Virus genome (UHGV): UHGV-0247086
Direction: 5' to 3' (one strand)
DNA length: 60,779 nucleotides
Source of the DNA: a virus
Part shown: positions 1 through 60,779 of the stretch, one piece after another
Position numbering within the stretch: position 1 is the stretch's first letter
Layout of the letters: each line of letters opens with the position of its first letter
Notes under the pieces: model-generated
The model's database searches: none
Seen by the model: only the letters and a program-made list of their open reading frames with translations
What the model was told of the DNA's origin: nothing
Position numbers and translations under genes: made by a program

Positions 1-13
1 CCACGCTATATGG

Positions 14-1072
14 GTGAGTCGCTACAGTACCGGCGTTGCCAACAGGATGATAAAAGTCCTGAATGACAGCGACGCCGAACTTACCGCAAGGTTGCTGGTG
101 GCTATTGATACGCTGGACGCTGAGAGCTTTACCGTTTCTAGGCTGGAAGCGTTACTGGTAAGCGTCAGGGCAATAAACAAGGATGCGATTCAGTCGATGT
201 ATGCAGCTCTTACTGCCGAGTTGCAGGAACTGGCGAAGCACGAAGCCACTTTTCAGATGAGCCTCTTCCAGTTTGCTATTCCCGACGATGTTCTTGCTCT
301 TCATCCGCTGGTGGGCATCTCCCCGGATGCGGTTTATGCCGCGGCGATGGGGCGTCCATTCCAGGGACGTTTGCTGAGTGAATGGGCCAGCAACCTCGAA
401 GCTGATCGGATGGCGCGCATATCCAATACGGTGCGGCAGGGATTCCTGCTGGGCGATACGCAGGAGCAAATCGCAAAAAAGGTCCGTGGCCATGCTAATC
501 GTGGTTACCAGGATGGTGCGCTGCAGATGAGCCGGGCCAATGCAGCCAGCATTGCAAAAACGGCAGTAGGGCATCTTGCATCGACAGCCAGGCAAAGCTT
601 TGCGTCGGCGAACGACGACATTCTGAAGGGTAAGCAGTGGTTATCTACTTTGGATAACCGGACATCAAAGGATTGTCGGATCCGCGACCGACTCAAGTAC
701 ACGCTGGATAACAAACCGATAGGGCACAAGGTGCCTTATTTGCAGGGACCTGGGAAAATCCACTTTTGCTGTCGGAGCACCGAAACTTACATCCTGAAAT
801 CGTCCGAGGAATTAGGTATTAAAGTCGGCGAAATCGAGGATAGTTCGCGCGCCAGCATGGATGGACAGGTTCCGGCTGACACGAATTACCAGGACTGGTT
901 CTCCCGGCAGTCGTTCACGCGACAAGCTGAGATTGTCGGAGAAACGCGCGCCAGGCTGATTCGTGATGGCGGCATGTCTCCCGATGAGTTCTACAACGAC
1001 AGAGGCGAGTGGCTGACGCTGGACCAGTTGCGCTCAAAGGATGATCAGGCATTCAGAAACGCCAGGCTTTAA
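14..1072 (+). CDS. phage head morphogenesis / minor head protein (SPP1 gp7 / Mu F-like); open to the window edge, and an in-frame ATG at 60739 continues across the end-to-start junction
   Basis: 352 aa ORF by recall resembles F-like head morphogenesis proteins. The reading frame stays open upstream to position 2. It sits directly before the scaffold and capsid genes. Confidence 0.75.
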   Translation: MSRYSTGVANRMIKVLNDSDAELTARLLVAIDTLDAESFTVSRLEALLVSVRAINKDAIQSMYAALTAELQELAKHEATFQMSLFQFAIPDDVLALHPLVGISPDAVYAAAMGRPFQGRLLSEWASNLEADRMARISNTVRQGFLLGDTQEQIAKKVRGHANRGYQDGALQMSRANAASIAKTAVGHLASTARQSFASANDDILKGKQWLSTLDNRTSKDCRIRDRLKYTLDNKPIGHKVPYLQGPGKIHFCCRSTETYILKSSEELGIKVGEIEDSSRASMDGQVPADTNYQDWFSRQSFTRQAEIVGETRARLIRDGGMSPDEFYNDRGEWLTLDQLRSKDDQAFRNARL

Positions 1073-1156
1073 CCAACATATCTTATTCAATCAGGCTGCC
1101 TTCGGGCGGCCTTTTTTATTGGGCCAGGCCCACAGTAACTATCCCAAGGGGACAAC

Positions 1157-1942
1157 ATGCTTATTCGTAACATGCTCATTAAATATTATTCGGCAGCTGG
1201 TGGTGAAGGTGGTGATGGCGGTGGATCCGGTAGTGGTGCGCCCGAGATTACGCCGGAAATCCAAAAGCTGATCGATGAGCAGGTCAGTGCTCAGGTTTCA
1301 GGCCTGAAAAATAAAAATAGTGAGTTACTCGGTAAGCTCAAAGAGTCCACTGAGTCGCTTAAGCGTTTTGAAGGTATCGATCCTGACGCGGTGAAAACTA
1401 TTCTCCAGCGTTTCTCTGATGATGAAGAGGCGCAACTGATCGCCGCCGGGAAAATTGACGAGGTACTGGATAAACGCACTGAGCGGCTACGTGCTGATGT
1501 TGATAAGCAAATCAAAGCCGCTAATGAACGCGCTGAAAAGGCGGAAGCGTTCTCCAACAAATTCCGTGATCGTGTCCTGGGTGATGCTATCCGCAGCGCA
1601 GCGCTTAAGGCTGGCGCGCTGCCAGAAGCATCCGACGATCTGATTCTTCGTGCTAAAGGCACATTCCAGCTCAACGACGAAGGCGAGGCCGTAGCAGTTG
1701 ATGCAAATGGCGATGTTCTGTTCGGTAAAGACGGAAAAACTCCGCTCACCCCGGTTGAGTGGGCTGAATCCCTGAAAGAGACGGCCCCGCACCTGTTCCC
1801 GCGCGCCGAAGGCTCCGGGGCTGGTGGTCATAAACCCGGTGGCGGTGGCGGTAGTCTGAAACGTTCAGAAATGAGCTCAAGCGACAAAGCGGACTACATC
1901 CGCAAACATGGCCAGCAGGCCTATCTCAAATTGCCTAAGTAA
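1157..1942 (+). CDS. phage scaffolding protein
   Basis: 261 aa with Gly-rich termini, a charged coiled-coil-like centre and a KLIDEQ motif. It lies between head morphogenesis and major capsid genes. RBS AAGGGGA. Confidence 0.65.
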   Translation: MLIRNMLIKYYSAAGGEGGDGGGSGSGAPEITPEIQKLIDEQVSAQVSGLKNKNSELLGKLKESTESLKRFEGIDPDAVKTILQRFSDDEEAQLIAAGKIDEVLDKRTERLRADVDKQIKAANERAEKAEAFSNKFRDRVLGDAIRSAALKAGALPEASDDLILRAKGTFQLNDEGEAVAVDANGDVLFGKDGKTPLTPVEWAESLKETAPHLFPRAEGSGAGGHKPGGGGGSLKRSEMSSSDKADYIRKHGQQAYLKLPK

Positions 1943-1952
1943 GGACTAATCA

Positions 1953-2906
1953 ATGCCTACGACCGTAAACAATGACCTGATTATCTATGACGACCTCGCG
2001 CAGACTGCGTTTCTTGAGCGTCGCCAGGATAATCTGGAAGTCTTCAACGCCGCTTCAAACGGCGCAATCATTCTCGACAACGAACTGATCGAGGGTGATT
2101 TTCGCAAGCGCACCTTCTATAAAGTTGGTGGTTCTATCGAATCGCGCAACGTTAACTCCACCGACCCGGTAACGGGTAAAAAAATCGGTGCCGGCGAATC
2201 TGTCAGCGTCAAGGCGCCGTGGAAATACGGCCCGTATGAAACCACGGAGGAGGCGTTTAAACGTCGGGGTCGCGACGTTAGCGAATTCTCCGAGGTGATC
2301 GGCGTCGACGTCGCTGATGCAACGCTTGAAGGTTATATCAAGTATGCCCTACAGGGTCTTGTTGCAGCCATTGGCGCAAATGCTGACATGACGGTATCCG
2401 CGGATATTGCCACTGATGGTAAGAAAACGCTGACCCGTGGCCTGCGTAAATACGGCGATAAATTTAACCGTGTTGCGCTGTTCGTTATGCATTCCACGAC
2501 CTATTTCGACATTGTTGATCAGGCTATCGACAACAAAATTTACGAAGAAGCTGGCGTGGTGGTTTATGGCGGACAGCCAGGCACGTTGGGTAAACCGGTG
2601 CTGGTAACTGACACCATGCCAGTTGATGCGATTCTGGGGCTGGTGGCCGGCGCGGTATCCGTAACGGAATCACAGGCTCCGGGCTTCCGTTCCTACGATA
2701 TCAACGACCAGGAAAACCTTGCCATTGGCTATCGCGCAGAGGGCACGGTTAACGTTGAACTGCTGGGTTACAGCTGGGATGAGACGAAGGGCGCTAACCC
2801 TGACCTGACCAAAATCGGCACCGGCGCGAACTGGAAGAAACATTTCACCAGTAACAAATCCACTGCAGGCGTACTGATTAAGCTGGAAGCCCCTGCGGGG
2901 GAGTAA
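1953..2906 (+). CDS. major capsid protein
   Basis: 317 aa in the canonical position after the scaffold gene, with a good RBS (AAGGA). Product is assigned from its position in the head-gene order. Confidence 0.8.
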   Translation: MPTTVNNDLIIYDDLAQTAFLERRQDNLEVFNAASNGAIILDNELIEGDFRKRTFYKVGGSIESRNVNSTDPVTGKKIGAGESVSVKAPWKYGPYETTEEAFKRRGRDVSEFSEVIGVDVADATLEGYIKYALQGLVAAIGANADMTVSADIATDGKKTLTRGLRKYGDKFNRVALFVMHSTTYFDIVDQAIDNKIYEEAGVVVYGGQPGTLGKPVLVTDTMPVDAILGLVAGAVSVTESQAPGFRSYDINDQENLAIGYRAEGTVNVELLGYSWDETKGANPDLTKIGTGANWKKHFTSNKSTAGVLIKLEAPAGE

Positions 2907-2914
2907 CCCTGTCA

Positions 2915-3187
2915 GTGGATAAAACTTCCGCAACTGCTGACAGTACCGACGCGGTGACCGTTTCGCTCAAGTACACCAGAAATGGTGCAGGAGTCTCCGG
3001 GGCATCTGTGGCGTGGACGTCTACAGGCGGCACACTCAGTGCTTCGACGTCACAGACAGGGTCTGCTGGTGGCTCGACGGTGAAACTCACCTCTGCTACG
3101 GCCGGCTCCTTCACGGTGACGGCTACCGTTGACGGCGTGGTGAAAACAACTGAAGCGATCGCGTTCACTGCTCCTGCGGGTGGTTAA
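2915..3187 (+). CDS. bacterial Ig-like (Big) domain protein; head decoration or possible capsid C-terminal extension
   Basis: 90 aa Thr/Ser/Val-rich beta-sandwich-like sequence (SFTVTATVDG). It is in the -1 frame relative to the capsid gene, and that frame is open from 2882. GGGGAG lies 12 nt upstream of the GTG. Confidence 0.55.
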   Translation: MDKTSATADSTDAVTVSLKYTRNGAGVSGASVAWTSTGGTLSASTSQTGSAGGSTVKLTSATAGSFTVTATVDGVVKTTEAIAFTAPAGG

Positions 3188-3189
3188 CC

Positions 3190-3215
3190 GACGGGGCGAA
3201 AGCCCCGTTTCTTTT
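3190..3215 (+). terminator. rho-independent terminator after the capsid/Ig genes
   Basis: ACGGGGC-GAAA-GCCCCGT hairpin followed by a T-run. Confidence 0.6.
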
Positions 3216-3227
3216 GGTGAGGATCCG

Positions 3228-3623
3228 ATGACCGTTTATATAACAATCCAGGACGTTGACGAGTTGCTGGGGGATACCTGGGCTGCCGCCGACAAAAAGG
3301 CTAAAGCCGTGCTACAGGCAAATACCTGGATGACGGCGCTTAGCCTTCAGGATATCGAGCCGGAGGATATCCCTGAAGAAGTTAAGCAGGCCGGAGCGTT
3401 TATCGCTTCCGTAGCCGCTGCAGGCAATCTGTATCAGCAAAAAACAGATTCCGGCGTGGTGACGAGCAAAAGCGTTGAGGCCGACGATGTGAAGGTTTCC
3501 CGCACTTTTGCCGAGCTTTCAACCACCAGCACTGAATTACTCGATCCTGATTTGCAGCTGGCGCTGGATATGCTCAAACCGTGGATGATTAACCCGTTTC
3601 AGACGTTCTTTGTGAGGGCGTGA
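3228..3623 (+). CDS. head-tail connector / adaptor protein (gp6-like)
   Basis: ATG at 3228 with RBS GGTGAGGA. Size and position match head-tail adaptor proteins. Confidence 0.55.
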   Translation: MTVYITIQDVDELLGDTWAAADKKAKAVLQANTWMTALSLQDIEPEDIPEEVKQAGAFIASVAAAGNLYQQKTDSGVVTSKSVEADDVKVSRTFAELSTTSTELLDPDLQLALDMLKPWMINPFQTFFVRA

Positions 3624-3624
3624 T

Positions 3625-3879
3625 ATGTCCGATTTGAAGGTGGTCCCATTTCAAAAGCCCAGCCATCACAACCTCGATAACGACCAGGTTATTCGCCTGC
3701 TGAAACAGGCTCTGGAGAGAGCCGAAAACGGCGGCTGCCACAGTGTCGCAGTGATACAGCTTGATGATGAGGGTAACGCGATTGATTGCTGGCATAACGG
3801 TGGGCGCCCCTATGTGATGGTTGGTGCTATGGAGTCGCTTAAAACTGACTTTATTCATGCTCATATTGAGCGGCGGTAA
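3625..3879 (+). CDS. hypothetical phage structural-module protein
   Basis: 84 aa ORF starting at the stop of the upstream adaptor gene, inside the structural operon. Confidence 0.45.
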   Translation: MSDLKVVPFQKPSHHNLDNDQVIRLLKQALERAENGGCHSVAVIQLDDEGNAIDCWHNGGRPYVMVGAMESLKTDFIHAHIERR

Positions 3880-3888
3880 GGGGGTAGC

Positions 3889-4122
3889 ATGCAAAATCCA
3901 GATGTGCATTATGCCGGTGACGGGCTCGGTCCCCGCGATGTGTTTGTGAATGGAAACCCGATCAGACATGTCGTTTACGCAAACCCTGCAAAGGGCGTTG
4001 TTGAGTTTGCTCCGCTCCCGCTGCGGGTTAAGCGCAATGGCGAAATTTATACCCGCAAACTCCACGGTACAGTGATCGTTAAACCTCAGCAGCGTATTGG
4101 TGGGTGCAATGGGCATTCGTGA
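3889..4122 (+). CDS. hypothetical phage protein (small structural-module protein)
   Basis: 77 aa ORF with RBS GGGGGTAG, co-linear with the structural module. Confidence 0.45.
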   Translation: MQNPDVHYAGDGLGPRDVFVNGNPIRHVVYANPAKGVVEFAPLPLRVKRNGEIYTRKLHGTVIVKPQQRIGGCNGHS

Positions 4123-4492
4123 CGAGCTGCAAACCGAAGTCGCCGCGGCATTCGATACCGACCTGCAGGATGCCGTTAAGGATTTCACTGGGTCATATAC
4201 CGTTCGGGGTGCCTGGGACCCGGTGACGGAAACCGGCACTGAAACGCAGGTGACTTACTCGGGGCGTGGAGTGCTGGCGCGCTATAAGCTGCGCCGTATC
4301 GATGGCGTTAACATTCTGCATGGTGATGTGAAGCTAACCGCCCTGGTTAACGAGGTGACTGACAAGCCGGCCGTCGGGCATATCATCACCGCACCGGATC
4401 CGATTACGGGTGAGCTTCAGCGCTACGAGGTCATCACCGCTTCTTCCGACTCTGCGGGCGCTGCGTACTCCATTCAACTGCGGAGAGCGTGA
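4109..4492 (+). CDS. head-tail joining / head closure protein
   Basis: ATG at 4109 (an alternative TTG lies at 4097). About 128 aa, between the connector and tail genes. Confidence 0.5.
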   Translation: MGIRDELQTEVAAAFDTDLQDAVKDFTGSYTVRGAWDPVTETGTETQVTYSGRGVLARYKLRRIDGVNILHGDVKLTALVNEVTDKPAVGHIITAPDPITGELQRYEVITASSDSAGAAYSIQLRRA

Positions 4493-4493
4493 T

Positions 4494-5045
4494 ATGGCTA
4501 AGGGCTGGAACATCGACCCGGCGGCATTCGCCGGGCTGGTGGAAGACGATGTGAGGTTACGGCAGAGAACCATCGCCATTCAGCTGCTGAATGAAATTGT
4601 TCAACGGTCGCCGGTAGGAAACCCGGAGCTGTGGGCCATCAACGCGACCGCGGTTCAATACAACAAAGCTGTTGGGGAATGGAACGAATCTCTTTATGCC
4701 GATCCTGCTAACCTGACCAAAACCGGAAGGCTCAGGAAGAAAGTCCGTGTTAATGACAGCATGGATATCAGGCAGCCGGCTGAGTATCGCGCAGGAACCT
4801 TCAGCGCATCGCATTTTGTCAGCATCGGCGAACCTGATCATTCCGTCCCGACCGAACCGGATCCGCGCGGAACGATGACGTTTCTTAATGGCAAAAATAT
4901 CATTGACCAGGCGCCAGCCTACTCGGTGATTTACATCCAGTCGAACCTGCCTTACTCCGTGCCTCTGGAGAATGGCCACTCAACGCAAGCGCCGACAGGC
5001 GTCTATGCCGTCTCGTTTAATGGTGTGATTCAGGCCTACAAATGA
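4494..5045 (+). CDS. tail completion / neck protein (HK97 gp10-like)
   Basis: ATG at 4494 with RBS GGAGAG, 184 aa, in the expected position. Confidence 0.5.
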   Translation: MAKGWNIDPAAFAGLVEDDVRLRQRTIAIQLLNEIVQRSPVGNPELWAINATAVQYNKAVGEWNESLYADPANLTKTGRLRKKVRVNDSMDIRQPAEYRAGTFSASHFVSIGEPDHSVPTEPDPRGTMTFLNGKNIIDQAPAYSVIYIQSNLPYSVPLENGHSTQAPTGVYAVSFNGVIQAYK

Positions 5046-5434
5046 CCTTCACAGAAATCAGAAACGCTGTCATTTCCCGAATGGCGGCACAGACCGCTAT
5101 TGCCTCTGATGCGGTGGATTATCCCAATGGCCCGGTATTTGACCCCAGTAACCGCGATATCTGGGCCCGCCTAACCAACATTGCTGGGCAGGCTGGCGCA
5201 ACCGAGATCGGGGACGGGCCGGTAGTTCATAGGACGGGCTTACTCATCATTCAGCTGTTTGTTCCGGTCGGTTCCGGGACGTTGCTTATCTCCCGAACGG
5301 CCGATCAGCTAACGGAGCTATTCGAGTTTAAGGACGACGGAAAGCTGAGTTATTTCGCCGTTTCTGCTGTGCCGGCAGGTGAGACCGATGGCTGGTTACA
5401 GCTCAATCTTCAAATTCCTTATCGCGCTCTGTAG
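5042..5434 (+). CDS. tail terminator protein (gpU-like)
   Basis: 130 aa immediately upstream of the major tail gene. An ATGA start/stop overlap links it to the upstream gene. Confidence 0.55.
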   Translation: MTFTEIRNAVISRMAAQTAIASDAVDYPNGPVFDPSNRDIWARLTNIAGQAGATEIGDGPVVHRTGLLIIQLFVPVGSGTLLISRTADQLTELFEFKDDGKLSYFAVSAVPAGETDGWLQLNLQIPYRAL

Positions 5435-5457
5435 CGCACAAAAAACAGGAGGCTCCT

Positions 5458-6630
5458 GTGAGCTCAGGTGCAAAAGTAGTAGCCGCGTTTATTCGCGAGA
5501 CAACGCCAGGAATCACGCCAACAGCAGGGGCGTGGAACCTGCTGCGTCGTTCTTCATTTGGTCTGAAACCAACGCAGAACACCAATGACAATGACGAAAT
5601 CGCTGGTGACCGCATGGCGCAGGGTGTTTCACGCGGCACAGTGGATGTCGGCGGCGATGTCGGCACGCGGTTTCGCTGGAACCAGCATGATGATTTTCTT
5701 GCCAGCTGCTTCGGTTCCGAATGGGTAAATAACGTGCTGACGATGGGTAATGGTCGCATTACGTTCTCCGTGGCGACTTTTGCCAGTGATGTGGGGATCG
5801 CCCAGATTGCCCGCGGTTGCCAGGTTGGCACCTTCCAGATGGAAATCCCGGCCGATGGTGATATCACTGCAACCATTACGTTTGCAGGGCTGGACTGGGA
5901 GACGAAGGGGGACGATGCCAGCTATTTCACCGCGCCGGTGGATTTAGCGGGGGCGCTGCGTTACTCCTTCAAAGAGGTCACCAACATCCGGCTAAATGGT
6001 GTTGATGGCGGGACAGGCTTCTGCGTCGACACCTTTAACATTCAGTTCGACAACAATATGCAGACCCAGCGCTGCATCGGTACCGGTTCGGCGTTCGCCG
6101 GCGCAAACATTCCGACAACCTTTACCCCGTCAGGTCAAATCACGCTGTCATGGTCAAAAGCTGCCTGGGAGGTTTACAAAAAAACGTTCACCGGCGAAAC
6201 GGTGCCGTTTAGCTTCTCCCTGGAGAATGCTGAAGGCTCCTATACCTTCGATTTCCCGGAAGTGCAGATCTCCGGCGACTGGCCGGATGCGGGGAGCACT
6301 GACATTGTTCAGGTTCAGCTGGATATCACCGCGGCCAATACTCCGCCGACGATTACGCGCGTGCCTAAAGTGCCGGCGACGGCAATCAGTGTTGCGCCAG
6401 CCACTTCAGCTGGGGCCGTGGGATCTACTGTGACGTTAACCGCCACGCTTACGCCAGCTGATTCAACTGATACCGTCCAGTGGACGTCATCGGATCCGAC
6501 TATCGCCAGCGTGGTTTCTACCGGGCAGAAAACAGCGAAAGTCACACGTAACGCAGCCGGCACTGCAACCATCACCGGTAAGGCCCGCACCTTTACGGCA
6601 ACGTCTGAAATCACCGTTACCGCGCCTTAA
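5458..6630 (+). CDS. major tail tube protein with C-terminal Ig-like (Big_2-type) domain
   Basis: GTG start with RBS AGGAGG. C-terminal ~90 aa is an Ig-like beta-sandwich (TATLTPADSTDTVQWTSSDPTIASV), as in lambda gpV-like tail tubes. Confidence 0.8.
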   Translation: MSSGAKVVAAFIRETTPGITPTAGAWNLLRRSSFGLKPTQNTNDNDEIAGDRMAQGVSRGTVDVGGDVGTRFRWNQHDDFLASCFGSEWVNNVLTMGNGRITFSVATFASDVGIAQIARGCQVGTFQMEIPADGDITATITFAGLDWETKGDDASYFTAPVDLAGALRYSFKEVTNIRLNGVDGGTGFCVDTFNIQFDNNMQTQRCIGTGSAFAGANIPTTFTPSGQITLSWSKAAWEVYKKTFTGETVPFSFSLENAEGSYTFDFPEVQISGDWPDAGSTDIVQVQLDITAANTPPTITRVPKVPATAISVAPATSAGAVGSTVTLTATLTPADSTDTVQWTSSDPTIASVVSTGQKTAKVTRNAAGTATITGKARTFTATSEITVTAP

Positions 6631-6683
6631 TTTACCTGGCCCGTTCTGCAGTCATCGCGGATCGGGCTTTTTTGGGAGTCTTT

Positions 6684-7166
6684 ATGCTGATTATTTCTTC
6701 TCAAATTGATTTGAACGGAGAACGCTGGTTTTTCCCTTTCAAAAAGCCAGCAGGAAGTAAAAAGAAATTCACGCCGGAAGACGAGGCGCTATTTAGACTC
6801 CGTCTGCTGGTGGCCAGTAGCGAGAATCCACAATACCGCTCACGCAATGCGCTGGTGCGGCGCCATATCGACAAAATGGACGCGAGCTACCAGGTCGGTA
6901 CGGATGCTTTCGATCTCGCCTGTGTGGGCGAGATTGACTCGGTTGATGATCTTCTCATCGACAATTGCGCGCGCTTTCTTCTGAAAGACTGGGAAGGCGT
7001 GGGGGAGCTGGTGGATGGTACGGAGACGGCCGTAGCGTATACACCGGAGCGTGGTGTTGCGTTACTGAAGCAAAACCCCTCTCTGTACTGGCTTATTCTG
7101 GCTGAGGCAGCGAACATTGCTCGGGGTAAGGAGCGGCAGACTCAGGAAACCGTAAAAAAGCCATAG
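6684..7166 (+). CDS. tail assembly chaperone (gpG-like)
   Basis: ATG at 6684 with RBS GGGAG. It ends at TAG 7164-7166, immediately after the slippery heptamer A_AAA_AAG (7153-7159). Confidence 0.75.
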   Translation: MLIISSQIDLNGERWFFPFKKPAGSKKKFTPEDEALFRLRLLVASSENPQYRSRNALVRRHIDKMDASYQVGTDAFDLACVGEIDSVDDLLIDNCARFLLKDWEGVGELVDGTETAVAYTPERGVALLKQNPSLYWLILAEAANIARGKERQTQETVKKP

Positions 7167-7510
7167 AGGCCCAAAAGTGGCTAAAGGAATTCGCCGGCGA
7201 GCAGGGCGAGAAAGCAAAGTGGCGCAGGGAGAAACTAAATCTCCCGCCCATTCCGGAGCCTGAAATTGATGCGGTCACTGGGGAGATCCTCAACGCTTAC
7301 GCCATGATATCGCGCGGCAGGAAGTATGCCGGCATGGCCGGAGTGCCGCTCCCTCTATCCCTTAATGATATTGAGCTTTACCTGGCATCGCGCACCATCC
7401 TGATCGACCGCATTGAATTTGATGCAGCGATACTGGCCCTTGATGATGCCTGGAGGGCTGAGTGGGCAGAGGCACAGAAACGTGCAGCAGATAAGAAAGG
7501 AAGCAACTGA
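6684..7510 (+). CDS. tail assembly chaperone GT-like fusion via -1 programmed frameshift (join 6684..7159, 7159..7510)
   Basis: A_AAA_AAG sits in frame 0 just before the G stop. The -1 frame is open without stops from 7159 to 7510 and encodes a 117-aa extension. Confidence 0.65.
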
Positions 7511-7552
7511 CCTACCATTAATGGTGGTCCATGCTACTAAAAGTCGATGATA

Positions 7553-7581
7553 GGATGTTTCCGATTGCAATCAAAGGAAAC
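7553..7581 (+). promoter_or_regulatory. 8-bp perfect hairpin sequestering the RBS of the moron lipoprotein gene
   Basis: ATGTTTCC (13-nt loop) GGAAACAT. The 3' arm overlaps the SD AGGAAACAT of the ATG at 7587. Confidence 0.4.
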
Positions 7582-7586
7582 ATATA

Positions 7587-7943
7587 ATGAAAAAAGTCAT
7601 CGCCTTGGCGCTTGGAGCGCTGTTACTTTCTGGTTGTACAGTACGTGTTGCAGATTTGACTGTGGCGAGTACTAAAAATTACAACCTCAATGGGGGTAAG
7701 TTCTATAAAGGGAAACGTGTAACAGCAGAAGATAGCTATCCGGTTATCATCTTCCCTCTTGGCATCCCGAACGTTAAAACAGCCGCTGATCGAGCGATTG
7801 AAAAAGATCGCTGTGCAGTTGGTCTGTCTGACGTAGTTGTCACTCAACTTAACCACTCCTTCCTGTTCGGTAAGATTGGTCTGCGTGTTGAGGGTAATCT
7901 TGTGATTGACCGCAGCCTGCCGGGTTGTGAGAACGCAAGCTGA
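7587..7943 (+). CDS. secreted lipoprotein (moron between tail chaperones and tape measure)
   Basis: Signal peptide plus lipobox LLLSGC. Own RBS and a downstream terminator. Two conserved Cys. Confidence 0.7.
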   Translation: MKKVIALALGALLLSGCTVRVADLTVASTKNYNLNGGKFYKGKRVTAEDSYPVIIFPLGIPNVKTAADRAIEKDRCAVGLSDVVVTQLNHSFLFGKIGLRVEGNLVIDRSLPGCENAS

Positions 7944-7948
7944 ATGAT

Positions 7949-7973
7949 AAAGCCACCATCGGGTGGCTTTTTA
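7949..7973 (+). terminator. rho-independent terminator
   Basis: AGCCACC-ATCG-GGTGGCT followed by TTTTT. Confidence 0.7.
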
Positions 7974-7990
7974 ATTAATGGGGTAGACAA

Positions 7991-8422
7991 GTGAAGATTA
8001 TTGGATACTTAGCGATTGTAATAGGGGTGATCTTTGCTGTATCGGCGCTATTTATGGATGTGACAGTAGCGACAAGCGGTGGCTATAGGGTTAACAATCT
8101 TGGATTAATGTCATCGCGCCAAAATTACATGATATTTGGAGGTTTCGTAGCCATCGCAGGTATCATTATTGCTCTGGTGGGAGATAAGCTAAAAGCGTCC
8201 GGAACTTCAGTCAAATGCCCTTACTGCGCAGAATTAATAAATTCCGAAGCGGTGAAGTGCAAGCATTGCGGGAGTGATGTAACTCCTTCGAAGATAATAG
8301 CTAACACTGACAATACTGGAGCTAGTGATAAGCTGGCTGATGTCAATGTAAAGTTAATCGCTGGAATTGCAATTACTGTCTTTGCGGTGATTATCGTAGC
8401 AATAATGTTTTACCGCCAATGA
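7991..8422 (+). CDS. membrane protein with cytoplasmic zinc-ribbon (CPYC...CKHC), second moron
   Basis: N- and C-terminal hydrophobic helices flank a CxxC-(11)-CxxC motif. GTG start. AT-richer than the flanking tail genes. Confidence 0.55.
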   Translation: MKIIGYLAIVIGVIFAVSALFMDVTVATSGGYRVNNLGLMSSRQNYMIFGGFVAIAGIIIALVGDKLKASGTSVKCPYCAELINSEAVKCKHCGSDVTPSKIIANTDNTGASDKLADVNVKLIAGIAITVFAVIIVAIMFYRQ

Positions 8423-8452
8423 AGTAAAGACCCGACAGTTTCAAAAAGTTCC

Positions 8453-8477
8453 AACCTCGCTTTGGCGGGGTTTTTTA
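8453..8477 (+). terminator. putative terminator before the tape measure gene
   Basis: CCTCGC-TTTG-GCGGGG hairpin (one mismatch) followed by TTTTTT. Confidence 0.4.
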
Positions 8478-8495
8478 TTGCCCGGAGAAAAGCAC

Positions 8496-11396
8496 GTGAC
8501 AGAACAAACCTCCCGCCTGTCCATTATTATTGACAGCTCTGGGGCAGAAAAGCAGGCTGACAATCTCGCAACTGCACTTGTAAAAATGACGCAGGCAGGT
8601 GAACGTGCTGCCACCAGTGCAGGGAAAGTGACAAAGGCCACTGATGAAGAAAAACAGTCCCTTTCTGAACTTTTAGATCGTATCGACCCGGTAAACGCCG
8701 CCCTGAACAAACTGGATAAACAACAGCAGGATCTTGCGAAATTCAAATCCAAGGGGATGGTAGATACCGATACATTCGATCTTTATTCAAAGAAAATTGA
8801 GGAAACACGAAACAGACTAACAGGATTTCGCGACGACCTTGGTAAAACCGGCCAATCCGCCGCCCAGACTGCCTATGCCATGCGCATGATCCCGGCTCAG
8901 ATGACAGATATTGTTGTCGGCTTATCCACCGGTCAGTCTCCGTTTATGGTTCTCATGCAGCAGGGCGGTCAGCTCAAAGATATGTTCGGCGGTATTGGTC
9001 CCGCGATTAAAGGTGTTGGCGGATATGTGCTGGGGTTGATTAATCCTGTCACTCTGGCTGCCGCGGCTGTTGGTGTTCTTGGTCTGGCCTATTACAAAGG
9101 CTCACAGGAGCAGGACGAGTTCTACAAGTCGCTGACCCTTGGCGGTAATCTGGTTGGTAAAACCTCCGGGCAACTGGCAGATATGGCTGCCCGTGTATCG
9201 GTCGCAGCTAACACCACAACCGGTGCAGCAGCTTCAACGCTAAATCAGTTGGTGTCATCCGGTAAAGTAGCTGGCGATTCTCTGGAGCGCGTGACAACCG
9301 CCATTGTTAAGATCAGCGATGCGACGGGTATTGCTACAGAAAAGCTGGTGAGCGACTTCAACGATATTGCTGCTGATCCAGTAGCGGCTATAACCAAACT
9401 TAACGACCAGTACCACTTTCTGACACTGGCAACCTACAACCAGATTAAAGCGCTACAGGATGAAGGTAATCAGCAGGATGCTGCACGAGTGGCTACTGAT
9501 GCTTACGCCAATGCCATGCAGCAGCGTGCGAATGATATTCATCAGAATCTTGGTCTTCTTGAAAGTGCATGGGACTCGCTGGGTAAAACGGCCAAAGGCG
9601 CCTGGGATGCGATGCTCAACATTGGGCGTGAACAAACACTAACGGATAAACTTGCCACCTTAAACGAAAATATTGCTGAAGCCCAAAAGGGGCAAAAAGA
9701 TGGCGGGTTCTGGAACAGTTTTAGCGCGAGGTTTACCAACCTCCCGGAGATGATAAAACAGAGAGATTTGCTTGAATCAGTTGCCAATCTTCAGGGGGAT
9801 GTAACCAAAGGACAGGCGAAGGCTAAGGAAGCCGAACAGCAAAGAATTAAAACCCAGCAGGAAGCAGATCGCGTTAACCAGCAATATCTGAGCAATACGG
9901 ATAAGCGCAATAAAGCCATTAAGCAGCAAAGCGAGTTCCTGAAGGCAGGCGCAATTACTGCAGAGCAATATTCAAAAAATGTTTCTCGTATTAACGAGAT
10001 GTACAAAGATCCGAAACCACCCAAGACGCCAAAGAGTAAAGCATATACCGAGGACGCAGCAACCCGGCTGCTTGATCAGATAAACCAGCAGACTGCTGCC
10101 ATGCAGTCCCAGCTGGATGCCAGTGACAAGCTTAACAGCGCGACACAGGCTCGTATCAAGTTCGAGCAGCAGATTGCTGACCTCAAATCTAAAACGCAGC
10201 TCACCGCTGACCAGAAGTCGATTCTTTCCCGTTCAGATGAAATCCTCCAGGCGTATAAGCAGCAGGAGGCACTGCAAAATTCCGTAAAAACCCTGGACGA
10301 TTACCGGAAGATGCAGGAACAGGTAAAGACGAAGGATGAGCGGACCAACGATCTGCTTAAAACCCGTCTTGAACTGCTGGAGAAGGCCAAAGCAACGGGG
10401 CAACTTAAACCCGGTGAATATGAAAAAACGCGGGCAGATATTTATCAAAACACCGATATGCAACTGCCCTCGACGGTTCGTAATGTTGTAGGAAACCTGA
10501 CACCCACAGGAGGGCGACTCTCTGGAACTTTTGAGGGGATGCAGGGGCAAATCAATGAATATGACCAGGCGCAGCAGGAGCTCCAACGCTGGCTGGCAGC
10601 TCAGGAGGAAGCTTATGCGAAGGCCGGCGAAATGACTGCCGAGGGTGAGGCCAGAATGACGTCGATTCGTCAGCGTGCAGCGGATGCAAATCAGGTCATC
10701 GAGGCTCAGAAAAACACCATCATATCTGCGGCCACGCAGTCCTTGTTTGACAGTACCGCCGACATCATGCGAACGGGTTTTGGTGAGCAATCGGCAATCT
10801 ACAAGGTCGCTTTTGCTGCGAGCAAGGCATTCGCTATCGCGGACTCGATGGTGAAAATCCAGCAGGCTATAGCAAGCGGTGCAGTAAGCGCGCCTTATCC
10901 GGCCAACATCATCGCTATGGCCTCAATCGCTGCGCAGACCGCCAGTATCGTCTCAAATATTCAGGCTGTTTCAGGCGTTGGCTTCGCCTCCGGCGGTTAC
11001 ACCGGCCCCGGTGGTAAGTATCAGCCAGCGGGTATTGTTCACAAAGGAGAGTACGTCTTCGACCAGGCATCAACGAACCGGATCGGCGTGTCTCAGCTTG
11101 AGGCACTTCGAAATGGCCAACCGCTTGATGCAACTCTGGGGCGTACAGGGTTTGGTACTGGTGTTCAGAACGTTAACAGCGATAACAGCAGCAAGACCAC
11201 CATCCATGCTCCCATTGAGCAACATTTCCATACGCCGCCCGGTGTGACACCTGATCAGATGGCTCTCTCCATGGCTCAAACGCAGAAGCGGGCGACAACG
11301 GAAGCCCTGGATCAGGTTGCTGCGCAATTGTTGAGAGGGGACGGGAAAGTTGGTAAGGCAATGCGCAGTAAATATACAGGCAGAGGGTTAGAGTGA
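8496..11396 (+). CDS. tail tape measure protein (lambda-family TMP)
   Basis: 966 aa, alpha-helical and Ala/Gln-rich with a conserved lambda-family C-terminal region. GTG at 8496 with RBS GGAGAAAAG. The track ORF starts at TTG 8478. Confidence 0.9.
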   Translation: MTEQTSRLSIIIDSSGAEKQADNLATALVKMTQAGERAATSAGKVTKATDEEKQSLSELLDRIDPVNAALNKLDKQQQDLAKFKSKGMVDTDTFDLYSKKIEETRNRLTGFRDDLGKTGQSAAQTAYAMRMIPAQMTDIVVGLSTGQSPFMVLMQQGGQLKDMFGGIGPAIKGVGGYVLGLINPVTLAAAAVGVLGLAYYKGSQEQDEFYKSLTLGGNLVGKTSGQLADMAARVSVAANTTTGAAASTLNQLVSSGKVAGDSLERVTTAIVKISDATGIATEKLVSDFNDIAADPVAAITKLNDQYHFLTLATYNQIKALQDEGNQQDAARVATDAYANAMQQRANDIHQNLGLLESAWDSLGKTAKGAWDAMLNIGREQTLTDKLATLNENIAEAQKGQKDGGFWNSFSARFTNLPEMIKQRDLLESVANLQGDVTKGQAKAKEAEQQRIKTQQEADRVNQQYLSNTDKRNKAIKQQSEFLKAGAITAEQYSKNVSRINEMYKDPKPPKTPKSKAYTEDAATRLLDQINQQTAAMQSQLDASDKLNSATQARIKFEQQIADLKSKTQLTADQKSILSRSDEILQAYKQQEALQNSVKTLDDYRKMQEQVKTKDERTNDLLKTRLELLEKAKATGQLKPGEYEKTRADIYQNTDMQLPSTVRNVVGNLTPTGGRLSGTFEGMQGQINEYDQAQQELQRWLAAQEEAYAKAGEMTAEGEARMTSIRQRAADANQVIEAQKNTIISAATQSLFDSTADIMRTGFGEQSAIYKVAFAASKAFAIADSMVKIQQAIASGAVSAPYPANIIAMASIAAQTASIVSNIQAVSGVGFASGGYTGPGGKYQPAGIVHKGEYVFDQASTNRIGVSQLEALRNGQPLDATLGRTGFGTGVQNVNSDNSSKTTIHAPIEQHFHTPPGVTPDQMALSMAQTQKRATTEALDQVAAQLLRGDGKVGKAMRSKYTGRGLE

Positions 11397-11869
11397 TGAC
11401 TGATATCTACTACCCGCATGACAGTCTTCCGATGCCATTACAGGAAGGATACGGATTCCAGCCTGTAAGCCCGTTAAAACGTACCCAGTTAATCACCGGC
11501 CGCGCGCGGCAAAGGCGAGCTTATACGTCCACGCCGACGCAGGCCAGCATCACCTGGTTTATGGAAACCGATGCGCAGGGACTGGCGTTTGAGTCCTGGT
11601 TCCGTGATGCGTTATCTGACGGGGCTGCATGGTTCATGATGAAGCTGCAGACGCCGGCAGGCATTAAGTTTTACAAATGCCGCTTCACAGATATTTATCA
11701 GGGACCGGTGCTGGTGGCCCCGATTTACTGGAAGTACACGGCGACGCTTGAATTATGGGAACGCCCCCTTGCTCCTGCCCCATGGGGTAATTACCCGGAA
11801 TGGATCGTCGGCAGCTCACTGCTGGATATTGCGCTGAATAAGGAATGGCCGAAGCATGACTCAGATTAA
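11393..11869 (+). CDS. minor tail protein (distal tail protein-like)
   Basis: 158 aa immediately after the TMP, with an ATGA overlap. Confidence 0.6.
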   Translation: MMTDIYYPHDSLPMPLQEGYGFQPVSPLKRTQLITGRARQRRAYTSTPTQASITWFMETDAQGLAFESWFRDALSDGAAWFMMKLQTPAGIKFYKCRFTDIYQGPVLVAPIYWKYTATLELWERPLAPAPWGNYPEWIVGSSLLDIALNKEWPKHDSD

Positions 11870-12338
11870 ACGCCTTTACGCCAGCAGCGGGCCGGAAGAG
11901 ATTATTGAGACGCTGCAGATCTCCATTGGCTCTGATGTTCACTTCCTTTGCCAGGGTTACGACAACATCACGGCGACGACGGAGAACGGCGATACCGTAA
12001 CGTTTTCAGCCTGTGCGATAGACATTGCACTGCCGGCGCGCAATGCGGACGGCACGCAGGACCTCAAATTTGCCTTGTGCAATATCGATGGTGTTGTGTC
12101 CACGGCGATCCGCAATGCGCTGGCTAACCGTCTGTCTGCATTTCTGACGTACCGGCGTTATATCTCCACTGATTTAGCGGCCCCTGCGGAAGTGCCGTAT
12201 ACGCTTAAAATCAAGTCGGGCTCCTGGACGGCGACAGAGGTGCAGATCACTGCGGGCTACATGAATATCCTCGATACCGCCTGGCCGCGATACCGCTACA
12301 CGCTCCCTGTATTCCCCGGACTGCGTTATATCAGCTAA
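11856..12338 (+). CDS. minor tail protein (tail hub/L-like)
   Basis: 160 aa, overlapping the upstream gene, within the tail tip module. Confidence 0.6.
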   Translation: MTQIKRLYASSGPEEIIETLQISIGSDVHFLCQGYDNITATTENGDTVTFSACAIDIALPARNADGTQDLKFALCNIDGVVSTAIRNALANRLSAFLTYRRYISTDLAAPAEVPYTLKIKSGSWTATEVQITAGYMNILDTAWPRYRYTLPVFPGLRYIS

Positions 12339-12347
12339 GGAATCCCA

Positions 12348-12728
12348 ATGTTTAACCCTGATAAATACCGTTCAGTCACCTGGCTGAAGGGCGGGCGCGT
12401 ATACCCGCAACTCGACTGTTTCGGCATTGTGAACGAGATACGCCGCGACCTGAATTTACCCGACTGGCCCGATTTTGCAGGGGTTACCAAAGACGACGGA
12501 GGCCTCGACCGGGAAGCGCGCAGGATGATGCTTACCCTTGAGCGCTGTGAACCCTGCGAAGGGGCCGGGGTGGCCTGTTATTCCGGATCAGCCGTCACCC
12601 ATGTGGGGATCGTGGTCAGTATCGATGGTCTGCTGCATGTGGCGGAATGCAATCCGAGTACGAACGTCACCTTTCTGCCGTTGCCGCGGTTTAAGCGCCG
12701 ATTTGTCAAAGTGGAGTTCTGGCAATGA
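12348..12728 (+). CDS. NlpC/P60 (C40) family tail-associated peptidase
   Basis: 126 aa with Cys in the LDCFGIV context and downstream His (THVGIV, LLHVAE), typical of the CHAP/NlpC-P60 domains of lambda K-like proteins. Confidence 0.65.
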   Translation: MFNPDKYRSVTWLKGGRVYPQLDCFGIVNEIRRDLNLPDWPDFAGVTKDDGGLDREARRMMLTLERCEPCEGAGVACYSGSAVTHVGIVVSIDGLLHVAECNPSTNVTFLPLPRFKRRFVKVEFWQ

Positions 12729-15700
12729 CCATTCGTTTTTATCCGTCCCGGCTTCCCGGAGAACCACTTGAAACGCATGAGCATGGTGTAACCAGTATTC
12801 GCAAGTGGCTGGTGGCAAATGTTGAAGGTTACGAGGATCGGGATGTTCCACCGCTGACCGTTGAGGTTGAGGGGCAGTCAATTCCGCCAGGCGAATGGGC
12901 TACTTTCGTGATCCATCCTGATAGTGATGTCCGGCTTTATCCGGTGCCTTTCGGGCTTGAGGCCGCGACAATTGCCTGGATAGGTGTGGGCATCGCCGTC
13001 GCATCTGCGGCTTATTCATTGTTCATGATGAGTAACATTGATGCTGGCGGCTACACGTCATCCACAGGGCGAAGCCTCGCCCTGAACCCGGCAAAGGCGA
13101 ATACCGCAAAACTCGGTGATGCCATTCGTGAGGTGTTTGGCCGGGTGCGTATCTACCCTGATTATGTGGTGCCGCCGGTTACCCGGTTTGATGCCGCCGA
13201 TCCTACGAAAATGCGCGTCCAGATGCTGCTGTGTCTCGGTGTCGGTGATCTGATTTATACCAATGGCGATATCCGGGTTGGCAGTACGCCAGCTTCAACG
13301 CTACCGGGATTCAGCAGCACCCATTACCCGCCAGGCGCGGACGTTTCCGGTGATGAGCGCAGCGAAAACTGGGTCAACTCCACCGAAGTGGGCGGGACGT
13401 CATCCGGCACCGGGCTGGATATGGCCCAGACGTCGCCGGACGCAGACGACATTATCGCAGACAGCATGACCGTATCCGGATCGAGCGTGACGTTTACCGG
13501 GCTGGATACGGATGATGATGACGATAATGACGAGAACGATAACGCGCTACCGCCCAGCTGGGTCGCTGGCGCAGTGGTCGAACTGAAAGCCCCGGCTAAC
13601 TACCAGATCACTTCGGCGGCTGGATACAGCGTTATCGCCAGCCCGCTGCTGACGGAGATCGCGCCGGTAGTAGGTATGCCGGTAACCCTGGGGTTTAACT
13701 CTGTCGATTACGATCTGTTTATCGCGTCATATACCCCCGGTCAGGCTGCAGTGCCCGGCGCCGGGGGGAGTGCGGCAAAACTCCAGGCCAGTGCGGCCCC
13801 GACCACCTACGACTTTTCGACCAGCTCCAGCACGTTCACGATCACCTGGCAGGGGGTTACCTACCCGGTGTCGCTGGTGGCTAACTACGTCTCGATGTCG
13901 GGACTGCTGGCGGCCATTACCGAGGGACTCACTGGCTCCGGCCTGGTTGCGCAGGACAACGGCGGCACCGTACTGATAACCGAGGCGGCCAGTCCGTTCG
14001 CGGGTGGGGCGATCACGTCCTCTTCGCTGCCAGCAGCTGTTTTCGGTGATGCTCCGGTTTACACCGCCGGCACGGCATCAACCGGCGGCAGCCCGGCGGT
14101 AACGGCAAATGTGACACTCGCCTATAACAGCGCCACGGGTACCGCGTTCTCCGGGATGCCGGAGGGGGTGCAACGGCTTTCACTTGCTCACCGCGGGAAT
14201 GAATACCGCATTGTCTCAGCCGACGGCACAACGGCGACGGTGGCGCGCCTGGTTAATGGTGCCGTTGATGAGTCATGGCCGGGATTCACCGCCCGGACGA
14301 TGATCGACTATGAGGCCACTGGTCTTAACGACACGCTGAGCTGGCTGGGGCCGTTCCTCGTATGCCCTGAAAATGAAGTGGTGGATGCGTTCGAGGTGAA
14401 TTTCTCCTTCCCGAACGGCATCTGTGGCTTTGACAGCAAGGGGAAAAAGCGGCTTCGGCATGTTGAGTGGGAGATACAGTATCGCGTCTACGGTTCCGGA
14501 TCGGGGTGGGTGAGTCACCAGGGTGAGTATGCGCTGAAAAACGTCAACGGGTTAGGTTTCACTGAGCGGATCACCCTCAGCTCTCCGGGACTGGTAGAGG
14601 TTCGCTGCCGTCGGCGCAATGAGCAGGGCTCAAACAACGCCAGGGATTCGATGTACTGGCAGGCACTGCGCGGGCGACTGCTGACGCGCCCTTCATCCTA
14701 TCCCGGCGTGTCGCTGATGGCGGTGACCGTTGAGACGGGGGGCAAATTGGCGGCTCAGTCGGACCGCCGCGTAAACGTTGTGGCCACGCGGGCCTATGAC
14801 TCAGGAACGGCCAGAACCATTTCGGGGGCGCTGCTGCATGTCGGGAACTCGCTGGGACTGGAGATGGATGTCGACACCATCAACGCGCTGGAGTCTGCAT
14901 ACTGGACGCCACGCGGCGAGTATTTCGACTTTGCTACCGGCGACAGTATCTCAGCGCTGGAAATGCTGCAGAAGATAGCCAATGCCGGGAAGTCACGTTT
15001 TCTGCTGAGTGATGGCCTGGCGACGGTCAACCGTGAGGGGATTAAGCCCTGGACTGGCGTGATCACTCCGCATGAGATGGTGGAGGAGCTGCAGAGCGGA
15101 TTTACCGTACCGTCCGACGATGATTTTGATGGCGTCGACGTGACGTACATCAACGGGACTACCTGGGCAGAGGAGACCGTTAAATGCCGGACGCCAGACA
15201 ATCCCACGCCGGTGAAAATCGAGGCCTACAAACTCGATGGTGTACTGAATCAGGATCACGCCTACCAGATCGGCATGCGTCGCCTGATGAAATACCTGCA
15301 GCAGCGGGTGACGTTCCAGACCACTACCGAGCTGGACGCGCTGTGCTACAACACGGGCGATCGCATTGTGCTCACAGATGATATTCCGGGTAACAACACG
15401 ATTTCCTGTCTGGTGGAGGCGATGACAACGGCTGGTGGCGTGACAACGTTCACCGTTACGGAGCCGCTGGACTGGTCTTTCGAAAATCCCCGGGTGCTGA
15501 TCCGCTATCAGGATGGCTCTGCACCCGGGCTGATGGTGGCGAGCAGGGTGGGTGATTTTCAGCTGTCAGTCCCGCACCTGAGCGAGTTTGATGACCCGAT
15601 GAAGGTTGACTTGTCATCGGCAACCATCGAGCCGATCCGCCTGGTGTTCTGCGGCTCAACGCGCCACGTCTACGACGCCATTGTAGAGGAGATCGCCCCG

Positions 15701-15793
15701 CAGTCTGACGGAACCTGCCAGGTCACCGCAAAAGAATACCTCGAATCGTTCTATGCCTACGACGACGCCATATACCCCGGCGACGTCGCGTAA
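12725..15793 (+). CDS. tail tip / host specificity protein (gpJ-like central fibre with gpI-like N-terminus)
   Basis: 1022 aa. N-terminal hydrophobic helix, acidic DDDDDNDENDN linker, and a large beta-rich C-terminus. Position after NlpC/P60 matches lambda I/J. Confidence 0.75.
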   Translation: MTIRFYPSRLPGEPLETHEHGVTSIRKWLVANVEGYEDRDVPPLTVEVEGQSIPPGEWATFVIHPDSDVRLYPVPFGLEAATIAWIGVGIAVASAAYSLFMMSNIDAGGYTSSTGRSLALNPAKANTAKLGDAIREVFGRVRIYPDYVVPPVTRFDAADPTKMRVQMLLCLGVGDLIYTNGDIRVGSTPASTLPGFSSTHYPPGADVSGDERSENWVNSTEVGGTSSGTGLDMAQTSPDADDIIADSMTVSGSSVTFTGLDTDDDDDNDENDNALPPSWVAGAVVELKAPANYQITSAAGYSVIASPLLTEIAPVVGMPVTLGFNSVDYDLFIASYTPGQAAVPGAGGSAAKLQASAAPTTYDFSTSSSTFTITWQGVTYPVSLVANYVSMSGLLAAITEGLTGSGLVAQDNGGTVLITEAASPFAGGAITSSSLPAAVFGDAPVYTAGTASTGGSPAVTANVTLAYNSATGTAFSGMPEGVQRLSLAHRGNEYRIVSADGTTATVARLVNGAVDESWPGFTARTMIDYEATGLNDTLSWLGPFLVCPENEVVDAFEVNFSFPNGICGFDSKGKKRLRHVEWEIQYRVYGSGSGWVSHQGEYALKNVNGLGFTERITLSSPGLVEVRCRRRNEQGSNNARDSMYWQALRGRLLTRPSSYPGVSLMAVTVETGGKLAAQSDRRVNVVATRAYDSGTARTISGALLHVGNSLGLEMDVDTINALESAYWTPRGEYFDFATGDSISALEMLQKIANAGKSRFLLSDGLATVNREGIKPWTGVITPHEMVEELQSGFTVPSDDDFDGVDVTYINGTTWAEETVKCRTPDNPTPVKIEAYKLDGVLNQDHAYQIGMRRLMKYLQQRVTFQTTTELDALCYNTGDRIVLTDDIPGNNTISCLVEAMTTAGGVTTFTVTEPLDWSFENPRVLIRYQDGSAPGLMVASRVGDFQLSVPHLSEFDDPMKVDLSSATIEPIRLVFCGSTRHVYDAIVEEIAPQSDGTCQVTAKEYLESFYAYDDAIYPGDVA

Positions 15794-15822
15794 TACCCCA
15801 TAACAACCCCTAATTAACTCTT

Positions 15823-15848
15823 TTCGCTCAAACCCTCGTTTGGGCGAA
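15823..15848. promoter_or_regulatory. putative Hin/Gin-family inversion crossover site (left), 12-2-12 palindrome
   Basis: TTCGCTCAAACC-CT-CGTTTGGGCGAA. Half-sites fit TTnTCnnAAACC of hix/gix, about 8 of 12 positions. It lies 22 bp upstream of the tail-spike A ATG. Confidence 0.55.
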
Positions 15849-15869
15849 GCCTCTTTTTGGAGCAAAAAA

Positions 15870-17822
15870 ATGGCCGAACTTAACCCGCCTTTGGGAACGA
15901 CGACGCCTGAAATATTCCTGGATAACGTCAAGCGCGCTGACGAGCTGGTTAACGGTCCAGCCGGAACGGTTAACGACCGCGGCGGTGAACCGCTCGATAC
16001 CTGGCGCCAGATGATGGCGAAAAATGATGAGATACGGCAGAACATCATTCCGCTCAGCAAGCAGTATGCGACGCTGGCAGCGGCCCAGGCGGATATAGCG
16101 AATATTCCTGTGAACTCCACAACCTACGTGCGTAGCCCGGACGGCAGTGCGCTGGCTGACGAGTACATGAATGTAGCCGGGACGCTGACTGCCACCGGGC
16201 GCAGGATGCCGTCACAGGCCTACGTTGACGGTATGCAGGGAGATATCGACTCGCTCAATCAGATGCGGATTACGTTATCAGATTCGCTGAGCGACACATG
16301 GCGGGACGACCGTGATGACAAAACAGAGGTAGTTCTGGTGGCGGATAATGCGCTAAGGAAGCTTGTCAAACTTAATATCGAAAAGCAGAAGCTGGTTGTA
16401 TTCGGGAATGAGGTTCCGCGACAGGGCGAAGTGGATGAGGCCAGGGAGGCAGGATCTGAAACATGGTCATATAACGGAAGTGATGCAGACAGAATTATCC
16501 TTCTGGCTGACAGTGCCGACCGCATTGTTCGCGAATTGCGATTATCTGAGCAGGCGGAATACCTGTTCGGTAAAAAGGTCGGCACCGGTGGTGACGCCAG
16601 TTACACCCCCCCGCAATACTGGCCTGAGTTTGTGGACTGTCGCGCATACGGACAAAGTCTTTCCATCAGCCTGAACGCTGACGCCGGAATACTCACCCCG
16701 GTAACCAACGCATTTATGTTTGATACGGGGATCGTAACGTATAACAAAACGCTTACCTCACTTGTCACTGTACCCGACACAACAACGCAGCAATACCACG
16801 ATACGAGCCTGATTCATCAGCTGGAATATGATTCGCCCGCACCAGACAGAAAGTACATGGCTGCGGCGTCTGGCGTGAGTGGTTATTCCATGGCTCAGCT
16901 CGAACCAGGGACTGAACCTTACACCCAGCTCATGTCCAGCATAGATAAAGCGGCACAGCTTGCAGCATCGGCTGGCTATCAGTACGGGTTACCAGTTCTG
17001 ACATTCTTCCAGGGGGAGGCGGATGCGTATCTCGGTAGTTCTTACTCTTACTACCGTAGAAAAATGGTTTTGATGCAGTCCTCAATCAACGACAAAGCCA
17101 AGAGTGTTTCGCGCGCAACCTCTGATATGCCGATGATTATTTATCAGATGGCGTCTCAGGGACGATATCAGGGATTAGTCAACCCGAGCTCTGATATCCC
17201 GCGCGCTCAGCTCGATGAGGCAATCAGTAACCCGCTGATTCAGTTGTGCACCCCAATGTATATTTTCCCTTATACAGACGGCGTTCATCTTACTAATCAT
17301 GGTTATCGCTGGCTTGGCCTTTTCCGCGCCAAGGCGATCCGATACTGGATGGAGAACGGAAAACCGTGGAAGCCTCTGTATCCGATCGACATTTATAAAG
17401 TTGGCTCAAATACCGTGGTGGCGGCGTTTCATGTCCCGGTCGGCAACCTTCAGTTCAGGACTGACATTGTCCCCGAACACCCGTCCGGAGCAAAGGGTTT
17501 TGAACTCTGGCAGGATGATGGAGCCGGTAATGTCACGCGGCTGACAATCTCTTCAGTGCAGATTGTTGGTCCGGACAAAGTCAAAGTTACAACGGCCTCT
17601 ACATTCACGGGCACTGTTTATCTGGCCTATGGCTGGACCCCGTTAAACCGCGGTGCATCAGATGGTGATGGCCGCTATCCGTCATGGAACGCCGGAGTCA
17701 ACAGCGGTATCTGTGGAAACCTCTGTGACTCAGACAACTCAACCACTGATCTGCATGATGCAGCTGGCAATGCGTACCAGCTGAAGAACTATTGCTGCTG
17801 CTTTTATAAGGAAGCCATCTGA
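15870..17822 (+). CDS. tail spike / tail fibre A: conserved N-terminal anchor plus SGNH/SASA-like esterase-type C-terminal domain
   Basis: ATG 15870 with RBS GGAG. The first ~95 aa are near-identical (protein and DNA) to the minus-strand gene 21879..23831. FFQGEADA and LTNHGYRW motifs suggest SGNH/sialate-O-acetylesterase-like chemistry. Confidence 0.75.
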   Translation: MAELNPPLGTTTPEIFLDNVKRADELVNGPAGTVNDRGGEPLDTWRQMMAKNDEIRQNIIPLSKQYATLAAAQADIANIPVNSTTYVRSPDGSALADEYMNVAGTLTATGRRMPSQAYVDGMQGDIDSLNQMRITLSDSLSDTWRDDRDDKTEVVLVADNALRKLVKLNIEKQKLVVFGNEVPRQGEVDEAREAGSETWSYNGSDADRIILLADSADRIVRELRLSEQAEYLFGKKVGTGGDASYTPPQYWPEFVDCRAYGQSLSISLNADAGILTPVTNAFMFDTGIVTYNKTLTSLVTVPDTTTQQYHDTSLIHQLEYDSPAPDRKYMAAASGVSGYSMAQLEPGTEPYTQLMSSIDKAAQLAASAGYQYGLPVLTFFQGEADAYLGSSYSYYRRKMVLMQSSINDKAKSVSRATSDMPMIIYQMASQGRYQGLVNPSSDIPRAQLDEAISNPLIQLCTPMYIFPYTDGVHLTNHGYRWLGLFRAKAIRYWMENGKPWKPLYPIDIYKVGSNTVVAAFHVPVGNLQFRTDIVPEHPSGAKGFELWQDDGAGNVTRLTISSVQIVGPDKVKVTTASTFTGTVYLAYGWTPLNRGASDGDGRYPSWNAGVNSGICGNLCDSDNSTTDLHDAAGNAYQLKNYCCCFYKEAI

Positions 17823-18580
17823 TGCCGTATCTATTCACTCGCCTTAATTTTGAAGTCCCGTTTTCCGGTGCGGAATATCTGAATGAGTCTGACGTCAGCC
17901 GGGTGATCTCAGCGGTGACTCCGCAGCCTGGCTTCTTCAACTGGTTGTTTGGCGGCTCATCCGCCAGCCTGACCTCTTATGACGGAGCACACGTCATGAC
18001 GCAGGCAGATGCGTCGCTAACGAAAACCTATGGTGATACTTACGTACAGCTACCTGCCAGTGCGGGCACACTGAAAAATGGCCTCCAGACTGAATGGGGA
18101 GATACCAGCATTTATACCTGGTGTACTGTCATTCAGTATTCCGGAGCTGCTTCTCAGGTGCTTGGCGGGGCAACGGATAACTCGACAGGTGAAGCTGTGC
18201 AGATGTCCTCTGCAGGTGCGATTGTTTTTGCCTATAAAGAAAGCGGCACGGGCACTACCAAAGCGCAGGCAATACCGGTTCCGGCCGGGCTGAGCGCGGG
18301 AGCCAATATTTTTATCGGTGTCACCCGCAGTGGAAGCAATCTGACGGCATTTGTTGGCGGAGCATCGACTAAGCTCGCGCTTACAGCGGCAAAAAATGCC
18401 AACGCAGCGTTGAAAATTGGTCCCGGCAATACATCGTATACAGGCGCGTCAGGCTACTCTAAAGAGCTTCGCTGTTATGAGTTCCTGTATTCAACCAATG
18501 CAGTGTCTGCTTCAGATCTGGATAGTATCTACGCCGCGGCAAAAGAGCGCTGTGCGGCGAGGGGGATCAGCGTTCTGTAA
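17822..18580 (+). CDS. LamG-like (concanavalin A-like lectin) domain protein, partner of tail spike A
   Basis: ATGA overlap with the tail-spike stop. C-terminal ELRCYEFLYSTNAVSASDLDSIY matches the LamG DxxRIYNRALSxxEI signature. Confidence 0.6.
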   Translation: MPYLFTRLNFEVPFSGAEYLNESDVSRVISAVTPQPGFFNWLFGGSSASLTSYDGAHVMTQADASLTKTYGDTYVQLPASAGTLKNGLQTEWGDTSIYTWCTVIQYSGAASQVLGGATDNSTGEAVQMSSAGAIVFAYKESGTGTTKAQAIPVPAGLSAGANIFIGVTRSGSNLTAFVGGASTKLALTAAKNANAALKIGPGNTSYTGASGYSKELRCYEFLYSTNAVSASDLDSIYAAAKERCAARGISVL

Positions 18581-18592
18581 ATTCTGTAGCAT

Positions 18593-18619
18593 GCGGCTGT
18601 CAATTTATTCGACAGCCGC
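18593..18619. terminator. bidirectional hairpin terminator between convergent tail-spike cassettes
   Basis: GCGGCTGTC-AATTTATTC-GACAGCCGC, a 9-bp perfect stem flanked by A/T runs. Confidence 0.65.
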
Positions 18620-18647
18620 AATATTCACTTTTCAGCAAGTCTGTGAA

Positions 18648-19204
18648 TTACAGGGTATAGGTACTGATTGCATAGGAGGTAACCGAAGCGATTTCTTCCG
18701 CTGTCAGAATGCGTTCCCATATGACCATTTCAGCAAACTGCGGTCCAGTATTGGATGAGCCTCCCGGGTCTTTACCAAACCGTAACCGTCGCTGTTCATC
18801 CGCCGAACCACCACGGGTGATGATCCCTGAAACACTAACAGCGGATGATCCCGCGCCGATTAATCTTAACGTAACTGCGGCAGCGCTATCAGCAGGGATG
18901 GTCAGAACAGCAGCATATCGACGAGCTGAAATAGCCACACCTCCCGCTGCCGGATCGTTGGAAACGCTAAGTGTTGTACCAGCAGCACCGGACATTTTTG
19001 ACAGGCCCCAGCTGGCGCTTGCCCGGCTGAACCGCAATCCTCCGATGGTCAGAATGGAGTGAGATGCGGAGCCATGAACCTCATACCATACTGCAAGCAG
19101 ACTGACATCACCGAATTTGCGGTTAATGTCCGTCAGTGCTGCCTGCGCCCCTGTAATGGCACAGTCGACCATACGAACACCTGACTGATCGACAATCATC
19201 GGCC
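18648..19204 (-). pseudogene. C-terminal part of LamG-like partner gene of tail spike B, separated from its 5' part by the IS66 insertion
   Basis: C-terminal FAEMVIWERILTAEEIASV LamG signature. It is in frame with 21931..21675 once the IS and one TSD copy are removed. Confidence 0.6.
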
Positions 19205-19249
19205 GATTGGTGGTAAGCGTGCAGCGAGAACCGTATTGACGGGGATGTG

Positions 19250-20788
19250 TTATTCAGTTGGCAGTGCTACGCGCCAGGGGAGTAGTTCGCTGACCCGGTT
19301 TATCGGCCAGTCAGCAATGACGTCAAGGACATAACGGAGGTAGCTTTCTGGCTCCACTCCGTTCAGTTTGCATGTCCCGATCAGGCTGTACAGCAGCGCT
19401 CCCCGCTCTCCTCCATGATCCGAACCGAAGAACAGGTAGTTTTTGCGGCCCAGGCTGACCATCCGTAGCGCATTCTCAGCTATGTTGTTATCTGCCTCGG
19501 CCCAGCCGTCGTCAGTATAGTAAGCCAGCGCCGGCCACTGGTTCAGTACGTACGTGAACGCTTTCGCCAGTTCTGAGTGTCGCGACAGCGTTTTCACCTT
19601 TTCACGCAGCCAGCTTTCCAGGGATTTCAGCCGCGGTTTAGCTTTTTGCTGACGTTCTGCAAGGCGTCGCTTCGCCGGCATCCCCCTTATTTCCGCCTCG
19701 ATGGCATATAACTCACCGATCCGTTTCAGGGCTTCCTCCGTCAGCGCTGACGGGGTGCGAACGTGCACATCGTGGATCTTGCGGCGGGCATGAGCCCAGC
19801 AGGCAGCTTCCGTTATCTGTCCATTGCGGTACAGTTCGTTGAACCCGGCGTACGCATCCGCCTGCAGAACACCGCTGAAGCCAGCGAGATGGCTCTGCGG
19901 GTGGATACCTTTTCTGTCCGGGCTGTAAGCGAACCACACTGCCGGCGCCAGCTCTGACCCGGCGTTACGGTCGTCACGAACGTAGGTCCATAACCGCCCG
20001 GTCTTCGTTTTCTTATTACCTGGCAACAGCACCGGGACAGGCGTGTCATCAGCATGGAGCTTACCGTCAGTCAGGACATAGTCCTGAAGCGCCCCTTCCA
20101 GCGGTGACAGTAGCCGGCAACACGCATCCACCCAGCCCGACAGCAGTGAGCGGCTCAGCTCCACACCCTGGCGGCCGTATATTTCAGACTGGCGATACAG
20201 CGGGGTGTGCTCTGCATACTTTGAACTCAGCACGCGGGCCAGCAGCCCCGGTCCTGCGATACCCCGCTCGATGGGCCGTGAAGGCGCGGGGGCCTGCACG
20301 ATGGCATCGCACTGAGTACAGGCATGCTTTTCACGTACTGTCCGGATAACCCGGAAGGCGCTGCGCATCAGCTCCAGCTGTTCGGCGGCATCTTCACCCA
20401 GGTAACTCAGCGCACCACCACATTCCGGGCAGCATGACGCTGCCGGCAGCAGCCGTTTTTCGTCACGGGGAAGTGATTCAGGGAACGGTTTGCGGGTACG
20501 GGTCTGCCGCAGCGGGCGCTGCACGGCCGGGTCATCCACCCGGCCGGTAAGGGTATCGCTTTCTTTCTGCAACTGCTTAAGGTCGGCTTCCATCTGCGCG
20601 ATACGGCGGGAGACTTTTTCGGAGCGGCTGCCGAAGTTCATCCGGCGCAGCTTATCCAGTTGCGCCTGCAGGTGATCTATTTCGCGTTCACGCTCGTTCA
20701 GCTTTTCCAGAAGGGCACGGTTCAGCGCCTCCTGTTCGGCAAGGAGACGTTTCAGTTCATCGATATTGTCAGGAAGTAAGCTGTTCAT
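19250..20788 (-). CDS. IS66 family transposase TnpC (orf3)
   Basis: 512 aa with an N-terminal leucine zipper (LKRLLAEQEALN) and the CPECGG zinc motif typical of IS66 TnpC. Confidence 0.85.
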   Translation of the reverse strand: MNSLLPDNIDELKRLLAEQEALNRALLEKLNEREREIDHLQAQLDKLRRMNFGSRSEKVSRRIAQMEADLKQLQKESDTLTGRVDDPAVQRPLRQTRTRKPFPESLPRDEKRLLPAASCCPECGGALSYLGEDAAEQLELMRSAFRVIRTVREKHACTQCDAIVQAPAPSRPIERGIAGPGLLARVLSSKYAEHTPLYRQSEIYGRQGVELSRSLLSGWVDACCRLLSPLEGALQDYVLTDGKLHADDTPVPVLLPGNKKTKTGRLWTYVRDDRNAGSELAPAVWFAYSPDRKGIHPQSHLAGFSGVLQADAYAGFNELYRNGQITEAACWAHARRKIHDVHVRTPSALTEEALKRIGELYAIEAEIRGMPAKRRLAERQQKAKPRLKSLESWLREKVKTLSRHSELAKAFTYVLNQWPALAYYTDDGWAEADNNIAENALRMVSLGRKNYLFFGSDHGGERGALLYSLIGTCKLNGVEPESYLRYVLDVIADWPINRVSELLPWRVALPTE

Positions 20789-20836
20789 ACCGGGTATATT
20801 ACCAGGCTCATTCAGCGTCGACCAGGATAAAGAGGC

Positions 20837-21184
20837 CTACAACATAGTCAGTGACGTAAGCAGTCTTTTAGGCTGCCGCCAGTCGATACCTTCAAGGAGC
20901 ATCGCCAGCTGTGCCGGTGTGAGGAACACTTTGCCATCCCGGGCTGACGGCCAGGCGAAGCGGCCGCGCTCCAGCCGTTTGGTCAGCAGACACAGTCCAT
21001 CGCCGGTAGACCAGAGGAGCTTTACCTGACTGCCATTACGCCCACGGAAGATAAAAACGTGACCTGACATCGGATCGTCTTTCAGCGTCGTCTGCACCTT
21101 TGCCGCCAGGCCGTTGAAGCCGTTTCTCATATCGGTGATGCCAGCGACCAGCCAGATCTTTGTCCCTGATGGTAATGGGATCAA
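20837..21184 (-). CDS. IS66 family accessory protein TnpB (orf2)
   Basis: 115 aa, by recall matching IS66 Orf2. Confidence 0.8.
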   Translation of the reverse strand: MIPLPSGTKIWLVAGITDMRNGFNGLAAKVQTTLKDDPMSGHVFIFRGRNGSQVKLLWSTGDGLCLLTKRLERGRFAWPSARDGKVFLTPAQLAMLLEGIDWRQPKRLLTSLTML

Positions 21185-21585
21185 CGTTTGAGCTCCCGTA
21201 TCAGCAGGTTCAGGATATTTTCGCTGATGGCACCATTCAGACGGAGTGATCCGTGCCGGAACGTCACTTCACAGCTGATATTGAGTGATTCAGGTGCCGC
21301 AGCAGCTACAGGTTGTGACCGGGGGGAGGTTGCAGGGACAACATCTTCGGCATCAAGTGTTATCGGGAGCAGCTCAGGCACGTTGTTTTCTGTTGTTGAA
21401 GGAGGACGTAGTTTTCCTTCGCGCCAGTACTGGCGCCACTTGAACAGCAAATTATCGTTGATCCCATGCTCACGAGCGAGTTGCGCTACGGAGATCTCTG
21501 GTCGATGCGAGAGTTCAACCATTTTGATTTTGAACTCAACAGGATAATTAGGGCTTTTTTTACGCACTGCGGTTAATGATTTCAT
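21181..21585 (-). CDS. IS66 family accessory protein TnpA (orf1)
   Basis: 134 aa HTH protein overlapping tnpB by an ATGA, as in IS66 elements. Confidence 0.75.
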   Translation of the reverse strand: MKSLTAVRKKSPNYPVEFKIKMVELSHRPEISVAQLAREHGINDNLLFKWRQYWREGKLRPPSTTENNVPELLPITLDAEDVVPATSPRSQPVAAAAPESLNISCEVTFRHGSLRLNGAISENILNLLIRELKR

Positions 21586-21674
21586 GGATAGCGTCCACCA
21601 TATTTGGTGTCCACTATCCTCTCAGGAATATCAGGATCTGCCAGACGGTGCTGAGACGACGCTTACGATTGGTG

Positions 21675-21931
21675 GTGTCACCCACAAGGATGTTATCCGG
21701 CATCAGTGGGCTGGGATACGTGGATACCGCATCACCGACTGCGCTGGTCGCAAAATCCAGCGCCGGGCGCCAGCGGTCGGTATAACCGGTCACGCCGATG
21801 GCGGGAGCGTAAGGTGCATAATTTTTAATGGACGGGTCAGGACTGGTCAGGCTGCCTGGTACAATTTCAAGGGTCATATCAAACACTCCGGTAAATAGCG
21901 GCAAGGCTGGTGTAATGTGCATTGGTGGCAC
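21675..21931 (-). pseudogene. N-terminal part of LamG-like partner gene of tail spike B, interrupted by IS66
   Basis: ORF from ATG 21931 runs into the IS left end at 21666. The reading frame resumes at 19204 after the IS. The ORF-track 105-aa protein continues into IS sequence. Confidence 0.55.
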
Positions 21932-23831
21932 GCGGACAGGTCAGCGGGTTTTGCATACGGTCAGACATGCGGATATAGCTCAGGAACTCGCCCGGCTGGG
22001 AGGAGCCATACACCGGCCAGTTAAACGCCCCGGCAGGCAACGCCCCGATGATGTCGTCCTGCTGGCTGTCAAAAATCGCCAGGCGGTGCAACAGCGTGTC
22101 GATATAGTCCTGGCGAGGTTCGGCAAACATGTAGGCAATCGCCGGAGCGTAGGACAACTCGCCAACAGGCTCCCTCCAGTCCATACTCCACACCGAACCA
22201 TCCGGGTTGTAAGCCAGCGCCCGCATGGTGTCGGCCATATGCCAGAGGGCTGCCGATGGCACCGGCTTCCCGGCCAGCAGGAAGGTGCGTAACATCCACT
22301 CGCTACCTGACAATGACGCCATCGTGTACCAGCGGGACACGTCCTGTCCGTCAGCGACGCCGTGGTTTTCAACGAGGCGGGTCGGGTTAACGTTTGTCCC
22401 GTTCATGACGTCGCAGGGTGCCAGGCCGTTAATGGTCATCGTCTCGGAAAGGTCGTTTCTGTCACCCAGCGCCGCAATCTGCATTGTAATCATCCGCTCG
22501 GCCCAGCGCTCGGCATTGGCATTATCCGGGGCTATAGTCAGCGCGCGGGCGAGAATGCCGAGGTTCCATGCCAGTTCTTCTGATTTGGAATCGCCTGTCG
22601 GGTAATTATCCGTCACCTGCCCCCGGATATCAGGGCGCGTCCAACGGTATTTGGGCGTGTACTTCAGAAAGCGGTTAGCCTCATGTACCACCATTGCGGC
22701 GACTTTTATTTTCTGACCTTCCGCCAGGTGTGCGCCCATCAGGTCGCAGTGGCTGGCCACATTACGCGCCAGCTCTGCCGCCTGTGAGCCAAAGGTCACT
22801 GCCACATCTTCAGAGGCTTCGCTCCACGGCGGCGGCGGGCCTCCCCACCAACCACCGTTTGCCAGATGCGCACTCACCACCAAATCCAGCCCCTGCACAA
22901 TCCAGGAAACCGCTGTGTCATAACTGACGCCAATAAACGTTTCGTCCCAGGTGGCGTAACCAGCATCACACCAGCTTATCCAGTGAACTACTGCGGCCAG
23001 CATCAGCGGGTATTGCTCTATGCTGTCCATCGTCGAGCCAGTGACTGGAAGCCCGGCTCCGCCAGCCAGGGGAACCCACGTCGGCACCCACGTTGAAAGC
23101 ATGTATTTACAGGCACGCTCGGCGAGTGGCTCGACTGCCGCGCGTACTGATGCGGGTAGCGGCGTGAGGACCATTTCAGGACGTTGATTCACCGATTGCC
23201 GGGCGCGACGATTGAGCGGCGGAAGGTAGCTAAGGCGGCCTGACTGATCGACCTCCAGCAAAACAACCCCATCTTTGACAATCGCGTGACCTGCCTGGAT
23301 ATCGGCCGGATCAAGGTCATAGACTGCGACGCCTTTGGCTGCGTATGCTGCGACGTTTTCAGGCGCTGGCAATCCGTCCATTCCCTGAAGAGTACCCGGC
23401 AGTAATTCCCCGCTGGACATAACCTTTCCCCAGGCGTAAGTCACACCGTCAGAGTATTCATCTGTTCGTCTTACGGCTGTCTTTCCAGAAATCATGGTTC
23501 TTCCTGTAGGTTGCAGTACGCCTCCAGTGTTTTTGTACTCAATAGCCAGATAAGCATCATCAGAACTGCGCACATACGTGGTGCTGCCCTCAGGGATATT
23601 CGCGATATCCGCCTGCGCAGCCTCAATCGTCATGTACTGCTTGCTGAGAGGAATTATGTTCTGCCGAACTTCGTCATTCTTAGCCATCATCTGGCGCCAG
23701 GTATCGAGCGGTTCGCCTGCGCGGTCGTTAACCGTTCCGGCCGGACCGTTAACCAGCTCGTCAGCGCGCTTGACGTTATCCAGGAATATTTCAGGCGTCG
23801 TCGTTCCCAAAGGCGGGTTAAGTTCGGCCAT
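21879..23831 (-). CDS. tail spike / tail fibre B: same N-terminal anchor as A, different Trp-rich alpha-helical glycanase/lyase-like C-terminal domain
   Basis: 650 aa. The first ~95 aa are near-identical to gene A and diverge after residue ~100. It lies inside the putative invertible segment in opposite orientation. Confidence 0.75.
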   Translation of the reverse strand: MAELNPPLGTTTPEIFLDNVKRADELVNGPAGTVNDRAGEPLDTWRQMMAKNDEVRQNIIPLSKQYMTIEAAQADIANIPEGSTTYVRSSDDAYLAIEYKNTGGVLQPTGRTMISGKTAVRRTDEYSDGVTYAWGKVMSSGELLPGTLQGMDGLPAPENVAAYAAKGVAVYDLDPADIQAGHAIVKDGVVLLEVDQSGRLSYLPPLNRRARQSVNQRPEMVLTPLPASVRAAVEPLAERACKYMLSTWVPTWVPLAGGAGLPVTGSTMDSIEQYPLMLAAVVHWISWCDAGYATWDETFIGVSYDTAVSWIVQGLDLVVSAHLANGGWWGGPPPPWSEASEDVAVTFGSQAAELARNVASHCDLMGAHLAEGQKIKVAAMVVHEANRFLKYTPKYRWTRPDIRGQVTDNYPTGDSKSEELAWNLGILARALTIAPDNANAERWAERMITMQIAALGDRNDLSETMTINGLAPCDVMNGTNVNPTRLVENHGVADGQDVSRWYTMASLSGSEWMLRTFLLAGKPVPSAALWHMADTMRALAYNPDGSVWSMDWREPVGELSYAPAIAYMFAEPRQDYIDTLLHRLAIFDSQQDDIIGALPAGAFNWPVYGSSQPGEFLSYIRMSDRMQNPLTCPRATNAHYTSLAAIYRSV

Positions 23832-23853
23832 GTTTTTTGCTCCAAAAAGAGGC

Positions 23854-23879
23854 TTCGCCCAAACGAGGGTTTGAGTGAA
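23854..23879. promoter_or_regulatory. putative Hin/Gin-family inversion crossover site (right), inverted copy of the left site
   Basis: TTCGCCCAAACG-AG-GGTTTGAGTGAA. Its reverse complement differs from the left site at one position and has the same CT core. It lies 22 bp upstream of the tail-spike B start. Confidence 0.55.
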
Positions 23880-23922
23880 AGAGCAAAGCTTTTTACAATC
23901 AGCAATTTCAAAGGGTTACAAC

Positions 23923-24471
23923 ATGCTGATTGGCTATGCACGCGTCTCTACAGGGGATCAAAACCTCGATTTACAGAAAAACGCGCTGATCCGCGCAGAA
24001 TGTGAGCTGGTTTTCGAGGATATGGCCAGCGGGAAGAATGCCCGGCGGCCAGGGTTAAAGCGAGCGCTGCGACGGCTCCGCCCGGGTGATGTGCTGGTGG
24101 TCTGGAAACTGGACCGGCTGGGCCGCAGCGTGCGCGATCTGATTACGCTCGTATCGGAGCTGCAGGCGCGCGGGGTGAATTTTCGCAGCCTTTCCGACAG
24201 CATCGATACCAGTACGCCAGCAGGCCGCTTTTTCTTCCACGTCATGAGCGCCCTGGCGGAAATGGAGCGCGAGCTGATCGTCGAGCGTACCCGCGCCGGT
24301 TTAGCCGCTGCTAGGGAGCAGGGGAGAGTCGGCGGCCGCCGTCGGGTAATGACTGAAGAAGTGGTGGAGCGCTGCCGCAGGATGCTGGATACGGGCGCTA
24401 CGCGGCAGCAGGTAGCCGATGTAATAGGTGTAGACGTGAAAACAATCTACAAGTACCTCCCGGCGACTTGA
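23923..24471 (+). CDS. serine-recombinase DNA invertase (Hin/Gin/Cin/Pin family)
   Basis: MLIGYARVSTGDQ, the catalytic Ser motif, and a C-terminal HTH. Collinear with Hin by recall. Positioned immediately outside the right inverted repeat. Confidence 0.9.
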   Translation: MLIGYARVSTGDQNLDLQKNALIRAECELVFEDMASGKNARRPGLKRALRRLRPGDVLVVWKLDRLGRSVRDLITLVSELQARGVNFRSLSDSIDTSTPAGRFFFHVMSALAEMERELIVERTRAGLAAAREQGRVGGRRRVMTEEVVERCRRMLDTGATRQQVADVIGVDVKTIYKYLPAT

Positions 24472-24548
24472 AGACAAAGATTTCACTACTTTTCCTGATA
24501 TGTTACGTTTGGCTTAATCAATTCATTCAGCTTTGAAAACAGTTTGGT

Positions 24549-24971
24549 TTGTTTGTGATGAGTAAGAAAATAATAAGTTTTAAAGATTTTCTAACTATTA
24601 ACCATAACCTTATGCACATGTCCGATACATGGGCTGATTTGTGGGCGTTGATTTTTTACACACGTTTAAGTGCGGGAAGGCTGCTGTCACTCCGTTACGA
24701 TGACATTAATGGTTGTTCGATAATGATACGGGAACCGGGACATCTGAAGGCGCTACGTGTTGAATCAACCCCTCCAGTGGAGGGGATCATTGCTCGTAGA
24801 AGAGAACGCTATCCAGAAGATGTTTTTTTATTTCAGAGCCATTCTAACCGCGTGAAGTACCAACGCCGGCCGGTCACTATAATTGCTTTCAACGCCGCTT
24901 TACGTCGCGCCGCTAGATCATTACCAGACGTTAACGTAAGCAGTAGTAGCGCGAGAAACATACCGGACTAA
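24549..24971 (+). pseudogene. tyrosine-recombinase (integrase-family) fragment lacking the catalytic C-terminus
   Basis: 140 aa, AT-rich. Similar to the integrase central region (RLLSLRYDDI, VFLFQSH) but stops before the HxxR/Y motifs. Confidence 0.35.
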
Positions 24972-24987
24972 CCGCCTGTCCAGTCGC

Positions 24988-25045
24988 GTGTGGCCGATGT
25001 GACAGGCGTGGGGGTGAAGACTATTTACAAATATTTGCCAGTACA
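24988..25045 (+). repeat. relic copy 2 of the invertase 3'-terminal coding sequence
   Basis: Encodes VADVTGVGVKTIYKYLP, matching invertase C-terminus ADVIGVDVKTIYKYLPAT (24412-24471) at DNA level. Confidence 0.55.
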
Positions 25046-25064
25046 ATACGGCGATAAAAAATCC

Positions 25065-25092
25065 CCTTGAGCAGGCACACTCAAGGGGAAAA
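25065..25092. terminator. hairpin terminator-like element
   Basis: CCCCTTGAG-CAGGCACAC-TCAAGGGG flanked by A runs. Confidence 0.45.
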
Positions 25093-25199
25093 TACTACAT
25101 AACATCATTGCTGTGTGCGTCTTTGCGCTCGTCTATCTTCCAAGAAGATGCCTAAAGCTTCCAGATATTTCTGGTCTGAGCAGTTAAAACATTGGTTTG

Positions 25200-25258
25200 G
25201 TAGCCGATGTGATAGGGGTGGGAGTGAAGACGATTTATAAATATTTTCCAGCCGGTTA
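25200..25258 (+). repeat. relic copy 3 of the invertase 3'-terminal coding sequence
   Basis: Encodes VADVIGVGVKTIYKYFPAG-stop. A 14-bp perfect-stem palindrome follows at 25262-25304. Confidence 0.55.
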
Positions 25259-25496
25259 AGTTTGCTCACCTGCGAACCGTATGCAAGAGATCGCAGGTGA
25301 GCAATTCGCTATGAGGGCATTGCCATAGCTGAAAAATTTTAACCTCGCATTATTCGCAAAACCATCAAACAGCTAAAGCCTGAATACACTTTAAGACTTA
25401 CCTTACTCGTTACATCAATGTGTTACGGCAATGACATAAATTGATAGCCAGAACCTATATTGATCTGTCGCTCTGTTAAAACTACTGTATATAAAA

Positions 25497-26812
25497 GGGT
25501 CTTCCCTTGTTGTGGTGGCTGAAGGCATGATAATGGCGTATTAAATCGCCAGAGGTCACCACCATGGACGAAAAGTCCCTCTATGCACATATCCTCAACT
25601 TGTCAGCTCCGTGGCAGGTAAAGTCTCTTTCTCTCGATGAAAATGCCGCTTCTGTTACCGTTACTGTCGGAATCGCTGAAAATACTCAGTTAACCTGTCC
25701 AGCCTGCGGGAAATCCTGCCCCGTTCACGATCACCGGCATCGTAAATGGCGCCACCTCGATACCTGCCAGTTCGCCACGATAGTTGAAGCCAGTGTGCCC
25801 CGTGTTATGTGTCCGAAGCATGGATGCCAGACTTTGCCTGTTCCGTGGGCGGGGCCCGGCAGCCGGTATACGCTGCTGTTCGAATCATTCGTGCTTTCAT
25901 GGCTGAAAATCAGCACTGTTGATGCGGTCAGGAAACAACTCAAACTGAGCTGGAATGCCGTTGACGGCATTATGACCCGCGCGGTTAAACGAGGTCTTGC
26001 ACGCATAAAAAAGCCGTTAGCAGCCCGGCATATGAATGTGGACGAGGTCGCTTTTAAAAAAGGACATCGTTATATAACGGTGATCTCCGATCGTGACGGG
26101 CGGGCGCTGGCTTTAACGGATGATCGAGGTAAGGAAAGTCTTGCCGGTTACCTCAGAACCCTGACTGACGGACAGCTGCAGGCCATTAAAACGCTCTCAA
26201 TGGACATGAATGCGGGCTATATAAGAGCCGCGCGCATCCACTTACCGTGTGCAGTTGATAAAATCGCCTTTGACCGCTTCCACGTAGCGAAACAGCTGGG
26301 TGAGGTGGTGGATAAAACCCGCCAGAATGAACATCCCCGTCTTCCGGTTGAAAGCCGCCGTCAGGCCAAAGGTACCCGCTTCCTGTGGCAGTACAGCGAC
26401 AAATGGATGACTGAGTCCCGGCAGAAAAAGCTGATGTGGCTGCGGGAACAGATGCAGCAGACAAGCCAGTGCTGGACACTGAAAGAGCTGGCCAAAAATA
26501 TCTGGGATCGCCCCTGGAGCACAGAACGCAGGAATGACTGGTTGCAGTGGATATCGCTGGCGTCTCAATGTGATGTGCCGATGATGAAAAACGCAGCGAA
26601 AACCATCAAAAAACGGTTATATGGAATACTGAATGCGATGCATCATCGTGTCTCGAATGGTAATGCAGAGGCGCTGAACAGCAAGATCAGACTGCTGAGA
26701 ATAAAAGCCAGAGGATACAGGAACCGGGAGCGCTTTAAGCTGGGAGTGATGTTCCACTATGGAAAACTGAATATGGCGTTCTGAGTCTTCCCACCATGAT
26801 CGGGGAAGACCC
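25497..26812 (+). mobile_element. ISL3-family insertion sequence (1316 bp) with 8-bp TSD ATATAAAA, inserted into the umuDC LexA operator
   Basis: Terminal IRs GGGTCTTCCC...GGGAAGACCC. TSD at 25489-25496 and 26813-26820. Removing the IS and one TSD copy restores TACTGTATATAAAAACAGTG. Confidence 0.85.
25564..26784 (+). CDS. ISL3 family transposase
   Basis: 406 aa with an N-terminal zinc-finger (CPACGK...CPKHGC) and a DDE domain. Confidence 0.85.
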   Translation: MDEKSLYAHILNLSAPWQVKSLSLDENAASVTVTVGIAENTQLTCPACGKSCPVHDHRHRKWRHLDTCQFATIVEASVPRVMCPKHGCQTLPVPWAGPGSRYTLLFESFVLSWLKISTVDAVRKQLKLSWNAVDGIMTRAVKRGLARIKKPLAARHMNVDEVAFKKGHRYITVISDRDGRALALTDDRGKESLAGYLRTLTDGQLQAIKTLSMDMNAGYIRAARIHLPCAVDKIAFDRFHVAKQLGEVVDKTRQNEHPRLPVESRRQAKGTRFLWQYSDKWMTESRQKKLMWLREQMQQTSQCWTLKELAKNIWDRPWSTERRNDWLQWISLASQCDVPMMKNAAKTIKKRLYGILNAMHHRVSNGNAEALNSKIRLLRIKARGYRNRERFKLGVMFHYGKLNMAF

Positions 26813-26823
26813 ATATAAAAACA

Positions 26824-28745
26824 GTGTGCGCCGGGAGACCGGTAGAGATCAAGGGGTGAAAGTCCCCGACCATTGAAGGACCAGCAATCCACAAGGTCCC
26901 CGAGTCATGCGTTGCATACCGCGAGGTATGGGGCGAAGCGTTGACAGGGGTGTTGACAGGCCAGCCATTGAGCCACGAAATGTATATTAAATTACCGGGT
27001 GCCGACGTTGTACTGTTAACGGAAGGCAACATCATAGGGTGCGATACTGCGAGTGCCACATGGACCCGGCGGGGTCTGAGACCCTGGCATGTCAATACGA
27101 TCTCTACGCGGGAACCGGGAGATCTCCCCTCTGACCATCTGCCAGTGTCGGGGATGGCCCGCACCGGGAAGACGAGGAGTCATAGCCGGTGATGTACGGA
27201 GAGGAGAAGTCGGACTCGCTCATAGTAGCGGCGAAGCAGGCGAACAACCCGAAAGGAGCGGAGTCAGTGGAGCGAAGGAGCGGGGCCAAGGGGAACGCGG
27301 AACAGCCACACATGCGCCGGACACAGAGCCGGGAAAGCATGTCACAGAGGCTGTCACGCGTGCGGGAAGCTGCGAAGCAGCGGAAGAAAGAACGGTTTAC
27401 AGCATTGTTCCACCTGCTGACAGTCGAAGCACTGGAAGCCGCATTCCTCTCCCTGAGCAGGAAAGCGGCCGCCGGAGTGGATGGCATCAGGTGGATGGAC
27501 TACGCCGGAAACATGAAGAACAACATAACAGATCTGCACCGGAGGCTACATCAGGGCAGCTACAGGGCGCAGCCCGGCAGGCGTCACTACATCCCAAAAG
27601 CGGATGGAAAACAACGCCCGCTCGGCATCGCCTCGCTGGAGGACAAGATCGTCCAGTATGCGCTGGTGAAAATCCTGAACGCAGTCTATGAAAACGACTT
27701 TATGGGGTTCTCATACGGGTTCAGACCCGGGCGAAGCCAGCACGATGCACTGGACGCACTGGCCACAGGGCTGGTACGCACTAACGTAAACTGGGTACTG
27801 GATGCCGACATCAGTCAGTTCTTTGACAGGGTGAGCCATGAATGGCTGATCAGGTTCACAGAGCATCGGATCGGCGACCGGAGGGTAATCAGGCTCATAC
27901 GTAAGTGGCTCACAGCCGGGACGTCGGAGGAGGGTCAATGGCGAGCAACGGAGGAAGGCACCCCACAGGGTGCGGTCATCTCACCGCTGCTGGCAAACAT
28001 ATACCTCCACTACGTCTTCGATCTGTGGGCGCATCAGTGGCGACGTCGCTATGCCACAGGCAATGTGGTAATGGTCAGATACGCCGATGACATCGTCATC
28101 GGGTTCGACAAACGATACGATGCCCGGCGCTTCCGTATAGCCATGCAGCGCAGACTGAGGGAGTTCGGACTCACGGTTCACCCGGAGAAAACCCGTCTGA
28201 TGGAGTTCGGCCGCTTCGCTGCCGAAAACCGTGCCATCAGGGGAAAAGGCAAACCAGAAACGTTCAACTTCCTCGGGTTCACGCACATCAGCGGGAAAGA
28301 TCGCAACGGCAGGTTCATGCTGATACGAAAGACCCGCCGGGATCGGATGACGGCAACTCTGAAAGCCATCAAAGACGGTCTGCGAAGGCGCTGGCATTAC
28401 TCAATCCCCGAACAGGGAAAATGGCTCAGGAGAGTGGTTCAGGGATACCTGAACTATCACTCGGTACCGGGCAACTTCCCCACCATGCAGAAGTTCAGGA
28501 CACACGTAACAAACCTCTGGCGCCGGGCGCTCAGGCGCAGGAGCCAGAAGGATGATACGACCTGGACGAAAGCAAACAAACTGGCAGCCGCATGGCTACC
28601 AGGGGTTCGGGTTCTTCATCCATGGCCTGTGGAGCGGTTCACCGCCAGACACCCGAGGCAGGAGCCCGGTGCGTAAATCGCGCACGCCGGGATCTGTGCG
28701 GGGGGTATCCGGTAACGGGTATCCCTACCGCGACATTAATCTGAG
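26824..28745 (+). mobile_element. bacterial group II intron (5' end GUGUG/GUGCG at 26824-26830; 3' end uncertain), sense to umuDC
   Basis: GTGYG 5' end, intron-encoded RT/maturase ORF, and a 34-nt DV-like hairpin (14 bp, 2-nt bulge, GUAA loop) at 28698-28731 just after the ORF. Confidence 0.7.
27189..28676 (+). CDS. group II intron-encoded reverse transcriptase/maturase (no endonuclease domain evident)
   Basis: RT motifs ([29 protein letters not shown]) including YADD, followed by a maturase X-like region. The true start is probably internal. Confidence 0.85.
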
Positions 28746-28756
28746 CGAGTCAATTA

Positions 28757-29175
28757 TGCAGTTTTACACGCCCGTTGAGTTACGTGAGATCATGCTGATC
28801 CCGTTGTACAGTGACCTTGTGCAATGTGGTTTTCCAAGCCCTGCACAGGATTATGTTGAGCAACGTATCGATCTGAACGAGTTGCTCATTAACCACCCCA
28901 GTGCGACGTATTTTGTCAAAGCCGCCGGCGACAGCATGAAAGACGCCGGCATAGGGGAAGGGGATCTTCTGGTTGTGGATAGCTCAAGGACAGCAGTTCA
29001 TGGCGATATCGTTATTGCTGCTGTGGATGGGGAATTTACCGTTAAGAAGCTGCAGCTGCATCCGCGGGTTCAGCTTAACCCAATGAACCCTGCATATTCG
29101 CCGATAGTCGTGGGTAGCGAGGATACTCTCGATGTGTTCGGGGTCGTAACTTACATCATCAAATCGGCTGGCTGA
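28757..29175 (+). CDS. umuD: translesion DNA polymerase V accessory subunit UmuD (LexA-like S24 peptidase)
   Basis: Collinear with UmuD by recall: N-terminal [23 protein letters not shown], and the catalytic Ser (GDSM) and Lys (VKKL). Confidence 0.9.
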
Positions 29176-29176
29176 G

Positions 29177-30442
29177 ATGTTTGCACTTTGCGATGTGAAC
29201 TCATTTTATGCATCGTGCGAGACCGTATTTCGTCCTGACCTGAAAGGGCGTCCGGTGGTCGTCCTGTCAAACAACGACGGCTGCGAGATCGCCCGTTCAC
29301 AAGAGGCAAAGCCCTTTGTCAAAATGGGCGAGCCTTATTTCAAGCAAAAGGACATGTTTCGCCGGCACGGTATTATCGCGTTTAGCAGCAACTATGAGCT
29401 TTATGCCGATATGTCCAACCGAGTGATGACAACGCTGGAGGAACTCTCTCCACGCTGCGAAATTTACAGTATTGATGAGGCATTTTGCGATCTTACAGGT
29501 GTGCGTAACTGTCGCGATCTTACCGACTTTGGCAGAGAAATTCGCGAGACAGTTCTGCGTAGGACGCACCTCACGGTCGGCGTCGGCATAGCCCAGACTA
29601 AAACCCTGGCGAAGCTGGCCAATCATGCTGCGAAACAGTGGCAGCTACAGACCGGAGGAGTGGTGGATCTGTCTAATCTTGAAAGGCAGAGGAAGTTGAT
29701 GGCTTTGCTGCCGGTGGATGAGGTCTGGGGCGTCGGGCGCCGCATCAGTAAAAAACTTGAGGCCATGGGGATTAAAACTGTGCTGCAGTTGGCGGATACC
29801 GATATCCGTTTTATCCGGAAGCATTTCAACGTCGTGTTGGAAAGAACTGTGCGGGAGCTGCGCGGCGAACCATGCCTTGGCCTTGAGGAGTTCGCGCCGG
29901 TAAAGCAGGAAATCGTGTGCAGCCGTTCGTTCGGCGGCCGTATCACTGAATACCATGAGATGAGGCAGGCGATATGCAGCTACGCCTCACGTGCCGCGGA
30001 GAAACTCCGTGGTGAGCACCAGTATTGCGGATTTATCTCCGCATTTGTCAAAACCAGCCCCTTTGCGCTGAACGAGCCGTACTATGGGAACAGCGCATCG
30101 GTAAAGCTGTTAACCCCAACGCAAGACAGCAGGGACATAATCACCGCAGCGACCAAATGCCTCGATGTAATCTGGCGAGAGGGGCATCGCTATCAGAAAG
30201 CAGGCGTTATGCTGGGGGATTTCTACAGTCAGGGCGTGGCCCAGCTCAACCTCTTCGACGACAACGCACCACGGAAGAATAGCGAGAAACTGATGGAAGT
30301 TCTCGACCATCTCAATGCGAAAGGCGGAAGAGGAACTCTGTATTTTGCAGGGCAGGGGATCCAGACTGCCTGGCAGATGAAGCGGGAAATGCTTTCGCCT
30401 CGGTACACCACGAGATACAGTGACTTGATACATGTGAGATGA
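29177..30442 (+). CDS. umuC: translesion DNA polymerase V catalytic subunit UmuC (Y-family polymerase)
   Basis: MFALCDVNSFYASCE Y-family N-terminus, 421 aa, immediately downstream of umuD. Confidence 0.9.
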   Translation: MFALCDVNSFYASCETVFRPDLKGRPVVVLSNNDGCEIARSQEAKPFVKMGEPYFKQKDMFRRHGIIAFSSNYELYADMSNRVMTTLEELSPRCEIYSIDEAFCDLTGVRNCRDLTDFGREIRETVLRRTHLTVGVGIAQTKTLAKLANHAAKQWQLQTGGVVDLSNLERQRKLMALLPVDEVWGVGRRISKKLEAMGIKTVLQLADTDIRFIRKHFNVVLERTVRELRGEPCLGLEEFAPVKQEIVCSRSFGGRITEYHEMRQAICSYASRAAEKLRGEHQYCGFISAFVKTSPFALNEPYYGNSASVKLLTPTQDSRDIITAATKCLDVIWREGHRYQKAGVMLGDFYSQGVAQLNLFDDNAPRKNSEKLMEVLDHLNAKGGRGTLYFAGQGIQTAWQMKREMLSPRYTTRYSDLIHVR

Positions 30443-30544
30443 TAAGTTAAATGACGGGAATGAGTTATGAGCAAGGTGTGGACATGGATACACTAGTACT
30501 CAGGGCATGATATAAAACTGTGAGTTCTATAAATTAAATAACAT

Positions 30545-31282
30545 GTGGCTAGGAAAATGGGGCTAAAAATATATAATCACACAATCTTGGTAGTTTCAAT
30601 AATATTTTTGCTGTTTTGTTGTTTAATTATTTCTTATGCGGTGGGTTTTAGCAGTATTTTATATGAGATGAAAAATTTTCCTGATTGGTTAAGTTCTATC
30701 AGCACATTTGGAACTCTAGTTGTAGCATACTCAGCATATAAAAAAGCGCCAGAATGGATAAGTCAGAGAATGCATGAAGATGCATTTTCTTTAGCTAAAA
30801 AAATAATCCTTGATGATTATCCATCACTTAAAGAAAAAATAGATAATGCTGGAAATCAAGTGAGTTATAATGTTATATATTTTGATTTGCTTGATGATGA
30901 TTGTGTTGTATCTATTTCCGTAGACGATTGTGACAAGGCGTTGTCTGTTTTCTATGATGTACAAAATTCACCGACGACAATAAAAAGCAATTTGGAGAAT
31001 CTCTCTAAACTTGGATGGAATGTTGACCGGGATATTTTAATTATCAACGATGAAATTAATGCGTGTTATAGAGAAATGCAACATGCTTATCTTATGGCAT
31101 TTGCCGGAATAAAGCGAATGATATCAACTAAAAATATTAATGAGAAGCGTCGTTGCGCTACTCGAATAAGTGGATTTTTTGAACAATTTGAGGGTAATAA
31201 AAATAAATTTGATCTGCTTTACGAAAGGGTAAGATTAAAGCACAGACGGGTTCCGGATTATTTTGATGTCGAGAAAAAATAA
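30545..31282 (+). CDS. hypothetical membrane protein (two N-terminal TM helices plus cytoplasmic domain), AT-rich orphan
   Basis: 245 aa with about 30% GC in a ~55% GC genome. Flanked by a perfect 11-bp hairpin terminator at 31291-31316. Confidence 0.6.
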
Positions 31283-31349
31283 ATATAAATTATTATGCAG
31301 TTTATCAACTGCATAATGGTGTAGGATGTAGTTAAAAAACGGTAGGGGG

Positions 31350-32021
31350 CTATATTAATTTCTCTATTAATTCCGCCCCCTGATTTTTCACATTACCCAC
31401 GGCGCGCGTCACGGCGTGCCAGATAAACTTGTCGGCTGGCACTGCTCCGTCGGCTGCTATCTCTTCGGCTTCCTTCCCGCCTATATCCTGCCTTATCCAT
31501 TCCCGCGCGGCTGCGGGCGCCAAGACCAGCGGCCGGCGGTCATGAATATCTACGAGCCCTTGATCTGCTGCCGCGGTCACTATCAAAAACCCTTCGGCTT
31601 CGTCGCCGCGCTCAAAAGGCACGCTACCGATCGCCGCCATGAAGATTGGCTGGCCGTCGGCGCGATGAATAAAGTAAGGCTGCTTCTTGTCTCCTTCGCG
31701 CTTCCATTCAAACCAGCCATCAGCAAAACATATCGCACGACCGTGCTGCCACAGAGGTTTAAACATTCTGCTGTTGGCTGCGGTCTCAACCCTGGCATTA
31801 ATCAACGGTGGTTTATCCCACCACCCGGGTGCGTAACCACAGTGAACCGGATCGAGGTGCAGCTGTTCGTCTAGTTCGCTCAGGAGCAAAACTTTAGTCC
31901 CCGGCGCCACGTTGTAACGCCCAATCGGCTCAGGGTCGTATGCGATGTCGCGCTCGGCTTCATCCGCTAGGTATGCCAGATATTCTTCACGGGTTTGGGA
32001 TTGAGCAAATCGTCCGCACAT
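31350..32021 (-). CDS. SOS-response associated peptidase (SRAP/YedK family, abasic-site binding)
   Basis: Starts MCGRFAQ (catalytic Cys2). 223 aa with typical SRAP motifs. Confidence 0.85.
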   Translation of the reverse strand: MCGRFAQSQTREEYLAYLADEAERDIAYDPEPIGRYNVAPGTKVLLLSELDEQLHLDPVHCGYAPGWWDKPPLINARVETAANSRMFKPLWQHGRAICFADGWFEWKREGDKKQPYFIHRADGQPIFMAAIGSVPFERGDEAEGFLIVTAAADQGLVDIHDRRPLVLAPAAAREWIRQDIGGKEAEEIAADGAVPADKFIWHAVTRAVGNVKNQGAELIEKLI

Positions 32022-32334
32022 GGTTACCTCCAGTTTTCAGAATGAAAGTATAGAAGGTGTGGAGGAAACGTAGGAGGGGAACTCCGACAGCCATCTAACT
32101 GATGACTGTCGGAGATGACGTCAAAAACAATGTGTACAAAATTGTGTATTAAAATCAGGAAAATTGCACAATTTTAAAGTTTAACTCATTGTTTTTAGTT
32201 GACAAAAGTAATTATTTTGTAGGTGCTATCGTAGGGCATATGAATCCGTTTTAAGTTTGTTAGTCATGCTTTAAGTCTTTTCAAAAATCCCGCTAATTCC
32301 AACACCTTGCCAGCATTGAGTGCTTTAATTTTGT

Positions 32335-33603
32335 GTGTTCTGCATTGATTTGAAGGTTATCAATTTAACCAAAATGTGTACACTGATGTGTATATCATCT
32401 TCCGGAGTGTACACATTGCTTACCGACACAAAATTAAGAAAAGCTCTTGGCAAAAAGAGAGACCAGATCGAGGTCATATCGGACGCCCATGGTCTGAATG
32501 TCCGGTTGTCTACTTCCGGCAGTATAACATTCTTTTACCGCTACAGATGGAACGGGAAAGCCGCTCAGCTAACGATTGGCGATTATCCCACCACCTCCTT
32601 ATCTCAAGCTCGCGAACGTAGACAGCAGTTCAGGGCCTGGTTGACAGAAGGACTCGATCCGAGACGGCAAACAGTTCTGGAGAAACAGAAAAAAGTCGAA
32701 GCGCTCACCGTTAAAGAGGCTTTCGATTACTGGGAAAAGTATTACTGCATCCCCGAAGGTCTTGTGAAAATCAAGGTTAACCGACGGGACTTCAATAACC
32801 ATATAGCGCCTGTGCTGGGGAACATGATTGTTGATCAGACCACTAAAGCGCACTGGCTTAACCTTTTTGATGGCATGGGGCGAAGAGTTGTCACTGGTCA
32901 GATGCTTGGGCTGATGCAGCGTACGTTCCGTTTTTGCTCCAATCGAGGGGTAATTAATGTGAACCCAATTGAGAGCCTTAGGCGCTCTGACGTAGGTCTC
33001 ACAGCATCCGTCAAAGATCGCAGATTGAGTGATGAGGAAATCAAAACAGTTTGGAATATCCTTCCTGAATTGAAGTACAGACAACAGCTGATAATGAAGT
33101 TTCTCATCATGACTGGCTGCCGGAGTACGGAGATCAGGACGGCAAGATGGGAGTGGTTCGATTTTCATGAGCAAACGTGGACCATTCCGGCAAGCGATTA
33201 TAAAACCGGGAAATCGGTCAGAAGGGCACTTCCCGAGGCAGTAGTAAGAATGATGTTAGCAGAGAAGGAAACGTCAGTTTCAAAACACGTTGTGACACTG
33301 TCACGCTACAGAGGGCCAGAAGATGACAGACCGCCACTACAACCAAACGTCGCTCTGTTTTCTGCTCAGATTATAGCTAAAACAGGCATGAAGCCCTGGT
33401 CTCTCCATGACCTCAGGCGAACAGTGGCGACACGCCTTTCTGAATTAGGTGCGCCGCCACATGTTGTGGAAAAACTGCTTGGCCATCATATGGCAGGTGT
33501 CATGGCACGTTATAACCTGCATGATTATCTGGATGATCAGCGTCACTGGCTTGCTGTTTGGCAGGATCACCTTGAGAAGCTGGTTGGTCAGCCTCTGGTT
33601 TGA
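32335..33603 (+). CDS. tyrosine integrase (P4-like); true start probably near 32416-32420 (LTDTKLRKA N-terminus)
   Basis: C-terminal HDLRRTVATRL and HxxAGVMARYNLHDY catalytic motifs. The N-terminal arm-binding region resembles P4-type integrases. Confidence 0.85.
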   Translation: MFCIDLKVINLTKMCTLMCISSSGVYTLLTDTKLRKALGKKRDQIEVISDAHGLNVRLSTSGSITFFYRYRWNGKAAQLTIGDYPTTSLSQARERRQQFRAWLTEGLDPRRQTVLEKQKKVEALTVKEAFDYWEKYYCIPEGLVKIKVNRRDFNNHIAPVLGNMIVDQTTKAHWLNLFDGMGRRVVTGQMLGLMQRTFRFCSNRGVINVNPIESLRRSDVGLTASVKDRRLSDEEIKTVWNILPELKYRQQLIMKFLIMTGCRSTEIRTARWEWFDFHEQTWTIPASDYKTGKSVRRALPEAVVRMMLAEKETSVSKHVVTLSRYRGPEDDRPPLQPNVALFSAQIIAKTGMKPWSLHDLRRTVATRLSELGAPPHVVEKLLGHHMAGVMARYNLHDYLDDQRHWLAVWQDHLEKLVGQPLV

Positions 33604-33814
33604 TCCCCACGTTATCTTCCCAGGCCAACAAGTCTGAAAGTCTCCACCTTTTAGGGCTGCCATTTATTTTAGGCTGCGGGAATGGCTGAGCAAAGTAAGA
33701 GGGCATCCGGGATGGGGTGCTCCAGAAATAAAGTGTGCTGCGCGATATTTTGTATCTGGACAGAACGTCATCGGTTATCAAAATTTCATCTGATTTATGA
33801 GATGTATTAGTCAT
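33500..33814 (-). CDS. AlpA-family excisionase / transcriptional regulator
   Basis: YKISRSTLYFW...KRWRLSDLLAW HTH, typical of AlpA/Xis. Its 3' end overlaps the integrase stop, so the true extent is uncertain. Confidence 0.55.
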   Translation of the reverse strand: MTNTSHKSDEILITDDVLSRYKISRSTLYFWSTPSRMPSYFAQPFPQPKINGSPKRWRLSDLLAWEDNVGIKPEADQPASQGDPAKQQASDADHPDNHAGYNVP

Positions 33815-33823
33815 AAAAACCCC

Positions 33824-34069
33824 TTAGTTACATTGTCCAGGCAGATGGTGTAGCCGGCGCGCGCAGCTCATGGCTGTGGCCACATAGCTACTTTTTCTGT
33901 TAACAACTTCTACAGTGATCTTTGAGCCTTGAACCACCACCGTATAAGTTCTCTTTGTTTTTTGTCGCCCGTAGGCTCCATAAAGCTCAACGTGTTTTGC
34001 CAGTGCCGCATCGCACGCTTGGCGGCCCAGAGGGGAGTGTCTGCTTCGGTTAATCAATCGCATATACAT
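33824..34069 (-). CDS. hypothetical protein
   Basis: 81 aa with RBS AAGGA 5 nt upstream. Co-oriented with recT. Confidence 0.4.
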   Translation of the reverse strand: MYMRLINRSRHSPLGRQACDAALAKHVELYGAYGRQKTKRTYTVVVQGSKITVEVVNRKSSYVATAMSCARRLHHLPGQCN

Positions 34070-34103
34070 TCCTTTATCGGGAGAGTTTCCCCTCCCAATC
34101 TGG

Positions 34104-35213
34104 TTAACCCACGTATTCCGGTTTCATGTCGTCCAGGGCGATGCGGAACTGGTCATACAGTTCATCACCGAGGTGGCGTTTAGCGCCGTTGAGAATGCCT
34201 TCAGCTTTAGCGAACAGTTCGACGGCTTCCGGTTCTCCGGGATTAGGTAGAGAGTTGATCGCGGCCTCAACTTTGTTTCGGGCGTCTACCATGAAATAAC
34301 GCTGCACGGCTTTACCTTTCAGTTCGGTGAAAAGAACAGTGCCCAACACAGCTTTCTCTTTATCCAGATCCGCCCTGATGGCTTTTGCTGCATCGACCGA
34401 TTCGGCGCGCTCAATGCGGTCACGGAAATCATCTGCCAGGGAATCAATATTGAGAGCTGAATCCTGCGCGCTGGTGGTGATGTCTGTTCCGCTGGTGATC
34501 TCTGCGACAGACATTCTTTGCGCCGGCGCCGGGTTTATTTCTCGCTCGGTCCTTTGTTCAACTTCATCCGGGCTGTAAACACCCAGGATGACTTCCGGGC
34601 AATACAGCCGTGCCCAGTATTTGACGCCCAGATAAGCGATCTGCTGTTTCGGGTTAGAAACCCACAAAGGAGAATTACGTGTGACGACTCCAGAGAGATA
34701 AAGTGGCTCCCCCCAGGTGATTTCTGATTCACCGCGCAGAATCGCGCCGACCTGGACGAATAACCCGATTTCGTCTTCATCAGTCCAGCCGCGCACCCGT
34801 TCTGTAACGCTGTATTTCCCATTTTTACCGTGTTTTTCCCTGGTAATTTCCTGCGTCCTTGTGCAACGTTCCCAGTCGCCGCCGTAGCGATAATGAAATC
34901 GACCGTTAATAGCGCTGGAACTGGCGATTACCGCGTTGACGAGCTGGGCTTCATATCCGAGCACGCCGTTTACCAGATGCGTTTTTTGCGCGACTGCATA
35001 GGGATTCATGCCCCACTGCATAGCCTGCATAACGATGGCCATGCAATCGGCTGGCTTACCTGCAAGGTGAGCTGGCACTGTCACTTGTGAATCAGCCATA
35101 AGGTTTGCGAAAGCAGTTAACTGACCGAGAGCCTGAACGTTAAAGATCGCGTTGCTAGCTGAAATGGTGTTTGGTGCCTGCTGTTCGGCTGTAACAATGT
35201 TAGTGTTTTCCAT
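34104..35213 (-). CDS. recT: phage single-strand annealing protein (RecT/Red-beta family)
   Basis: QWGMNPYAVAQKTHLV parallels Red-beta QYGLNPWTKEIYAF. 369 aa. It pairs with the downstream exonuclease gene. Confidence 0.75.
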   Translation of the reverse strand: MENTNIVTAEQQAPNTISASNAIFNVQALGQLTAFANLMADSQVTVPAHLAGKPADCMAIVMQAMQWGMNPYAVAQKTHLVNGVLGYEAQLVNAVIASSSAINGRFHYRYGGDWERCTRTQEITREKHGKNGKYSVTERVRGWTDEDEIGLFVQVGAILRGESEITWGEPLYLSGVVTRNSPLWVSNPKQQIAYLGVKYWARLYCPEVILGVYSPDEVEQRTEREINPAPAQRMSVAEITSGTDITTSAQDSALNIDSLADDFRDRIERAESVDAAKAIRADLDKEKAVLGTVLFTELKGKAVQRYFMVDARNKVEAAINSLPNPGEPEAVELFAKAEGILNGAKRHLGDELYDQFRIALDDMKPEYVG

Positions 35214-35225
35214 GACTGTTCCCCC

Positions 35226-38200
35226 TTATGCCTGTACGCGCAGCGCTTCGAGACGGCGCATATCAAAATCGTTAAGTTCTTCGGTGTAGTCTTCGGTAAT
35301 CGGCGCCGGCCATTCGCCAGTGTCGAAACCGTTCGCGATGGCACGCATTGCTTTGCGATATTCCAGCATGCCGAGTTCCAGCAGTTCTTCGGATGCCTCG
35401 ATGATGGCGATCCAGTGGTAGTTCTCGTCTTTGTTGACGAATATCCAGAAGAACTGGTCAAGGGCTGCGGTTTCGCAGTACATAGCCGCGCTCAGGTGGT
35501 AATCGCGCTCGATGATTTCCCGGTGCAATTTGGCGCGCAGGCCTTCCTGCTTAATGTTCCACATACTGATGGTTTTCAGGTCCGCACCAATGCGCAGGCC
35601 GCCCATGTCTATCTCAAGGTCAGGGCGCACGCGAACTTCCAGCCCGGTTTCCTCATCAATGCCGAAATAGCTCACCTCGACGGCACGGCTCGGGTGCGTC
35701 AACAACTTGCCAGCGGTCGGGTGATTCAACAGTGCTTTCTGAATGGCCAGTGCCGTAGCCAGCTGCTGGCGGGTAACCAGCACTTTTCCTTCCGGGTTCT
35801 CGCGCCATGCATCCAGCAACTCGTCGGCAAACACGGCATCCGGTTTTACCGATTTCACGGCCTGAATCAGATCGGCCTTTGTGCCAGAGACTTTCAGGGG
35901 CTGCGCCTTCTGTGCTTCCTGAACAACCATGTCAGGATTAATAAGCGCCAGCTGTTCCAGTAAGGCATCGCGGCCACCGCTGGTTTTCACCTGGGCGGGC
36001 AGGGTGGCGTTGTATTCTTTGATGCAGGCCTTCATTGCGGTGGCGGTTTGCTTCTGACCGTCTTCAATGCGCTGGAACTCAACAGGTAAAGACATATAAC
36101 CCTGGCCGGTTTCTTCAACTGATGTACCCAAGGGAACCTGGGCGGGCAGGTTCGCGTTGTATTCCTCCAGGAATCTTTTGATGTCATCTGCGCTGAGTAA
36201 AACCGGAAGCCCGGTGTTGTATTCGTCGATAAATGCGCGGATCGTCGCCGTAGTGGTGAAGGCGCCTTCCGGGATTTCCGGCTCGATACTGAATTCTTTT
36301 TCCAGCTGATCAGGCTGCAGCGCCAGTGCATGCACCAGATTTCCCATATCCAGAACAGGGGAGCGTACCTTCTGGATGGTCTTGGATACGTGGCGCGCCT
36401 CGAAATACATCAGCGATACCCGCGCATCTTTAACCATCGTGGAGCTGATGCCGTTAGCGGCGTGGTAGACCTCATTTGGCACGCCTTCATATCGACCAGG
36501 CTCGAAATACTCCGGCCATGCTGACGCTGCTTGTTCAGCATCTTCCTCATCATCACTGTGAGCATTCTCAGAAACCTGGCTTTTCAGCACTTCGGCGGTA
36601 AGATCCGGGCAGCGTTCAGCCAGTATTTCGCTCATGTTCACGGCAGTTGTTTGCGCAGGAGGTTCATCAGCGCCTTCGCCTGTTGATACCGCATTATCAT
36701 TTTCGTCTTCGACCGGCTGAGCCGTTTCCATCTGCACATCGCTGGTGGTTTCCCCGGAATTAGCTGGATGTAATTTTTCTTCTGCAGCGCGCTGGCGCGC
36801 CTGGTCCACGATAGAAAGTGCTGGTGCTGGCTGGCTATCCATCAGACCATCAATCGAAAAAACACCATTGCCTATGTTTGAAACTTCAGGCTGTTTGGGT
36901 TTGGTCAGGTCTTCGGTTATCCACTTCGGACCCGTGGGGTCACTGATACCTTCGACATATTCGCCGCGTTCGGCGGCCAGAACCTGATTAGCGTCAGGGC
37001 GTTTCTTTTGAGCTTCTTTCACCAGTTCGGTGCCAATTACCTGAAAGTCAGTTGGGAGAGTTTCCAGGTCAGGCACACCTTCATCTCCATCGATATCCTT
37101 TTTCACAGCGTCCGTAGTGACGGCGGCAGATGAAACATGACCAGCTTTTTCAAGCGTCTCAGCAGAAGGGACGTCATGCTTATGCTCGGTCAGGTTCGCA
37201 TTGATATAGGTCTGCAGACTTACCGGGAAATGATGAATATCGCTGGTGGCGCCACGAATAAGGGCAAAAATGGCTGCGCGTGAATAATCCAGGATGCCTG
37301 CGACCTTGCGCAGCGCTGCAGACCATTCCTTGAACGGACTTTCTTTCTTCTGAACAATCTCTTTGGCCCGGCGGTGAATTGATGCCGGGAAATTGTAGAT
37401 ATCGAAATCCATTGGCATTGTGGCCAGGGCTATTTCTACATCGAGCGTATCAAGGGTATGGGTGTAGTCAGGGTTGCGATCGGTTTTATTACCGCCGCCA
37501 GCATTCGTACCTGCATCGGTTTTCAAAACCGAAGAAATGCAGTTACCGGCAGCCCATTCCCTGGTGAGAATGCCGCGGTCGATCGCGTTCGTGGCGAACC
37601 ACAGCTTTGCAAACTGAATACGTTTGCCGAGCTCATGCCGTTTCCCTTCCGGGAAGACTTTTTTATTGGCGCTGGTGAATTTCCAGAGCGTCGGCATATC
37701 GTATTTTTTGATTTCAGGGATATTCTCGGCGGCCAGAATCAGATCCTGGACGGCTGCGTTATCAGTGTCCATTTCCAGAACTGACAGCTCCTGCCGGTGA
37801 GGCATGCTGATATGATAAACGTGACGTTCTTCAGCCATGTACTGCGCCAGCAACTGAGCGCGAAAGGGGAGTTCTGCCACGTTAAAAAGCGCGCTGGAAT
37901 CGTCCTGGTATTCATCACTACCGAAAGTTTCCACGGTCTCAGAGGTTACTCCTGCATCATCGATGTGATGATCCGCAGGCACCTGACCTGGCTTCAGAGC
38001 CCAGGTGCGACCATCGTCGCCGAGCTGGTAGCGTTCGCACCATGAGTAATCGAGAACACCTTCCGCCGGCAGGTCATTGAATACCGGGAAATCGGTGCGA
38101 ATTGGTTTTTGATAGTCTTTGCCGCGGCCTGTTTCGATCCCAGCGTCTTCCAGATCGACGTCCAGCTGCAGAAGGGCGCGGGCTTCTGATTTATTAGTGC

Positions 38201-38330
38201 GCCAGATTACGGCATCAGCTTTACCCGATTTTTGAGTCGCTTTTATCAGATAAAAATATTCCATGTGATAGCCTCTATTTTGGATGTAGAATCCCACGGG
38301 CCATTGGTAGCGCCCATTTAGGGTGGTCAT
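35226..38330 (-). CDS. RecE-like exonuclease VIII (C-terminal PD-(D/E)XK nuclease, long acidic N-terminal extension)
   Basis: 1034 aa. The C-terminal ~250 aa have a YqaJ/RecE-type nuclease pattern (VRPDLEID...GADLKT). Immediately upstream of recT. Confidence 0.7.
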   Translation of the reverse strand: MTTLNGRYQWPVGFYIQNRGYHMEYFYLIKATQKSGKADAVIWRTNKSEARALLQLDVDLEDAGIETGRGKDYQKPIRTDFPVFNDLPAEGVLDYSWCERYQLGDDGRTWALKPGQVPADHHIDDAGVTSETVETFGSDEYQDDSSALFNVAELPFRAQLLAQYMAEERHVYHISMPHRQELSVLEMDTDNAAVQDLILAAENIPEIKKYDMPTLWKFTSANKKVFPEGKRHELGKRIQFAKLWFATNAIDRGILTREWAAGNCISSVLKTDAGTNAGGGNKTDRNPDYTHTLDTLDVEIALATMPMDFDIYNFPASIHRRAKEIVQKKESPFKEWSAALRKVAGILDYSRAAIFALIRGATSDIHHFPVSLQTYINANLTEHKHDVPSAETLEKAGHVSSAAVTTDAVKKDIDGDEGVPDLETLPTDFQVIGTELVKEAQKKRPDANQVLAAERGEYVEGISDPTGPKWITEDLTKPKQPEVSNIGNGVFSIDGLMDSQPAPALSIVDQARQRAAEEKLHPANSGETTSDVQMETAQPVEDENDNAVSTGEGADEPPAQTTAVNMSEILAERCPDLTAEVLKSQVSENAHSDDEEDAEQAASAWPEYFEPGRYEGVPNEVYHAANGISSTMVKDARVSLMYFEARHVSKTIQKVRSPVLDMGNLVHALALQPDQLEKEFSIEPEIPEGAFTTTATIRAFIDEYNTGLPVLLSADDIKRFLEEYNANLPAQVPLGTSVEETGQGYMSLPVEFQRIEDGQKQTATAMKACIKEYNATLPAQVKTSGGRDALLEQLALINPDMVVQEAQKAQPLKVSGTKADLIQAVKSVKPDAVFADELLDAWRENPEGKVLVTRQQLATALAIQKALLNHPTAGKLLTHPSRAVEVSYFGIDEETGLEVRVRPDLEIDMGGLRIGADLKTISMWNIKQEGLRAKLHREIIERDYHLSAAMYCETAALDQFFWIFVNKDENYHWIAIIEASEELLELGMLEYRKAMRAIANGFDTGEWPAPITEDYTEELNDFDMRRLEALRVQA

Positions 38331-38401
38331 TGGTTTTAGTAATTTCCGGTGTAACTTTGGTCGGTGGCACCGGACGTACAGCCCGCTTCGGCGGGTTTAC
38401 G

Positions 38402-38626
38402 TTAGCTCTCGTGCGCCATCTGGTCGTAAGAGGCGCAGCGTTCAGAGCAGTACTCTTTTTCTTTCCGTGCGAGCTGGTTCCCCTGGAGGTACAACAGGGT
38501 GCTCACCACTGGTTTTCCCTCGATCGCTTTACGGCAGTAACCGCATTTCTTCTGCATTCTTCCCCCTACATTTGCACCGTGAACCCGGCCGGATGCTCGT
38601 CCAGTACGCCTTTCAATGGATAACAT
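38402..38626 (-). CDS. small zinc-finger protein (CGYC...C..C)
   Basis: Cys-pair motif. The true start may be the internal Met (MQKKCGYCRK). Confidence 0.4.
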   Translation of the reverse strand: MLSIERRTGRASGRVHGANVGGRMQKKCGYCRKAIEGKPVVSTLLYLQGNQLARKEKEYCSERCASYDQMAHES

Positions 38627-38790
38627 TCAGCTTTCACGTGTTGCTCTTCTGCAGCTGCCTTGCAGTCATTCTCAGTGTCGTAAACGCCGAGCAGCACATC
38701 CTGATTACCGCCCGTCAGCATGCTGACGGTGAGAACCAGGGCAAACATCGTGCTCATGAAGGGTCTCCTTTTTGCGCGAGCATGTAGCAC
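38566..38790 (-). CDS. small secreted/membrane-anchored protein
   Basis: Internal Met followed by a hydrophobic stretch (MSTMFALVLTVSMLTGG). Confidence 0.35.
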   Translation of the reverse strand: MLHARAKRRPFMSTMFALVLTVSMLTGGNQDVLLGVYDTENDCKAAAEEQHVKAECYPLKGVLDEHPAGFTVQM

Positions 38791-38866
38791 ACCCGGCGGA
38801 TGAAAGCTGACAGCGGACTTAAACGAATAGCCTGCTGACGAGCGGGTTTGCGTGCGAAATCATTCA

Positions 38867-38962
38867 TAGAAACAATCCCCTCAGTGCGCTGAAGAGCGCG
38901 ATCCAGATGAAGAGCCCAATAACTGCTGAAATGATCAGGGCTCTGATGCCTTGCTTGCTCAT
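38867..38962 (-). CDS. 31-aa hydrophobic peptide (possible small membrane toxin/Kil-like), not in the ORF track
   Basis: MSKQGIRALIISAVIGLFIWIALFSALRGLFL, with a strong RBS GAGGAG 5 nt upstream. Confidence 0.35.
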
Positions 38963-39050
38963 TCCAACTCCTCATGTTTGCCTGTCTTTTAACCACTTCA
39001 GGCTCGGTGGTATGCTGGTAGTTCTCACACAGCCAGCAAAAAAATAAAAA

Positions 39051-39281
39051 ATGTCAAAACTGACAACGATGAAAGTTGCTTGCCCTGATTGCGGAAGCGA
39101 GATGCTCAAGCGTCCCGATGATTTCGACTTTGATACAAATTTTGTTGGCGTCAGTTGTGCCAACTGTGGTCGAGAAATCACTAAGGACGATGTTGTTAAG
39201 CAAGGGACGGATGTTGTCAAAAAGCAGGTTGACGACATCCTCAGGGATGCCTTCAAGGGAACGGGCTGGAAGCTCAAGTAA
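39051..39281 (+). CDS. zinc-ribbon protein (CPDC...CANC); antisense-overlaps ORF 39054..39362
   Basis: Two CxxC pairs separated by 21 aa. RBS is weak. Confidence 0.4.
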   Translation: MSKLTTMKVACPDCGSEMLKRPDDFDFDTNFVGVSCANCGREITKDDVVKQGTDVVKKQVDDILRDAFKGTGWKLK

Positions 39282-39362
39282 CCCCAGTAGTTCCTCGACC
39301 TGATTGATTACTTCCGTGGCGTCTATTTCGAGTTCAATAGGCGCCACCTTTACCTTACTCAT
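39054..39362 (-). CDS. hypothetical protein, alternative to the overlapping + strand zinc-ribbon ORF
   Basis: 102 aa with SD GAGGG 5 nt upstream of the ATG. Same orientation as the recET operon. Confidence 0.3.
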   Translation of the reverse strand: MSKVKVAPIELEIDATEVINQVEELLGLLELPARSLEGIPEDVVNLLFDNIRPLLNNIVLSDFSTTVGTTDANKICIKVEIIGTLEHLASAIRASNFHRCQF

Positions 39363-39645
39363 CTCACCCTCATTGCCTTGTCGCCGGCCAGCGGAACGTT
39401 ACTACCTACTGCGCATTGATATTTCCACCTCATCCCGGAATTCGTATGCTCCGGGCAGCTACTTCGTGGGCGTCCTGCCTTGGTGGGGTGTTGCTGGAGT
39501 TAATTAAACACAATGTTTAATGTTGTGTCAACATTATGAGTAATTAAACGTAAACAAAAAGTTTATAACGAGAGGTGGGTTAGTGCAGGGAGTATGTTTA
39601 TGGGTCTATTCTTTGGTTTTAAAAACATCTATGAGGGCTAATGGT

Positions 39646-39849
39646 ATGCGGTATGAGGATGAGTTTTTCGCAGAGATGCACCCGCAAATAGCGCAGGTTA
39701 TCGGGGTAGCGGTTATGCAGTTACTGGTTGAAAAGCAAGAGCCGTCAAGAGAGGCTCTGATAGAGATGATTCAGGTGTTGTGGCAGGAAGACCAGGTGGA
39801 TCTGGCTGTGGAGTTGGCGCTTGATGTGCTGATGCTGCCGAAAGAGTAG
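39646..39849 (+). CDS. hypothetical acidic protein
   Basis: ATG 39646 with RBS GAGGG. AACATT-type operator-like motifs lie upstream. Confidence 0.45.
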   Translation: MRYEDEFFAEMHPQIAQVIGVAVMQLLVEKQEPSREALIEMIQVLWQEDQVDLAVELALDVLMLPKE

Positions 39850-39924
39850 GGCAATAAAAACCCGGCGCGGGTAATGCTACCAACTTACTGATTTAGTGTA
39901 TGATGGTGATTTTAAGGTGCTTGC

Positions 39925-40200
39925 GTGGCTTCCATATCCATCAGATGTCCTTCCTGCTCCGCTACTGAAGGCGTGGTGCGTAACGGCAAAAGCACTGCCA
40001 GACATCAGCGCTATCTCTGCTCTCACTGCCGTAAAACATGGCAACTGCAGTTCACTTACACCGCTTCTCAAACCGGTACGCACCAGAAAATCATTGATAT
40101 GGCCATGAATGGTGTTGGATGCCGGGCAACCGCCCGCATTATGGGCGTTGGCCTCAACACGGTTTTACGTCACTTAAAAAACTCAGGCCGCAGTCGGTAA
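39925..40200 (+). CDS. insA: IS1 protein InsA
   Basis: 91 aa ([23 protein letters not shown]...), by recall matching InsA. Confidence 0.9.
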
Positions 40201-40622
40201 CCTCGCGCATACAGCCGGGCAGTGATGTGATTGTCTGCGCTGAAATGGACGAACAGTGGGGCTACGTCGGTGCTAAATCACGTCAGCGCTGGCTGTTTTA
40301 CGCGTATGACAGGATACGGAGGACGGTTGTGGCGCACGTCTTCGGTGAACGCACTCTGGCCACACTGGAGCGTCTTCTGAGCCTGCTGTCGGCCTTTGAG
40401 GTCGTGGTATGGATGACGGATGGCTGGCCGCTGTATGAATCACGCCTGAAGGGAAAGCTGCACGTTAACAGCAAGCGTTACACTCAGCGAATTGAGCGAC
40501 ATAACCTGAATCTGAGACAACATCTGGCAAGGCTGGGACGGAAGTCACTGTCGTTCTCAAAATCGGTGGAGCTGCATGACAAGGTCATCGGGCATTATCT
40601 GAACATAAAACACTATCAGTAA
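40119..40622 (+). CDS. insB: IS1 transposase InsB (expressed as InsAB' by -1 frameshift)
   Basis: 167 aa, by recall matching InsB. Overlaps insA in the -1 frame. Confidence 0.9.
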
Positions 40623-40784
40623 GTTGGAGTCATTACCCTAAGAGATATCTTTATATCCTGTAAAGTGCCACCATCCATAACCATCCCTCATATAATTATT
40701 ATTAATTTCGCCAACCTAAACAGCCTATCCATGCTTCCTGTACGTCTGCGGCATTACCAAAAAACATCGAACTACCGGTCTGGC

Positions 40785-40904
40785 TTACTCAAAGTCATCC
40801 CGCCCACTCCTTCGCTTGAAGAAAATTTTGTCCAGCCTGAGGACTATCCCAACCAACCCGATAATCAGCAAAGTAATAAGTATGGGGATAACTAAGTCAG
40901 ACAT
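40785..40904 (-). CDS. 39-aa single-TM peptide downstream of the repressor (rex-like position), not in the ORF track
   Basis: MSDLVIPILITLLIIGLVGIVLRLDKIFFKRRSGRDDFE, with RBS GAGGAAG. Confidence 0.3.
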   Translation of the reverse strand: MSDLVIPILITLLIIGLVGIVLRLDKIFFKRRSGRDDFE

Positions 40905-41009
40905 GCTTCCTCTGCATTGTTTAAATCTTATTTAGGCGGAGCATCAGAGGACTGGCTGTCTAGCCATTCTGCAAGTTTCTTTAAAATCTGCACTCATGTT
41001 GGATCTGCC

Positions 41010-41108
41010 TTATGTACCTGGAGTCGCATAGCCACCCAGAATGAACCACGCCAGAAAAGCGACTGCAATGATGAACACGCTCGCCGGAAATGCTATACCA
41101 ATTCTCAT
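41010..41108 (-). CDS. 32-aa hydrophobic peptide immediately after the repressor stop
   Basis: MRIGIAFPASVFIIAVAFLAWFILGGYATPGT. RBS is weak. Confidence 0.25.
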   Translation of the reverse strand: MRIGIAFPASVFIIAVAFLAWFILGGYATPGT

Positions 41109-41125
41109 AAGACCGCCCTTAACTG

Positions 41126-41521
41126 TCACTCGCCATCACCCTTAATCCGCCGCCCCATGTACTTGGCATACAACTCATCGAGCTCTTTGAGCCGCAGAGA
41201 TACGATCCGCAGTATGTTCTGTTGCTCTTCTTCGTTGGGGAGTTGGTTATAGAGTTCCAGCAACCGCTTCTCGTCCGGGCGTAAACCATCATTTGCATCG
41301 ACGTCCTGACCTAAAACCCACTCAAGGCTTACGCCAAGAGCATCAGCGAGCTTTATGGCAGAGCTCTTTCCGATCGCTCCCCGCACAAACCAGTTGTTAA
41401 CCGATTGCGAACTTACACCACAAATTCTCGCTATATCCGCTTTGGATATGCGCTTCATCTCAATTATTTCATTGAGCCTTTGGACCTGTGGGTTGTCGGA
41501 CTGGTGCGTATTTTTTCTCAT
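41126..41521 (-). CDS. phage repressor (XRE/cI-like HTH, no peptidase domain; RacR-like)
   Basis: HTH (ISKADIARICGVSSQSVNNW). Divergent from the cro-like gene. An AT-rich operator region lies between them. Confidence 0.75.
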   Translation of the reverse strand: MRKNTHQSDNPQVQRLNEIIEMKRISKADIARICGVSSQSVNNWFVRGAIGKSSAIKLADALGVSLEWVLGQDVDANDGLRPDEKRLLELYNQLPNEEEQQNILRIVSLRLKELDELYAKYMGRRIKGDGE

Positions 41522-41625
41522 ATATCACGATTTTAAACTAAATGTTTACCATCTCAACATTCATAAAGTTGACATTAAAATAAACATAATGTTTAATTCT
41601 CTCTGTAACTTTAACGGAGTGGTTT

Positions 41626-41859
41626 ATGAACGCATTAGAAAAAGCCATACAGATCGCTGGTGACGCAACGAAGCTAGCAGAAAAACTGGACGTCTCATCT
41701 ATGACTATTAGCCATTGGAGGCATCGCCATGGGGGAGCCGTTCCTCAGTCTCGGGTTTTCCAAATCTTCCGGGTAACCGGCGTTACTCCGCATGAACTTC
41801 GCCCAGACCTTTACCCAAATCCAAACGACGGTTTGTCTTCACAAAATCTGGCGGGATGA
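41626..41859 (+). CDS. Cro/YdaS-family DNA-binding protein
   Basis: MNALEKAIQIAGDATKLAEKLDVSSMTISHW matches the YdaS/Cro fold signature. Divergent from the repressor. Confidence 0.7.
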   Translation: MNALEKAIQIAGDATKLAEKLDVSSMTISHWRHRHGGAVPQSRVFQIFRVTGVTPHELRPDLYPNPNDGLSSQNLAG

Positions 41860-42398
41860 CCATGCAAACACTTTCCTTTCAACAAAATACCGGATTCAAC
41901 CCCGGCGCTCTGATAAAGCGAAATCAGGCGAAAGTGGCAGATCACGACGGCATTCGTTCTGCCGTTCGCGCCTGGGCCGCTGCTGAAGGTCAGGATGTTG
42001 TTTCGGCATACATCATCGATGAGTGGCGCCAGCAGGGCGGGGAAGAAATTGAATTTCCCGCGGACATCAGCCGCGCCCGCCAGAAGCTTTTCCGTTACCT
42101 GGATAACGAGGTCGATTCTGAAAAGTATCGCGCGAATGTGCGTCTTCTGACGCCAGCCATCATGGCCGTCCTCCCGTTGGAATTTCGCCACCGCCTGTTG
42201 CCTGAAGACAATTTCATGTCCCGACTGGCACGGCTGGAGAAAGAGACCAGCGAAGCGAAGGTTGCCGTTGCCATGGGAGCTCCACGTCATCAAAAGCTGA
42301 AAGAACTGAGCGAGGGAATTGTCGAGATGTTCCGGGTTGACCCAGAACTAACGGCGCCACTGATGGCCATCGTCACTTCAATGCTGGGGGTTTTGTAA
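41856..42398 (+). CDS. YdaT/CII-like regulatory protein
   Basis: 180 aa immediately after cro with an overlapping start, the position of cII/ydaT. Confidence 0.45.
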   Translation: MTMQTLSFQQNTGFNPGALIKRNQAKVADHDGIRSAVRAWAAAEGQDVVSAYIIDEWRQQGGEEIEFPADISRARQKLFRYLDNEVDSEKYRANVRLLTPAIMAVLPLEFRHRLLPEDNFMSRLARLEKETSEAKVAVAMGAPRHQKLKELSEGIVEMFRVDPELTAPLMAIVTSMLGVL

Positions 42399-42485
42399 TG
42401 TCGGGTATCAAAAAGGCGAAAGCCGCGGTGCTGTAACACCAACGGCTTTCAGGTGCAAAAACGAAGAGGTAATTGCGAGGTAAGT

Positions 42486-42674
42486 ATGTCAGGAACAAAG
42501 ACTGAGGTAAACGCCCAAACGACCCATAAATGCTACTTTTGCGGAGCGAGCAATATTGAGGTTGCAGGCGTTCTCATTGCCGGCCCCGGCGTATCCATCT
42601 GTCAAAAATGTGTCTTTCAGTGGGTTGATATTGTCTTTCAACACGCAGAAAAGACCGATAAACCAACGTCATAA
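42486..42674 (+). CDS. standalone ClpX N-terminal zinc-binding-domain-like protein
   Basis: CYFCGASNIEVAGVLIAGPGVSICQKCV parallels the ClpX ZBD [27 protein letters not shown]. RBS GAGGT. Confidence 0.6.
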   Translation: MSGTKTEVNAQTTHKCYFCGASNIEVAGVLIAGPGVSICQKCVFQWVDIVFQHAEKTDKPTS

Positions 42675-42688
42675 GTTCAGGGGTATCT

Positions 42689-43597
42689 ATGCGTGACTAT
42701 GCAACAGTCGCACCGCAATTCTGGCTGGGGAAAACAGGTCGGGAACTGCGGAAAAAAGGCGCTGAAGCGCAGGTGGTCTCGTTTTATCTCATGACCTCGC
42801 CACACGCAAACATGCTCGGTTTGTATTACCTGCCAATTCTCTATATCGCCCATGAAACAGGGCTGGGCTTAGAAGGGGCTTCGAAGGGGCTTAAAAGCAC
42901 CATCGAAGCGGGGTTTTGTAGCTATGACGAGGACACAGAGATGGTCTGGGTGCATGAAATGGCCGCCTACCAGGTAGGCAAGGCATTAAAGCCAGGTGAT
43001 AACCGTTGTGCGGGGGTCAGGAGTGAGTATGCATCACTTACAGAAAACCCTTTTCTTTCATTATTTTACGAGCGTTATAAGGATGATTTTCATCTGAATG
43101 TCAAACGCGAATCGTGCCCAACGCCAGAAGGGGCTTCGAAGGGGCTTCGAAGCCAAGATCAGGAACAGGATCAGGAACAAGAACAAGATAAAGATCTTTC
43201 GGGGCATGGCTCCGCCACCCCCCCAGATGGTGGATCCTCCGATGAAGCTCCATCTGAGAAGCCGAAAAGCAGTTACCCGGAGGAATTTGAACTGGCCTGG
43301 AGGGAATACCCAAAGCGCGCAGGAGGCAATAGCAAGGTCGATGCGTTCAAAGCCTGGACTGCCCGAATTAAATCAGGCGCAACAGCGCAGGAGCTTACCG
43401 ATGGTGTTCGACGATATGCGGATTACGTCACTGCTGCCGGAAAACTCAACACTGAGTACGTGAAACAAGCGTCCACGTTTTTCGGTCCCTCAAAGCACTA
43501 CGAGGAGTTGTGGAGCTTCGAAGTACCAACCGGTAAACGGGATCCGAACTCAATATCCCAGCCAGATAAATTAATTCCGAGTGGGTTCAGGGGGTAG
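42689..43597 (+). CDS. replication initiator / replisome organiser (lambda O-like), with internal acidic linker and iterons
   Basis: N-terminal DNA-binding region and a QDQEQDQEQEQDKD linker. C-terminal FELAWREYPKRAGGNSKVDAFKAW motif. Followed by the DnaC-like gene. Confidence 0.7.
   Translation: MRDYATVAPQFWLGKTGRELRKKGAEAQVVSFYLMTSPHANMLGLYYLPILYIAHETGLGLEGASKGLKSTIEAGFCSYDEDTEMVWVHEMAAYQVGKALKPGDNRCAGVRSEYASLTENPFLSLFYERYKDDFHLNVKRESCPTPEGASKGLRSQDQEQDQEQEQDKDLSGHGSATPPDGGSSDEAPSEKPKSSYPEEFELAWREYPKRAGGNSKVDAFKAWTARIKSGATAQELTDGVRRYADYVTAAGKLNTEYVKQASTFFGPSKHYEELWSFEVPTGKRDPNSISQPDKLIPSGFRG
42869..42891 (+). repeat. iteron-like direct repeats (GAAGGGGCTT x2) inside the O-like gene
   Basis: AGAAGGGGCTTCGAAGGGGCTT. 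The same unit recurs at 43125-43150. Confidence 0.5.
43125..43150 (+). repeat. iteron-like direct repeats, second cluster, followed by AT-rich CAGGAACA repeats
   Basis: AGAAGGGGCTTCGAAGGGGCTTCGAAG, then CAGGAACAGGATCAGGAACAAGAACAAGA. Confidence 0.5.
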
Positions 43598-44349
43598 TGA
43601 TGAAAAATATGATTGGTACTGGTAGTGCGCTGGAGCGGCTGAAAAAACTCATCCCTCCGGGTGTAGAGCCTAAGTTTGGCAGTGTAGAGGAGTGGAGAAC
43701 CTGGCAGGCCGAGGAAGGGCGCAAACGCTGCGAAGAACTGGAAAAACAAAACCAGCGTACCCGTGCTGAAAAAATATTCGGACGAGCGGGAATTCAAGAT
43801 CTACATCGGAGCTGCACGTTCGCAAATTACCAGGTGGCAGGAGATGGTCAGCGCCGGGCGCTCACGATGGCGAAAAGTTACGCACAGAACTTCGGTTCAG
43901 GGTTCGCCAGTTTCGTATTCAGTGGAGCGCCGGGAACCGGGAAAAACCATCTGGCGGCCGCAATCGGAAATCACCTGCTGGCTGGTGGTCGCTCTGTGCT
44001 GGTGGTGACTATTCCTGACCTGATGCTACGTGTTCGCGAGTGCTACGACGACGGGCAGTCAGAGGCTTCGCTTCTGGACGACCTTTGCCGGGTAGATCTG
44101 CTCATCCTGGACGAAGTAGGCATTCAGCGCGGCAGCAGCGGCGAAAAGGTCATTCTGAACCAGGTTATCGATCGCCGCCTGTCGTCGATGCGTCCGGTCG
44201 GCATCCTGACGAACCTGAACTACGAATCTCTGACGGACACCCTCGGCGCGCGCATTCTCGACCGTCTCCAGATGGACGGCGGCATGTGGGTGAACTTCGA
44301 CTGGGATAGTTATCGCAAAAACGTCCGCCATCTGCGCGTCGTTAAGTGA
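43597..44349 (+). CDS. DnaC-like helicase loader (IstB-type AAA+ ATPase)
   Basis: Walker A GAPGTGKNHLAAAIG and Walker B LLILDEVG. 250 aa, after the O-like gene. Confidence 0.85.
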   Translation: MMKNMIGTGSALERLKKLIPPGVEPKFGSVEEWRTWQAEEGRKRCEELEKQNQRTRAEKIFGRAGIQDLHRSCTFANYQVAGDGQRRALTMAKSYAQNFGSGFASFVFSGAPGTGKNHLAAAIGNHLLAGGRSVLVVTIPDLMLRVRECYDDGQSEASLLDDLCRVDLLILDEVGIQRGSSGEKVILNQVIDRRLSSMRPVGILTNLNYESLTDTLGARILDRLQMDGGMWVNFDWDSYRKNVRHLRVVK

Positions 44350-44356
44350 GGAAAAC

Positions 44357-44692
44357 ATGGCTAGAGCATTTTCTGCTGTTGAGCGCCGGGAGTATGTCCG
44401 CGCAGTGATTCGTATCACCAGACATCAGGGGCGACTCACGACCGCCGAGGCAATGAAAAAACTTGGGCTGAGCCGCGCTACTGTCCAGCGGTATTTTGCC
44501 GAAGCAGAAGCGACTGGCGAGGTTGTCCGGCATGGTCGTTTGGGGCTTTTCCGCGATCAGCGGGCCGTCATCGACTTTGACATGAAGCGTTTTGGCCTGG
44601 TGCCGAAAGTTGCTGTTGGGATGAATTACAGCCTGCTTGGCAGTCCTGTTTTTCAGCGAGTTTTAGATGTTCAGGAGGCTATTCATGGCTAA
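44357..44692 (+). CDS. hypothetical HTH protein
   Basis: 111 aa with an HTH-like segment (TTAEAMKKLGLSRATVQRYF). Confidence 0.45.
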   Translation: MARAFSAVERREYVRAVIRITRHQGRLTTAEAMKKLGLSRATVQRYFAEAEATGEVVRHGRLGLFRDQRAVIDFDMKRFGLVPKVAVGMNYSLLGSPVFQRVLDVQEAIHG

Positions 44693-45470
44693 GAATTCAA
44701 TCGATGTATACGGTGCCAGCGGCAAAACAAACGTGCTCAATTTCGAGCCTGAAAACCTGCACCTGGTCACCGATAAGACCCACCCACTTTATGATGAGCG
44801 GGTACACCTGCCTATTGAGGAAGGGATGGTACTGAACATTGCGGAGCTGGGTGTACTTGAGCCGATCATCGTCTGGAAAGACTCTGAAACGGGGCTCACC
44901 TGCGTAGTTGTTGGCCGTCAGCGCGTTAAACATACCCTGGAGGCAAATAAACTCCGTCTGAAAGAAGGCAAAGACCCACTGCTTGTACCTGGAGTAGTTA
45001 AGCGCGGATCAGCAAATCAGATGGCTAAATATATGGTCAGCGAAAACGAAATTCGTCGACCTGATACACCGCTTGGCCGGGCTAAAAAAATGTCAGACCA
45101 GCTCGACCGCGGGCTCGATGAGGACGACATTGCAGTGTTGTTTGGCTGCAGCGTTCAGACCGTTCGTGCAACGCTTTCCCTTCTCGATGCCACTCAGGCC
45201 GTCAGGGAAGCGGTAGAGGCTGGCACAGTTACCGTTACCCAGGCGCGTCAGCTGGCATCGCTTAAACCCGAAGAACAGCGGGAGAAAGTCGCTGAAATCG
45301 AGCGGGCAACAGCTGGTACTAATGGCCACGAAAAAGCTCGTCGACAACGCCAGATTCTCGGTGAAGCAAAGCCGCGTCTCAAATCACGCAAAGAAATCAC
45401 AAAAGCCCTCGAAGGTGCCAGCGGTGAATACGCTGCGGCTCTGCGCTGGGTGCTTGGGGAGGCTGTATGA
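44685..45470 (+). CDS. ParB-like nuclease domain protein
   Basis: N-terminal ParB/sulfiredoxin fold motifs (LEPIIVW, VVVGRQRV). 261 aa. Confidence 0.7.
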   Translation: MAKNSIDVYGASGKTNVLNFEPENLHLVTDKTHPLYDERVHLPIEEGMVLNIAELGVLEPIIVWKDSETGLTCVVVGRQRVKHTLEANKLRLKEGKDPLLVPGVVKRGSANQMAKYMVSENEIRRPDTPLGRAKKMSDQLDRGLDEDDIAVLFGCSVQTVRATLSLLDATQAVREAVEAGTVTVTQARQLASLKPEEQREKVAEIERATAGTNGHEKARRQRQILGEAKPRLKSRKEITKALEGASGEYAAALRWVLGEAV

Positions 45471-45670
45471 CAATCGTAAAAACCCATACCGGCACCGTGA
45501 TCACCAAAGACGGTCCGAAGGTAAAAAAACTGCACCAGACAGAGCGGATGTGGGTCGTCGGCAAAAACGAGTTTTACCACAAAGAAACCGGGCGCCGTCA
45601 CTTTGCAGAAAATACGCGCCGCCGGTTGTTGTTGGAAACGATTGAGGCGATAGGTGGTTCACATGACTGA
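45467..45670 (+). CDS. hypothetical protein
   Basis: 67 aa, translationally coupled, nin-like region. Confidence 0.4.
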   Translation: MTIVKTHTGTVITKDGPKVKKLHQTERMWVVGKNEFYHKETGRRHFAENTRRRLLLETIEAIGGSHD

Positions 45671-45917
45671 ACACGTCGAAAAATACACAAACAAGGCTAT
45701 AGAAATCATTGCCGACTATATCCAGCGCACTAACAAGAAAAACGAGCAGTTGCAGGAAGCGAAAGTGCGCTTGGATAAAAAAATCGCTCTGTTCGCAGAC
45801 GATGAGAACTGCAACACAAACAGGCTGATGTCTGTATTTTTACCAGCAATGACCAGCCATACCCGAGATGGCTTTTTCGAAGAGATAGCAGCGGCGTTAG
45901 AAGGAGCCAACCAATGA
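45654..45917 (+). CDS. hypothetical protein
   Basis: 87 aa, overlapping coupling. Confidence 0.4.
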   Translation: MVHMTEHVEKYTNKAIEIIADYIQRTNKKNEQLQEAKVRLDKKIALFADDENCNTNRLMSVFLPAMTSHTRDGFFEEIAAALEGANQ

Positions 45918-46135
45918 CCAAATATGAATTACTCGACTCAAAAATAATGAGCAAAATTGATGCGCATCCTATGCCATTTTCCAGTCTGTGCGTCATGGAT
46001 GTAGCAGAAGAATGCAGCCGCATCGCAAAGGATGAGAATAAGCCAGAACCTTTCCGCATTCTCGATCGCCGGCTTCAGGCGTTACGTAAATCGGGAAAAA
46101 TCCGCAATACATCCAAAGGCTGGGTGAGGGCTTAA
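45914..46135 (+). CDS. hypothetical protein
   Basis: 73 aa, ATGA coupling. Confidence 0.4.
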   Translation: MTKYELLDSKIMSKIDAHPMPFSSLCVMDVAEECSRIAKDENKPEPFRILDRRLQALRKSGKIRNTSKGWVRA

Positions 46136-46138
46136 CTA

Positions 46139-46438
46139 ATGACCAGCAAATTAACCAGAGATCAGCTTCGGAAGCGCGCCCAACTCAAAGCAAAAAATCT
46201 GACTCATGCAATTTCACAGAGTGCATTCGCCGGTGTTCGCAGCGAGTTGGAGGAAGAGCTTCAGTTCTTGCAATGTGCGTTAGCATGTCTGGAAGGAGTG
46301 AACAGCGAGCCGGTGCCGGTAGTGCAGGAGAAATGCCCAGCAGAAATTCGCGACCTGTTAGCTTCGCATTCTGATGCGCTTTTCAACGACGATGATGCAC
46401 AGGAAATCTGGAACGCCTGCCGCGCCGCCATGCACTAG
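46139..46438 (+). CDS. hypothetical protein
   Basis: 99 aa. Confidence 0.4.
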   Translation: MTSKLTRDQLRKRAQLKAKNLTHAISQSAFAGVRSELEEELQFLQCALACLEGVNSEPVPVVQEKCPAEIRDLLASHSDALFNDDDAQEIWNACRAAMH

Positions 46439-46450
46439 GTTGGCAACTCC

Positions 46451-46741
46451 CCGGCGCAATCAGATTGCTGCCCGGCGCAAAACCACGTTTCTCCGGAGCA
46501 AAACGGCGACACTCCAGCGCAAAGCCAGGGATGGATTCCGTTAAGCGAGCAGATGCCGCCAAGTCGTCATGAGGTTTTGGTCGGGCGTTGGTGGGGAGAG
46601 AAGCCGCGGTGGTGTTGCAAATGGGCAACGTATATCCCTGGACACCCTGATGCGCAGAGTAGCGGCTGGTCGATCCCCGGCGCGTCATGGATGCCAACTC
46701 ACTTGATGCCGCTGCCGGCCGCCCCGCAGGAGGTGAGGTGA
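46451..46741 (+). CDS. DUF551-like protein; start uncertain (annotated ATG at 46553; the frame is open from 46439 through the tandem repeats)
   Basis: Motifs WIPLSEQMPP...EVLV and HLMPLPAAP resemble DUF551 (HWMPLPEPP). The upstream in-frame region encodes PAQ repeats. Confidence 0.4.
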   Translation, partial: PAQSDCCPAQNHVSPEQNGDTPAQSQGWIPLSEQMPPSRHEVLVGRWWGEKPRWCCKWATYIPGHPDAQSSGWSIPGASWMPTHLMPLPAAPQEVR

Positions 46742-46927
46742 TGGACTCTTCCCTGGAATATGCCTGCAAACGCCTGCAGGAACTGGAAAGCCTGTTGCTG
46801 GTGGATGCACGTGAACCAGGAATTTTACTTTAATAAGGGGCAGGGGCAGAACGTGGTGGCTAGTAAGTGTATCTAAATAATTTTCAAGCCCGCATGTAAA
46901 AATACATGCGGGTAATGGATAATGCAA

Positions 46928-48433
46928 TTAAGACAATAGCCTTTGTAATTGAGCGCCGAAAGATGTGAAGTCTACTTCCCGTTTAATATCTTCACTTAAA
47001 TTTCTTATGAAATAAGATTCGTTTATATTTCTATTTTCAAGGTCTTTTTTTACTCTGAAATAAAATAATTTATCGGGACTTTTAGGGGTTCCAGGGTATT
47101 GTTTGTGATGTTCAGCAGCAAGATCATCTAATGATTTTATTGGGAAATACTTGTCATTGATCGTTTTTCTTAATCTGTCGTTTGCTTTGTTGAACACGAT
47201 GCTGAATATGAATTTTTCAATGCTTTGTATCGGAAGGAAAAGTTTAGCAAGGTTTTTGTATTCATTTTTTTTTGCAACATCAGAAACAACATCACCATCC
47301 AAAATACTAACTATCTGTTTGTTAACTCCAATAACATTGTTTCTTAATAAATCTAAGTGCAAATTTAAAACATTTTGCCACCCACCAACAGGTGATATGT
47401 GTATCAATCTACTGTTTTTTAAACCTGTATCAGAGAGGACGCTATCAATTACTAATGATGCCAATGCGTCTTCTGCTAAAATTAGATAGTCGAATCCATC
47501 GTGACGGTAGACCTCACGAATAGCATAGCTTGGGAAGCAGGGGTTGATTAATTCTAATATTCCTTCATTATTGTTAATCAAGTACATGTTCTGTGGCTTA
47601 AGGGCTCGAATCACTTCTGGGGAGTGAGATGTTAAATAAACACATAATTTTGGATACGACTCTAATAATGAATTTAAGTAACCAATTAATCGGGAAATGG
47701 CAATGGGGTGTAAAGCCAATTCTATTTCATCAATGAGTATGAAAAAGGTTCTATCTGTTACGCTTCTGTTTTTGCCTTGGTTGATCAAGGTGTGATAAAT
47801 ATAATTTAAAAGTGAAATTAGAAGGCACTCACCTGAACTCATGCGGTACTGACTAAGCAGATCACCTTTTTGGGTTGTCATGAAATAAGGCAGGTTAGAT
47901 AACTCGAAGTTTTCAGATATATTTTTATTTTTTATTTTCTTCATGTCTTTGTAATGATTATAATCACCATGAAGAATGTAGCTTAAATTATCCTTTACGT
48001 AATCGAAAGCATCAACAATTTGATCGTCTTTTATTCGGTTGTTACGCAGTAATTTGTCGACAATAGTAGAATCTCTAAAGCGGGCCCCATAAAATAAACT
48101 GCCTTCATAAACACCCTTATATGAGAGTGGTCTGCTAGAACACCACCACATGTTTTCATTGTTTCGCTGCCTTTTTTTAACAAACCAATGGTTAGATTCT
48201 TCATAATCATCAGCGGAAATAGCAACATCAATGGTAGAGTTATCATCAAAATCTTCATCTTGGAGCATATTAAAACGTTTGGAACTTAATAAAACTGACA
48301 TGATCAACATTAAGGTGCTTTTGCCACATCCATTGCCACCAACCAGGCTATACAAGCCTCCTTCAATAGGGAGTTCGATATCTGCATTTTTGATGTTTTT
48401 AATGTTATTGATTTTTATCTTCATCAGGTCCAT
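46928..48433 (-). CDS. OLD-family-like ABC ATPase with C-terminal Toprim-like domain (candidate anti-phage defence nuclease)
   Basis: Walker A GGNGCGKST, signature-like RMSSGE, Walker B FFILIDEIELALHP and H-loop TSHSPE. C-terminal LAEDALA and ILDGD (E...DxD Toprim pattern). About 30% GC. Confidence 0.75.
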   Translation of the reverse strand: MDLMKIKINNIKNIKNADIELPIEGGLYSLVGGNGCGKSTLMLIMSVLLSSKRFNMLQDEDFDDNSTIDVAISADDYEESNHWFVKKRQRNNENMWWCSSRPLSYKGVYEGSLFYGARFRDSTIVDKLLRNNRIKDDQIVDAFDYVKDNLSYILHGDYNHYKDMKKIKNKNISENFELSNLPYFMTTQKGDLLSQYRMSSGECLLISLLNYIYHTLINQGKNRSVTDRTFFILIDEIELALHPIAISRLIGYLNSLLESYPKLCVYLTSHSPEVIRALKPQNMYLINNNEGILELINPCFPSYAIREVYRHDGFDYLILAEDALASLVIDSVLSDTGLKNSRLIHISPVGGWQNVLNLHLDLLRNNVIGVNKQIVSILDGDVVSDVAKKNEYKNLAKLFLPIQSIEKFIFSIVFNKANDRLRKTINDKYFPIKSLDDLAAEHHKQYPGTPKSPDKLFYFRVKKDLENRNINESYFIRNLSEDIKREVDFTSFGAQLQRLLS

Positions 48434-48963
48434 AAGTTACACTCATGAGTTAATGTTTTGATATTGTTATGTGTCAAGCGCATAGAAAAACGGAACAAAT
48501 AAGTTTTGATAATGGGAGTAATACGCTTCACAACTGCAACATACTATGAGGACGGGGGCATTTTCAATGAAGAACCTTTGCAAAGCGAATTTTTTAAAAA
48601 AATACTTGACATTTGTGTTTTTTTGAAAAATACTTATCAGGGTAAAAGACAAACGCGCTAGATAGATATAGGAAGTGTTTGGCTTAGTTATCAAGTCAAA
48701 CCGTCTTGATTTGATACATTGTGGGCGCTAAGGGCCCGCTAAAATTTAATGATAATCAGTGATGTGAAAACGTCGATTGGATTATCCAGCACTATAATGC
48801 TAAGAAAAAGCCCCTAAGTTCCAACATAGGGGCTTGTTTTGTTTATAGATACACATCATCATTAACTCTTACATACCTACTGTGATTGCGTTTTTGCTCT
48901 GAATACTTTCGTGAGTGACCTGCTCATCGCTGAGATCACCTCTTCGCTAAATAGTAAGCAACT

Positions 48964-49268
48964 AAGATGAGTTCGCTGAACATTAGACTAATTGCTCCTG
49001 ACCTTTTTCGATGTAATTCAACATGTGATACTTTAGCGCTTCCTTTATGGCATCGTTCACATCAGCATGTGCATGCTCCAGCCGAGAACTCTACTGCGCG
49101 AAATACTTCCCCGAGTGGTACATCATCGATCAGGATTACCGCGGTGTGAAGTATGCGAAGGATAAGCAGGTTGCGCGTTGTGGTAATGCGGTTCCTCCGC
49201 CTTTTGCTGAGGCGCTGGTGAGGGCTAATTTACCGGAGATGTGCCTGAAAAAAGGTATTGCAACATGA
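48964..49268 (+). pseudogene. C-terminal remnant of a DNA (cytosine-5) methyltransferase
   Basis: Motif ARCGNAVPPPF (C5-MTase motif X GNAV) with no upstream catalytic domains. The upstream in-frame region has no plausible start for a full MTase. Confidence 0.5.
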
Positions 49269-49270
49269 TA

Positions 49271-49294
49271 AAACCCGCTTCGGCGGGTTTTTTA
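49271..49294 (+). terminator. rho-independent terminator
   Basis: ACCCGC-TTCG-GCGGGT followed by TTTTT. Confidence 0.75.
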
Positions 49295-49373
49295 TTATGG
49301 AAAAACATCAATCTAAACATAAGCATGGTGTTGGCAAAAAGTGCTGCAGAGGGGTTGAACATTTCACGTAACA

Positions 49374-49399
49374 GGTATACTGTTTATTTGTACAGTATT
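49374..49399 (+). promoter_or_regulatory. LexA (SOS) box upstream of dinI-like gene
   Basis: TACTGTTTATTTGTACAGTA, a perfect CTGT-N8-ACAG, about 20 nt upstream of the RBS. Confidence 0.65.
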
Positions 49400-49416
49400 C
49401 ATGTGAGGTGCTAACC

Positions 49417-49650
49417 ATGAAAGTTGAAGTCACAATTGATAAACATAAAAAACTCCCTGATGGCGCCATACCTGCGCTTGAGCAAGAATTGCTGCGCCGC
49501 TTGTCCCAGTCCTATGATGATTGCAAATTAACCATTCGACGCACAAGCAACGATGGCCTTAGCGTTTTGGGTGGCGCTGATGGCGATAAAAAACGCGTTG
49601 AACAAATCCTGCAAGAGACGTGGGAAAGCGCGGACGACTGGTTTTACTGA
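49417..49650 (+). CDS. dinI: DinI-family DNA damage-inducible protein
   Basis: MKVEVTIDK...LSVLGGADGDKKRVEQILQETWESADDWF collinear with E. coli DinI. RBS GAGGTG. Confidence 0.85.
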   Translation: MKVEVTIDKHKKLPDGAIPALEQELLRRLSQSYDDCKLTIRRTSNDGLSVLGGADGDKKRVEQILQETWESADDWFY

Positions 49651-49688
49651 TTCACCTTTTGGTGGCTGGCATTTCCCAAAGCTTCGCA

Positions 49689-49994
49689 ATGAGCGTGCTG
49701 TCACCGGACTTTTTATTTGCGTCTGTATGTCGCTCAGGGGGTAGTGTGAGTGATGGTATTGAGGTTCCTACTAATCATTCCTGGTACGATGTCGTCAGGA
49801 GATCGGATGGCACCATTATTTGTAGCTTCCCGGCCGAAGGAAGGCATCTGATTTACAGGGTTAATGGCATAATTTCAATGCGACCTTTATTGCCCGAAGA
49901 AGAAGTTTTTACTCTAAACGGATTTATGAAATTTGCGGAACGACTTGGCTACCGAGTTCTCCCACCTTCTGATAATATGAAATCAACGGCCTGA
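49689..49994 (+). CDS. hypothetical protein
   Basis: About 100 aa ORF with a weak RBS. The track ORF starts at 49620. Confidence 0.3.
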   Translation: MSVLSPDFLFASVCRSGGSVSDGIEVPTNHSWYDVVRRSDGTIICSFPAEGRHLIYRVNGIISMRPLLPEEEVFTLNGFMKFAERLGYRVLPPSDNMKSTA

Positions 49995-50028
49995 ACAACC
50001 GTTACCTACTGCGCCACGGAGAGAAGCC

Positions 50029-50625
50029 ATGGCGCAATTGCACTTAATAAAACAATCTCAAGGTATCCTGATCCCCGCGACGCCGGAGACCAGTGATTTT
50101 CTGCAATCAAAATGCAAGCTCGGATCCGTTCTGGAAGCCGATTATAAGCTTGTCCGCAATCCGGCGTTTCACCGCCGTTACTTTGCTTTACTCAATCTCG
50201 GCTTTGAATATTGGGAACCTACCGGCGGGGCGATTTCGTCTAACGAGCGCAGGCTTATCACAGGTTACGCCAAATACCTTGCTGCATATGGCGGGAGTGA
50301 ATCGGCGTTGCTTGATGCCGCCGGGCAATATCTCGACCGGATAGCTGAGAAGCGATTCGGCTATATCAGTATTTGCAAATCCTTCGATGCTTACCGGGCG
50401 TGGGTCATCGTTGAAGCCGGCCACTATGACGCCATACAGCTGCCGGACGGCACGCTGAAAAAACACCCTCGCAGCATTTCTTTCGCAAGCATGGACGAAT
50501 GCGAGTTCCAGGAACTGTACAAAGCATCGCTCGATGTTCTCTGGCGGTGGATCCTCTCTCGTTCTTTCAACAGCCTGCAGGAAGCTGAAAACGCCGCCAA
50601 CCAGCTTTTAAGCTTCGCGGGGTGA
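50029..50625 (+). CDS. DUF1367-family phage protein
   Basis: 198 aa. By recall, similar to lambdoid nin-region DUF1367 proteins. Confidence 0.6.
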   Translation: MAQLHLIKQSQGILIPATPETSDFLQSKCKLGSVLEADYKLVRNPAFHRRYFALLNLGFEYWEPTGGAISSNERRLITGYAKYLAAYGGSESALLDAAGQYLDRIAEKRFGYISICKSFDAYRAWVIVEAGHYDAIQLPDGTLKKHPRSISFASMDECEFQELYKASLDVLWRWILSRSFNSLQEAENAANQLLSFAG

Positions 50626-50831
50626 TGCTGATGAAATACTCATGGTTTCACCATCTCGAATGCACAACCCAGCAGGCCGAAGAATTGGTAGCGAGATATC
50701 GTCAGCGGGGCGTAAAGGTCGAACGAAGCTTAAACCCTGACTTTATGACATGGACCGTCAGCGCGCAGCTGGTGGAGGACAAAAACCCGCCGCGGCCAGA
50801 CTCTCGCTGGCGTAACAGGATGTGGGGGTGA
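50622..50831 (+). CDS. hypothetical protein
   Basis: 69 aa, coupled start. Confidence 0.4.
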   Translation: MMLMKYSWFHHLECTTQQAEELVARYRQRGVKVERSLNPDFMTWTVSAQLVEDKNPPRPDSRWRNRMWG

Positions 50832-50833
50832 GT

Positions 50834-51130
50834 ATGGCGAACCTACGCAAAGAGGCGCGTGGCCGCGAATGTACTGTGCGGATCCCCGGGCACTGCAACG
50901 GCAACCCGGAAACCAGCGTGCTGGCGCATTACCGCCTGGCGGGTACGTGCGGCACAGGATGCAAGCCTGACGATACTCAGGCGGCGATCGCCTGCAACGG
51001 GTGCCATGACGTAATTGACGGCAGAACCAAAACCACCGATTTCACCTACGACGAATTGCGCCTGATGCACGCAGAGGGGGTAATGCGCACCCTGGAAATC
51101 TGGCGGAAAGAGGGACTCATCAAATCATGA
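50834..51130 (+). CDS. DUF1364 (NinX-like) zinc-binding phage protein
   Basis: CTVRIPGHCNGNPETSVLAHYRL...ACNGCHD pattern typical of DUF1364. Confidence 0.55.
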   Translation: MANLRKEARGRECTVRIPGHCNGNPETSVLAHYRLAGTCGTGCKPDDTQAAIACNGCHDVIDGRTKTTDFTYDELRLMHAEGVMRTLEIWRKEGLIKS

Positions 51131-51483
51131 AAATCTACGATATCACGCCCATCGGCAAACCCAGGATGACCAGAGCTGATAAGTGGAAGCAGCGTCCGGA
51201 AGTAATACGTTACCGGGCGTTCTGTGATGAAGCTCGTCTGCGCAAAATTCACCTGCCAGACTCCGGCGCTCACGTCACGTTCGTCATGCCTATGCCGCAA
51301 AGCTGGAGTCAGAAAAAGAGAGCGCAATACGCAGGACGTCCACATCAGTCAAAGCCCGACTGCGACAATATGCTGAAAGCCCTAATGGACGCCCTCTATG
51401 AGGATGATTCACACGTCTGGGATTGCCGCATCACCAAAATATGGGGCGAGAAAGGGCAGATCATCATTGGGGATTCTCTATGA
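51127..51483 (+). CDS. rusA: RusA-family Holliday junction resolvase
   Basis: KPDCDNMLKALMDAL matches the RusA D-x-D-N...K...DAL catalytic motif. 118 aa. Confidence 0.7.
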   Translation: MKIYDITPIGKPRMTRADKWKQRPEVIRYRAFCDEARLRKIHLPDSGAHVTFVMPMPQSWSQKKRAQYAGRPHQSKPDCDNMLKALMDALYEDDSHVWDCRITKIWGEKGQIIIGDSL

Positions 51484-51598
51484 CCCTCGATCACTTCATG
51501 CAGTACCAAACCGAGAGCGTTAAGCGCGCCAGTATGCCGCCAGTAGCAAAGCACAACCTGAACCAGACCAAACCAAAACAGCCAAAGAGGGCCGCAGC

Positions 51599-52420
51599 GT
51601 GAATCTTGAAAACACAGTGAAATACCACTTCGCAAAATCCACGCTGATTAGCGATTCTCCGCGTGCTACCGCCTCTGATTCACTGACCGGCACCGACATC
51701 ATGGCAGCAATGGGCATGACCCAGGAACGTGCCGCTATGGGGTATAGCGCTTTCCTGGGCAAGATGGGCATAAGCAACAATGACCGGGATCGGGCTATCG
51801 GACTATTGGCTGAGTACGCGCTGACAAAATGCGATAAGGTTGCTGCGTTGCGAAAGCTCTCGCCAAGCGTAAAACCCCGGGTTATACGGATCCTCGCAGA
51901 GTACGCCTTTGAGGATTACTCCCGCAGTGCTTCCAGTAAAAAAACATGCGACTGCTGCAATGGGTCTGGATTCATCGACGCAGTGGCGTTCACCAACAAA
52001 GTAACGTATCCGGACGGCAAACCGCCGAAGTGGGTCAAAGTTACAAAGGGGATCTATCCATCATACTGGGAGGAGGTGAAGTCGGTCCGGGAGCAGGTCC
52101 GGGTGCTTTGCCAAAAGTGCAAGGGAAAAGGGACTGTTAGCGCCGCCTGTAACGACTGCCACGGTCGCGGGAAGGTAGTGAACCAGGATGAGACGGAGAA
52201 GCAGGGAGTGCCTGTGATGGGTAACTGTAAACGCTGTGGTGGTCGCGGGTATGAGCGAATCCTCTCCACTGCTGTGCATAGGGCCATTTGCCAGATAACG
52301 GACGCCATCACTCTGGATACCTGGAAGAAATCGGTTAAACCGTTCTTCGACGTATTGATCACTAAATTCGATATAGAGGAAGCGTGGGCAGAGGCGCAAC
52401 TCAAACAAATAACGCGGTGA
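51599..52420 (+). CDS. late-gene antiterminator Q (QuuQ/phage 21-82 type)
   Basis: 273 aa with a multi-Cys zinc cluster (CDCCNGSG...CQKCKGKG...CNDCHGRG...CKRCGGRG). It precedes the tRNA and lysis region. Confidence 0.65.
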   Translation: MNLENTVKYHFAKSTLISDSPRATASDSLTGTDIMAAMGMTQERAAMGYSAFLGKMGISNNDRDRAIGLLAEYALTKCDKVAALRKLSPSVKPRVIRILAEYAFEDYSRSASSKKTCDCCNGSGFIDAVAFTNKVTYPDGKPPKWVKVTKGIYPSYWEEVKSVREQVRVLCQKCKGKGTVSAACNDCHGRGKVVNQDETEKQGVPVMGNCKRCGGRGYERILSTAVHRAICQITDAITLDTWKKSVKPFFDVLITKFDIEEAWAEAQLKQITR

Positions 52421-52499
52421 GATATTTACTTTTCCCGAATTCGTGTTAATTTGTTCTAATGATGGGCATTGTGTGTTCACCGTTGAAGAAATAATTTAA

Positions 52500-52530
52500 A
52501 GCCTCGGCAAATGCCGGGGCTTTTTCGTAT
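52500..52530 (+). terminator. hairpin terminator-like element downstream of Q (candidate tR')
   Basis: GCCTCGGCA-AAT-GCCGGGGC followed by TTTTT. Confidence 0.45.
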
Positions 52531-52611
52531 CTGCAATCCGGTCAGGGCTCTTGGGTAGAGACGTGCTGCACGATACGTTAAAGCCCTCCGCGCAGAGCCC
52601 TGAACCAGATT

Positions 52612-52687
52612 GCTGGTTTAGCTCAGAAGGTAGAGCGCCTGCCTTGTAAGCAGGATGTCGGCTGTTCGATTCCGTCAACCAGCACCA
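52612..52687 (+). tRNA. tRNA-Thr (anticodon UGU), phage-encoded, between Q and the lysis region
   Basis: 76 nt cloverleaf: acceptor GCTGGTT/AACCAGC, D arm GCTC/GAGC with GG, anticodon stem CCTGC/GCAGG with loop CTTGTAA, T loop TTCGATT, and 3' CCA. One U-C mismatch in the T stem. Confidence 0.65.
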
Positions 52688-52754
52688 GAACGGCAGAGGG
52701 GCCAGCGTCTGAAGCGAATCCCGATCACAATGCGTAACTTATCTGGGGGAAGCT

Positions 52755-53012
52755 ATGCAGCAACCATATTTTTTTAACCCGGGCATGACCACTCAACAGC
52801 TTGAAGACTGGCTTGGGCAACAGAAAATCTATCTTGCCCACTTCAACCGTCTGATAGCAGAAAAAGCCGCTCTTGAGGAGCGGCTGAGTCAGATCTCTGC
52901 GGAGATTGGGCGAGTCGCTACTGATAGCTTTCAAGGAATACTGAGTTTTCCCTGGGATCCCAGTCCTCTTGTGGAAAATCCTCAACAGGATAGTGGCCAG
53001 TCGGCAGATTGA
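52755..53012 (+). CDS. hypothetical protein
   Basis: 85 aa with RBS GGGGGAAG. Overlaps the 3' end of the minus-strand 157-aa ORF. Confidence 0.4.
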   Translation: MQQPYFFNPGMTTQQLEDWLGQQKIYLAHFNRLIAEKAALEERLSQISAEIGRVATDSFQGILSFPWDPSPLVENPQQDSGQSAD

Positions 53013-53391
53013 GTGACGCCAGGACAGCGGCAGCATCTTCTGACATATAACTGGGCTTTAGTTGACTGGCAATGATAAAGAGACAGTCGTTTAGCGAGAG
53101 TCTTCTAATCTCTTCAGGTTTCCACTTGGTCATTTCGAAGATAAGGTGATGAAGAGCCTTATCGTTATCAAGATAATAATAATCCGATGAAAAATGTTTC
53201 CTGTACTCATCGAGAATACATTCAAGAGTGAATATTTGTCCTATTCGATACCAAACCTGCCTGGCTCTGTAACTGTGTGAGTCTGCCAGTAATGTTTGGG
53301 GGAAGTTGTTATTTTGACAAACCCGGGACTTGATTACCTGTAAAAGGTCTGAGTACTTACTCATATTTTCACCAGTTGATGTTTTAATCAT
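52918..53391 (-). CDS. hypothetical AT-rich moron protein
   Basis: 157 aa, AT-rich, in the Q-to-lysis moron position. Confidence 0.4.
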   Translation of the reverse strand: MIKTSTGENMSKYSDLLQVIKSRVCQNNNFPQTLLADSHSYRARQVWYRIGQIFTLECILDEYRKHFSSDYYYLDNDKALHHLIFEMTKWKPEEIRRLSLNDCLFIIASQLKPSYMSEDAAAVLASLNLPTGHYPVEDFPQEDWDPRENSVFLESYQ

Positions 53392-53491
53392 TTGCGAATC
53401 AATTTTATCAAAGAGAAAAACAAGCCGCTACACGCTGATAACATCAGGCTGGGCGGTTATGGTGAGCCGATACCTCAGACAAGCAGAGTAT

Positions 53492-54587
53492 GTGTAAGTT
53501 CACACAGATATTGCAATTGCCTCAGAACACTAAAGGAGGGATTGCCAGATGTTGATGCAGCATATCGGTGTCGGCTATTTTGGGTATTACCGAGCAACTG
53601 CTTATGCGATGAAACACTCTCTTATGCCCGAGATTGCGAAGTTAAGAATGAAGGCTCTGAACTTCTGGGATAAGCACGGGATCCGTGCCGCAGCTGATGC
53701 TTTTGACGTATCAACGCGAACACTCTACTGGTGGCGCCGGTTACTGCGCACCGGTGGTCCAGAAGCACTAATTCCAAGAAGCAAAGCCCCTCTGGTTCGC
53801 CGTTCAAGGCACTGGCATCCTGATGTACTCAAGGAGATCAGGCGTCTGAGAACTGAGTTACCCAATCTCGGCAAAGAGCAGATTTTTGTCAGGCTGAAAC
53901 CATGGTGTGAAGCGCGGCATTTTACCTGTCCCAGCACGTCAACCATTGGAAGAATCATTGCTGGTGCTCACGATAAAATGCGGATGATCCCCGTACGCCT
54001 CAGCGCCAGGGGCAAAGCCCGGTTGATAAAAAAACGCTCAGTGAAGCCCAGAAGACCAAAACAATACCGCCCGGTAAAAACAGGCGAACTCATAGGGATG
54101 GACGCGATTGAACTCAGGATGGGGGACCTACGCCGCTATATCATTACCATGATCGACGAGCACAGCGACTATGCGCTGGCCCTGGCGGTCCCTTCACTCA
54201 ACAGCGATATTACCAGCCATTTCTTCAGCAAGGCCACAAAGCTCTTTCCTGTCGCTATCAGACAAGTTGTCACTGACAACGGTAAGGAGTTCCTCGGTAA
54301 CTTTGATAAAACGCTACAGGAAGCCTCGATTAAACACATCTGGACCTATCCGTACACACCGAAAATGAATGCGACCTGTGAGCGATTTAACCGGACACTT
54401 AGAGAACAATTTATTGAATTCAATGAATTGTTGCTTTTTGAGGACCTGAATTTGTTTAATCAAAGAATGGCTGAATATCTGGTGCTGTATAACAGCAAAA
54501 GGCCACATAAATCACTCGAACTGATGACGCCAGTGGACTATATTTTACGTGAGAGTAAAAATTGCAATATGTGGTGGACCCATACAC
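53492..54587 (+). mobile_element. IS481-family insertion sequence (about 1.1 kb)
   Basis: Imperfect terminal IRs GTGTAAGTTCACACAGATATTGCAATT / AATTGCAATATGTGGTGGACCCATACAC, and a single DDE transposase ORF. Confidence 0.7.
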
Positions 54588-54727
54588 CGCCGGATATCAA
54601 AAACATCCTGCCGCCAAACATCGTTGCGTTGATTAGCCCTGCGCTGGTGGTGCTGGCCGTACTATCGCAATACGTACGCCAGCCAGCATTGAAAGAAAAG
54701 GCCGACGAACTGAAGGAGCAGCAATGA
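53609..54727 (+). CDS. IS481-family transposase (integrase core); the ORF reads through the IS right end into flanking sequence
   Basis: N-terminal HTH and an rve domain (DNGKEF, YPYTPKMNATCERFNRTL). The last ~45 codons lie outside the IS. Confidence 0.75.
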   Translation: MKHSLMPEIAKLRMKALNFWDKHGIRAAADAFDVSTRTLYWWRRLLRTGGPEALIPRSKAPLVRRSRHWHPDVLKEIRRLRTELPNLGKEQIFVRLKPWCEARHFTCPSTSTIGRIIAGAHDKMRMIPVRLSARGKARLIKKRSVKPRRPKQYRPVKTGELIGMDAIELRMGDLRRYIITMIDEHSDYALALAVPSLNSDITSHFFSKATKLFPVAIRQVVTDNGKEFLGNFDKTLQEASIKHIWTYPYTPKMNATCERFNRTLREQFIEFNELLLFEDLNLFNQRMAEYLVLYNSKRPHKSLELMTPVDYILRESKNCNMWWTHTPPDIKNILPPNIVALISPALVVLAVLSQYVRQPALKEKADELKEQQ

Positions 54728-54999
54728 GCTTTGAAATTATCGCGGGACTGGTGGTCGTCATCCTGGGTGCTATTGCTGGCGCGTTCGGCATTGGTCATGC
54801 TCGCGGGGCCAGTAAGGCGAAAGCCAAAGCTGATCAGCAACGTACCGAAGAGAACGCCGCTGCTACTGTCGCCGCGGCAGAACGCCGTGCTGAAGTCACG
54901 AAAGGGGCCAGCGATGTACAGGAAGACGTTAAGCGTATGGGCGATGACGATGTTGATCGGGAGTTGCGCGAAAAGTTTACCCGCCCCGGTAGTCGTTGA
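54724..54999 (+). CDS. putative i-spanin (Rz-like)
   Basis: N-terminal TM helix followed by a charged helical periplasmic region. A +1-frame lipoprotein ORF overlaps it. Confidence 0.5.
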   Translation: MSFEIIAGLVVVILGAIAGAFGIGHARGASKAKAKADQQRTEENAAATVAAAERRAEVTKGASDVQEDVKRMGDDDVDRELREKFTRPGSR

Positions 55000-55144
55000 T
55001 ACGGCCTGCAACTGGGTGCGGGTCATCTACCTGACTGACCACGATATCGATGTGTTGGATAAACAGACCAAGCGTGACATCCTGGCGCACAACAAAGCAG
55101 TGCAGGCCAATTGCTCGCAGCTCACAGAGAAGGGTTCCAGGTAA
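54914..55144 (+). CDS. putative o-spanin (Rz1-like lipoprotein), overlapped architecture
   Basis: MYRKTLSVWAMTMLIGSCAKS lipobox, Pro-rich. It starts inside the Rz-like gene in the +1 frame and extends beyond its stop. Confidence 0.5.
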   Translation: MYRKTLSVWAMTMLIGSCAKSLPAPVVVDTACNWVRVIYLTDHDIDVLDKQTKRDILAHNKAVQANCSQLTEKGSR

Positions 55145-55274
55145 TTCAGCTACAAACGCAGAACACTTTAGGTATTGAAATTTACATGGCCACATGAACA
55201 AAAAATCAGAATACGAGACAACAGAGCGCTGAAAAATGAAAAGTTGGTATCTAAGTCAGGTGCATTAAGGCACT

Positions 55275-55523
55275 ATGGATTTTCAATTCCTTCTATCTAA
55301 GAAGCTGCCCATGACAAGAAATTCACTCCCTCAACTTCCGCATGGTTATCGATACGGTGACGAGCACTCTATTCACCCTCATTGTGATGGGGATTATTTA
55401 GCTCCGCAGGGATTTGTTATCAAGTCCGTTAACCTTGTAGATGGGGTGGTTATTTATGTGCCCATCCAACGCTACATCAAGCATCTAGATCTTTGGGTTA
55501 ATGCCGAAGGAACTGTCGAATAA
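55275..55523 (+). CDS. hypothetical protein
   Basis: 82 aa, AT-richer. Confidence 0.3.
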   Translation: MDFQFLLSKKLPMTRNSLPQLPHGYRYGDEHSIHPHCDGDYLAPQGFVIKSVNLVDGVVIYVPIQRYIKHLDLWVNAEGTVE

Positions 55524-55796
55524 ATTGTTAGTTACCGGCCTCGTTCGGGAGAGCTGAGAATTGCCATCAAAAGACCAGCAGAGATGCCTGGTGCTCTGGT
55601 TGAATGTTCCGGCAAGTTGAAAATGATTGGTTCAATGAGCTCTTTCGATATTTAAATGCTTTCGATAACTTAAATGAAGCTATCATCACGTTATCAATGC
55701 CTGCCAACACCAAAACGGCAGTGGTCAGTTAAAAAGCAGAAAATCCTCTCCCGGGTGGCTCCTGAGAGATTTTAGTTTTCTAACTGGTACCAACCA

Positions 55797-55826
55797 AAGG
55801 TCGCATTTTTTATGCGACCTTTTTTA
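55797..55826 (+). terminator. rho-independent terminator
   Basis: GGTCGCAT-TTTTT-ATGCGACC followed by TTTTTT. Confidence 0.8.
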
Positions 55827-55957
55827 TTGTGCGTAACAGGCATCCGTAAGGAAACCTTTCAGCTTGTACACACGGCAAAGATAAATGCAAAAGCATCACA
55901 GAGGCTATTTTGTCGAATGGCTTCGATAATACTCCCCACATCGCACAGAGGTAAGAC

Positions 55958-56203
55958 ATGTCAGAGATCACTGCATCCGAGCAAATCCGCCTGGATATAA
56001 TCAAGAAAGTTAATTATGACACCGCAGCGGGCAAGCTGGCCATTGACTGGGTAGGCGACAGCTATCTGAAGTCTGAGCTATTCGCTGACTCTTTCGATCG
56101 TGTTTTCACGGAAAGTGAGATAGTCTCGAAGACCCGTAAGGCAATCCAGGAAGCGACCGAAGCGCTGGCGCTGTTTGATACTGCCGCTGAGAAGGTCAGC
56201 TAA
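55958..56203 (+). CDS. hypothetical protein
   Basis: 81 aa with RBS GAGGTAAG. Confidence 0.45.
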   Translation: MSEITASEQIRLDIIKKVNYDTAAGKLAIDWVGDSYLKSELFADSFDRVFTESEIVSKTRKAIQEATEALALFDTAAEKVS

Positions 56204-56325
56204 GGCATTACAGCAGGCATTCATCGAGTGCCTGTGATAATGTTAAAGCTCCTGTATAAGGGGCAGTTGTATGATATCATGCAACGAAGCAACCAAGCTA
56301 TGGAAAGTCCGGGTAATGGTTTGGA

Positions 56326-56517
56326 GTGAATGTGACGTTTAGCAGCGGTGGTATAAATGGCTACTTTTTCCTGTTGCTTAGTATGTGGCCAGTGCTAATG
56401 GTTTTATTCCTGGGATTGTCTCCTGCATTTTACGGTGTGTTAATGCCTAAAACGGCAATTGCTTGTCTGGTGATCGCTGCAGCCTTTGGCATTGGTGGGT
56501 GGTTCTATGGATTGTGA
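56326..56517 (+). CDS. small two-TM membrane protein
   Basis: 63 aa with two hydrophobic helices. GTG start with a short SD spacing. Confidence 0.3.
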   Translation: MNVTFSSGGINGYFFLLLSMWPVLMVLFLGLSPAFYGVLMPKTAIACLVIAAAFGIGGWFYGL

Positions 56518-56775
56518 TCTAAGTAACATTTGGTCAGGTTATAAACTGGTATCTGACCGCATTACAGCAGGCATTCATTGAGTGCCTGTGATAATGCCCG
56601 TCAGACAATGGACTGATATCATTGTCTGTTTCTCCCGGTGTATTTTGAAATACTCAATACTCTCATAACGTCTCTGCCTGCCAACATCAGAACGCCAGAG
56701 GTTAGTTAGCCGGATAGATGCACCTCTCTCTGTTGGCTCCTGAGAGATTCTTTATACGCTTGTTGGTAGTGACCA

Positions 56776-56802
56776 AAGGCCGCATAATTTTGCGGCCTTT
56801 TT
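56776..56802 (+). terminator. rho-independent terminator (paralogous to the 55797 element)
   Basis: GGCCGCA-TAATTT-TGCGGCC followed by TTTTT. Confidence 0.75.
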
Positions 56803-56832
56803 CATTTCTGTAAAATGAAAGTCCTCAGGCGG

Positions 56833-56961
56833 TTAACGATGCTCTGGACCATGGAAGTGATCTCCACCATGTCCGCCGCTATGAGGCCCAGGGGGAAGGA
56901 AACATCCTGAAAGAGACAGCGCACCACAGATCACAAAAACAGCAAGCATAATTCTTTTCAT
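56833..56961 (-). CDS. 42-aa Gly/His-rich lipoprotein, not in the ORF track
   Basis: MKRIMLAVFVICGALSLSGCFLPPGPHSGGHGGDHFHGPEHR. Lipobox LSGC and RBS AGGAG. Confidence 0.4.
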   Translation of the reverse strand: MKRIMLAVFVICGALSLSGCFLPPGPHSGGHGGDHFHGPEHR

Positions 56962-57065
56962 AATAACTCCTGAACTAAAGAGCCTTAATTCCAAAACATA
57001 AAAGTGAATATTTTATGGAGAATCAGTAATTCCTTTTTCTCCCTCACGTTAAATAGGAATAATCC

Positions 57066-58070
57066 ATGGCAAAACCGGACTGGGGCGAGCTTCAGCGACG
57101 GTTCCTGTCCGATCATGCCGCAACCGGCGTATCACCGAAGGATTGGTGTGAAGCGCAGGGACTGAATTACGCTACTGCCCGCCGATACATCAAGAAACCC
57201 ACTGCGCAAACTGCGCAAAAACCTGCGCAGAAGAAACTGCGCACTGCGCAAAAGGAAAAGTGCGCAGAAGAGCTGGTGGATGATGATGGCCTCACCGATC
57301 AGCAACGTTTATTTGTCGCAGAATACCTGAAGGACCACAACGCCACGCAGGCCGCTATCCGTGCCGGGTACAGCAAGAAGACTGCTGAACAAATTGGCTA
57401 TCAGCTGCTTCAGAAAACTTCAGTTGCGCAGGCCATTGCGCAGCAGCAGAAAGCATCCATTGTGCGCACGCTTGGCAGCGCTGATGAAGTGCTTGAGCAG
57501 ATGTGGCGGCTGGCAACATTCGACGCCAACCAACTTTCTCAGTATCGCCGCGGGAGCTGCCGCTACTGCTGGGGCTTCGGTCACCAGTATCAATGGCGCG
57601 ATGCGGTGGAGTACGAAGAGAAGCGGCTTGAAGCGCTTGAGCGTAAACGTCGAGAGCCTTTGGATGATGGCGGCTACGGTTACAACCACACCAGCGCACC
57701 TAACCCGGAATGTCCTCGCTGCAATGGTGATGGCGTCGGCCAGCCATTCTTCGCCGATACGCGCAAGCTGGCGCCTGATGCTGCGCTTGCCTATTCCGGC
57801 GTTAAGCTCGGGAAGAATGGCGTGGAGATAACCGCTATCAGCCGCGAGCGAATGTACGAGGCGGTGATGAAACGTCTCGGCCTGGCTGACAGTGAGTTCA
57901 CCCAGCGTCTACAGCAGATTGAAATCGAGCGCCGGCAGCTGGAGATCGACAAGCTCCGTAAAGAGCTGGCCGCTGACCCGGAAGATGACGAACCAACGCC
58001 AGTTGCGATCAATATCAACGTAGTCGATGCGCGAGTGAGGGAAGAGGATGGCGATAGCTCCGACGCTTAA
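57066..58070 (+). CDS. terminase small subunit
   Basis: N-terminal HTH and a central LTDQQRLFVAEYLKDHNATQAAIRAGYS terminase-small motif. Immediately upstream of the large subunit. Confidence 0.75.
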   Translation: MAKPDWGELQRRFLSDHAATGVSPKDWCEAQGLNYATARRYIKKPTAQTAQKPAQKKLRTAQKEKCAEELVDDDGLTDQQRLFVAEYLKDHNATQAAIRAGYSKKTAEQIGYQLLQKTSVAQAIAQQQKASIVRTLGSADEVLEQMWRLATFDANQLSQYRRGSCRYCWGFGHQYQWRDAVEYEEKRLEALERKRREPLDDGGYGYNHTSAPNPECPRCNGDGVGQPFFADTRKLAPDAALAYSGVKLGKNGVEITAISRERMYEAVMKRLGLADSEFTQRLQQIEIERRQLEIDKLRKELAADPEDDEPTPVAININVVDARVREEDGDSSDA

Positions 58071-59355
58071 CGTTCCCCAGGCTCGTTTTCTGGCTATGCA
58101 GCAGAAGTTCAAAGCCTATGTAGCTGGTTTTGGATCCGGAAAGACATGGGTTGGCTGCGGTGGAATATGCAAAGGGTTCTGGGAGTTCCCCAAAATAAAC
58201 CAGGGCTACTTTGCCCCTACCTATCCTCAGATCCGCGATATTTTCTATCCCACGGTGGAAGAGGTTGCCCACGACTGGGGACTGAAAGTCAAAATCGTTG
58301 AGAGCAACAAAGAGGTCCATTTCTACAGTGGGCGCCAGTACCGCGGCACGACAATTTGTCGGTCGATGGAAAAGCCCGACACGATAGTAGGCTTTAAAAT
58401 CGGCAATGCGCTGGTGGATGAACTCGACGTTCTGAAAGCGGATAAGGCGCGTCAGGCGTGGCGAAAAATAATCGCGCGTATGCGTTATAAGGTTGATGGT
58501 CTGCGTAATGGCATTGACGTGACCACCACACCTGAAGGATTTAAGTTCGTCTATAACCAGTTTGTTAAGGCTGTGAGGGGAAAGCCTGAACTGAGGTCGA
58601 TGTATGGTCTGGTACAGGCTTCGACATTCGACAACGAAAAGAACCTGCCGGATGACTATATTCCTTCGCTTCTGGCGAGTTACCCGCCGGAATTGATCAA
58701 GGCATATCTGAACGGCCAGTTTACTAACCTGACCAGCGGCACCATTTATCATCAGTTCGACAGGGTGCTGAATAATTCCAGTGAGGAAGAGCAGCCAGGT
58801 GAAGCGCTGTATATCGGGATGGATTTCAACGTCGGGAAGATGGCCGGGATCGTCCATGTATTGCGGCTCGGCTTACCACATGCGGTAACAGAGATTATCA
58901 ACGCTTACGATACGCCCGACATGATACGCATCATCAAGGAACGTTTCTGGCTGTATGCCGACGGTGACTACCGCAAGGTCCGCGAGATTTATATTTACCC
59001 GGATGCCTCTGGTGATTCCAGGAAGTCAAACAACGCCAGCAAAACAGATATTGAGCAGCTCCGGCAGGCCGGATTTAACGTCATCGTTGATGATGCTAAC
59101 CCGCCGGTAAAGGACCGCATTAACTCCATGAACGCCATGTTCTGCAATGGTAATGGCGATCGCCGGTACAAGGTGAATGTGGCCCGTTGCCCGGTCTATG
59201 CCGACTGCCTGGAACAACAGGTGTGGGATAAAAACGGCGAGCCGGATAAAAAGAGCGATAACGATCACCCCAACGATGGCGCCGGTTACTTCATTGTGAA
59301 GCAATTCCCAATCGTTCGACCTGCATTCTCTATTTCACTGGACACGACATTCTGA
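58048..59355 (+). CDS. terminase large subunit
   Basis: Walker A GFGSGKT, an ATPase plus nuclease domain layout, and 435 aa. Confidence 0.9.
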   Translation: MAIAPTLNVPQARFLAMQQKFKAYVAGFGSGKTWVGCGGICKGFWEFPKINQGYFAPTYPQIRDIFYPTVEEVAHDWGLKVKIVESNKEVHFYSGRQYRGTTICRSMEKPDTIVGFKIGNALVDELDVLKADKARQAWRKIIARMRYKVDGLRNGIDVTTTPEGFKFVYNQFVKAVRGKPELRSMYGLVQASTFDNEKNLPDDYIPSLLASYPPELIKAYLNGQFTNLTSGTIYHQFDRVLNNSSEEEQPGEALYIGMDFNVGKMAGIVHVLRLGLPHAVTEIINAYDTPDMIRIIKERFWLYADGDYRKVREIYIYPDASGDSRKSNNASKTDIEQLRQAGFNVIVDDANPPVKDRINSMNAMFCNGNGDRRYKVNVARCPVYADCLEQQVWDKNGEPDKKSDNDHPNDGAGYFIVKQFPIVRPAFSISLDTTF

Positions 59356-60755
59356 TGGCCAATAACGATATTACTTACGTTCGCCCTGAGGTCAGGGCGG
59401 CAATGCCCGTGTGGAAAAAAATTCGTGACGTGTGCAAAGGGGCTGATGCTGTAAAGGCCGCCGGGAATGAATACCTCCCTTTTCTGGATCCGTCCGATAA
59501 GTCTGCACGCAATAAAAAGCGCAATGCTGATTACATTCAACGCGCCGTTTTCTACGCGATAACGGGCAATACAAAGGTGGGTTTACTGGGGCTGGCATTC
59601 AGAAAAGACCCGACCATGACCGCGCCGGATAAACTGAATTATCTTCGTGATAACGCCGATGGTGCTGGTGCCAGCATTTATCAGCAGTCCCAGCAGGTTA
59701 CAGAAAATATTCTGGAGGCCGCGCGCGAGGGGCTTTATACGGATTATGCAGCTGAGACCGACGAGGCGATCATCCTTCGTTATCAGGCGGAAAGCATCAT
59801 TAACTGGCGCACCAAACGCATCAATGGACGTGATCAACTGGTGCTGGTGGTTTTACGCGAATGCATGGAAAAGGAAGATGGTTTTGCGTACGAGGATGAA
59901 ATCCAGTATCGCGAACTTGCCCTGGAGGACGGCAAGTTTATCTGCAGGGTGTGGCGAAAGTCGGCCGATGCAGGGTCTTTTTCCGTCGATTCTGAGTATC
60001 ACCCGAAGCCTAAAGGTGAGGATTTTTGGGATGAGATCCCCTTTACCTTCGTTGGTGCACAAAATAACGATCCCAGCATCGACGAGTCGCCATTAGCCGC
60101 CCTCGTTGAAATTAACCTTGGTCATTATCGAAATTCGGCGGATTACGAAGACAGCGTATTTTTCTGCGGTCAGGTTCAGCCGGTGATTTCCGGGCTTGAT
60201 ACCGCCTGGCGTGACTGGCTGCAGGATAAGGGAATTCGTGTCGGTTCTCGTTCTCCATTCCTTCTGCCGAAGGAGGGGAGTTTTACCTATGCTCAGGCGC
60301 AACCAAACACCCTGGCTAAAGAGGCGATGGACAGTAAGCGTGATTATTCTGTTCAGCTTGGCGCCCGGCTTATCGAGCAGAACGGTGCGGTTAAAACCGC
60401 CACGCAATCCAGCGGTGAGCAAACCGCATCCACATCGGTGCTCGGCATTTGCGTTTCCAATGTCTCGGAGGCTTATACGCTGGCGCTCGGCTGGTGCGCC
60501 AGATATCTCGGCATAAAAGGCGAGGAATACCGTTACAGCATCAATCAGGAGTTTATCGCCAAAGTCGCTGAATCCGGCATGGTAACGGCAATCGTCAATG
60601 CCTGGCAGTCCGGTGCGATTCGCGACACGGATATGGTCAGAGCTCTGCAGAGGCTTGACCTGATAGATCCCGCTGATGACCCTGAAACTGTCATTGACGC
60701 TATTCGTAACGGCGCGCCTAACCTGATTGGTGGCAATAATGGCAACGGCGAATGA
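59355..60755 (+). CDS. portal protein
   Basis: 466 aa, after terL, with ATGA coupling. Confidence 0.85.
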   Translation: MANNDITYVRPEVRAAMPVWKKIRDVCKGADAVKAAGNEYLPFLDPSDKSARNKKRNADYIQRAVFYAITGNTKVGLLGLAFRKDPTMTAPDKLNYLRDNADGAGASIYQQSQQVTENILEAAREGLYTDYAAETDEAIILRYQAESIINWRTKRINGRDQLVLVVLRECMEKEDGFAYEDEIQYRELALEDGKFICRVWRKSADAGSFSVDSEYHPKPKGEDFWDEIPFTFVGAQNNDPSIDESPLAALVEINLGHYRNSADYEDSVFFCGQVQPVISGLDTAWRDWLQDKGIRVGSRSPFLLPKEGSFTYAQAQPNTLAKEAMDSKRDYSVQLGARLIEQNGAVKTATQSSGEQTASTSVLGICVSNVSEAYTLALGWCARYLGIKGEEYRYSINQEFIAKVAESGMVTAIVNAWQSGAIRDTDMVRALQRLDLIDPADDPETVIDAIRNGAPNLIGGNNGNGE

Positions 60756-60779
60756 CAAACTGCAGGATGAATCCATAGC
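60739..60779 (+). CDS. 5' end of the head morphogenesis gene, continuing into position 1 if the sequence is circular or contiguous
   Basis: ATG at 60739 overlaps the portal stop by 17 nt. Its frame runs off the window end in phase with the frame of ORF 14..1072. Confidence 0.5.
   Translation, partial: MATANDKLQDESI

Follow-up and report, generated by a model that had tools for sequence, protein, structure and literature searches.

The window, by which we mean the whole 60,779-nt stretch of the virus genome UHGV-0247086, carries what we take, with a probability of about 0.8, to be a Gin/Hin-family inversion switch of a temperate lambda-like Klebsiella siphophage, by which complete receptor-binding cassettes are exchanged. 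An invertase switch of this type acting on complete spike genes had been proposed in the original prediction, and the proposal was backed by 54 related loci, by four pairs of loci carrying inverted segments and by the match of the invertase to Mu Gin. Judged from the genomes compared, it appears to be a whole-gene variant of the Mu-type switch, little described and widespread in Klebsiella prophages. A flip of the segment should change which host-recognition protein the phage makes. The coordinates of the features are collected in Table 1.

Table 1. Features of the putative inversion switch and its flanks (positions of the window)
Feature	Position	Strand	Evidence or remark
J-like tail tip / central fibre gene, 1022 aa	12725..15793	+	Pfam FNIII-A_GpJ, Phage-tail_3; phrog_469 tail protein, E 4e-296
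Left (J-proximal) crossover site, TTCGCTCAAACC-CT-CGTTTGGGCGAA, 12-2-12	15823..15848		site search; family conservation
Inverted repeat, left arm (site, leader and first ~99 codons of spike A)	15823..16167		alignment
Leader of cassette A, T-run and GGAG ribosome-binding site	15849..15869	+	inside segment, moves with cassette
Spike A, 650 aa	15870..17822	+	Pfam SASA; phrog_4201 tail fibre, E 1e-158; motif set
Partner A, 252 aa, concanavalin/LamG-like lectin-fold protein	17822..18580	+	start overlaps spike A stop codon
GC-rich hairpin between convergent cassettes	18592..18620		-21.4 kcal/mol on +, -23.3 on -, z about -4
Partner B, 3' part	18648..19212	-	weak phrog_4390 match
ISKpn24 (IS66 family), 2454 bp, tnpA/tnpB/tnpC	19213..21666	-	Pfam DDE_Tnp_IS66, TnpB_IS66, HTH_Tnp_1
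Partner B, 5' part	21675..21877	-	ATG 1 nt past spike B stop codon
Spike B, 650 aa	21879..23831	-	N-terminal anchor as in spike A; helical Trp-rich C-terminal domain
Inverted repeat, right arm	23534..23879		alignment
Right (invertase-proximal) crossover site, - strand reading TTCACTCAAACC-CT-CGTTTGGGCGAA	23854..23879		site search
Promoter-like TTGAGT-17-TACAAT for invertase	23871..23899	+	consensus scan only
Gin/Hin-family serine DNA invertase, 182 aa, intact	23923..24471	+	Pfam Resolvase, E 2e-49, and HTH_7; phrog_125 DNA invertase
Candidate recombinational enhancer, invertase nt 31-90	23953..24012	+	strongly suppressed synonymous variation

Crossover sites and inverted repeats

The 26-bp site occurred in exactly two copies in the window (0 and 1 mismatch; 0 expected by chance), one on each strand and thus in opposite orientation. 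Both the single mismatch, which falls in the outer half-site of the right copy, and the CT core common to the two copies had been foreseen. The sites have the build of Gin/Hin-type sites, namely two imperfectly inverted half-sites of 12 bp that enclose a core of 2 bp, with identical non-palindromic cores in inverted sites. Compared with gix as read from the Mu genome, the left site matched at 15 of the 24 half-site positions and its geometry was identical. It starts 29 nt past the J stop in intergenic DNA. The claimed distance of 22 bp between each site and the following spike ATG was exact for the right site, at 22 nt, but was 21 nt for the left one.

The long inverted repeats over the leader and the spike 5' ends, expected at ~330 bp, were recovered as one block of 48 nt with 98% identity (15822-15869/23833-23880) and another of 304 nt with 85% identity (15864-16167/23534-23837). 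In the gapped alignment there was one 1-nt indel in the leader, with near-identity to about codon 45 and decay beyond.

Comparison with related loci

The same architecture was found in 54 related loci, in which the site was nearly invariant and the core was CT in 108/108 copies. The invertase-proximal site lay 43 nt 5' of the invertase ATG in all of them, the J-proximal site 26-29 nt past the J stop in 52/54, and a spike ATG (spikes of 583-1360 aa) followed 20-23 nt 3' of every site. Outside the sites the sequence was strictly position-specific, whereas the leaders and cassettes inside were spread equally over both positions. In fact, 18 of the 22 recurrent spike types were found in both. For example, the SASA cassette A is J-proximal in the window, whereas phage KPP5665-2 and L128 have it next to the invertase. 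Furthermore, four pairs of loci (L086/L087, L090/L103, L089/L106 and L111/L122) carried the same 5.3-5.9 kb segment oppositely oriented between collinear flanks. The paired segments were 93-99% identical, with breakpoints running from site to site. At the level of assembled sequence, these comparisons show that the same segments naturally occur in both orientations across related phages. Since the flanks were only 88-98% identical, the pairs are not isogenic, so they tell that inversion occurred but do not give its rate. For this particular phage one orientation was assembled, and a search for a second contig with the proteins of the window found none; its segment would be expected to invert likewise.

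The flips might instead result from homologous recombination of the inverted repeats that depends on RecA, with the invertase and the palindromes being incidental, and the repeat of the window (about 345 bp, 85-100% identity) would be sufficient for it. However, a repeat of ~330-345 bp is not general in the family: the median repeat measured 70 nt, with some 54 nt for the inversion pairs, and such short repeats argue against RecA-driven inversion. Position-specific sequence gives way to position-independent sequence at the 26-bp site, which stayed invariant amid varying surroundings, and about 80 loci had retained an intact, conserved invertase. We regard a RecA-driven switch as very improbable.

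Spike genes and their cassettes

The J-like gene is the final gene of a fixed late tail operon outside the switch, the tail genes 5' of it being all on the + strand. Its end at 15793 had been predicted, and the ORF and the domain and phrog matches agree on it. Behind it, the two opposed 650-aa spike ORFs were found as claimed. Spike A consists of an N-terminal anchor of ~100-130 aa, common to both spikes, and a putative SASA/SGNH-type esterase domain. The esterase-like signature that had been noticed there received a Pfam SASA match at threshold (24.9 bits, cut-off 24.8) and three motifs, GQS at 261 (Ser nucleophile), QGEAD at 381 and DGVH at 470, which we take to be those that define the family (GQS, QGE.D and D..H). 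GP22 of KPP5665-2 was 95% identical to spike A. The C-terminus of spike B was helical and, as anticipated, rich in tryptophan (18 W in 450 aa), and this domain probably adopts an alpha/alpha-toroid fold.

Several receptor-binding proteins per phage are common in Klebsiella phages. On a static arrangement, like that of multi-spike Klebsiella or CBA120-like phages, both cassettes of the window would be expressed, with a separate promoter for the distal one, each virion would carry two different spikes and the invertase would be a relic; the crudeness of promoter scans leaves some room for this. However, the two spikes have the same anchor, therefore one docking site is implied. The static arrangement is also at odds with the natural loci in which the same segments are found either way round, with the purifying selection on the sites, the invertase and its constrained 5' element, and with the failure of the scan described below to find a promoter-like sequence leading into the distal cassette. 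It seems highly unlikely to us.

Invertase and candidate enhancer

A Hin-like invertase gene had been predicted to start 44 bp outside the right site, and its ATG is indeed at 23923. The protein aligned end to end with Mu Gin (PDB 4m6f; E 7e-71, residues 1-181, ~65% identity), comprised an N-terminal catalytic domain and a C-terminal HTH as serine recombinases do, and kept the Ser9 region and the MLIGYxRVST motif. By this alignment it can be assigned to the Gin family. Within its gene, nt 31-90 had the lowest synonymous variation of 161 contiguous 20-codon windows, and 0/20000 random codon sets were as low. This minimum points to an element embedded in the gene where one would be expected, for in gin and hin the enhancer is at the matching part of the gene. 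The scan for Fis sites used a degenerate motif with many matches and no site was assigned confidently; the only well-kept match was the 15-mer homologous to the distal one of gin (invertase nt 71-85). Inversion would presumably depend on Fis and the enhancer.

Transcription and proposed mechanism

A bidirectional terminator had been placed at the cassette boundary. The hairpin there is real, but a U-tract was found on neither strand and the terminator scan gave no call at that position. The left site together with the T-run had a terminator-like score, with a hairpin of -17.8 kcal/mol and a z of -3.4. On the other side, the -35 hexamer of the promoter-like sequence for the invertase overlaps the outer half of the right site, and its TACAAT element was kept across related loci. 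A consensus scan revealed neither a sigma-70-like promoter that would read from the right side into the distal cassette nor a promoter-like sequence at the segment ends. The calls made for promoters and terminators stem from consensus matches whose frequency was no higher than in shuffled sequence, so they only faintly suggest that the distal cassette is silent.

According to the proposed mechanism, the invertase would be expressed from its own promoter beside the right site, pair both sites, cut presumably at the CT core and, by strand rotation, invert the entire segment. Each cassette would bring its own leader, ribosome-binding site, ATG and anchor, together with a distinct enzymatic head and a lectin-like partner. 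Late transcription out of J would lead to expression of the J-facing cassette, a position that cassette A with its esterase would now occupy; cassette B in the distal position, antisense to the J transcript and apparently devoid of a promoter of its own, is presumably silent. As the J-facing cassette would be the expressed one after each flip, a lysogen population would yield virions of two receptor specificities, and inversion of the segment would have consequences for the host range.

ISKpn24 insertion in cassette B

The size of ~8.06 kb given for the segment in the original prediction did not hold, for it includes a copy of ISKpn24 that had been missed; the element makes up 30% of this length, and without it the native segment has a length of 5595 bp. 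The element had three ORFs, terminal repeats reading GTAAGCG and a target duplication of 8 bp, as IS66-family elements do, and was 99.6% identical to annotated ISKpn24 copies. The duplication, read from the sequence as GATTGGTG, flanks it at 19205-19212 and 21667-21674. Because the duplication is perfect and the identity to other copies so high, the insertion appears recent. Excising the element in silico, thereby joining the two parts of partner B, restored an ORF of 255 aa. The claim that each spike is followed by its own LamG-like partner was correct for cassette A; in cassette B the partner is split by ISKpn24, so that only cassette A has an intact one. The flipped state, with cassette B facing J, is therefore probably impaired in this phage, and its switch may have only one functional side.

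This qualifies our main reading, as the switch may be decaying in this phage: inversion might persist while ISKpn24 inactivates cassette B and selection locks the phage to A, and flipped virions would be without a working receptor-binding complex. Besides the clean insertion within partner B, the assembly is in line with such a decay, as cassette A faced J at about 2380x coverage. Relatives were found in other states of decay, with truncated spikes in L091 and L122 and with an invertase remnant and a single site in ST846-OXA48phi9.2. However, many cassettes in the family consist of one long spike without a partner, the spike B ORF, the two sites and the invertase are all intact, and the insertion looks recent. 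We consider decay a serious possibility, its chances being somewhat short of even.

Comparison with known inversion systems

The inversion switch proposed here resembles the G segment of Mu with Gin, which likewise has 26-bp 12-2-12 sites, two opposed cassettes of a fibre and an accessory gene, and alternative host range; the invertase gene lies outside the right site in both, at 43 nt here and 54 nt in Mu. However, the left gix of Mu is located 509 nt inside gene S, so the constant N-terminal part remains outside the segment and the C-termini alone are swapped. In the window the site is in the 5' leader rather than inside the fibre ORF, and therefore the exchange comprises complete genes, each with a translation start of its own. 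The anchor is duplicated inside the segment. The contrast with Mu drawn in the original prediction (C-termini versus entire genes) thus stands. Mu-type C-terminal switching was ruled out for the window by the position of the left site between the J stop at 15793 and the ATG at 15870, and likewise in 52/54 loci. The phage also differs from Mu in being a lambda-like siphovirus with enzymatic spike heads instead of Mu-type fibres.

Tail-fibre segments are flipped by serine invertases of the same family in P1 (C segment, Cin), e14 (P, Pin) and p15B (Min). P1 has long inverted repeats of about 0.6 kb inside the cix sites, which are comparable to the 345-bp repeat of the window. In all three the crossover sites are within the fibre coding region, and p15B shuffles sub-segments by means of six sites, as opposed to exactly two in the window. 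Salmonella Hin with its H segment has the same invertase family and site architecture and makes an on/off choice of two surface proteins by altering which sequence a promoter reads. With Hin the inverted piece is a promoter and the genes stay in place, whereas in the window the genes would flip relative to a fixed upstream operon. Promoter inversion of the Hin type does not fit here, as the segment holds complete genes and the consensus scan, the only one applied, saw no promoter-like site at its ends.

A sister class in Klebsiella prophages has the site TTCGCGTAAACC-TG-GGTTCAGGCGAA, with nearly the same half-sites but a TG instead of a CT core. Its invertases were 87-95% identical to that of the window and the distance from the right site to the invertase was the same. 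However, its left site lies in an ORF of 700-920 aa, 450-660 nt from the start, which is the classical C-terminal layout, and its segments are 3.5-4.8 kb. Outside Klebsiella and Raoultella, the nearest relatives found were Pectobacterium invertases (L010 and L059; 78-81% identity), a likeness that concerns the invertase alone. In carotovoricin Er, inversion by Ein alters the killing range (Nguyen et al., 2001, as cited in PMC13195805). A conserved block 5' of the invertible region there extends over the first half of the fibre gene, which makes the arrangement intragenic (PMC13195805); moreover, carotovoricin Er is a contractile tailocin, in contrast to the siphophage here. An inversion of ~5 kb adjoining a DNA invertase and covering fibre genes was reported from an independent experiment on a K. 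pneumoniae prophage (bioRxiv 10.64898/2025.12.17.694638), which would be in line with our reading if that prophage is of the same family. We found no published description of the whole-gene switch class as such.

A possible common dock for receptor-binding cassettes

Temperate siphophages of Klebsiella and Raoultella might have a common cassette dock, in which a Gin-type site was relocated from the fibre gene to the 5' leader, so that complete cassettes with ~50 nt of site plus leader could be plugged in and toggled. We put this forward tentatively, as an idea slightly more apt to fail than to hold. The relocated site may serve as a hairpin/T-run insulator in the leader. If the dock exists, each prophage would alternate between two capsule specificities, both taken from a pool of dozens, and this could explain the frequent mismatch between prophage receptor-binding proteins and the capsule type of the lysogen.

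A minor observation was made on the leader itself. The family-wide table showed no tie between leader and position, but in L086/L087 and L090/L103 the first 5 leader nt appeared to follow the position and not the cassette, which hints at extra recombination within the leader in these pairs.

Organization of the switch region

The phage is a temperate lambda-like Klebsiella siphophage with the switch region at the end of its late tail operon, and the nearest DNA relatives of the window are Klebsiella prophages and phages. The window came from a single 60.8-kb contig (ENA ERZ807520 NODE_2_length_60834_cov_2380) with about 2380x coverage. The phage assembly was probably circular or terminally redundant, as suggested by the window corresponding to this contig minus 55 bases. 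Downstream of the J-like tail gene, cassette A (spike A and partner A, J-proximal) faces cassette B (spike B and partner B, invertase-proximal) between two copies of a 12-2-12 crossover site.

Features of the switch region and its right flank (window coordinates)
Feature	Position	Remarks
J-like gene	ends 15793	1022 aa
Left site	15823-15848	26 bp, palindrome-like, TTCGCTCAAACC-CT-CGTTTGGGCGAA
Spike A leader	after left site	21 nt; T-run and GGAG
Spike A	15870-17822	
Partner A	17822-18580	252 aa; overlaps spike A
GC-rich hairpin	18592-18620	
Partner B		precedes spike B; opposite strand to cassette A
ISKpn24	19213-21666	IS66 family, 2454 bp
Spike B	21879-23831	opposite strand to cassette A
Spike B leader	between spike B and right site	22 nt
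Right site	23854-23879	second copy
Invertase gene	23923-24471	serine recombinase, 182 aa
ISL3-like element	25472-26828	transposase 25564-26784 (+)

The site and gene coordinates of the original prediction were confirmed, as were its inverted repeats, whose arms comprise 48 nt at 98% and 304 nt at 85% identity. The window contains exactly two copies of the 26-bp site, one per strand, where none would be expected by chance. Gapped alignment placed the end of arm homology at the outer edge of the site and a 1-nt indel between the two leaders, and the sole mismatch between left and right sites is confined to the outer half-site, which would stay in place on inversion. A two-site segment was thus present as predicted; however, the proposed length of ~8.06 kb includes ISKpn24, which had been overlooked. 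This element ends in GTAAGCG and is flanked by a perfect 8-bp target duplication (GATTGGTG). Its deletion in silico, joining 21877-21675 to 19212-18648, restored a 255-aa open reading frame, indicating that the partner gene of cassette B is broken and that the native segment is 5595 bp. Each spike had been assigned its own partner gene; this holds for the intact partner A, but partner B is split by the insertion. Apart from the insertion sequence, the original observation was largely right.

The hairpin at the cassette boundary had been read as a bidirectional terminator. However, it is only a stable hairpin (-21/-23 kcal/mol, z about -4) without a U-tract, and the terminator scan made no call there. 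The site together with the leader T-run (15822-15860 and 23842-23880) scored as intrinsic-terminator-like, with a 12-bp stem and -17.8 kcal/mol, and the T-run was present in every leader variant of the family. One may speculate that the site hairpin and T-run insulate the cassettes from transcription that is not antiterminated. In the same two intervals, a second small hairpin is possible in the leader, with the GGAG ribosome-binding site paired to CCUC.

Inversion across the family

An IMG/VR scan with the window invertase yielded 80 loci with invertases 87-99% identical to it. Once two GenBank phages and the window were added, the set contained 54 loci with exactly two sites. In every one of these, one site preceded the invertase ATG by 43 nt and the other lay 5.3-8.4 kb away in opposite orientation, in 52 of the 54 at 26-29 nt past the J-like stop codon. 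Site positions 1-3, 5, 8-19 and 22-26, the CT core included, were invariant in all 108 copies, and a spike ATG followed every site after 20-23 nt. The spikes (583-1360 aa) either had a 225-300-aa partner behind them or were single long proteins. They fell into 56 C-terminal types among 108 spikes, and 18 of the 22 recurrent types were found in both J-proximal and invertase-proximal positions. For example, Klebsiella phage KPP5665-2 and the related locus L128 carry the esterase cassette of the window in the invertase-proximal position, whereas it is J-proximal here.

Four pairs of loci (L086/L087, L090/L103, L089/L106 and L111/L122) had the segment in opposite orientations between collinear flanks, the whole segment being 93-99% identical over 5.4-5.9 kb with breakpoints running from site to site. 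L003/L128 was also considered as an inversion pair and was ruled out, the two loci being collinear. Homologous recombination between the inverted repeats could in principle change the orientation, and the long repeat of the window might seem to offer a substrate. However, that repeat is an exception in the family, where the median was only 70 nt and the inversion pairs had about 54 nt, so homologous recombination is a poor explanation. Sequence outside the sites was strictly position-specific, whilst leader variants inside them were equally common at both positions. The prediction of an invertase-driven whole-gene switch is therefore supported at the family level by the 54 loci and the four pairs, and for the window phage itself we infer it. 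A contig carrying the flipped junction was sought by exact-protein searches with the invertase and the two spikes; these matched only the source contig, ERZ807520 NODE_2.

In L086/L087 and L090/L103, the first five nucleotides of the invertase-proximal leader were GCCTC regardless of the attached cassette. A crossover inside the leader was considered from this pattern and rejected: when all 108 leaders were tabulated, each variant was equally frequent at both positions, and the model of crossover at the core was retained. In these two pairs the leader may have undergone further recombination or conversion.

According to the core-crossover model, the late transcript ending with the J-like gene would continue past the left site and into the cassette that faces that gene. 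A consensus scan, which is weak evidence, found no sigma-70-like promoter reading into the distal cassette. In the lysogen, the invertase's own promoter would provide a low level of the enzyme, which would invert the segment at the CT core; induced lysates would consequently contain two virion types, sharing the tail and spike anchor and differing in the enzymatic head and lectin partner. The window phage would express the esterase cassette A; in the flipped state it would express spike B and a truncated partner, with transcription continuing into ISKpn24.

Invertase and its putative control region

The full-length invertase aligned with Mu Gin (PDB 4m6f, E 7e-71, ~65% identity) and had the catalytic N-terminal motif and the helix-turn-helix. 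A promoter-like sequence (TTGAGT-17-TACAAT) extends into the outer half of the right site, and relatives retain the -10 element. Such an overlap would allow autoregulation of the invertase; cin and gin are autoregulated. Both gin and hin carry a Fis-bound enhancer at an equivalent place within the invertase gene. Scanning with a degenerate 15-mer Fis score gave many matches in the window invertase gene and in Mu gin alike and was hence uninformative, and a synonymous-site constraint test was used in its place. Among 82 distinct invertase genes, synonymous variation was minimal at codons 11-30 (rank 1 of 161 windows; none of 20000 random codon sets was as low), indicating a discrete element in cis within nt 31-90 of the gene (23953-24012), roughly 87-146 bp away from the point of crossover. 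Judged from this conservation, the element is a candidate recombinational enhancer.

Comparison with known switches

By its recombinase, site architecture and gene order, the switch is a member of the Gin/Hin/Cin/Pin family. The Mu gix site, read from the Mu genome (TTATCCAAAACC-TC-GGTTTACAGGAA), shares the 12-2-12 structure and non-palindromic core and agrees with the window site in 15 of the 24 half-site positions. The distance between site and gene start is 54 nt for gin and 43 nt for the window invertase. The original contrast with Mu was borne out, for the Mu crossover lies 509 nt inside gene S and only C-termini are swapped, whereas whole genes would be swapped in the window. In the P1 C and e14 P segments, too, the crossover is inside the fibre gene and only C-termini change. 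Hin is the mirror image: its promoter moves past fixed genes, while here the genes move past a fixed upstream operon. In the carotovoricin Ein system, the fibre gene has its first half within the conserved block (PMC13195805) and C-termini alone are swapped, whereas the window site is outside the spike gene.

A sister class of Klebsiella prophage switches (L107, L116, L117, L123, L131, L133, L136, L140, L141, L144, L146, L147, L150, L154, L156-L158, L160, L163, L164, L008 and L009) has invertases 87-95% identical to that of the window and a TG-core site, the left copy of which lies inside a 700-920-aa open reading frame, the classical Mu-type layout. In the window class, by contrast, the site is located within the 5' leader, and each cassette has its own copy of the anchor domain. 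Closely related invertases combined with the classical layout in the sister class indicate, on sequence comparison, that the window class is a close derivative of that layout.

Cassette proteins

Spike A reached the Pfam SASA threshold and contained the motifs GQS, QGEAD and DGVH, and it had no sequence relative in the PDB. Esterase fibres of the SGNH type are one of the most frequent kinds of receptor-binding protein in Klebsiella prophages, and esterase activity has been shown for two of them (PMC13123978). Spike B had no match in Pfam or NCBIfam and its model was of low confidence (pLDDT 57), so for its C-terminal head only a predicted fold class is claimed. Partners A and B had no mutual BLASTP similarity, and both matched phrog_4390. 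The lectin-like partner A module shared ~25% identity (E 5e-11) with the C-terminal portion of four short spikes of 434-515 aa (L142, L085, L088 and L092), suggesting that the module is sometimes fused directly onto the N-terminal anchor.

Novelty and implications

Our literature search, which took in few subscription journals, found no published description of the whole-gene arrangement; a prior one may exist. The KPP5665-2 announcement does not mention it, and a 2026 survey of receptor-binding proteins in 8,105 Klebsiella prophages is silent on inversion and recombinases (PMC13123978). A 2025 preprint noted in passing a ~5 kb inversion beside a DNA invertase, covering fibre genes in a K. pneumoniae prophage (bioRxiv 10.64898/2025.12.17.694638), which may be the same kind of element.

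The mechanism is the textbook one; what makes the switch worth pursuing is the whole-gene layout, the broad spread, the dozens of interchangeable cassettes and the relevance to host-range prediction for Klebsiella phages. Infection by Klebsiella phages is limited chiefly by capsule type, and prophage receptor-binding proteins are mined for specificity prediction and for therapeutic phages or enzymes. If a large prophage family has two full receptor-binding cassettes per prophage and expresses only the cassette facing the J-like gene, the annotated spike need not be that of the virion, and the silent cassette would blur genome-wide association of prophage proteins with the host K-locus. The site-plus-leader unit would then be a natural portable dock for exchanging whole receptor-binding modules. 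Closely related invertases serving intragenic and whole-gene layouts side by side should also be useful for studying switch evolution.

Additional observations

The ISL3-like element is the second insertion sequence in the packaged phage genome and is 99.4% identical to ISCfr12-family copies. Past it, up to 27400, the sequence has ~90% resemblance to ISKox3 and group II intron (ltrA) neighbourhoods. The interval between invertase and integrase (~27000-34000) holds umuD/umuC-like genes (Peptidase_S24 and IMS), a SRAP-domain gene and RecT, according to gene calls in the related loci L004 and L166. Klebsiella phage ST846-OXA48phi9.2 (MK416022, L001) retains the J-proximal site alone with a 40-aa remnant annotated "Hin recombinase", and the switch seems to have decayed and become locked in this phage.

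Follow-up and report, generated by a model that had tools for sequence, protein, structure and literature searches.

What places a mobile element precisely between the two LexA half-sites of an SOS operator, chance or a rule of the element itself? We address this question in a Klebsiella prophage region (virus genome UHGV-0247086; the window, that is, the whole stretch analysed, is 60,779 nt long) in which the umuDC SOS operator holds two unrelated mobile elements, an ISL3-family insertion sequence (IS) and a group II intron (Table 1). An earlier note on this DNA had described an ISL3 element, flanked by a target-site duplication, that separates the two half-sites (CTGT, ACAG) of the umuDC LexA box; the element is indeed there, between two copies of the 8-bp direct repeat ATATAAAA. 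The note also implied that the IS had landed there by chance, and this is contradicted by our comparison, in which the IS clade enters LexA-box spacers by rule and the intron likewise enters the box edge. Our preferred reading, to which we give a probability of about 0.82, is that this operator was occupied in turn by two elements for each of which a LexA operator is the normal target.

Table 1 Features of the umuDC operator region in the window.
Feature	Position	Strand	Details
Putative umuDC promoter	25460-25488	+	-35-like TTGATC 25460-25465, 17-nt spacer, -10-like TACTGT 25483-25488; assigned from sequence
Split LexA operator, left part	25483-25496		TACTGT plus spacer ATATAAAA (25489-25496; duplication copy 1)
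ISL3-family IS, ISCfr12 type	25497-26812	+	1316 bp; IRL 25497-25518, IRR 26791-26812; transposase ORF 25564-26784, 406 aa
Duplication copy 2 and right half-site	26813-26825		ATATAAAA 26813-26820, ACAGT 26821-26825; doubles as IBS2-IBS1 5′ exon of the intron
Group II intron Kl.pn.I5 (= Se.ma.I1)	26826-28734	+	1909 nt, GTGCG...CGCGAC
Intron candidate EBS2	26981-26987		UGUAUAU
Intron EBS1	27012-27017		ACUGUU
Intron RT/maturase ORF	27189-28676		495 aa
Intron domain V	about 28658-28697		
Intron domain VI	28698-28731		bulged A at 28727
3′ exon	28735-30442	+	last operator base A 28735; leader 21 nt; umuD 28756-29175 (139 aa); umuC 29177-30442 (421 aa)

The junctions define how the two elements share the operator. 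On the left, TTAAAAC TACTGT ATATAAAA runs directly into the IS end GGGTCTTCCC, and on the right, the IS end GGGAAGACCC is followed by ATATAAAA ACAGT G. The G of this ACAGTG (26826) is base 1 of the intron, which begins one base short of the operator end. Removal of the IS and one repeat, as in the earlier note, does yield TACTGTATATAAAAACAGTG, but the true box ends in A and the final G is the intron's. When both elements are removed, the site becomes TACTGTATATAAAAACAGTA followed by the umuD leader, exactly as in two Klebsiella relatives with empty sites (L006, L007), where the left and right operator parts are contiguous and the uninterrupted box lies 20 nt upstream of umuD; the leader in the window is identical to that of L006. 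The reconstructed TACTGTATATAAAAACAGTA is also identical to the box before the E. coli chromosomal umuDC (L003), which bears out the match to the E. coli umuDC SOS operator claimed earlier. That box is known as a characterised LexA operator. The putative promoter is collinear with TTGATC-N17-TACTGT upstream of the E. coli operon (L003) and with the two empty sites. The reconstructed site is thus a CTGT-N8-ACAG palindrome that fits TACTGT(AT)4ACAGTA upstream of an SOS gene, and from its identity to the E. coli box, LexA binding and damage-inducible expression would be expected at this locus. Two other accounts of the half-sites were rejected: an operator recreated at the IS junctions, which read CTGT-N8-GGGT and ACCC-N8-ACAG, and CTGT/ACAG as bases owned by the IS, since both half-sites are external to the variable duplication and belong to one uninterrupted stretch in the empty sites. 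The same prophage holds an empty second target, a dinI-like box at 49378-49397.

The operator in the window is destroyed. Between promoter and umuD there are now 3.2 kb rather than the 1.3 kb given earlier, because the overlooked 1909-nt intron sits between the box and umuD. The -35-like and -10-like elements do stay upstream of the IS, as had been claimed, and the putative promoter now points into the IS; the predicted loss of normal LexA control is therefore well founded. No second CTGT-N8-ACAG that might serve umuDC instead lies between the IS and umuD. Loss of promoter function, the other part of the earlier prediction, is not established. The IS, the intron and umuDC share one direction, and a promoter/terminator scan of 25300-28800 detected no strong terminator on the + strand, so read-through followed by splicing could still express umuDC. 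The scan also detected no sigma-70-like site on the + strand of this interval, but the native umuDC promoter is itself too weak to be picked up by it, and the scan is too insensitive to judge an outward promoter in the IS or the intron. In this strain, umuDC would be free of LexA control and dependent on read-through and splicing. Both ORFs are intact, with UmuD matching Peptidase_S24 (Pfam, E 1.7e-29) and UmuC matching IMS, IMS_C and DUF4113 (Pfam).

The IS belongs with ISKox3, ISCfr12 and ISEc53, the ISL3 elements of Enterobacterales, with which it shares inverted-repeat ends, an 8-bp duplication and a 406-aa transposase; it is 85% identical to ISKox3 and 99.9% identical to a PGAP-annotated copy of the ISCfr12 family (L001). 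Its transposase contains Zn_ribbon_ISL3, HTH_Tnp_ISL3 and DDE_Tnp_ISL3 (Pfam PF14690, PF13542 and, at E 1.9e-57, PF01610) and matches the NCBIfam model transpos_ISL3 (NF033550, 331.6 bits, cut-off 180), with no domain past this standard set in Pfam or NCBIfam. The terminal inverted repeats (GGGTCTTCCCTTGTTGTGGTGG for IRL and, as its reverse complement, GGGTCTTCCCCGATCATGGTGG for IRR) agree at 17 of 22 positions. The window IS is 100% identical over 1316 nt to ten copies at different loci in other genomes, an indirect hint that the element may be able to transpose. The 8-bp duplication differs among copies and is single in empty sites.

A comparison of these copies reveals the target rule, whose logo is TACTGT(AT)4ACAGTA. 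Of 83 distinct sites, 79 have CTGT at a distance of precisely 8 nt from the end of the IS, far beyond chance (binomial P about 1e-184). Counts of distinct flanks exceed the number of independent events, since SNPs make orthologous sites look different. The left-flank logo (87 distinct) reads T 61%, A 91%, C 100%, T 100%, G 100% and T 95%, followed by a ATATATAT-like duplication. Scans of metagenome and viral contigs that were blind to the flanks recovered CTGN at -12 to -9 in all 94 left ends (72 distinct flanks) and CTGT in 90 of them. All 14 copies found via the exact transposase protein obey the rule. For ISSoEn4, the single exact-protein copy retrieved has a degraded right end and supports the rule on the left side only. 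Occupied boxes are more LexA-like than free CTGT-N8-ACAG sites, with at least seven A/T in the spacer of 61/83 versus 12/36 (P = 7e-5). The orientation of the IS relative to the downstream gene is unbiased (13:12). Relatives with transposases at 73, 70 and 64% identity keep the rule, except for one 70% relative (L296) in which the right ACAG lies 10 nt, not 8, from the IS end. A relative at 45% (P0107) has no ACAG at +8, and its sequences part 6 nt past the end of the ORF. Since no alignment of its termini with the ISCfr12 repeats was obtained, the borders of that IS are only loosely placed. Somewhere between 64% and 45% transposase identity, then, the rule seems to be lost.

The intron is 99.8% identical over 1909 nt to the reference Kl.pn.I5 from the K. 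pneumoniae plasmid pK245 and is the same element, also named Se.ma.I1 (PMC6764390). Its ends (5′ GTGCG at 26826, 3′ GAC at 28734) agree with GUGYG/AY, and the Rfam model RF02005 (D1-D4-6) is matched over positions 1-225 of 225 (186.6 bits, gathering score 49, E 1.2e-55), while no Rfam domain V-VI family matches at E <= 0.01. The minimum free energy (MFE) fold of 28655-28734 forms the DV and DVI hairpins (z = -4.0). In this fold DV carries an AC bulge, two bases of the AGC triad (A and G) are left without partners, and DVI has an unpaired UA whose A lies 8 nt from the 3′ end. The intron protein matches TIGR04416 (376 bits, cut-off 300) with RVT_1 as its sole Pfam domain, and no endonuclease domain was found in its 495 aa by Pfam and NCBIfam; its accession, WP_004178082.1, is common to several loci. 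Plasmid matches to Kl.pn.I5 number at least 5000, of which at least 3446 have 99% identity or more. Copies at 100% in Streptomyces, Actinomadura, Pedobacter and similar assemblies were discarded as a sign of broad host range, being ~2-kb contigs with enterobacterial flanks and probable contamination. Splicing and retrohoming are suggested indirectly by filled and empty alleles of one site and by dozens of near-identical copies at different sites.

The intron too follows a target rule. Across 132 copies with 67 distinct flanks, the site is taCTGT-N8-ACAGt-intron-a, with A at +1 in 46 of 51. EBS1 ACUGUU pairs with the right half-site AACAGT, IBS1 positions -5 to -1 are paired in 53 of 60 distinct sites, and among relatives with six further classes of target, changes in EBS1 track those in the target. 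Relatives at 69% show a one-base register shift, inserting after CAGTA of beta-proteobacterial boxes. EBS2 UGUAUAU probably pairs with the AT spacer in Kl.pn.I5; the assignment is weak, with an A at -8 opposite a G in the window, and no convincing EBS2 complementarity to the spacers was found in the 69% relatives L029 and L030. Upstream of the intron, conservation of the left half-site TACTGT reaches 85-100% even though it is not part of the EBS-paired stretch, which points to a factor beyond base pairing: the intron protein, DNA structure, or the occurrence of such 14-mers only in real operators. The intron has the same orientation as a downstream gene at 33 of 49 sites, with a median of 19 nt to the start codon. 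Earlier work (Leclercq and Cordaux 2012; PMC3522654) used three Kl.pn.I5 copies to derive a -25 to +10 homing consensus and reported that strain MGH had no free site, in a text without mention of LexA, SOS or umuD. Compared with this three-copy consensus, our 67 distinct flanks and EBS1 covariation identify the homing site as a LexA operator.

Judged by these flanks, both elements go almost exclusively to LexA operators across a wide sampling. The operators found occupied are those of umuDC (E. coli and Klebsiella chromosomes), sbmC, dinI, tisB and uvrD and, on plasmids, of umuD-like operons, including those on IncX3 blaNDM-5 plasmids and on the IncX3 plasmid pNDM_MGR194 (NC_022740 was among the sequence records examined). 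The literature describes a context 'IS26-delta-umuD-ISKox3' on IncX3 blaNDM plasmids. In searchable papers ISKox3, ISCfr12 and ISEc53 figure as ordinary IS with AT-rich direct repeats, whereas the copies sampled here lie in LexA-box spacers. We found no paper in the searchable literature that links either element to LexA and none with both ISKox3 and LexA; a preference of either for LexA operators was thus not found reported in the literature searched.

How might such a rule arise without being a property of the elements? An ordinary ISL3 element that loosely favours AT-rich 8-mers could land by chance, the apparent rule then reflecting selection or shared ancestry. ISL3 elements are commonly described as making AT-rich 8-bp duplications, and SOS genes are dispensable, so that insertions in them would persist. 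ISKox3 has been seen experimentally to transpose into capsule genes, with direct repeats described just as AT-rich (PMC12057282); as the paper does not show what flanks these insertions, the element may be less than fully specific when selection acts. Selection, however, cannot yield the single-nucleotide precision of 79/83 sites, and the sites vary in spacer, flanks, host genus and IS orientation and hence do not descend from one inherited insertion. We consider chance landing hardly credible. A less distant alternative is that bound LexA, by contact or by bending the DNA, steers the transposase and possibly the intron RNP, the sequence rule being LexA's own. The IS logo does comprise the whole LexA consensus, with its flanking TA and AT-rich spacer, most identified sites belong to genuine SOS genes, the cuts are symmetric about the operator dyad, and the LexA-like bias of the occupied spacers points the same way. 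Yet C, T and G never vary in the half-site (100%) and the cut is fixed, which direct read-out by a symmetric transpososome would explain at least as well; some sites, such as CTGT-TGTTCAGT-ACAG (L114/L143), have a spacer that is not AT-rich and no gene start nearby; and the domains of the transposase are the standard ISL3 set and no more. As for the intron, 14 of 20 positions are explained by RNA-DNA pairing alone. We therefore regard guidance by LexA as unlikely, and the transposase would more probably read CTGT/ACAG directly than via bound LexA. A broader version, in which LexA operators are a shared landing pad for unrelated elements and LexA, bound or removed in SOS, guides or gates both mobilities, seems to us similarly doubtful.

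For the intron, the structure of the target could matter more than its sequence, with the palindrome forming a hairpin in single-stranded DNA at the replication fork, insertion occurring 3′ of the stem and only a short IBS1 being recognised. Insertion takes place directly 3′ of a palindrome that is perfect or nearly so, whose left arm is conserved outside the EBS-paired region, and the intron protein lacks an endonuclease domain; other endonuclease-less introns are known to rely on replication-fork DNA. Against this, the Rfam D1-D4-6 assignment, the 6-nt EBS1, the likely EBS2, the 1.9-kb length and the 495-aa protein are not the compact IIC design, relatives with non-palindromic targets (such as TTACGGTGACA or CAACAG) keep the EBS1 logic, and the AT-rich stems here would make weak hairpins. 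Homing directed by structure is, in our estimation, improbable.

We thus favor successive occupation of the operator by two elements that each normally target LexA boxes. Kl.pn.I5 would retrohome into the top strand just ahead of the final base of the 20-bp box (TACTGT-N8-ACAGT/A), its RNA pairing through EBS1 with the right half-site and probably through EBS2 with the AT spacer. Such an insertion would leave the core CTGT-N8-ACAG whole, and the intron, lying sense in the 5′ UTR and transcribed from the SOS promoter, could splice out; its expression and mobility may follow SOS induction. An IS of the ISCfr12/ISKox3 type would then transpose into the same box with staggered cuts at the inner edges of CTGT and ACAG, all while turning the 8-bp spacer into the target-site duplication, splitting the operator and leaving the promoter 3.2 kb from umuD. 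At least six copies hold the intron without the IS at the very site of the window, with both flanks identical, and the intron probably preceded the IS.

Both elements are common in clinical Enterobacterales, with ISKox3 on globally spread IncX3 blaNDM plasmids, and both have been annotated many times without their target rule being known. For the window itself, the reading of the locus is corrected to two elements in one operator and a 3.2-kb gap to umuD. If our preferred reading is right, insertion sites become predictable as the boxes of umuDC, sbmC, dinI, tisB, uvrD and plasmid or phage SOS genes, and a single 20-bp repressor site, an uncommon sort of target, is the point of convergence of a transposase and a ribozyme. 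It would also provide a mechanism for SOS rewiring, in which the IS frees genes for error-prone polymerase, toxin and gyrase inhibitor from LexA, with a bearing on mutagenesis, persistence and the evolution of resistance, and the elements would be natural site-specific insertion tools whose specificity can be dissected and, for the intron, reprogrammed. Were the doubtful shared-landing-pad version true, DNA damage by antibiotics would both activate the elements and make their targets accessible, with every IS insertion a further SOS gene (umuDC, sbmC, dinI, tisB, uvrD) would be released from LexA, and this would be transposition guided by a host transcription factor in bacteria, acting on mutagenesis and persistence genes of clinical Enterobacterales.

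Several known systems resemble the one proposed here. Class IIC introns insert after intrinsic terminators or integron attC sites and recognise a DNA stem-loop with a 3-4-nt IBS1. Like them, the window intron is endonuclease-less and sits 3′ of a multi-copy palindromic regulatory motif in non-coding DNA, where it does little harm; unlike them, it is of another RNA class (Rfam D1-D4-6) with a 6-nt EBS1 and a probable EBS2, and its target is a repressor site at the start of a transcription unit rather than a terminator at the end. IS1397 and ISKpn1 (REP/BIME), IS110/IS621-type elements and Tn7 (attTn7) share with both elements the near-absolute choice of a short conserved host sequence, but here that sequence is the binding site of a global stress repressor, present on chromosomes, plasmids and phages, so that insertion rewires SOS genes. 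Integron integrase promoters, lambdoid and CTX-type phages and colicin plasmids have LexA boxes of their own that tie mobility to SOS. Whereas these carry their own operator, the IS and the intron, neither of which contains a CTGT-N8-ACAG, occupy resident ones.

The IS of the window lies between the two half-sites of the umuDC LexA box. By sequence reading, the left junction runs GTTAAAAC-TACTGT-ATATAAAA and then GGGTCTTCCC, and the right junction runs GGGAAGACCC and then ATATAAAA-ACAGT-G, where ATATAAAA is an 8-bp direct repeat; the inverted-repeat ends of the IS match at 17 of 22 positions. The element is 99.9–100% identical to copies that PGAP names 'ISL3-like element ISCfr12 family' and 85% identical to ISKox3. 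Re-reading confirmed the observation in the earlier note of an IS between CTGT and ACAG, with its repeat and junctions. The interpretation given there, that the insertion parts the half-sites and promoter elements from umuDC, is partly right but incomplete, as it missed both an adjoining group II intron and a targeting rule of the IS. The ACAGTG placed after the repeat is also one base too long, since its G (26826) is the first base of the intron.

Features of the umuDC region, its upstream neighbours and a second LexA box in the window
Feature	Coordinates	Size	Details
IS66-like stretch	20000-21671		96% identical to IS66-family element of Stx2-converting phages
Hin-type invertase gene	23875-24471		Resolvase + HTH_7
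Direct repeat, left copy	25489-25496	8 bp	ATATAAAA
IS	25497-26812		
IS transposase ORF	25564-26784	406 aa	Zn-ribbon, HTH and DDE domains of ISL3 transposases
Direct repeat, right copy	26813-26820	8 bp	ATATAAAA
Group II intron	26826-28734	1909 nt	GTGCG to CGCGAC
RF02005 (group-II-D1D4-6) match, Rfam	26859-27084		186.6 bits
Candidate EBS2	26981-26987		UGUAUAU
Hairpin loop holding EBS1	27010-27017		GUACUGUU
Intron RT/maturase ORF	27189-28676	495 aa	TIGR04416, 376 bits
umuD	28756-29175		ORF intact
umuC	29177-30442		ORF intact
Second LexA box	49378-49397		TACTGTTTATTTGTACAGTA, perfect, unoccupied
DinI-family ORF	49417-49650		Pfam DinI, E 1.1e-26

From end to end the intron shares 99.8% identity with the Kl.pn.I5 (alias Se.ma.I1; PMC6764390) reference copy on plasmid pK245. 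Folding of its final 80 nt (z = -4.0) predicts a hairpin bearing a 2-nt bulge for domain V, followed by a domain VI whose bulged A stands 8 nt before the intron end. RVT_1 is the sole Pfam domain of the intron protein, with no endonuclease domain found by Pfam. The 3' exon opens ATTAATCTGAGCGAGTCAATT-ATG, into umuD. Upstream of the umuDC region, the IS66-like stretch lies just before the tail-fibre and Hin-type invertase genes.

LexA boxes are, as a rule, the target of the IS. Copies encoding the exact window transposase, picked at ten places by the length of their contigs without regard to target and joined by the window and three plasmid loci, all sit in (A)CTGT-[N8]-IS-[N8]-ACAG(T) (14/14), although in four of them one of the two half-sites deviates (CTGA, or TCAG replacing ACAG). 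Two scans specifying the IS left end alone found 94 ends (64 loci in metagenome contigs, 30 in viral contigs), among which 72 flanks are distinct; positions 9–12 counted outward from the IS hold CTGT in 90 ends, CTGA in 2 and CTGG in 2. The logo of 87 distinct left flanks (percent: T61 A91 C100 T100 G100 T95, then A82 T90 A68 T84 A76 T61 A90 T68 across the duplication) reads as the E. coli-type LexA consensus TACTGT(AT)4, and CTGT stands at the fixed offset at 79 of 83 sites (binomial P about 1e-184). IS-hit sites are more LexA-like than 36 unoccupied CTGT-N8-ACAG sites from the same 2.3 Mb: 61/83 hit sites but 12/36 free ones have a spacer with at least 7 A/T (P = 7e-5), and the base before CTGT is A in 75/83 and 17/36, respectively. 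The identified neighbours are SOS genes, namely sbmC, dinI, umuDC and S24 peptidase genes. The IS runs with its neighbouring gene in 13 cases and against it in 12, the lack of bias to be expected from a symmetric target. Many copies (L119, L129, L131, L133-L135, L146, L178 and L199) have a left 8-mer that differs from the right one, both still adjoining CTGT or ACAG, which implies that homologous recombination between IS copies in different LexA boxes has probably joined unrelated SOS loci.

The rule extends to transposase relatives. It is kept at 73% identity in Yersinia at four sites, one upstream of dinI, at 64% in Providencia, and at 70% by P0044, although P0044 has its right-hand ACAG 10 nt, not 8 nt, from the IS end. 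It is supported on the left side only for ISSoEn4 (Sodalis, 70%), upstream of uvrD, and a 45% relative shows no ACAG in the flanks on its right. In the odd case of a 70% transposase relative (L296/L297), the left side reads TACTGT-GTATATAT-[IS] and the right side GTATATAT-AT-ACAGT; this box could be read as GTGT-N8-ACAG, hit 2 nt off centre, and one half-site at the correct spacing may be enough.

LexA boxes are likewise, as a rule, the target of the Kl.pn.I5 intron. Flanks pooled from an RT-protein survey (one genome per species), exact-protein contexts and a flank-blind viral-contig scan gave 134 intron 5' ends, 132 of which have a flank readable for 20 nt or more, with 67 distinct upstream flanks. 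Except for copies in which an IS end replaces the left half-site and for tandem copies, the sites read ta-CTGT-N8-ACAG-t|intron|a. Across 60 distinct flanks, conservation (percent) is T85 A90 C97 T100 G100 T92 in the left half-site, A75 T98 A92 T98 A72 (T55/A35) A93 (A43/T53) in the spacer and A95 C100 A100 G100 T93 in the right half-site, and A fills the +1 position in 46 of 51. The intron occupies the chromosomal umuDC box in at least 12 complete E. coli genomes (H4-H15; L003) and that of umuDC on Klebsiella chromosomes and prophages; it is also found at sbmC, at dinI-like genes of P2-like phages and at the divergent umuD/ardC box of pK245-type plasmids. At 33 of 49 distinct sites it lies in sense to a downstream gene, whose start codon follows the 3' splice site by a median of 19 nt. 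Its place is therefore in 5' UTRs, immediately after an operator whose core insertion leaves intact.

Base pairing offers a basis for this choice of site. EBS1 (ACUGUU) is complementary to AACAGT, and in relatives with other targets the EBS1 loop changes in step: UACUGU pairs with (A/C)CAGTA| in two 69% relatives, which insert one base further along and sit in beta-proteobacterial CTGG/CTGT-N8-(A/C)CAG boxes, and other pairs are CUGUUG with CAACAG|, UGUCAC with GTGAC(A/G)|, CUGACC with GGTCAG|, UUA(U/C)UC with GAGTA(A/G)| and GUUUCC with GGAGAC|. Less securely, the candidate EBS2 can pair with ATATA(C/T)A at -13..-7, which fits the extra conservation of -12, -11, -10 and -7. Conservation also extends to the left half-site, which takes no part in this pairing; either 14-mers of this kind are almost exclusive to true operators, or the intron protein or DNA structure reads it as well. 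In an alphaproteobacterial MAG (L039-L045, L069, L078), a 64% relative is present in many copies, each following TTACGGTGAC(A/G) with a matching EBS1 (UGUCAC), and its target would be another multi-copy short sequence. Two viral contigs carry head-to-tail intron 5' ends, four in L225 (6088, 7997, 9906, 11815) and two in L262 (1103, 3012), with a 1909-nt period and the next GTGCG directly after each 3' end; these could reflect misassembly, insertion of one intron behind another, or intron multimers or circles. Intron copies whose RT is 100% identical also turn up in assemblies of type strains of Streptomyces, Actinomadura, Microbacterium, Kitasatospora, Pedobacter, Flammeovirga and Arthrobacter (L009, L010, L014, L015, L016, L026, L027); they have enterobacterial plasmid-type flanks, lie mostly on contigs of about 2 kb, and are most likely assembly contamination.

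The uninterrupted site is present in Klebsiella phage ST846-OXA48phi9.2 (L006) and K. pneumoniae pBio30 (L007), where it reads TTGATCTGTCGC(T/C)TTGTTAAAAC-TACTGTATATAAAAACAGTA-T(T/A)AAT(C/G)TGAGCGAG...ATG. Deleting both elements and one repeat from the window gives exactly the phage sequence, and the empty box is identical to that before E. coli chromosomal umuDC (L003). Because intron-only versions of the same site are common, at least six matching the window in both flanks (L099, L102, L206 and others), the simplest history would be that the intron entered first and the IS second. IS and intron also stand together, independently, at several more boxes: before E. coli sbmC (dacD-[ISKox3][intron]-sbmC, L315), between E. 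coli tisB and ivbL (L316), at the plasmid umuD/ardC box, where ISKox3 occurs in both orientations (L002, L004), and at another plasmid box (L001); in the plasmid collection, 40 records have both elements adjoining. If an intron-occupied box, still reading CTGT-N8-ACAG, stays an IS target, such double hits are expected. In K. pneumoniae 19PDR22 (L008), the intron-occupied umuDC box is TACTGTATATATATTCAGT, not TACTGTATATAAAAACAGT, with both flanks otherwise as in the window, and one upstream 24-mer occurs with differing intron 3' exons, and vice versa; this suggests that recombination between intron copies at different boxes may swap operators among SOS genes. The second LexA box of the window, 19 nt upstream of the DinI-family gene, is a potential empty target of both elements in the same prophage region, and orthologous dinI-like boxes hold the intron elsewhere (L009, L232, L259, L270).

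In the window, the IS splits the operator and recreates the box at neither junction, and no other CTGT-N8-ACAG, even allowing one mismatch, precedes umuD. The -35-like TTGATC and -10-like TACTGT, now 3.2 kb from umuD, would read into IRL and then the co-oriented transposase gene. No + strand terminator is predicted between this putative promoter and umuD, and IBS2-IBS1 survives in the duplicated spacer plus ACAGT, which means that a read-through transcript could still splice. With read-through and splicing both open in this way, umuDC expression is expected to be LexA-independent and probably weak rather than plainly silenced.

Taken together, an ISL3 clade and a group II intron both appear to target the LexA operator, with the window holding both in one box. 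The finding is larger than the single insertion first described. Leclercq and Cordaux (2012) inferred the Kl.pn.I5 homing consensus from three copies, with no mention of LexA, SOS or umuD (PMC3522654), and other literature naming Kl.pn.I5 or Se.ma.I1 merely lists the element. Among the papers listed that name both group II introns and LexA, none concerns such targeting; in the same searches, which covered few subscription journals, no paper linked ISKox3 to LexA and none of those listed on ISL3, LexA and insertion sequences was relevant, so that a prior description may exist. ISKox3 is experimentally active (PMC12057282). On pNDM_MGR194, the IncX3 blaNDM-5 reference plasmid, it lies within CTGT-atgcatat-[IS]-atgcatat-ACAG, about 20 nt from an operon of a small ORF and an S24 peptidase, and this site is the 'IS26-delta-umuD-ISKox3' context of many resistance papers.

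Follow-up and report, generated by a model that had tools for sequence, protein, structure and literature searches.

The umuD leader of the viral genome UHGV-0247086 raises two questions: whether the group II intron that occupies it is complete, and what brought it to a LexA operator (SOS box). We addressed both in the window, that is, the whole 60,779-nt stretch of DNA analyzed, in which all features given below lie on the plus strand, and in a comparison set of approximately 70 other copies and relatives of the intron. From these comparisons we consider it very probable that the window copy is a complete, probably active, endonuclease-minus (En-minus) and IIB-like Kl.pn.I5 intron that retrohomed by base pairing into a umuDC-like LexA operator, as is usual for its lineage.

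Identity and boundaries of the intron

The intron spans 26826–28734 (1909 nt, 5′ GUGCG...CCGCGAC 3′), as judged by locus comparison, empty-site restoration and a reference copy. Over all 1909 nt it is 99.8% identical to Kl.pn.I5 of the K. pneumoniae plasmid pK245 (NC_010886.1; H40/L007 in our set), the copy named as the Kl.pn.I5 reference (PMC3522654), above the 95% identity at which the database assigns this name. Kl.pn.I5 also occurs on the Serratia marcescens plasmid NC_005211.1. The flanks of 17 loci in different contexts (at first seven) diverge exactly at 26826 and 28734, and the ends so defined, GUGCG (26826–26830) and GAC (28732–28734), agree with the group II GUGYG and AY termini. Every full copy checked is 1909 nt long with these same ends; relative to the consensus of full copies the window copy differs at four positions, none of them in domain V (DV), domain VI (DVI) or the exon-binding sequence (EBS) elements. 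The initial annotation had begun the intron at the GTGTGCG of 26824–26830; the letters are present, but the flank comparisons rule out a start at 26824 (GTGTG) in favor of GUGCG at 26826. The proposed span to 28757 is likewise replaced by an end at 28734, from flank divergence and empty-site restoration. Joining the E. coli flanks at the intron bounds recreates the intron-less umuDC leader with 100% identity over 240 nt, a site that is uninterrupted in 5321 of 5426 genomes. For the window locus, the joined flanks match an intron-less relative (H159) at 90.8%; the insertion is precise and produced no target duplication.

Domain I of the ribozyme (26859–27084) matches the Rfam model RF02005 (group-II-D1D4-6) over its full length, 1–225, with 186.6 bits (E = 1e-54; gathering score 49). 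Approximately 420 nt of the intron lie outside the open reading frame (27189–28676), which encodes a 495-aa reverse transcriptase (RT)/maturase with a YADD motif at 28080–28091 and no endonuclease domain. The protein matches RVT_1 (Pfam) and the group II RT/maturase model TIGR04416 (376 bits against a cutoff of 300, residues 81–451), its closest solved structures are group II RTs, and the identical allele is found in 1944 blocks of the assembly collection. These matches, together with the covariation of DV and DVI described below, uphold what had been read from the window at the outset: a group II intron in the umuD leader, in sense orientation to umuDC, with a 495-aa En-minus RT/maturase carrying YADD and co-oriented with umuD.

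Domains V and VI and the 3′ end

The 3′ boundary had appeared problematic because a hairpin at 28698–28731 was taken for DV. The hairpin is present as first described (14 bp, a 2-nt bulge and a GUAA loop); covariation across 77 relatives assigns it to DVI. Its 14 pairs are paired in 98–99% of cells, nine of them with compensatory changes. Within the bulge U28726/A28727 the A is invariant in the 77 sequences; it is predicted to serve as the branch point, at a distance of 7 nt from the 3′ splice site. DV proper precedes the hairpin by 4 nt (28662–28694) and comprises an AGC triad (28663–28665), an AC bulge (28684–28685) and a 5-nt terminal loop (AAAUC, 28675–28679) that contains the RT stop codon. 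Among the 77 relatives the 12 DV pairs are paired in 99.9% of cells, six with compensatory changes, and the same helix appears in the minimum free energy fold. Taken together, DV and DVI have 99.4% of their cells paired and 15 pairs with compensatory changes, versus 36–46% paired cells in slid controls. The Rfam DV–DVI model RF00029 had no match over 2.2 kb even at E ≤ 10, likely because the triad contains a G.A rather than a G.U pair and the DV loop has five nucleotides. Modeling of the structure with covariance models, as initially suggested, succeeded for domain I; DV, DVI and the 3′ end were defined by comparative analysis.

With the hairpin identified as DVI and the real DV just upstream, the 3′ end is normal. 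The gap from the hairpin to the umuD ATG (28756), given earlier as 25 nt, is indeed short, at 24 nt (21 nt from the intron end), but no DVI is missing from it since the hairpin is itself DVI. Of the two explanations first offered, a wrong DV assignment proved right; an unusual or truncated 3′ end is contradicted by the branch-point spacing, the terminal AC and a length equal to that of other copies. A DV–DVI structure exists, and the intron ends before the umuD start codon rather than well inside the gene. The intron is complete and not truncated.

Target recognition

To locate the EBS elements, all domain I alignment columns of 47 family members were scanned without bias against the exon positions. 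EBS1 (ACUGUU, 27012–27017), which occupies the terminal loop of a hairpin in domain I, covaries with the final 5–6 nt of the 5′ exon, 98–100% of the members having 27012–27016 paired to positions −1 to −5 (five to six pair types each) and 79% having 27017 paired to −6. Examples of exon and EBS1 are CGCAGU/ACUGCG (L034), CGACAA/UUGUCG (L043) and CCUGUAU/AUACAGG (L045). The corresponding intron-binding sequence, IBS1 (AACAGT, −6 to −1, 26820–26825), doubles as the right LexA half-site. EBS3 is assigned to U27077, the best partner of the +1 position (94% paired, 87% Watson–Crick, five pair types), and IBS3 to A28735, the first base of the 3′ exon and twentieth base of the SOS box, from locus comparison and the column scan. 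EBS2 (UAUAU, 26983–26987) is complementary to IBS2 (ATATA, −13 to −9, 26813–26817), and the best partner columns of −8, −9 and −10 are 26982, 26983 and 26984. Support for EBS1 and EBS3 is strong and that for EBS2 moderate, because the EBS2 loop contains indels in the alignment. The pairing with the upstream exon that the initial annotation had proposed to examine is thereby found for all three elements. A δ–δ′ pairing of IIA type was considered and rejected: immediately 5′ of EBS1 stands an invariable U that fails to track +1, whereas U27077 does track it. Separately, a pair between U27077 and G is also feasible, in keeping with the tandem copies.

The intron separates bp 19 from bp 20 in the 20-bp box, TACTGTATATAAAAACAGT/A (the slash marks the insertion point), one nucleotide past the 16-bp CTGT-N8-ACAG core. 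An earlier placement 1–3 nt after the SOS box therefore holds relative to the core, but the site is inside the full box. Judged by the covariation, recognition is by base pairing and not by a hairpin motif: the palindromic operator is the target, as had been suspected, but its 3′ arm is read as IBS1. In RNA–DNA pairing, EBS2 matches the AT-rich box spacer (−13 to −9), EBS1 matches AACAGT and EBS3 the final A. Since the intron has no endonuclease, we infer reverse splicing into transiently single-stranded DNA at replication forks, with the nascent strand serving as primer, as in RmInt1. A palindromic target presents the ACAGT/A half-site on both strands and so would serve for forks moving in either direction. 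The left half-site CTGT (−17 to −14) is conserved to the same degree as IBS1 (1.6–1.9 bits), and no RNA pairing partner was found for it. It may be read by protein, or it may be present merely because most genomic matches to IBS2 plus IBS1 are LexA boxes; a rough information-content estimate gives approximately four chance non-box matches per genome, more than the 2–4 of 67 non-box sites seen in a sampling biased to prophages and plasmids.

SOS boxes as the homing site of a lineage

A strict CTGT-N8-ACAG LexA box is present in 57 of the 67 distinct 5′ flanks of Kl.pn.I5, and a relaxed form in 61, many of these flanks being homologous loci that represent fewer than 67 independent insertion events; the strict boxes are always cut ...ACAGT/A. 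Box-inserted hosts include the chromosomal umuDC of E. coli and Klebsiella, umuDC on IncF plasmids, a GyrI-like (probable sbmC) gene and dinI-like prophage genes, with further insertions in prophage repressor regions, and in both orientations relative to umuD. Relatives with RTs 69–74% identical, from Janthinobacterium, Herbaspirillum, Burkholderia, Trinickia and Paraburkholderia, also reside in LexA boxes; those with RTs ≤66% identical do not. Exceptions at non-palindromic sites include an insertion in gltS (L003) and one in a BCCT gene (L004), and relatives with other EBS1 sequences are likewise inserted in non-palindromic sites. Across the flanks compared, Kl.pn.I5 and its relatives down to 69% RT identity are thus found almost only in LexA boxes, which we regard as a property of the lineage.

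Kl.pn.I5 is carried by 4313 plasmid records, 3778 of them from Klebsiella, and two new insertions occurred during a single hospital outbreak (10.1101/2021.03.02.433680); these insertions and the occurrence of identical copies at many sites are indirect signs of retrohoming activity. In the literature searched, no earlier account has a group II intron targeting SOS or LexA boxes. The element itself is already catalogued; the operator as the homing niche of a whole intron clade appears to be unreported. Such a niche, if correctly identified, would provide a homing site that is conserved, present in many copies and carried about by plasmids, prophages and islands. The corrected DV and DVI, with the EBS/IBS map, also supply exact annotation rules for a very frequent "ltrA" element.

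Promoter context and a later ISL3 insertion

In 44 of 72 distinct flanks (~60%), a TTGA is positioned at −42 from the insertion point, exactly 17 nt before TACTGT, and in the window the putative −35 element of the umuDC-like promoter, TTGATC, is at 25460–25465, 17 nt upstream of TACTGT, the predicted −10. Promoter and transcription start are predicted from this conserved TTGA-17-TACTGT hexamer spacing alone. The umuD promoter went undetected in a sigma-70 scan, because TACTGT and TATAAT agree at just three of six positions. At the 5′ junction, TACTGTATATAAAAACAGTG, 19 of the 20 bp of the box are kept, the sole change being the last base, A to G, and LexA would probably still bind the box after insertion. 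Since the insertion alters only this base and keeps the −35 and −10 elements, a sense-inserted intron would come under the LexA-repressed promoter, its transcription beginning a few nucleotides upstream of the intron. The 5′ exon of such a transcript would be just IBS1. In class E/F introns, EBS1–IBS1 alone sets the 5′ splice site in vitro (PMC3753933), which would allow splicing of a transcript whose 5′ exon has only 6–8 nt. SOS-controlled transcription of the intron is accordingly a prediction for those loci where a sense insertion keeps the operator. A different candidate −10, TATAAC/TATTAA, straddles the insertion point; if that were the true one, the promoter would be lost to the intron rather than used by it.

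We tentatively suggest, as a reading slightly less likely than not, that Kl.pn.I5 and its relatives have exon-binding sequences adjusted to the LexA operator as a mobile, multi-copy palindromic site, and that insertion with operator and promoter kept could place the intron in the SOS regulon, to be transcribed upon damage. Transcription at that time would coincide with stalled forks and with target boxes freed of LexA. If the intron is expressed from invaded LexA promoters, its retromobility would be tied to the SOS response, and the spread of this retroelement on resistance plasmids would then have a testable connection to DNA damage, antibiotic-induced SOS included. The genes of the error-prone polymerase V on plasmids are left behind a 1.9-kb intron, which bears on their regulation.

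The window copy itself differs from this arrangement. The restored LexA palindrome reported directly before the intron is not contiguous in the window; it is split by an ISL3-family insertion sequence (IS; ISCfr12-like, 1316 bp, 25497–26812), recognized by Pfam matches and direct repeats, with inverted repeats beginning GGGTCTTCCC. Its transposase (25564–26784; DDE_Tnp_ISL3, HTH_Tnp_ISL3, Zn_ribbon_ISL3) is annotated as ISCfr12 family in matching plasmids. The left part of the box, TACTGTATATAAAA, lies at 25483–25496 and includes TACTGT; the right part lies at 26813–26825. The IS is bordered by 8-bp direct repeats, the target-site duplication ATATAAAA (25489–25496) and its second copy (26813–26820), which contains IBS2. 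Downstream of the intron are umuD-like (28756–29175, 139 aa; Peptidase_S24; NF007621, Pol V autoproteolytic subunit, 167.6 bits) and umuC-like (29177–30442, 421 aa; IMS, IMS_C, DUF4113; NF002955 UmuC, 855 bits) genes. Three loci (L008, L011, L017) carry the intron at the same umuD locus without the IS, their box reading AACTACTGTATATAAAAACAGT/, which suggests that the ISL3 element came later than the intron. Its insertion into the box spacer has destroyed the operator, and the old promoter would now fire into the IS, so SOS control is lost in the window copy. The sigma-70 scan likewise called no promoter pointing outward from the end of the IS; transcription would reach the intron and umuDC solely by read-through. 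IBS1 and IBS2 still adjoin the intron, so a read-through transcript could still splice.

Alternative explanations

Three other accounts of the locus were weighed. A 3′-truncated or aberrant intron, unable to splice and stuck in the umuD leader, would accommodate the 24 nt between the last hairpin and the umuD ATG and the missing RF00029 match, yet we consider it very improbable: a canonical DV with AGC triad and AC bulge precedes DVI, both with compensatory changes in 77 relatives, length and ends equal those of other copies, the empty site is restored exactly, and the unbroken ORF encodes the same protein as the common allele. That a single ancient insertion beside umuDC was spread by plasmids, the association with SOS boxes being inherited rather than preferred, is scarcely credible to us for different reasons. 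The abundance of the intron on plasmids (4313 records, 3778 Klebsiella) and the many homologous umuD or dinI-like flanks fit such hitch-hiking, but identical intron ends occur in non-homologous contexts (E. coli umuDC, the GyrI-like gene, prophage repressor regions) and in both orientations relative to umuD, the E. coli chromosomal umuDC site is empty in 5321/5426 genomes, diverged Burkholderiales relatives occupy unrelated LexA boxes, and new insertions arose within an outbreak (10.1101/2021.03.02.433680).

Somewhat less remote, though still improbable, is structure-directed targeting, in which the operator would be read as a DNA hairpin in the manner of class IIC introns on terminator or attC stem-loops. 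The targets are palindromic, an intron without endonuclease probably uses single-stranded DNA, and the left arm CTGT is highly conserved (1.6–1.9 bits) with no RNA partner found. The 3′ arm, however, is IBS1, which covaries with EBS1 across 47 introns and must pair with it, and so cannot simultaneously sit in a hairpin. The hairpin of IIC targets also lies upstream of IBS1, and IIC introns lack the EBS2 that is present here; moreover, non-palindromic sites are used by L003 (gltS), L004 (BCCT gene) and relatives with other EBS1 sequences. Retrohoming by base pairing into the operator remains the reading that we prefer.

Comparison with known systems

The window intron is the same element as Kl.pn.I5 (alias Se.ma.I1 in the Zimmerly group II intron database). 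Copies of 1910 nt were described in K. pneumoniae MGH78578, with plasmid-to-chromosome retrohoming inferred and a homing-site consensus from −25 to +10 derived from three copies, in a text that does not mention SOS, LexA or umuD (PMC3522654); Kl.pn.I5 is absent from the text and supplements of PMC3552965. With class E/F introns (IIE/IIF; Cl.be.I2, Pe.th.I2) it shares an IIB-like fold, EBS1/2/3, a 5-nt DV loop, the lack of an endonuclease and a small ribozyme, of about 420–480 nt outside the ORF (PMC3753933). Unlike in class E/F, the ORF of the Kl.pn.I5 family extends into DV, and that of many relatives continues as far as the loop of DVI. The likeness to class E/F is one of the features listed in PMC3753933 (DV loop, small IIB-like ribozyme, no endonuclease).

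Blastn matches on rhizobial plasmids at first suggested a class D, RmInt1-like intron, but these loci (L021, L047) carry the same ~500-aa RT family and not RmInt1. RmInt1 of Sinorhizobium meliloti likewise encodes an RT/maturase without D/En domains; at 419 aa, the protein is shorter than the 495-aa Kl.pn.I5 RT. Endonuclease-independent retrohoming into the lagging-strand template at forks is modeled on RmInt1, whose target is recognized by EBS1/2/3 pairing and, at a few positions of the distal 5′ exon, by the protein. RmInt1 targets the insertion sequence ISRm2011-2, whereas Kl.pn.I5 targets a regulatory operator.

Class IIC and IIC-attC introns are also En-minus and also take repeated, conserved DNA motifs rather than one gene as their niche (PMC3001079). 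They read a stem-loop upstream of a 3–4-nt IBS1, without EBS2 (PMC3001079). Kl.pn.I5, in contrast, reads its motif by 12 nt of pairing, its 6-nt IBS1 being the 3′ arm of the palindrome; with its EBS2 and longer IBS1, the window intron does not fall within class IIC. Known niches of bacterial introns are terminators, attC sites, insertion sequences and conserved genes. A transcription-factor operator as homing site would differ from all of these, in an element that is very common and found mostly in clinical Klebsiella.

Boundaries and structure of the intron

The region ahead of the umuDC-like genes (umuD-like, 28756–29175; umuC-like, 29177–30442) holds a bona fide group II intron. Rfam model group-II-D1D4-6 matched 26859–27084 over its full length (186.6 bits), and the 495-aa reverse transcriptase (RT)/maturase ORF (27189–28676; YADD motif at 28080–28091) matched RVT_1 and the NCBIfam group II RT/maturase equivalog (376 bits; cutoff 300). 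Domain searches found no endonuclease domain in this protein, as the initial annotation had read it. Upstream lies an ISL3-family IS with a transposase ORF at 25564–26784. In flank alignments of copies from unrelated contexts, similarity begins at 26826 (GTGCG) and stops at 28734 (...CCGCGAC); these ends replace the earlier bounds of 26824 and 28757 and give 1909 nt, the length of every full copy. Two E. coli strains (L001, L002) carry the intron in the chromosomal umuDC leader, a site uninterrupted in 5321 of 5426 E. coli genomes. Because their joined flanks (120 nt per side, 240 nt in all) match intron-less E. coli genomes at 100%, insertion was precise and without target duplication, the expectation for retrohoming.

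Aligned over their last 80 nt, 77 family members (RT 56–99% identical) show two helices, 28662–28694 and 28698–28731. The former, with the pattern GAGCC-NNNU-GCG-loop-CGC-AC-G-NNN-GGAUC, is a canonical domain V (DV): it has the AGC triad, an AC bulge of 2 nt and a loop of 5 nt. The latter carries an invariant bulged A28727, 7 nt from the intron 3' end, and is therefore domain VI (DVI); it had previously been taken for DV, with either an unusual or truncated 3' end or a wrong DV assignment suspected. Since both domains are present at the 3' end, the window intron is complete, and the puzzle over its 3' boundary is resolved. Standard pairs occupy 99.4% of cells in the DV and DVI alignment, against 36–46% in slid controls, with both-sided changes at 15 of 26 pairs; a single-sequence MFE fold returned the same two helices (z = -4.0). 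RF00029 did not detect the window's DV–DVI, likely owing to two family-wide features, namely a G.A pair facing the G of the triad, and a pentaloop. Compared with the consensus of 47 full-length copies, the window copy has four differing positions, which all lie outside DV, DVI and the exon-binding (EBS) elements; its RT/maturase is identical to a widespread allele. The ORF stop codon, TAA (28674–28676) in the window and TGA in 92%-identical variants, falls within the DV loop. The RT reading frame thus enters the ribozyme core (window 28662–28676; relatives L025–L101), and in many relatives it runs on to the GUAA loop of DVI, the last 10–25 codons being encoded by DV and DVI.

Identity and distribution

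The element is known, catalogued and ordinary. At 99.8% identity, the window intron matches the K. pneumoniae pK245 copy (NC_010886.1, match H40), the reference for Kl.pn.I5 in the Zimmerly database (PMC3522654); Kl.pn.I5 is also Se.ma.I1 (PMC6764390), and the intron was found on Serratia marcescens plasmid NC_005211.1. It occurs in 4313 plasmid records, 3778 of these from Klebsiella; among 5426 complete E. coli genomes, 219 carry it. Kl.pn.I5 is mobile today, since two new insertions arose during one hospital outbreak (10.1101/2021.03.02.433680). Two IncF(K) plasmids (L019, L020) carry variants at 90–91% identity with ORF insertions of 24 and 48 nt (lengths 1933 and 1957 nt), both antisense to umuD in one and the same umuD box, the perfect palindrome CTGTATATATATACAGT followed by A.

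LexA operators as insertion targets

The 5' exon in the window ends in ...ATATAAAAACAGT, and the 3' exon begins with A. Excising the IS and the intron restores TACTGTATATAAAAACAGTA, identical to the E. coli umuDC SOS box of L001 and L002, which bears out the earlier placement of the insertion at the palindromic LexA operator of the umuD leader. Flanks were drawn from annotated hits, contigs encoding an identical protein, and 67 viral or prophage contigs. A strict CTGT-N8-ACAG with its last base at -2 (counted from the insertion point) is present in 57 of 67 distinct 30-nt 5' flanks, and a relaxed form matches 61; the cut invariably falls between ...ACAGT and A. Host sites include chromosomal umuDC (E. 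coli, Klebsiella), a GyrI-like gene (probably sbmC), many dinI-like prophage genes, prophage S24-repressor regions and IncF plasmid umuDC. Copies on pK245 and on IncF(K) plasmids run antisense to umuD, an orientation that reflects entry into the palindrome from its opposite side. Only two clear non-box sites were found, in gltS (L003) and a BCCT transporter gene (L004).

A second LexA box in the window, TACTGTTTATTTGTACAGTA (49378–49397), is unoccupied; a dinI-like ORF (49417–49650; MKVEVTIDKHKKLP...) starts 19 nt downstream. Its sole difference from repeatedly occupied prophage sites (TACTGTTTATTTATACAGT followed by A; L102, L115, L137) is at -7, where it has G and 64 of 67 occupied sites have A.

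Turning to relatives, a survey of 80 loci encoding related RTs placed all introns with RT identity of at least 69% and a readable flank in a LexA-type palindrome. These occur in Citrobacter, K. michiganensis (L024, a near-box, GTGT-N8-ACAG), Janthinobacterium, Herbaspirillum, Burkholderia cenocepacia, Trinickia, Paraburkholderia and two Burkholderiales MAGs. At 66% identity or below, introns lie in unrelated sequences. An average-linkage tree of RT identities groups the box-targeting introns into a single cluster; LexA-box targeting is thus a clade property.

Base pairing with the operator

The domain I alignment of 47 introns was searched column by column for bases complementary to the individual exon positions. 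Exon bases -1 to -5 pair with 27012–27016 at 98–100%, with five to six pair types each, and -6 pairs with 27017 at 79%, defining EBS1 as 27012–27017. Convincing single cases of this pairing are CGCAGU/ACUGCG (L034), AACUUAC/GUAAGUU (L035) and CGACAA/UUGUCG (L043), and within the SOS clade CCUGUAU/AUACAGG (L045) and, with a one-base shift, UACUGUG/CACAGUA (L032). U27077 pairs with +1 at 94% and is EBS3; the organisation is IIB-like, with EBS3 and not delta. Positions -8 to -10 pair with 26982–26984, a signal extending to EBS2 (UAUAU, 26983–26987; partner ATATA at -13 to -9) and weaker because the EBS2 loop has indels. The operator's right half-site is the intron-binding sequence IBS1, its AT-rich spacer IBS2 and its last A IBS3.

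The palindrome had initially been suggested as a possible hairpin motif, a kind of target that En-minus bacterial introns often use. The pairing argues against this reading, because an IBS1 paired with EBS1 cannot simultaneously be locked in a hairpin. The left half-site TACTGT (-19 to -14) is as conserved as IBS1 (1.3–1.9 bits per position), and the domain I column scan of the 47 introns found no RNA partner for it. It may be read by protein, as are distal 5'-exon positions in RmInt1 and Ll.LtrB; alternatively, it may merely accompany the target, most genomic IBS2 plus IBS1 matches being LexA boxes.

After insertion, the 5' junction keeps IBS2 and IBS1, with a +1 G that could wobble-pair to EBS3, so that this junction may itself become a homing target for the intron. 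Head-to-tail tandem copies, possibly assembly artefacts, are present in L117 (6088–13723; four intron starts at exact 1909-nt spacing), L147 (1103–4920), L034 and L047.

A predicted link to SOS promoters

The one base of the box that insertion alters is bp 20, where A becomes G; CTGT-N8-ACAG is kept. Of 72 distinct flanks, 44 have TTGA at precisely -42, with TACTGT following 17 nt downstream. The constant distance across a variable spacer suggests that TTGAYC is a -35 element and the left half-site a -10 element, with a predicted transcription start at about -8 to -6. A LexA-repressed promoter would then drive intron transcription, and the 5' exon of the transcript would be essentially IBS1. 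Were the true -10 instead an element spanning the insertion point, this conclusion on intron transcription would be reversed. In about 20 of 34 sites a sense ATG-initiated ORF (umuD, GyrI-like or dinI-like) starts 14–23 nt past the intron.

The IS and other features of the window

The AT-rich spacer of the window's SOS box holds an ISL3 (ISCfr12-like) element (25497–26812) that reads in the same direction as the intron and umuDC. It is preceded by ...AACTACTGTATATAAAA and flanked by 8-bp direct repeats ATATAAAA (25489–25496 and 26813–26820). Other Klebsiella genomes (L008, L011, L017) carry the intron at this umuD locus without the IS; therefore the intron came first and the IS split the box later. 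The same layout of left box, IS, right box and intron occurs on several Klebsiella plasmids (H141–H145). As the IS cuts off the -35, the -10 and the left half-site from the remainder of the box, the operator is destroyed, the predicted promoter would now point into the IS, and the window intron and umuDC could be expressed only via read-through. With the duplicated ATATAAAA holding IBS2 beside IBS1, splicing of a read-through transcript could still occur.

About 0.9 kb downstream of umuC, a 223-aa ORF on the minus strand (31350–32021; start MCGRFAQ) matched in NCBIfam only PRK09951 "hypothetical protein" (459 bits); it presumably resembles an SOS-response-associated peptidase (YedK/SRAP type). 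A tRNA gene lies at 52612–52684 (Rfam RF00005, 64.3 bits). Together, the tRNA, IS, intron, umuDC and dinI-like gene suggest a genomic island or prophage region.

Comparison with known group II introns

The homing-site consensus published for this intron was inferred from three copies, with no LexA connection made (PMC3522654). We found no description of a group II intron targeting SOS/LexA boxes in the literature searched, which lay mostly outside subscription journals. For IIE and IIF introns, EBS1–IBS1 alone is enough for in vitro splicing (PMC3753933). The window intron resembles these in its 5-nt DV loop, its small size and its lack of an endonuclease. Among the target choices of group II introns, this clade's operator-homing habit is apparently new.

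Follow-up and report, generated by a model that had tools for sequence, protein, structure and literature searches.

Organization of the cassette and the displaced methylase gene

The DNA analyzed (the window, 60,779 nucleotides of the virus genome UHGV-0247086) is a lambdoid prophage of the Klebsiella type. On its plus strand, a DnaC/IstB-like replication gene, a ParB-HTH gene, and small ORFs are followed by an AT-rich cassette and then by DinI. Beyond DinI lie DUF1367 (NinB-like), a RusA-like ORF, the Q antiterminator, and a tRNA, and with these genes "nin-like region", the term used in the original prediction from the DNA letters, is a fair description of the site. The features of the cassette and its borders are listed in Table 1.

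Both flanks of the cassette are shared with Klebsiella phage 5 LV-2017 (L001), to which nucleotide homology stops at position 46819 and restarts at 49050. In the corresponding slot, between EaA and DinI, LV-2017 encodes a 715-aa C5 cytosine methylase (Pfam DNA_methylase, 1e-18) with no endonuclease near it. The C-terminal fragment of a C5 methyltransferase described in the original prediction was located in a 73-aa ORF (49047..49268, plus strand), which holds VARCGNAVPPP, is 93% identical over 59 aa to residues 656–714 of the LV-2017 methylase, and matches phrog_23072 ("DNA methyltransferase") at 4e-23. The 5′ remnant, which had been missed at that stage, is 92% identical over 25 aa to L001 4024–4281. 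As remnants of the methylase module remain on both sides, sequence comparison indicates that the 2,230-bp cassette replaced approximately 1.9 kb of an orphan phage methylase gene, which is an accessory-gene swap at a variable site. The earlier reading of the fragment as the decay of a restriction–modification module was rejected, because the methylase is intact in LV-2017 and has no endonuclease nearby. The strong terminator reported after the fragment was recovered as a terminator-like hairpin with a T-run, within backbone homology to L001 and two further loci (L002 and L003). In other Klebsiella prophages, the same slot is filled by a diverged copy of the cassette; its protein is 95% identical, its DNA is 82% identical over 46905–48851, and its junctions differ.

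Table 1. Positions of the cassette, its gene, and neighboring features in the window
Feature	Position	Strand	Residues	Basis
AT-rich cassette (35% GC) in place of approximately 1.9 kb of a phage C5 methylase gene	46820..49049	.		Homology breakpoints
5′ methylase-module remnant, first 25 codons of a small upstream ORF ("putative DNA methyltransferase")	46741..46815	+		
3′ end of the C5 cytosine methylase left as a remnant, final 59 codons with ARCGNAV	49050..49268	+		Homology
Terminator of the phage itself, following the methylase gene; 9-bp stem then TTTTTTATTAT	49270..49291	+		
ABC-ATPase–Toprim gene (OLD superfamily, solitary, 501 aa)	46928..48433	-	1–501	ORF, PADLOC, phrog_3940, homologs, model
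N-terminal ABC ATPase domain	47549..48433	-	1–295	Pfam, invariant motifs, Foldseek
Walker A, GGNGCGKST, with K38	48314–48340	-	32–40	Invariant
ABC signature, QYRMSSGE	47828–47851	-	195–202	Invariant
Walker B and D-loop, FFILIDEIELALHP (also ILIDEIELALHP), with D235 and E236	47705–47746	-	230–243	Invariant
H-loop, TSHSPE, with H270	47615–47632	-	268–273	Invariant
Toprim-like alpha/beta core	47204..47500	-	312–410	Motifs IV and V
Toprim motif IV, LILAED	47459–47485	-		
PVGGW motif of the Toprim-like core	47378–47392	-		
Toprim motif V, SILDGDV	47288–47308	-		
SIEKF motif of the Toprim-like core	47210–47224	-		
C-terminal helical bundle; invariant D427-K428-Y429-F430, D454-K455, Y458, R468	46931..47203	-	411–501	
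10-bp perfect hairpin just past the stop codon; probable gene terminator, weak U-tract	46886..46909	-		RNAfold, -17.9 kcal/mol
Promoter-like site, TTGACA-N17-AATACT, facing away from the gene	48606..48634	+		10/12 matches
Promoter-like block, TCGACG-N16-TATCAT with TGGATAATCCA before it, approximately 315–355 nt upstream of the ATG	48748..48788	-		
Bidirectional terminator-like hairpin flanked by T-runs, at the upstream border of the conserved cassette core	48808..48838	.		

ATPase half of the encoded protein

The minus-strand ORF of 501 codons predicted for the cassette was present. It was confirmed to be AT-rich, and its measured GC content of 34.1% (33% for GC3) is slightly above the figure of about 30% first given; the flanks have 53% and 52%. 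The surrounding cassette has 35% GC, and nowhere else in the window is the DNA strongly AT-rich. Pfam matched AAA_15 (5e-15) and AAA_21 (1e-10) to approximately aa 1–290, both above the cut-offs, and ATPase families were the only Pfam families seen in the protein. The full set of ABC motifs was found, as had been claimed, and each was invariant in the alignment of 34 homologs, whose identity reached down to 48%. By Foldseek, the ATPase domain matched OLD, GajA, PtuA, and SMC heads, and weak SMC_N, RecF, and SbcC-like matches to the head were also observed. The protein matched phrog_3940 at 8e-49, and its whole-chain structure model had a pLDDT of 86.5.

Toprim-like C-terminal half

The E...DxD pattern noted earlier in the C-terminal half proved to be real and invariant (E321-D322 and D379-G-D381), and G350-G351 and E406-K407 were likewise invariant in the homolog alignment. 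In the whole-chain model and in a separate model of aa 296–501 (pLDDT 87.8, pTM 0.82), a four-strand beta-alpha unit was predicted with E321 at the C-terminal end of strand 1 and the DxD at that of strand 3. In the Toprim fold, the catalytic Glu and DxD sit at those same strand ends.

The PADLOC model ATPase-Toprim_I-B (PDLC02914) matched aa 4–423 (1.2e-43, 147.9 bits, model positions 3–391 of 443), and the HEC-04 model, second to it, matched aa 3–421 (1.4e-21, 74.7 bits, 78% of the model length). The matches of the PtuA, AriA, GajA, and Old models end at approximately aa 290–300. In the Foldseek search with the whole chain, the Thermus scotoductus OLD (TsOLD), GajA, and the retron Eco8 effector ranked ahead of or among the ATPase-only PtuA matches.

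The HMM classification suggested in the original prediction gave a mixed result, with a match to AAA_21 and none to DUF4435, Pfam OLD, or Toprim. Searches of aa 296–501 against Pfam, NCBIfam, and PDB sequences returned no Toprim or nuclease domain, and the C-terminal halves of 20 family members had no Pfam match even at E = 10. A lone Toprim_4 match (0.059) in the C-terminal half was regarded as noise, a profile of the C-terminal domain retrieved nothing relevant from PDB sequences, and the isolated domain model matched only generic alpha/beta folds by Foldseek (E ≥ 2e-3). The lack of a Toprim domain in HMM searches had been named as evidence against the prediction; Pfam found none, but the PADLOC ATPase–Toprim models extend into the C-terminal half. 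As these models reach past the ATPase and the catalytic-type residues are invariant and have a Toprim-like placement, the region was assigned as the Toprim/OLD catalytic region. With the structure models taken as the basis, the C-terminal half is taken to be established as Toprim at the level of fold and motif, with a small Z margin.

Distribution and genomic contexts of homologs

A database search retrieved 848 homologs of approximately 500 aa, named "AAA family ATPase" or "ATP-dependent nuclease" by NCBI. An exhaustive profile search yielded 727 representative clusters (50% identity) at E ≤ 1e-10, of which 213 remained at E ≤ 1e-30. The genomic contexts of 14 homologs were read. The Klebsiella and Serratia homologs occupy lambdoid nin slots, and that of E. 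coli lies at a prophage edge. The Edwardsiella homolog is in a lambdoid N–cI slot, adjoining an AAA_21+HNH (Septu-like) pair; the Yersinia homolog is in the int–repressor slot of a P2-like prophage, and that of P. aeruginosa is at one end of a Pf filamentous prophage. The Burkholderia homolog was found in a satellite-like island with an integrase, a DUF3987 protein, and a small terminase subunit. The remaining contexts were four plasmids, where relatives adjoin toxin–antitoxin (TA) pairs, and four metagenomic or draft-genome contigs. In every host examined, the GC content of the homolog was 10–25 points under that of its flanks (38% vs. 63% in P. aeruginosa and 43% vs. 62% in Burkholderia), except for a CRISPR locus that is already AT-rich.

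Only one of 50,697 deposited phage genomes carries the gene, namely Pf phage PfAC13 (81% identity), where it is annotated as "putative AbiEii toxin". AbiEii is a DUF1814 nucleotidyltransferase toxin whose partner is an AbiEi antitoxin, and "AbiEii" in the description of Pfam AAA_21 is a legacy label. No AbiEi-like neighbor was found at the window gene. The PfAC13 paper placed the homolog among "incomplete" systems.

The claim of a single-gene system without a helicase partner was borne out, since no partner adjoins the gene in the window or in the homolog loci. Across the 14 contexts and the window, no neighbor was in common; no reverse transcriptase (RT) was present in any of the 14, and no UvrD-like gene adjoins in any locus read. 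Neither the 616 bp upstream of the window gene nor its downstream side contains an RT, a helicase, or another large ORF, and Rfam retrieved no retron RNA over the window. The only RT in the window (RVT_1) is that of a group II intron protein at 27189–28676, 20 kb away. A truncated gene lies 6 bp upstream of one distant homolog (P0238) and had no match to Pfam or PADLOC models, retron RT models included.

The weak SMC_N, RecF, and SbcC-like matches of the ATPase head, together with the position of the gene among replication and recombination genes (DnaC-like, ParB-HTH, RusA), would fit a RecF/SbcC/Rad50-like ATPase–nuclease that serves the replication or recombination of the prophage itself. 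However, the gene is antisense to the early operon, foreign in composition, and stands in for a methylase that close relatives have kept. It is nearly absent from the deposited phage genomes, and its other carriers (a filamentous phage, a satellite-like island, and plasmids) have no replication strategy in common. We regard a role in phage DNA metabolism as quite improbable.

Comparison with known systems

OLD proteins are classified by gene context as solitary (class 1), Gabija (class 2), and retron type I-B (class 3) (PMC10568477). The OLD-family architecture had been correctly anticipated, as both an ABC ATPase and a Toprim fold with Glu and DxD were found. Because no conserved neighboring partner was identified in the 14 homolog contexts and the window, the gene is assigned to class 1 by context; by sequence, the nearest profile is that of the short type I-B effectors. 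Sequence identity to class 1 OLDs (P2 Old, TsOLD (6P74), V. cholerae OLD, and E. coli YbjD) is only about 9–13%, and the PADLOC Old model matched only the ATPase region (aa 220–290). The protein has ED (E-D-x-L) in motif IV where classical OLDs have EGxxE, its ATPase inserts are shorter, its length is 501 aa compared with 528 for TsOLD, and it had no match to the Pfam OLD or Toprim families.

Membership in PARIS or Gabija, whose architecture had been invoked originally, was not supported. GajA and AriA/AriB follow the same broad logic, in which an ABC ATPase is coupled to a Toprim nuclease in anti-phage defense, but both are two-gene systems, and the window gene has neither a GajB helicase nor DUF4435. 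The PARIS rule of Rousset et al. 2022 combines an AAA_15 or AAA_21 ATPase with a DUF4435 Toprim domain; because no DUF4435 was found at E ≤ 1 in the whole protein or at E ≤ 10 in 20 C-terminal domains, the protein falls outside this rule. It likewise falls outside Gabija, as no helicase gene adjoins it here or in the homolog loci. A fused PARIS protein (AriA–AriB), or a GajA without its partner, could account for the PADLOC matches to AriA (5e-17) and GajA (1e-16) and for the presence of GajA among the top whole-chain structural matches. These sequence matches span the ATPase half only, however, and a fused AriAB model was absent among the matches listed for the window protein and weakly matched one relative, over the ATPase region. 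This explanation was considered extremely unlikely.

The closest validated functional analogue is HEC-04, which is likewise one polypeptide of approximately 500 aa that joins an ABC ATPase to a C-terminal TOPRIM and acts alone. HEC-04 protects against T4 and T5, for which the Walker A lysine and the E/DxD residues are needed, and is toxic when induced (Payne et al. 2024 preprint). The spacing of these residues is almost identical (E319/D375/D377 in HEC-04 and E321/D379/D381 here). The two proteins are nevertheless distant, and the HEC-04 model is outscored by PDLC02914. IbfA of the IncI1 plasmids R64 and pUA1135 is reported to be homologous to HEC-04 and to act on a P22-like phage through abortive infection. 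The clade of the window gene is located mainly on prophages, whereas HEC-04 came from within Hma systems and IbfA from conjugative plasmids. Orthology with IbfA was rejected, as tblastn at 1e-5 retrieved only 55 plasmid records, all of ≤35% identity, and the IbfA-bearing IncI1 plasmids were not among them.

The best profile match was the retron type I-B1 effector (OLD class 3B, Mestre cluster 22_2; PDLC02914). According to Mestre et al., I-B1 effectors have "ED" in motif IV, whereas I-B2 effectors and classical OLDs have EGxxE; the window protein has the I-B1 form together with the DxD. The retron I-B effector adjoins an RT and an msr/msd ncRNA, while the window gene and the homolog loci are without RT, and the window gene is solitary and presumably autonomous. 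An orphaned retron effector, which has lost its RT and ncRNA and is inert or reliant on a retron elsewhere in the cell, would be consistent with motif IV, with PDLC02914 being the best profile for the window protein and every relative tested, and with the Eco8 retron, of which the holocomplex is reported to cut dsDNA while the effector alone does not (PMC12887533). On the other side, no RT ORF or Rfam retron RNA was found in or near the cassette, none of the 14 contexts has an RT, and across the 213 clusters the family persists as an intact, conserved gene that stands alone. In addition, scores of 110–209 bits with the I-B model indicate a related family, not necessarily seed members. An orphaned effector is very unlikely.

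Expression signals and the upstream spacer

The cassette looks like a self-contained expression unit, with a promoter-like block of its own and hairpins bracketing it. The block lies approximately 20 nt inside the upstream hairpin, and its conservation across the window, L003 (Klebsiella), and L027 (E. coli) is 83–87%, compared with about 77% identity between the E. coli gene and the Klebsiella copies. The upstream hairpin is conserved in L003 and L027, and the TTGACA of the plus-strand promoter-like site is conserved in L003. A consensus terminator scan made no call at the hairpin past the stop codon. Terminal inverted repeats (46867–46928 vs. 48776–48854) were rejected as chance, because no equivalent pair occurs in the Klebsiella L003, E. 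coli, Serratia, and Pseudomonas copies.

The region upstream of the gene was also considered as the source of an antidote, in which case the gene would be the toxin of an addiction or stabilization module, with an RNA or small-peptide antidote in the 616-bp spacer and prophage retention as its main role. The spacer is unusually long in most lineages (270–900 bp), conservation is higher in block 48700–48850 than closer to the ATG, and the TTGACA site faces away from the gene toward a terminator approximately 200 nt off. The toxicity of induced HEC-04 and the TA pairs adjoining the plasmid relatives also agree with such a module. However, no conserved small ORF was found in the spacer, promoter-like sites in the region did not exceed the shuffled expectation, and Rfam gave no match. 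The upstream sequence is conserved only in the closest lineages, and nothing was in common with Serratia (89% aa identity) or Pseudomonas (80% aa identity). An addiction module was judged unlikely.

A conserved upstream ncRNA throughout the family was rejected, as similarity did not extend beyond the Klebsiella and E. coli lineages. There is a small chance, slightly below that of an addiction module, that the clade is a retron-free offshoot of the I-B1 effectors that still needs a nucleic-acid regulator encoded in cis. The conserved block, the TTGACA site, and the terminator (approximately 48600–48850) would then specify an RNA of approximately 200 nt or a long structured leader. Such an RNA would keep the ATPase–Toprim protein inactive until infection, in the role of msDNA in retrons.

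Proposed function

The gene probably encodes an autonomous, single-polypeptide defense or exclusion enzyme of the OLD superfamily and is most likely a weapon against competing phages. The original prediction of a solitary OLD-like defense gene at a variable prophage site was supported in architecture and context, while the analysis revised which relatives are nearest and how the methylase fragment arose.

A mechanism can be modelled on P2 Old, HEC-04, GajA, and AriAB. The gene is carried by a 2.2-kb AT-rich "moron" cassette and, as it is antisense to the early-right operon, could be expressed from the repressed prophage in a lysogen. The ATPase would act as sensor and switch and would be triggered by a product of another infecting phage or by an effect of its infection. 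ATP binding or hydrolysis would then license the Toprim site, at which Mg2+ would be coordinated by E321/D322 and D379/D381. Once active, this site would cut nucleic acid and abort the infection. Candidate substrates are DNA, which would be nicked as by the V. cholerae class 1 OLD and GajA, or tRNA, as for P2 Old and AriB. P2 Old cleaves the anticodon stem of tRNA-Thr(UGU) (PMC12445682); AriB is reported to cut tRNA, and GajA and V. cholerae OLD to nick DNA.

The architecture is already known, and the window protein is an uncharacterized, poorly annotated branch of a known system type. Whether broad defense can come from a solitary OLD-type protein alone was a question raised in a 2023 review of OLD nucleases, and answers have since begun to come from HEC-04, IbfA, V. 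cholerae OLD, and YbjD. The present clade adds a compact (approximately 500 aa) and widespread branch, as seen from its 213 representative clusters. It is currently missed or mislabelled, with a Toprim half that has no Pfam domain, the NCBI name "AAA family ATPase", and the label "AbiEii toxin" of an "incomplete system" in the Pf-phage literature. As its best PADLOC model comes from an RT-dependent system, tools that require an RT may overlook it. Prophages of Klebsiella, Serratia, Yersinia, Edwardsiella, and Pseudomonas commonly carry members of the clade, a point that bears on host-range prediction for phage therapy. Its nearness to the I-B1 effectors makes it a natural comparison for what RT and msDNA add to an effector.

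The targeting of tRNA-Thr(UGU) by P2 Old had suggested a link between the OLD-like gene and the tRNA-Thr(UGU) of the prophage. This link was rejected, as the tRNA occurs in L001, which is without the cassette, and is absent from the cassette-bearing L003–L005. A further ground for the rejection was that the anticodon stem of the prophage tRNA-Thr(UGU) retains the CUG/CAG motif associated with cleavage.

The prophage tRNA-Thr and the OLD-like gene

The only tRNA of the prophage is a tRNA-Thr(UGU), the isoacceptor destroyed by the class 1 OLD nuclease P2 Old and replaced by phage tRNAs (PMC12445682). Its anticodon stem is CCUGC/GCAGG, with A37, and the CUG/CAG pseudo-palindrome linked to cleavage is retained; judged on these bases, the prophage tRNA would not obviously serve as a resistant decoy. 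A link between this tRNA and the OLD-like gene was ruled out, as the tRNA was found in Klebsiella phage 5 LV-2017 (L001), which has no cassette, and was missing from the cassette-bearing loci L003–L005.

Other features of the window

Upstream of the OLD-like gene, a promoter-like site is oriented away from it, and its TTGACA is kept in the diverged cassette of a Klebsiella prophage (L003). In the direction in which it points lie a block of well-conserved sequence and, approximately 200 nt downstream of the site, a terminator, so that a small divergent transcript is a speculative possibility. The match of a short ORF upstream of the cassette to a HEPN family (E 0.0055; 17 bits, below the cut-off of 26.8) is probably noise. 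Elsewhere, genes of mobile and SOS type are clustered at 25564-30442 (+).

Features identified in the window
Feature	Position	Strand	Remark
ISL3-family transposase	25564-26784	+	
Group II intron	26859-27084	+	Rfam RF02005, 187 bits
Reverse-transcriptase ORF of group II intron	27189-28676	+	RVT_1 5e-47
UmuD-like gene	28552-29175	+	After the intron reverse-transcriptase ORF
UmuC-like gene	29177-30442	+	After the UmuD-like gene
87-aa ORF upstream of cassette	45654-45917	+	Weak HEPN match, PF18737
Promoter-like site TTGACA-N17-AATACT, oriented away from OLD-like gene	Within 48606-48845	+	10/12 matches
tRNA-Thr, anticodon TGT (UGU)	52612-52687	+	Just 3' of Q

Genomic settings of homologs and relatives

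In an Edwardsiella piscicida prophage (L009), a Septu-like pair (AAA_21 ATPase and HNH protein; 2206-3952) was observed just past the N gene. The ATPase-Toprim homolog lies on the opposite side of N, between N and a cI-like repressor; thus, two defence-type modules flank N beside the immunity region.

More distant relatives were observed on two unrelated replicons, the ETEC plasmid pEntH10407 (L015 3055-5461) and L022 (1451-3834). Both carry an N-terminal extension of 66-90 aa and are directly preceded by a toxin-antitoxin pair of the Phd/RelE or ParE type; for one of them, IF2_N is among the precomputed Pfam matches.

A 712-aa relative (P0224), encoded on the metagenomic contig SRR27205360_2447 (L025 4001-6139; GC of the locus approximately 22-26%), matched the PADLOC model for the retron type I-B effector (PDLC02914) at 8e-50 and has an N-terminal extension of approximately 190 aa. 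The enclosing operon, in the order Cas6, a 564-aa protein, P0224, Cas7, a 253-aa protein, and a Cas3-like helicase, looks like type I CRISPR-Cas.
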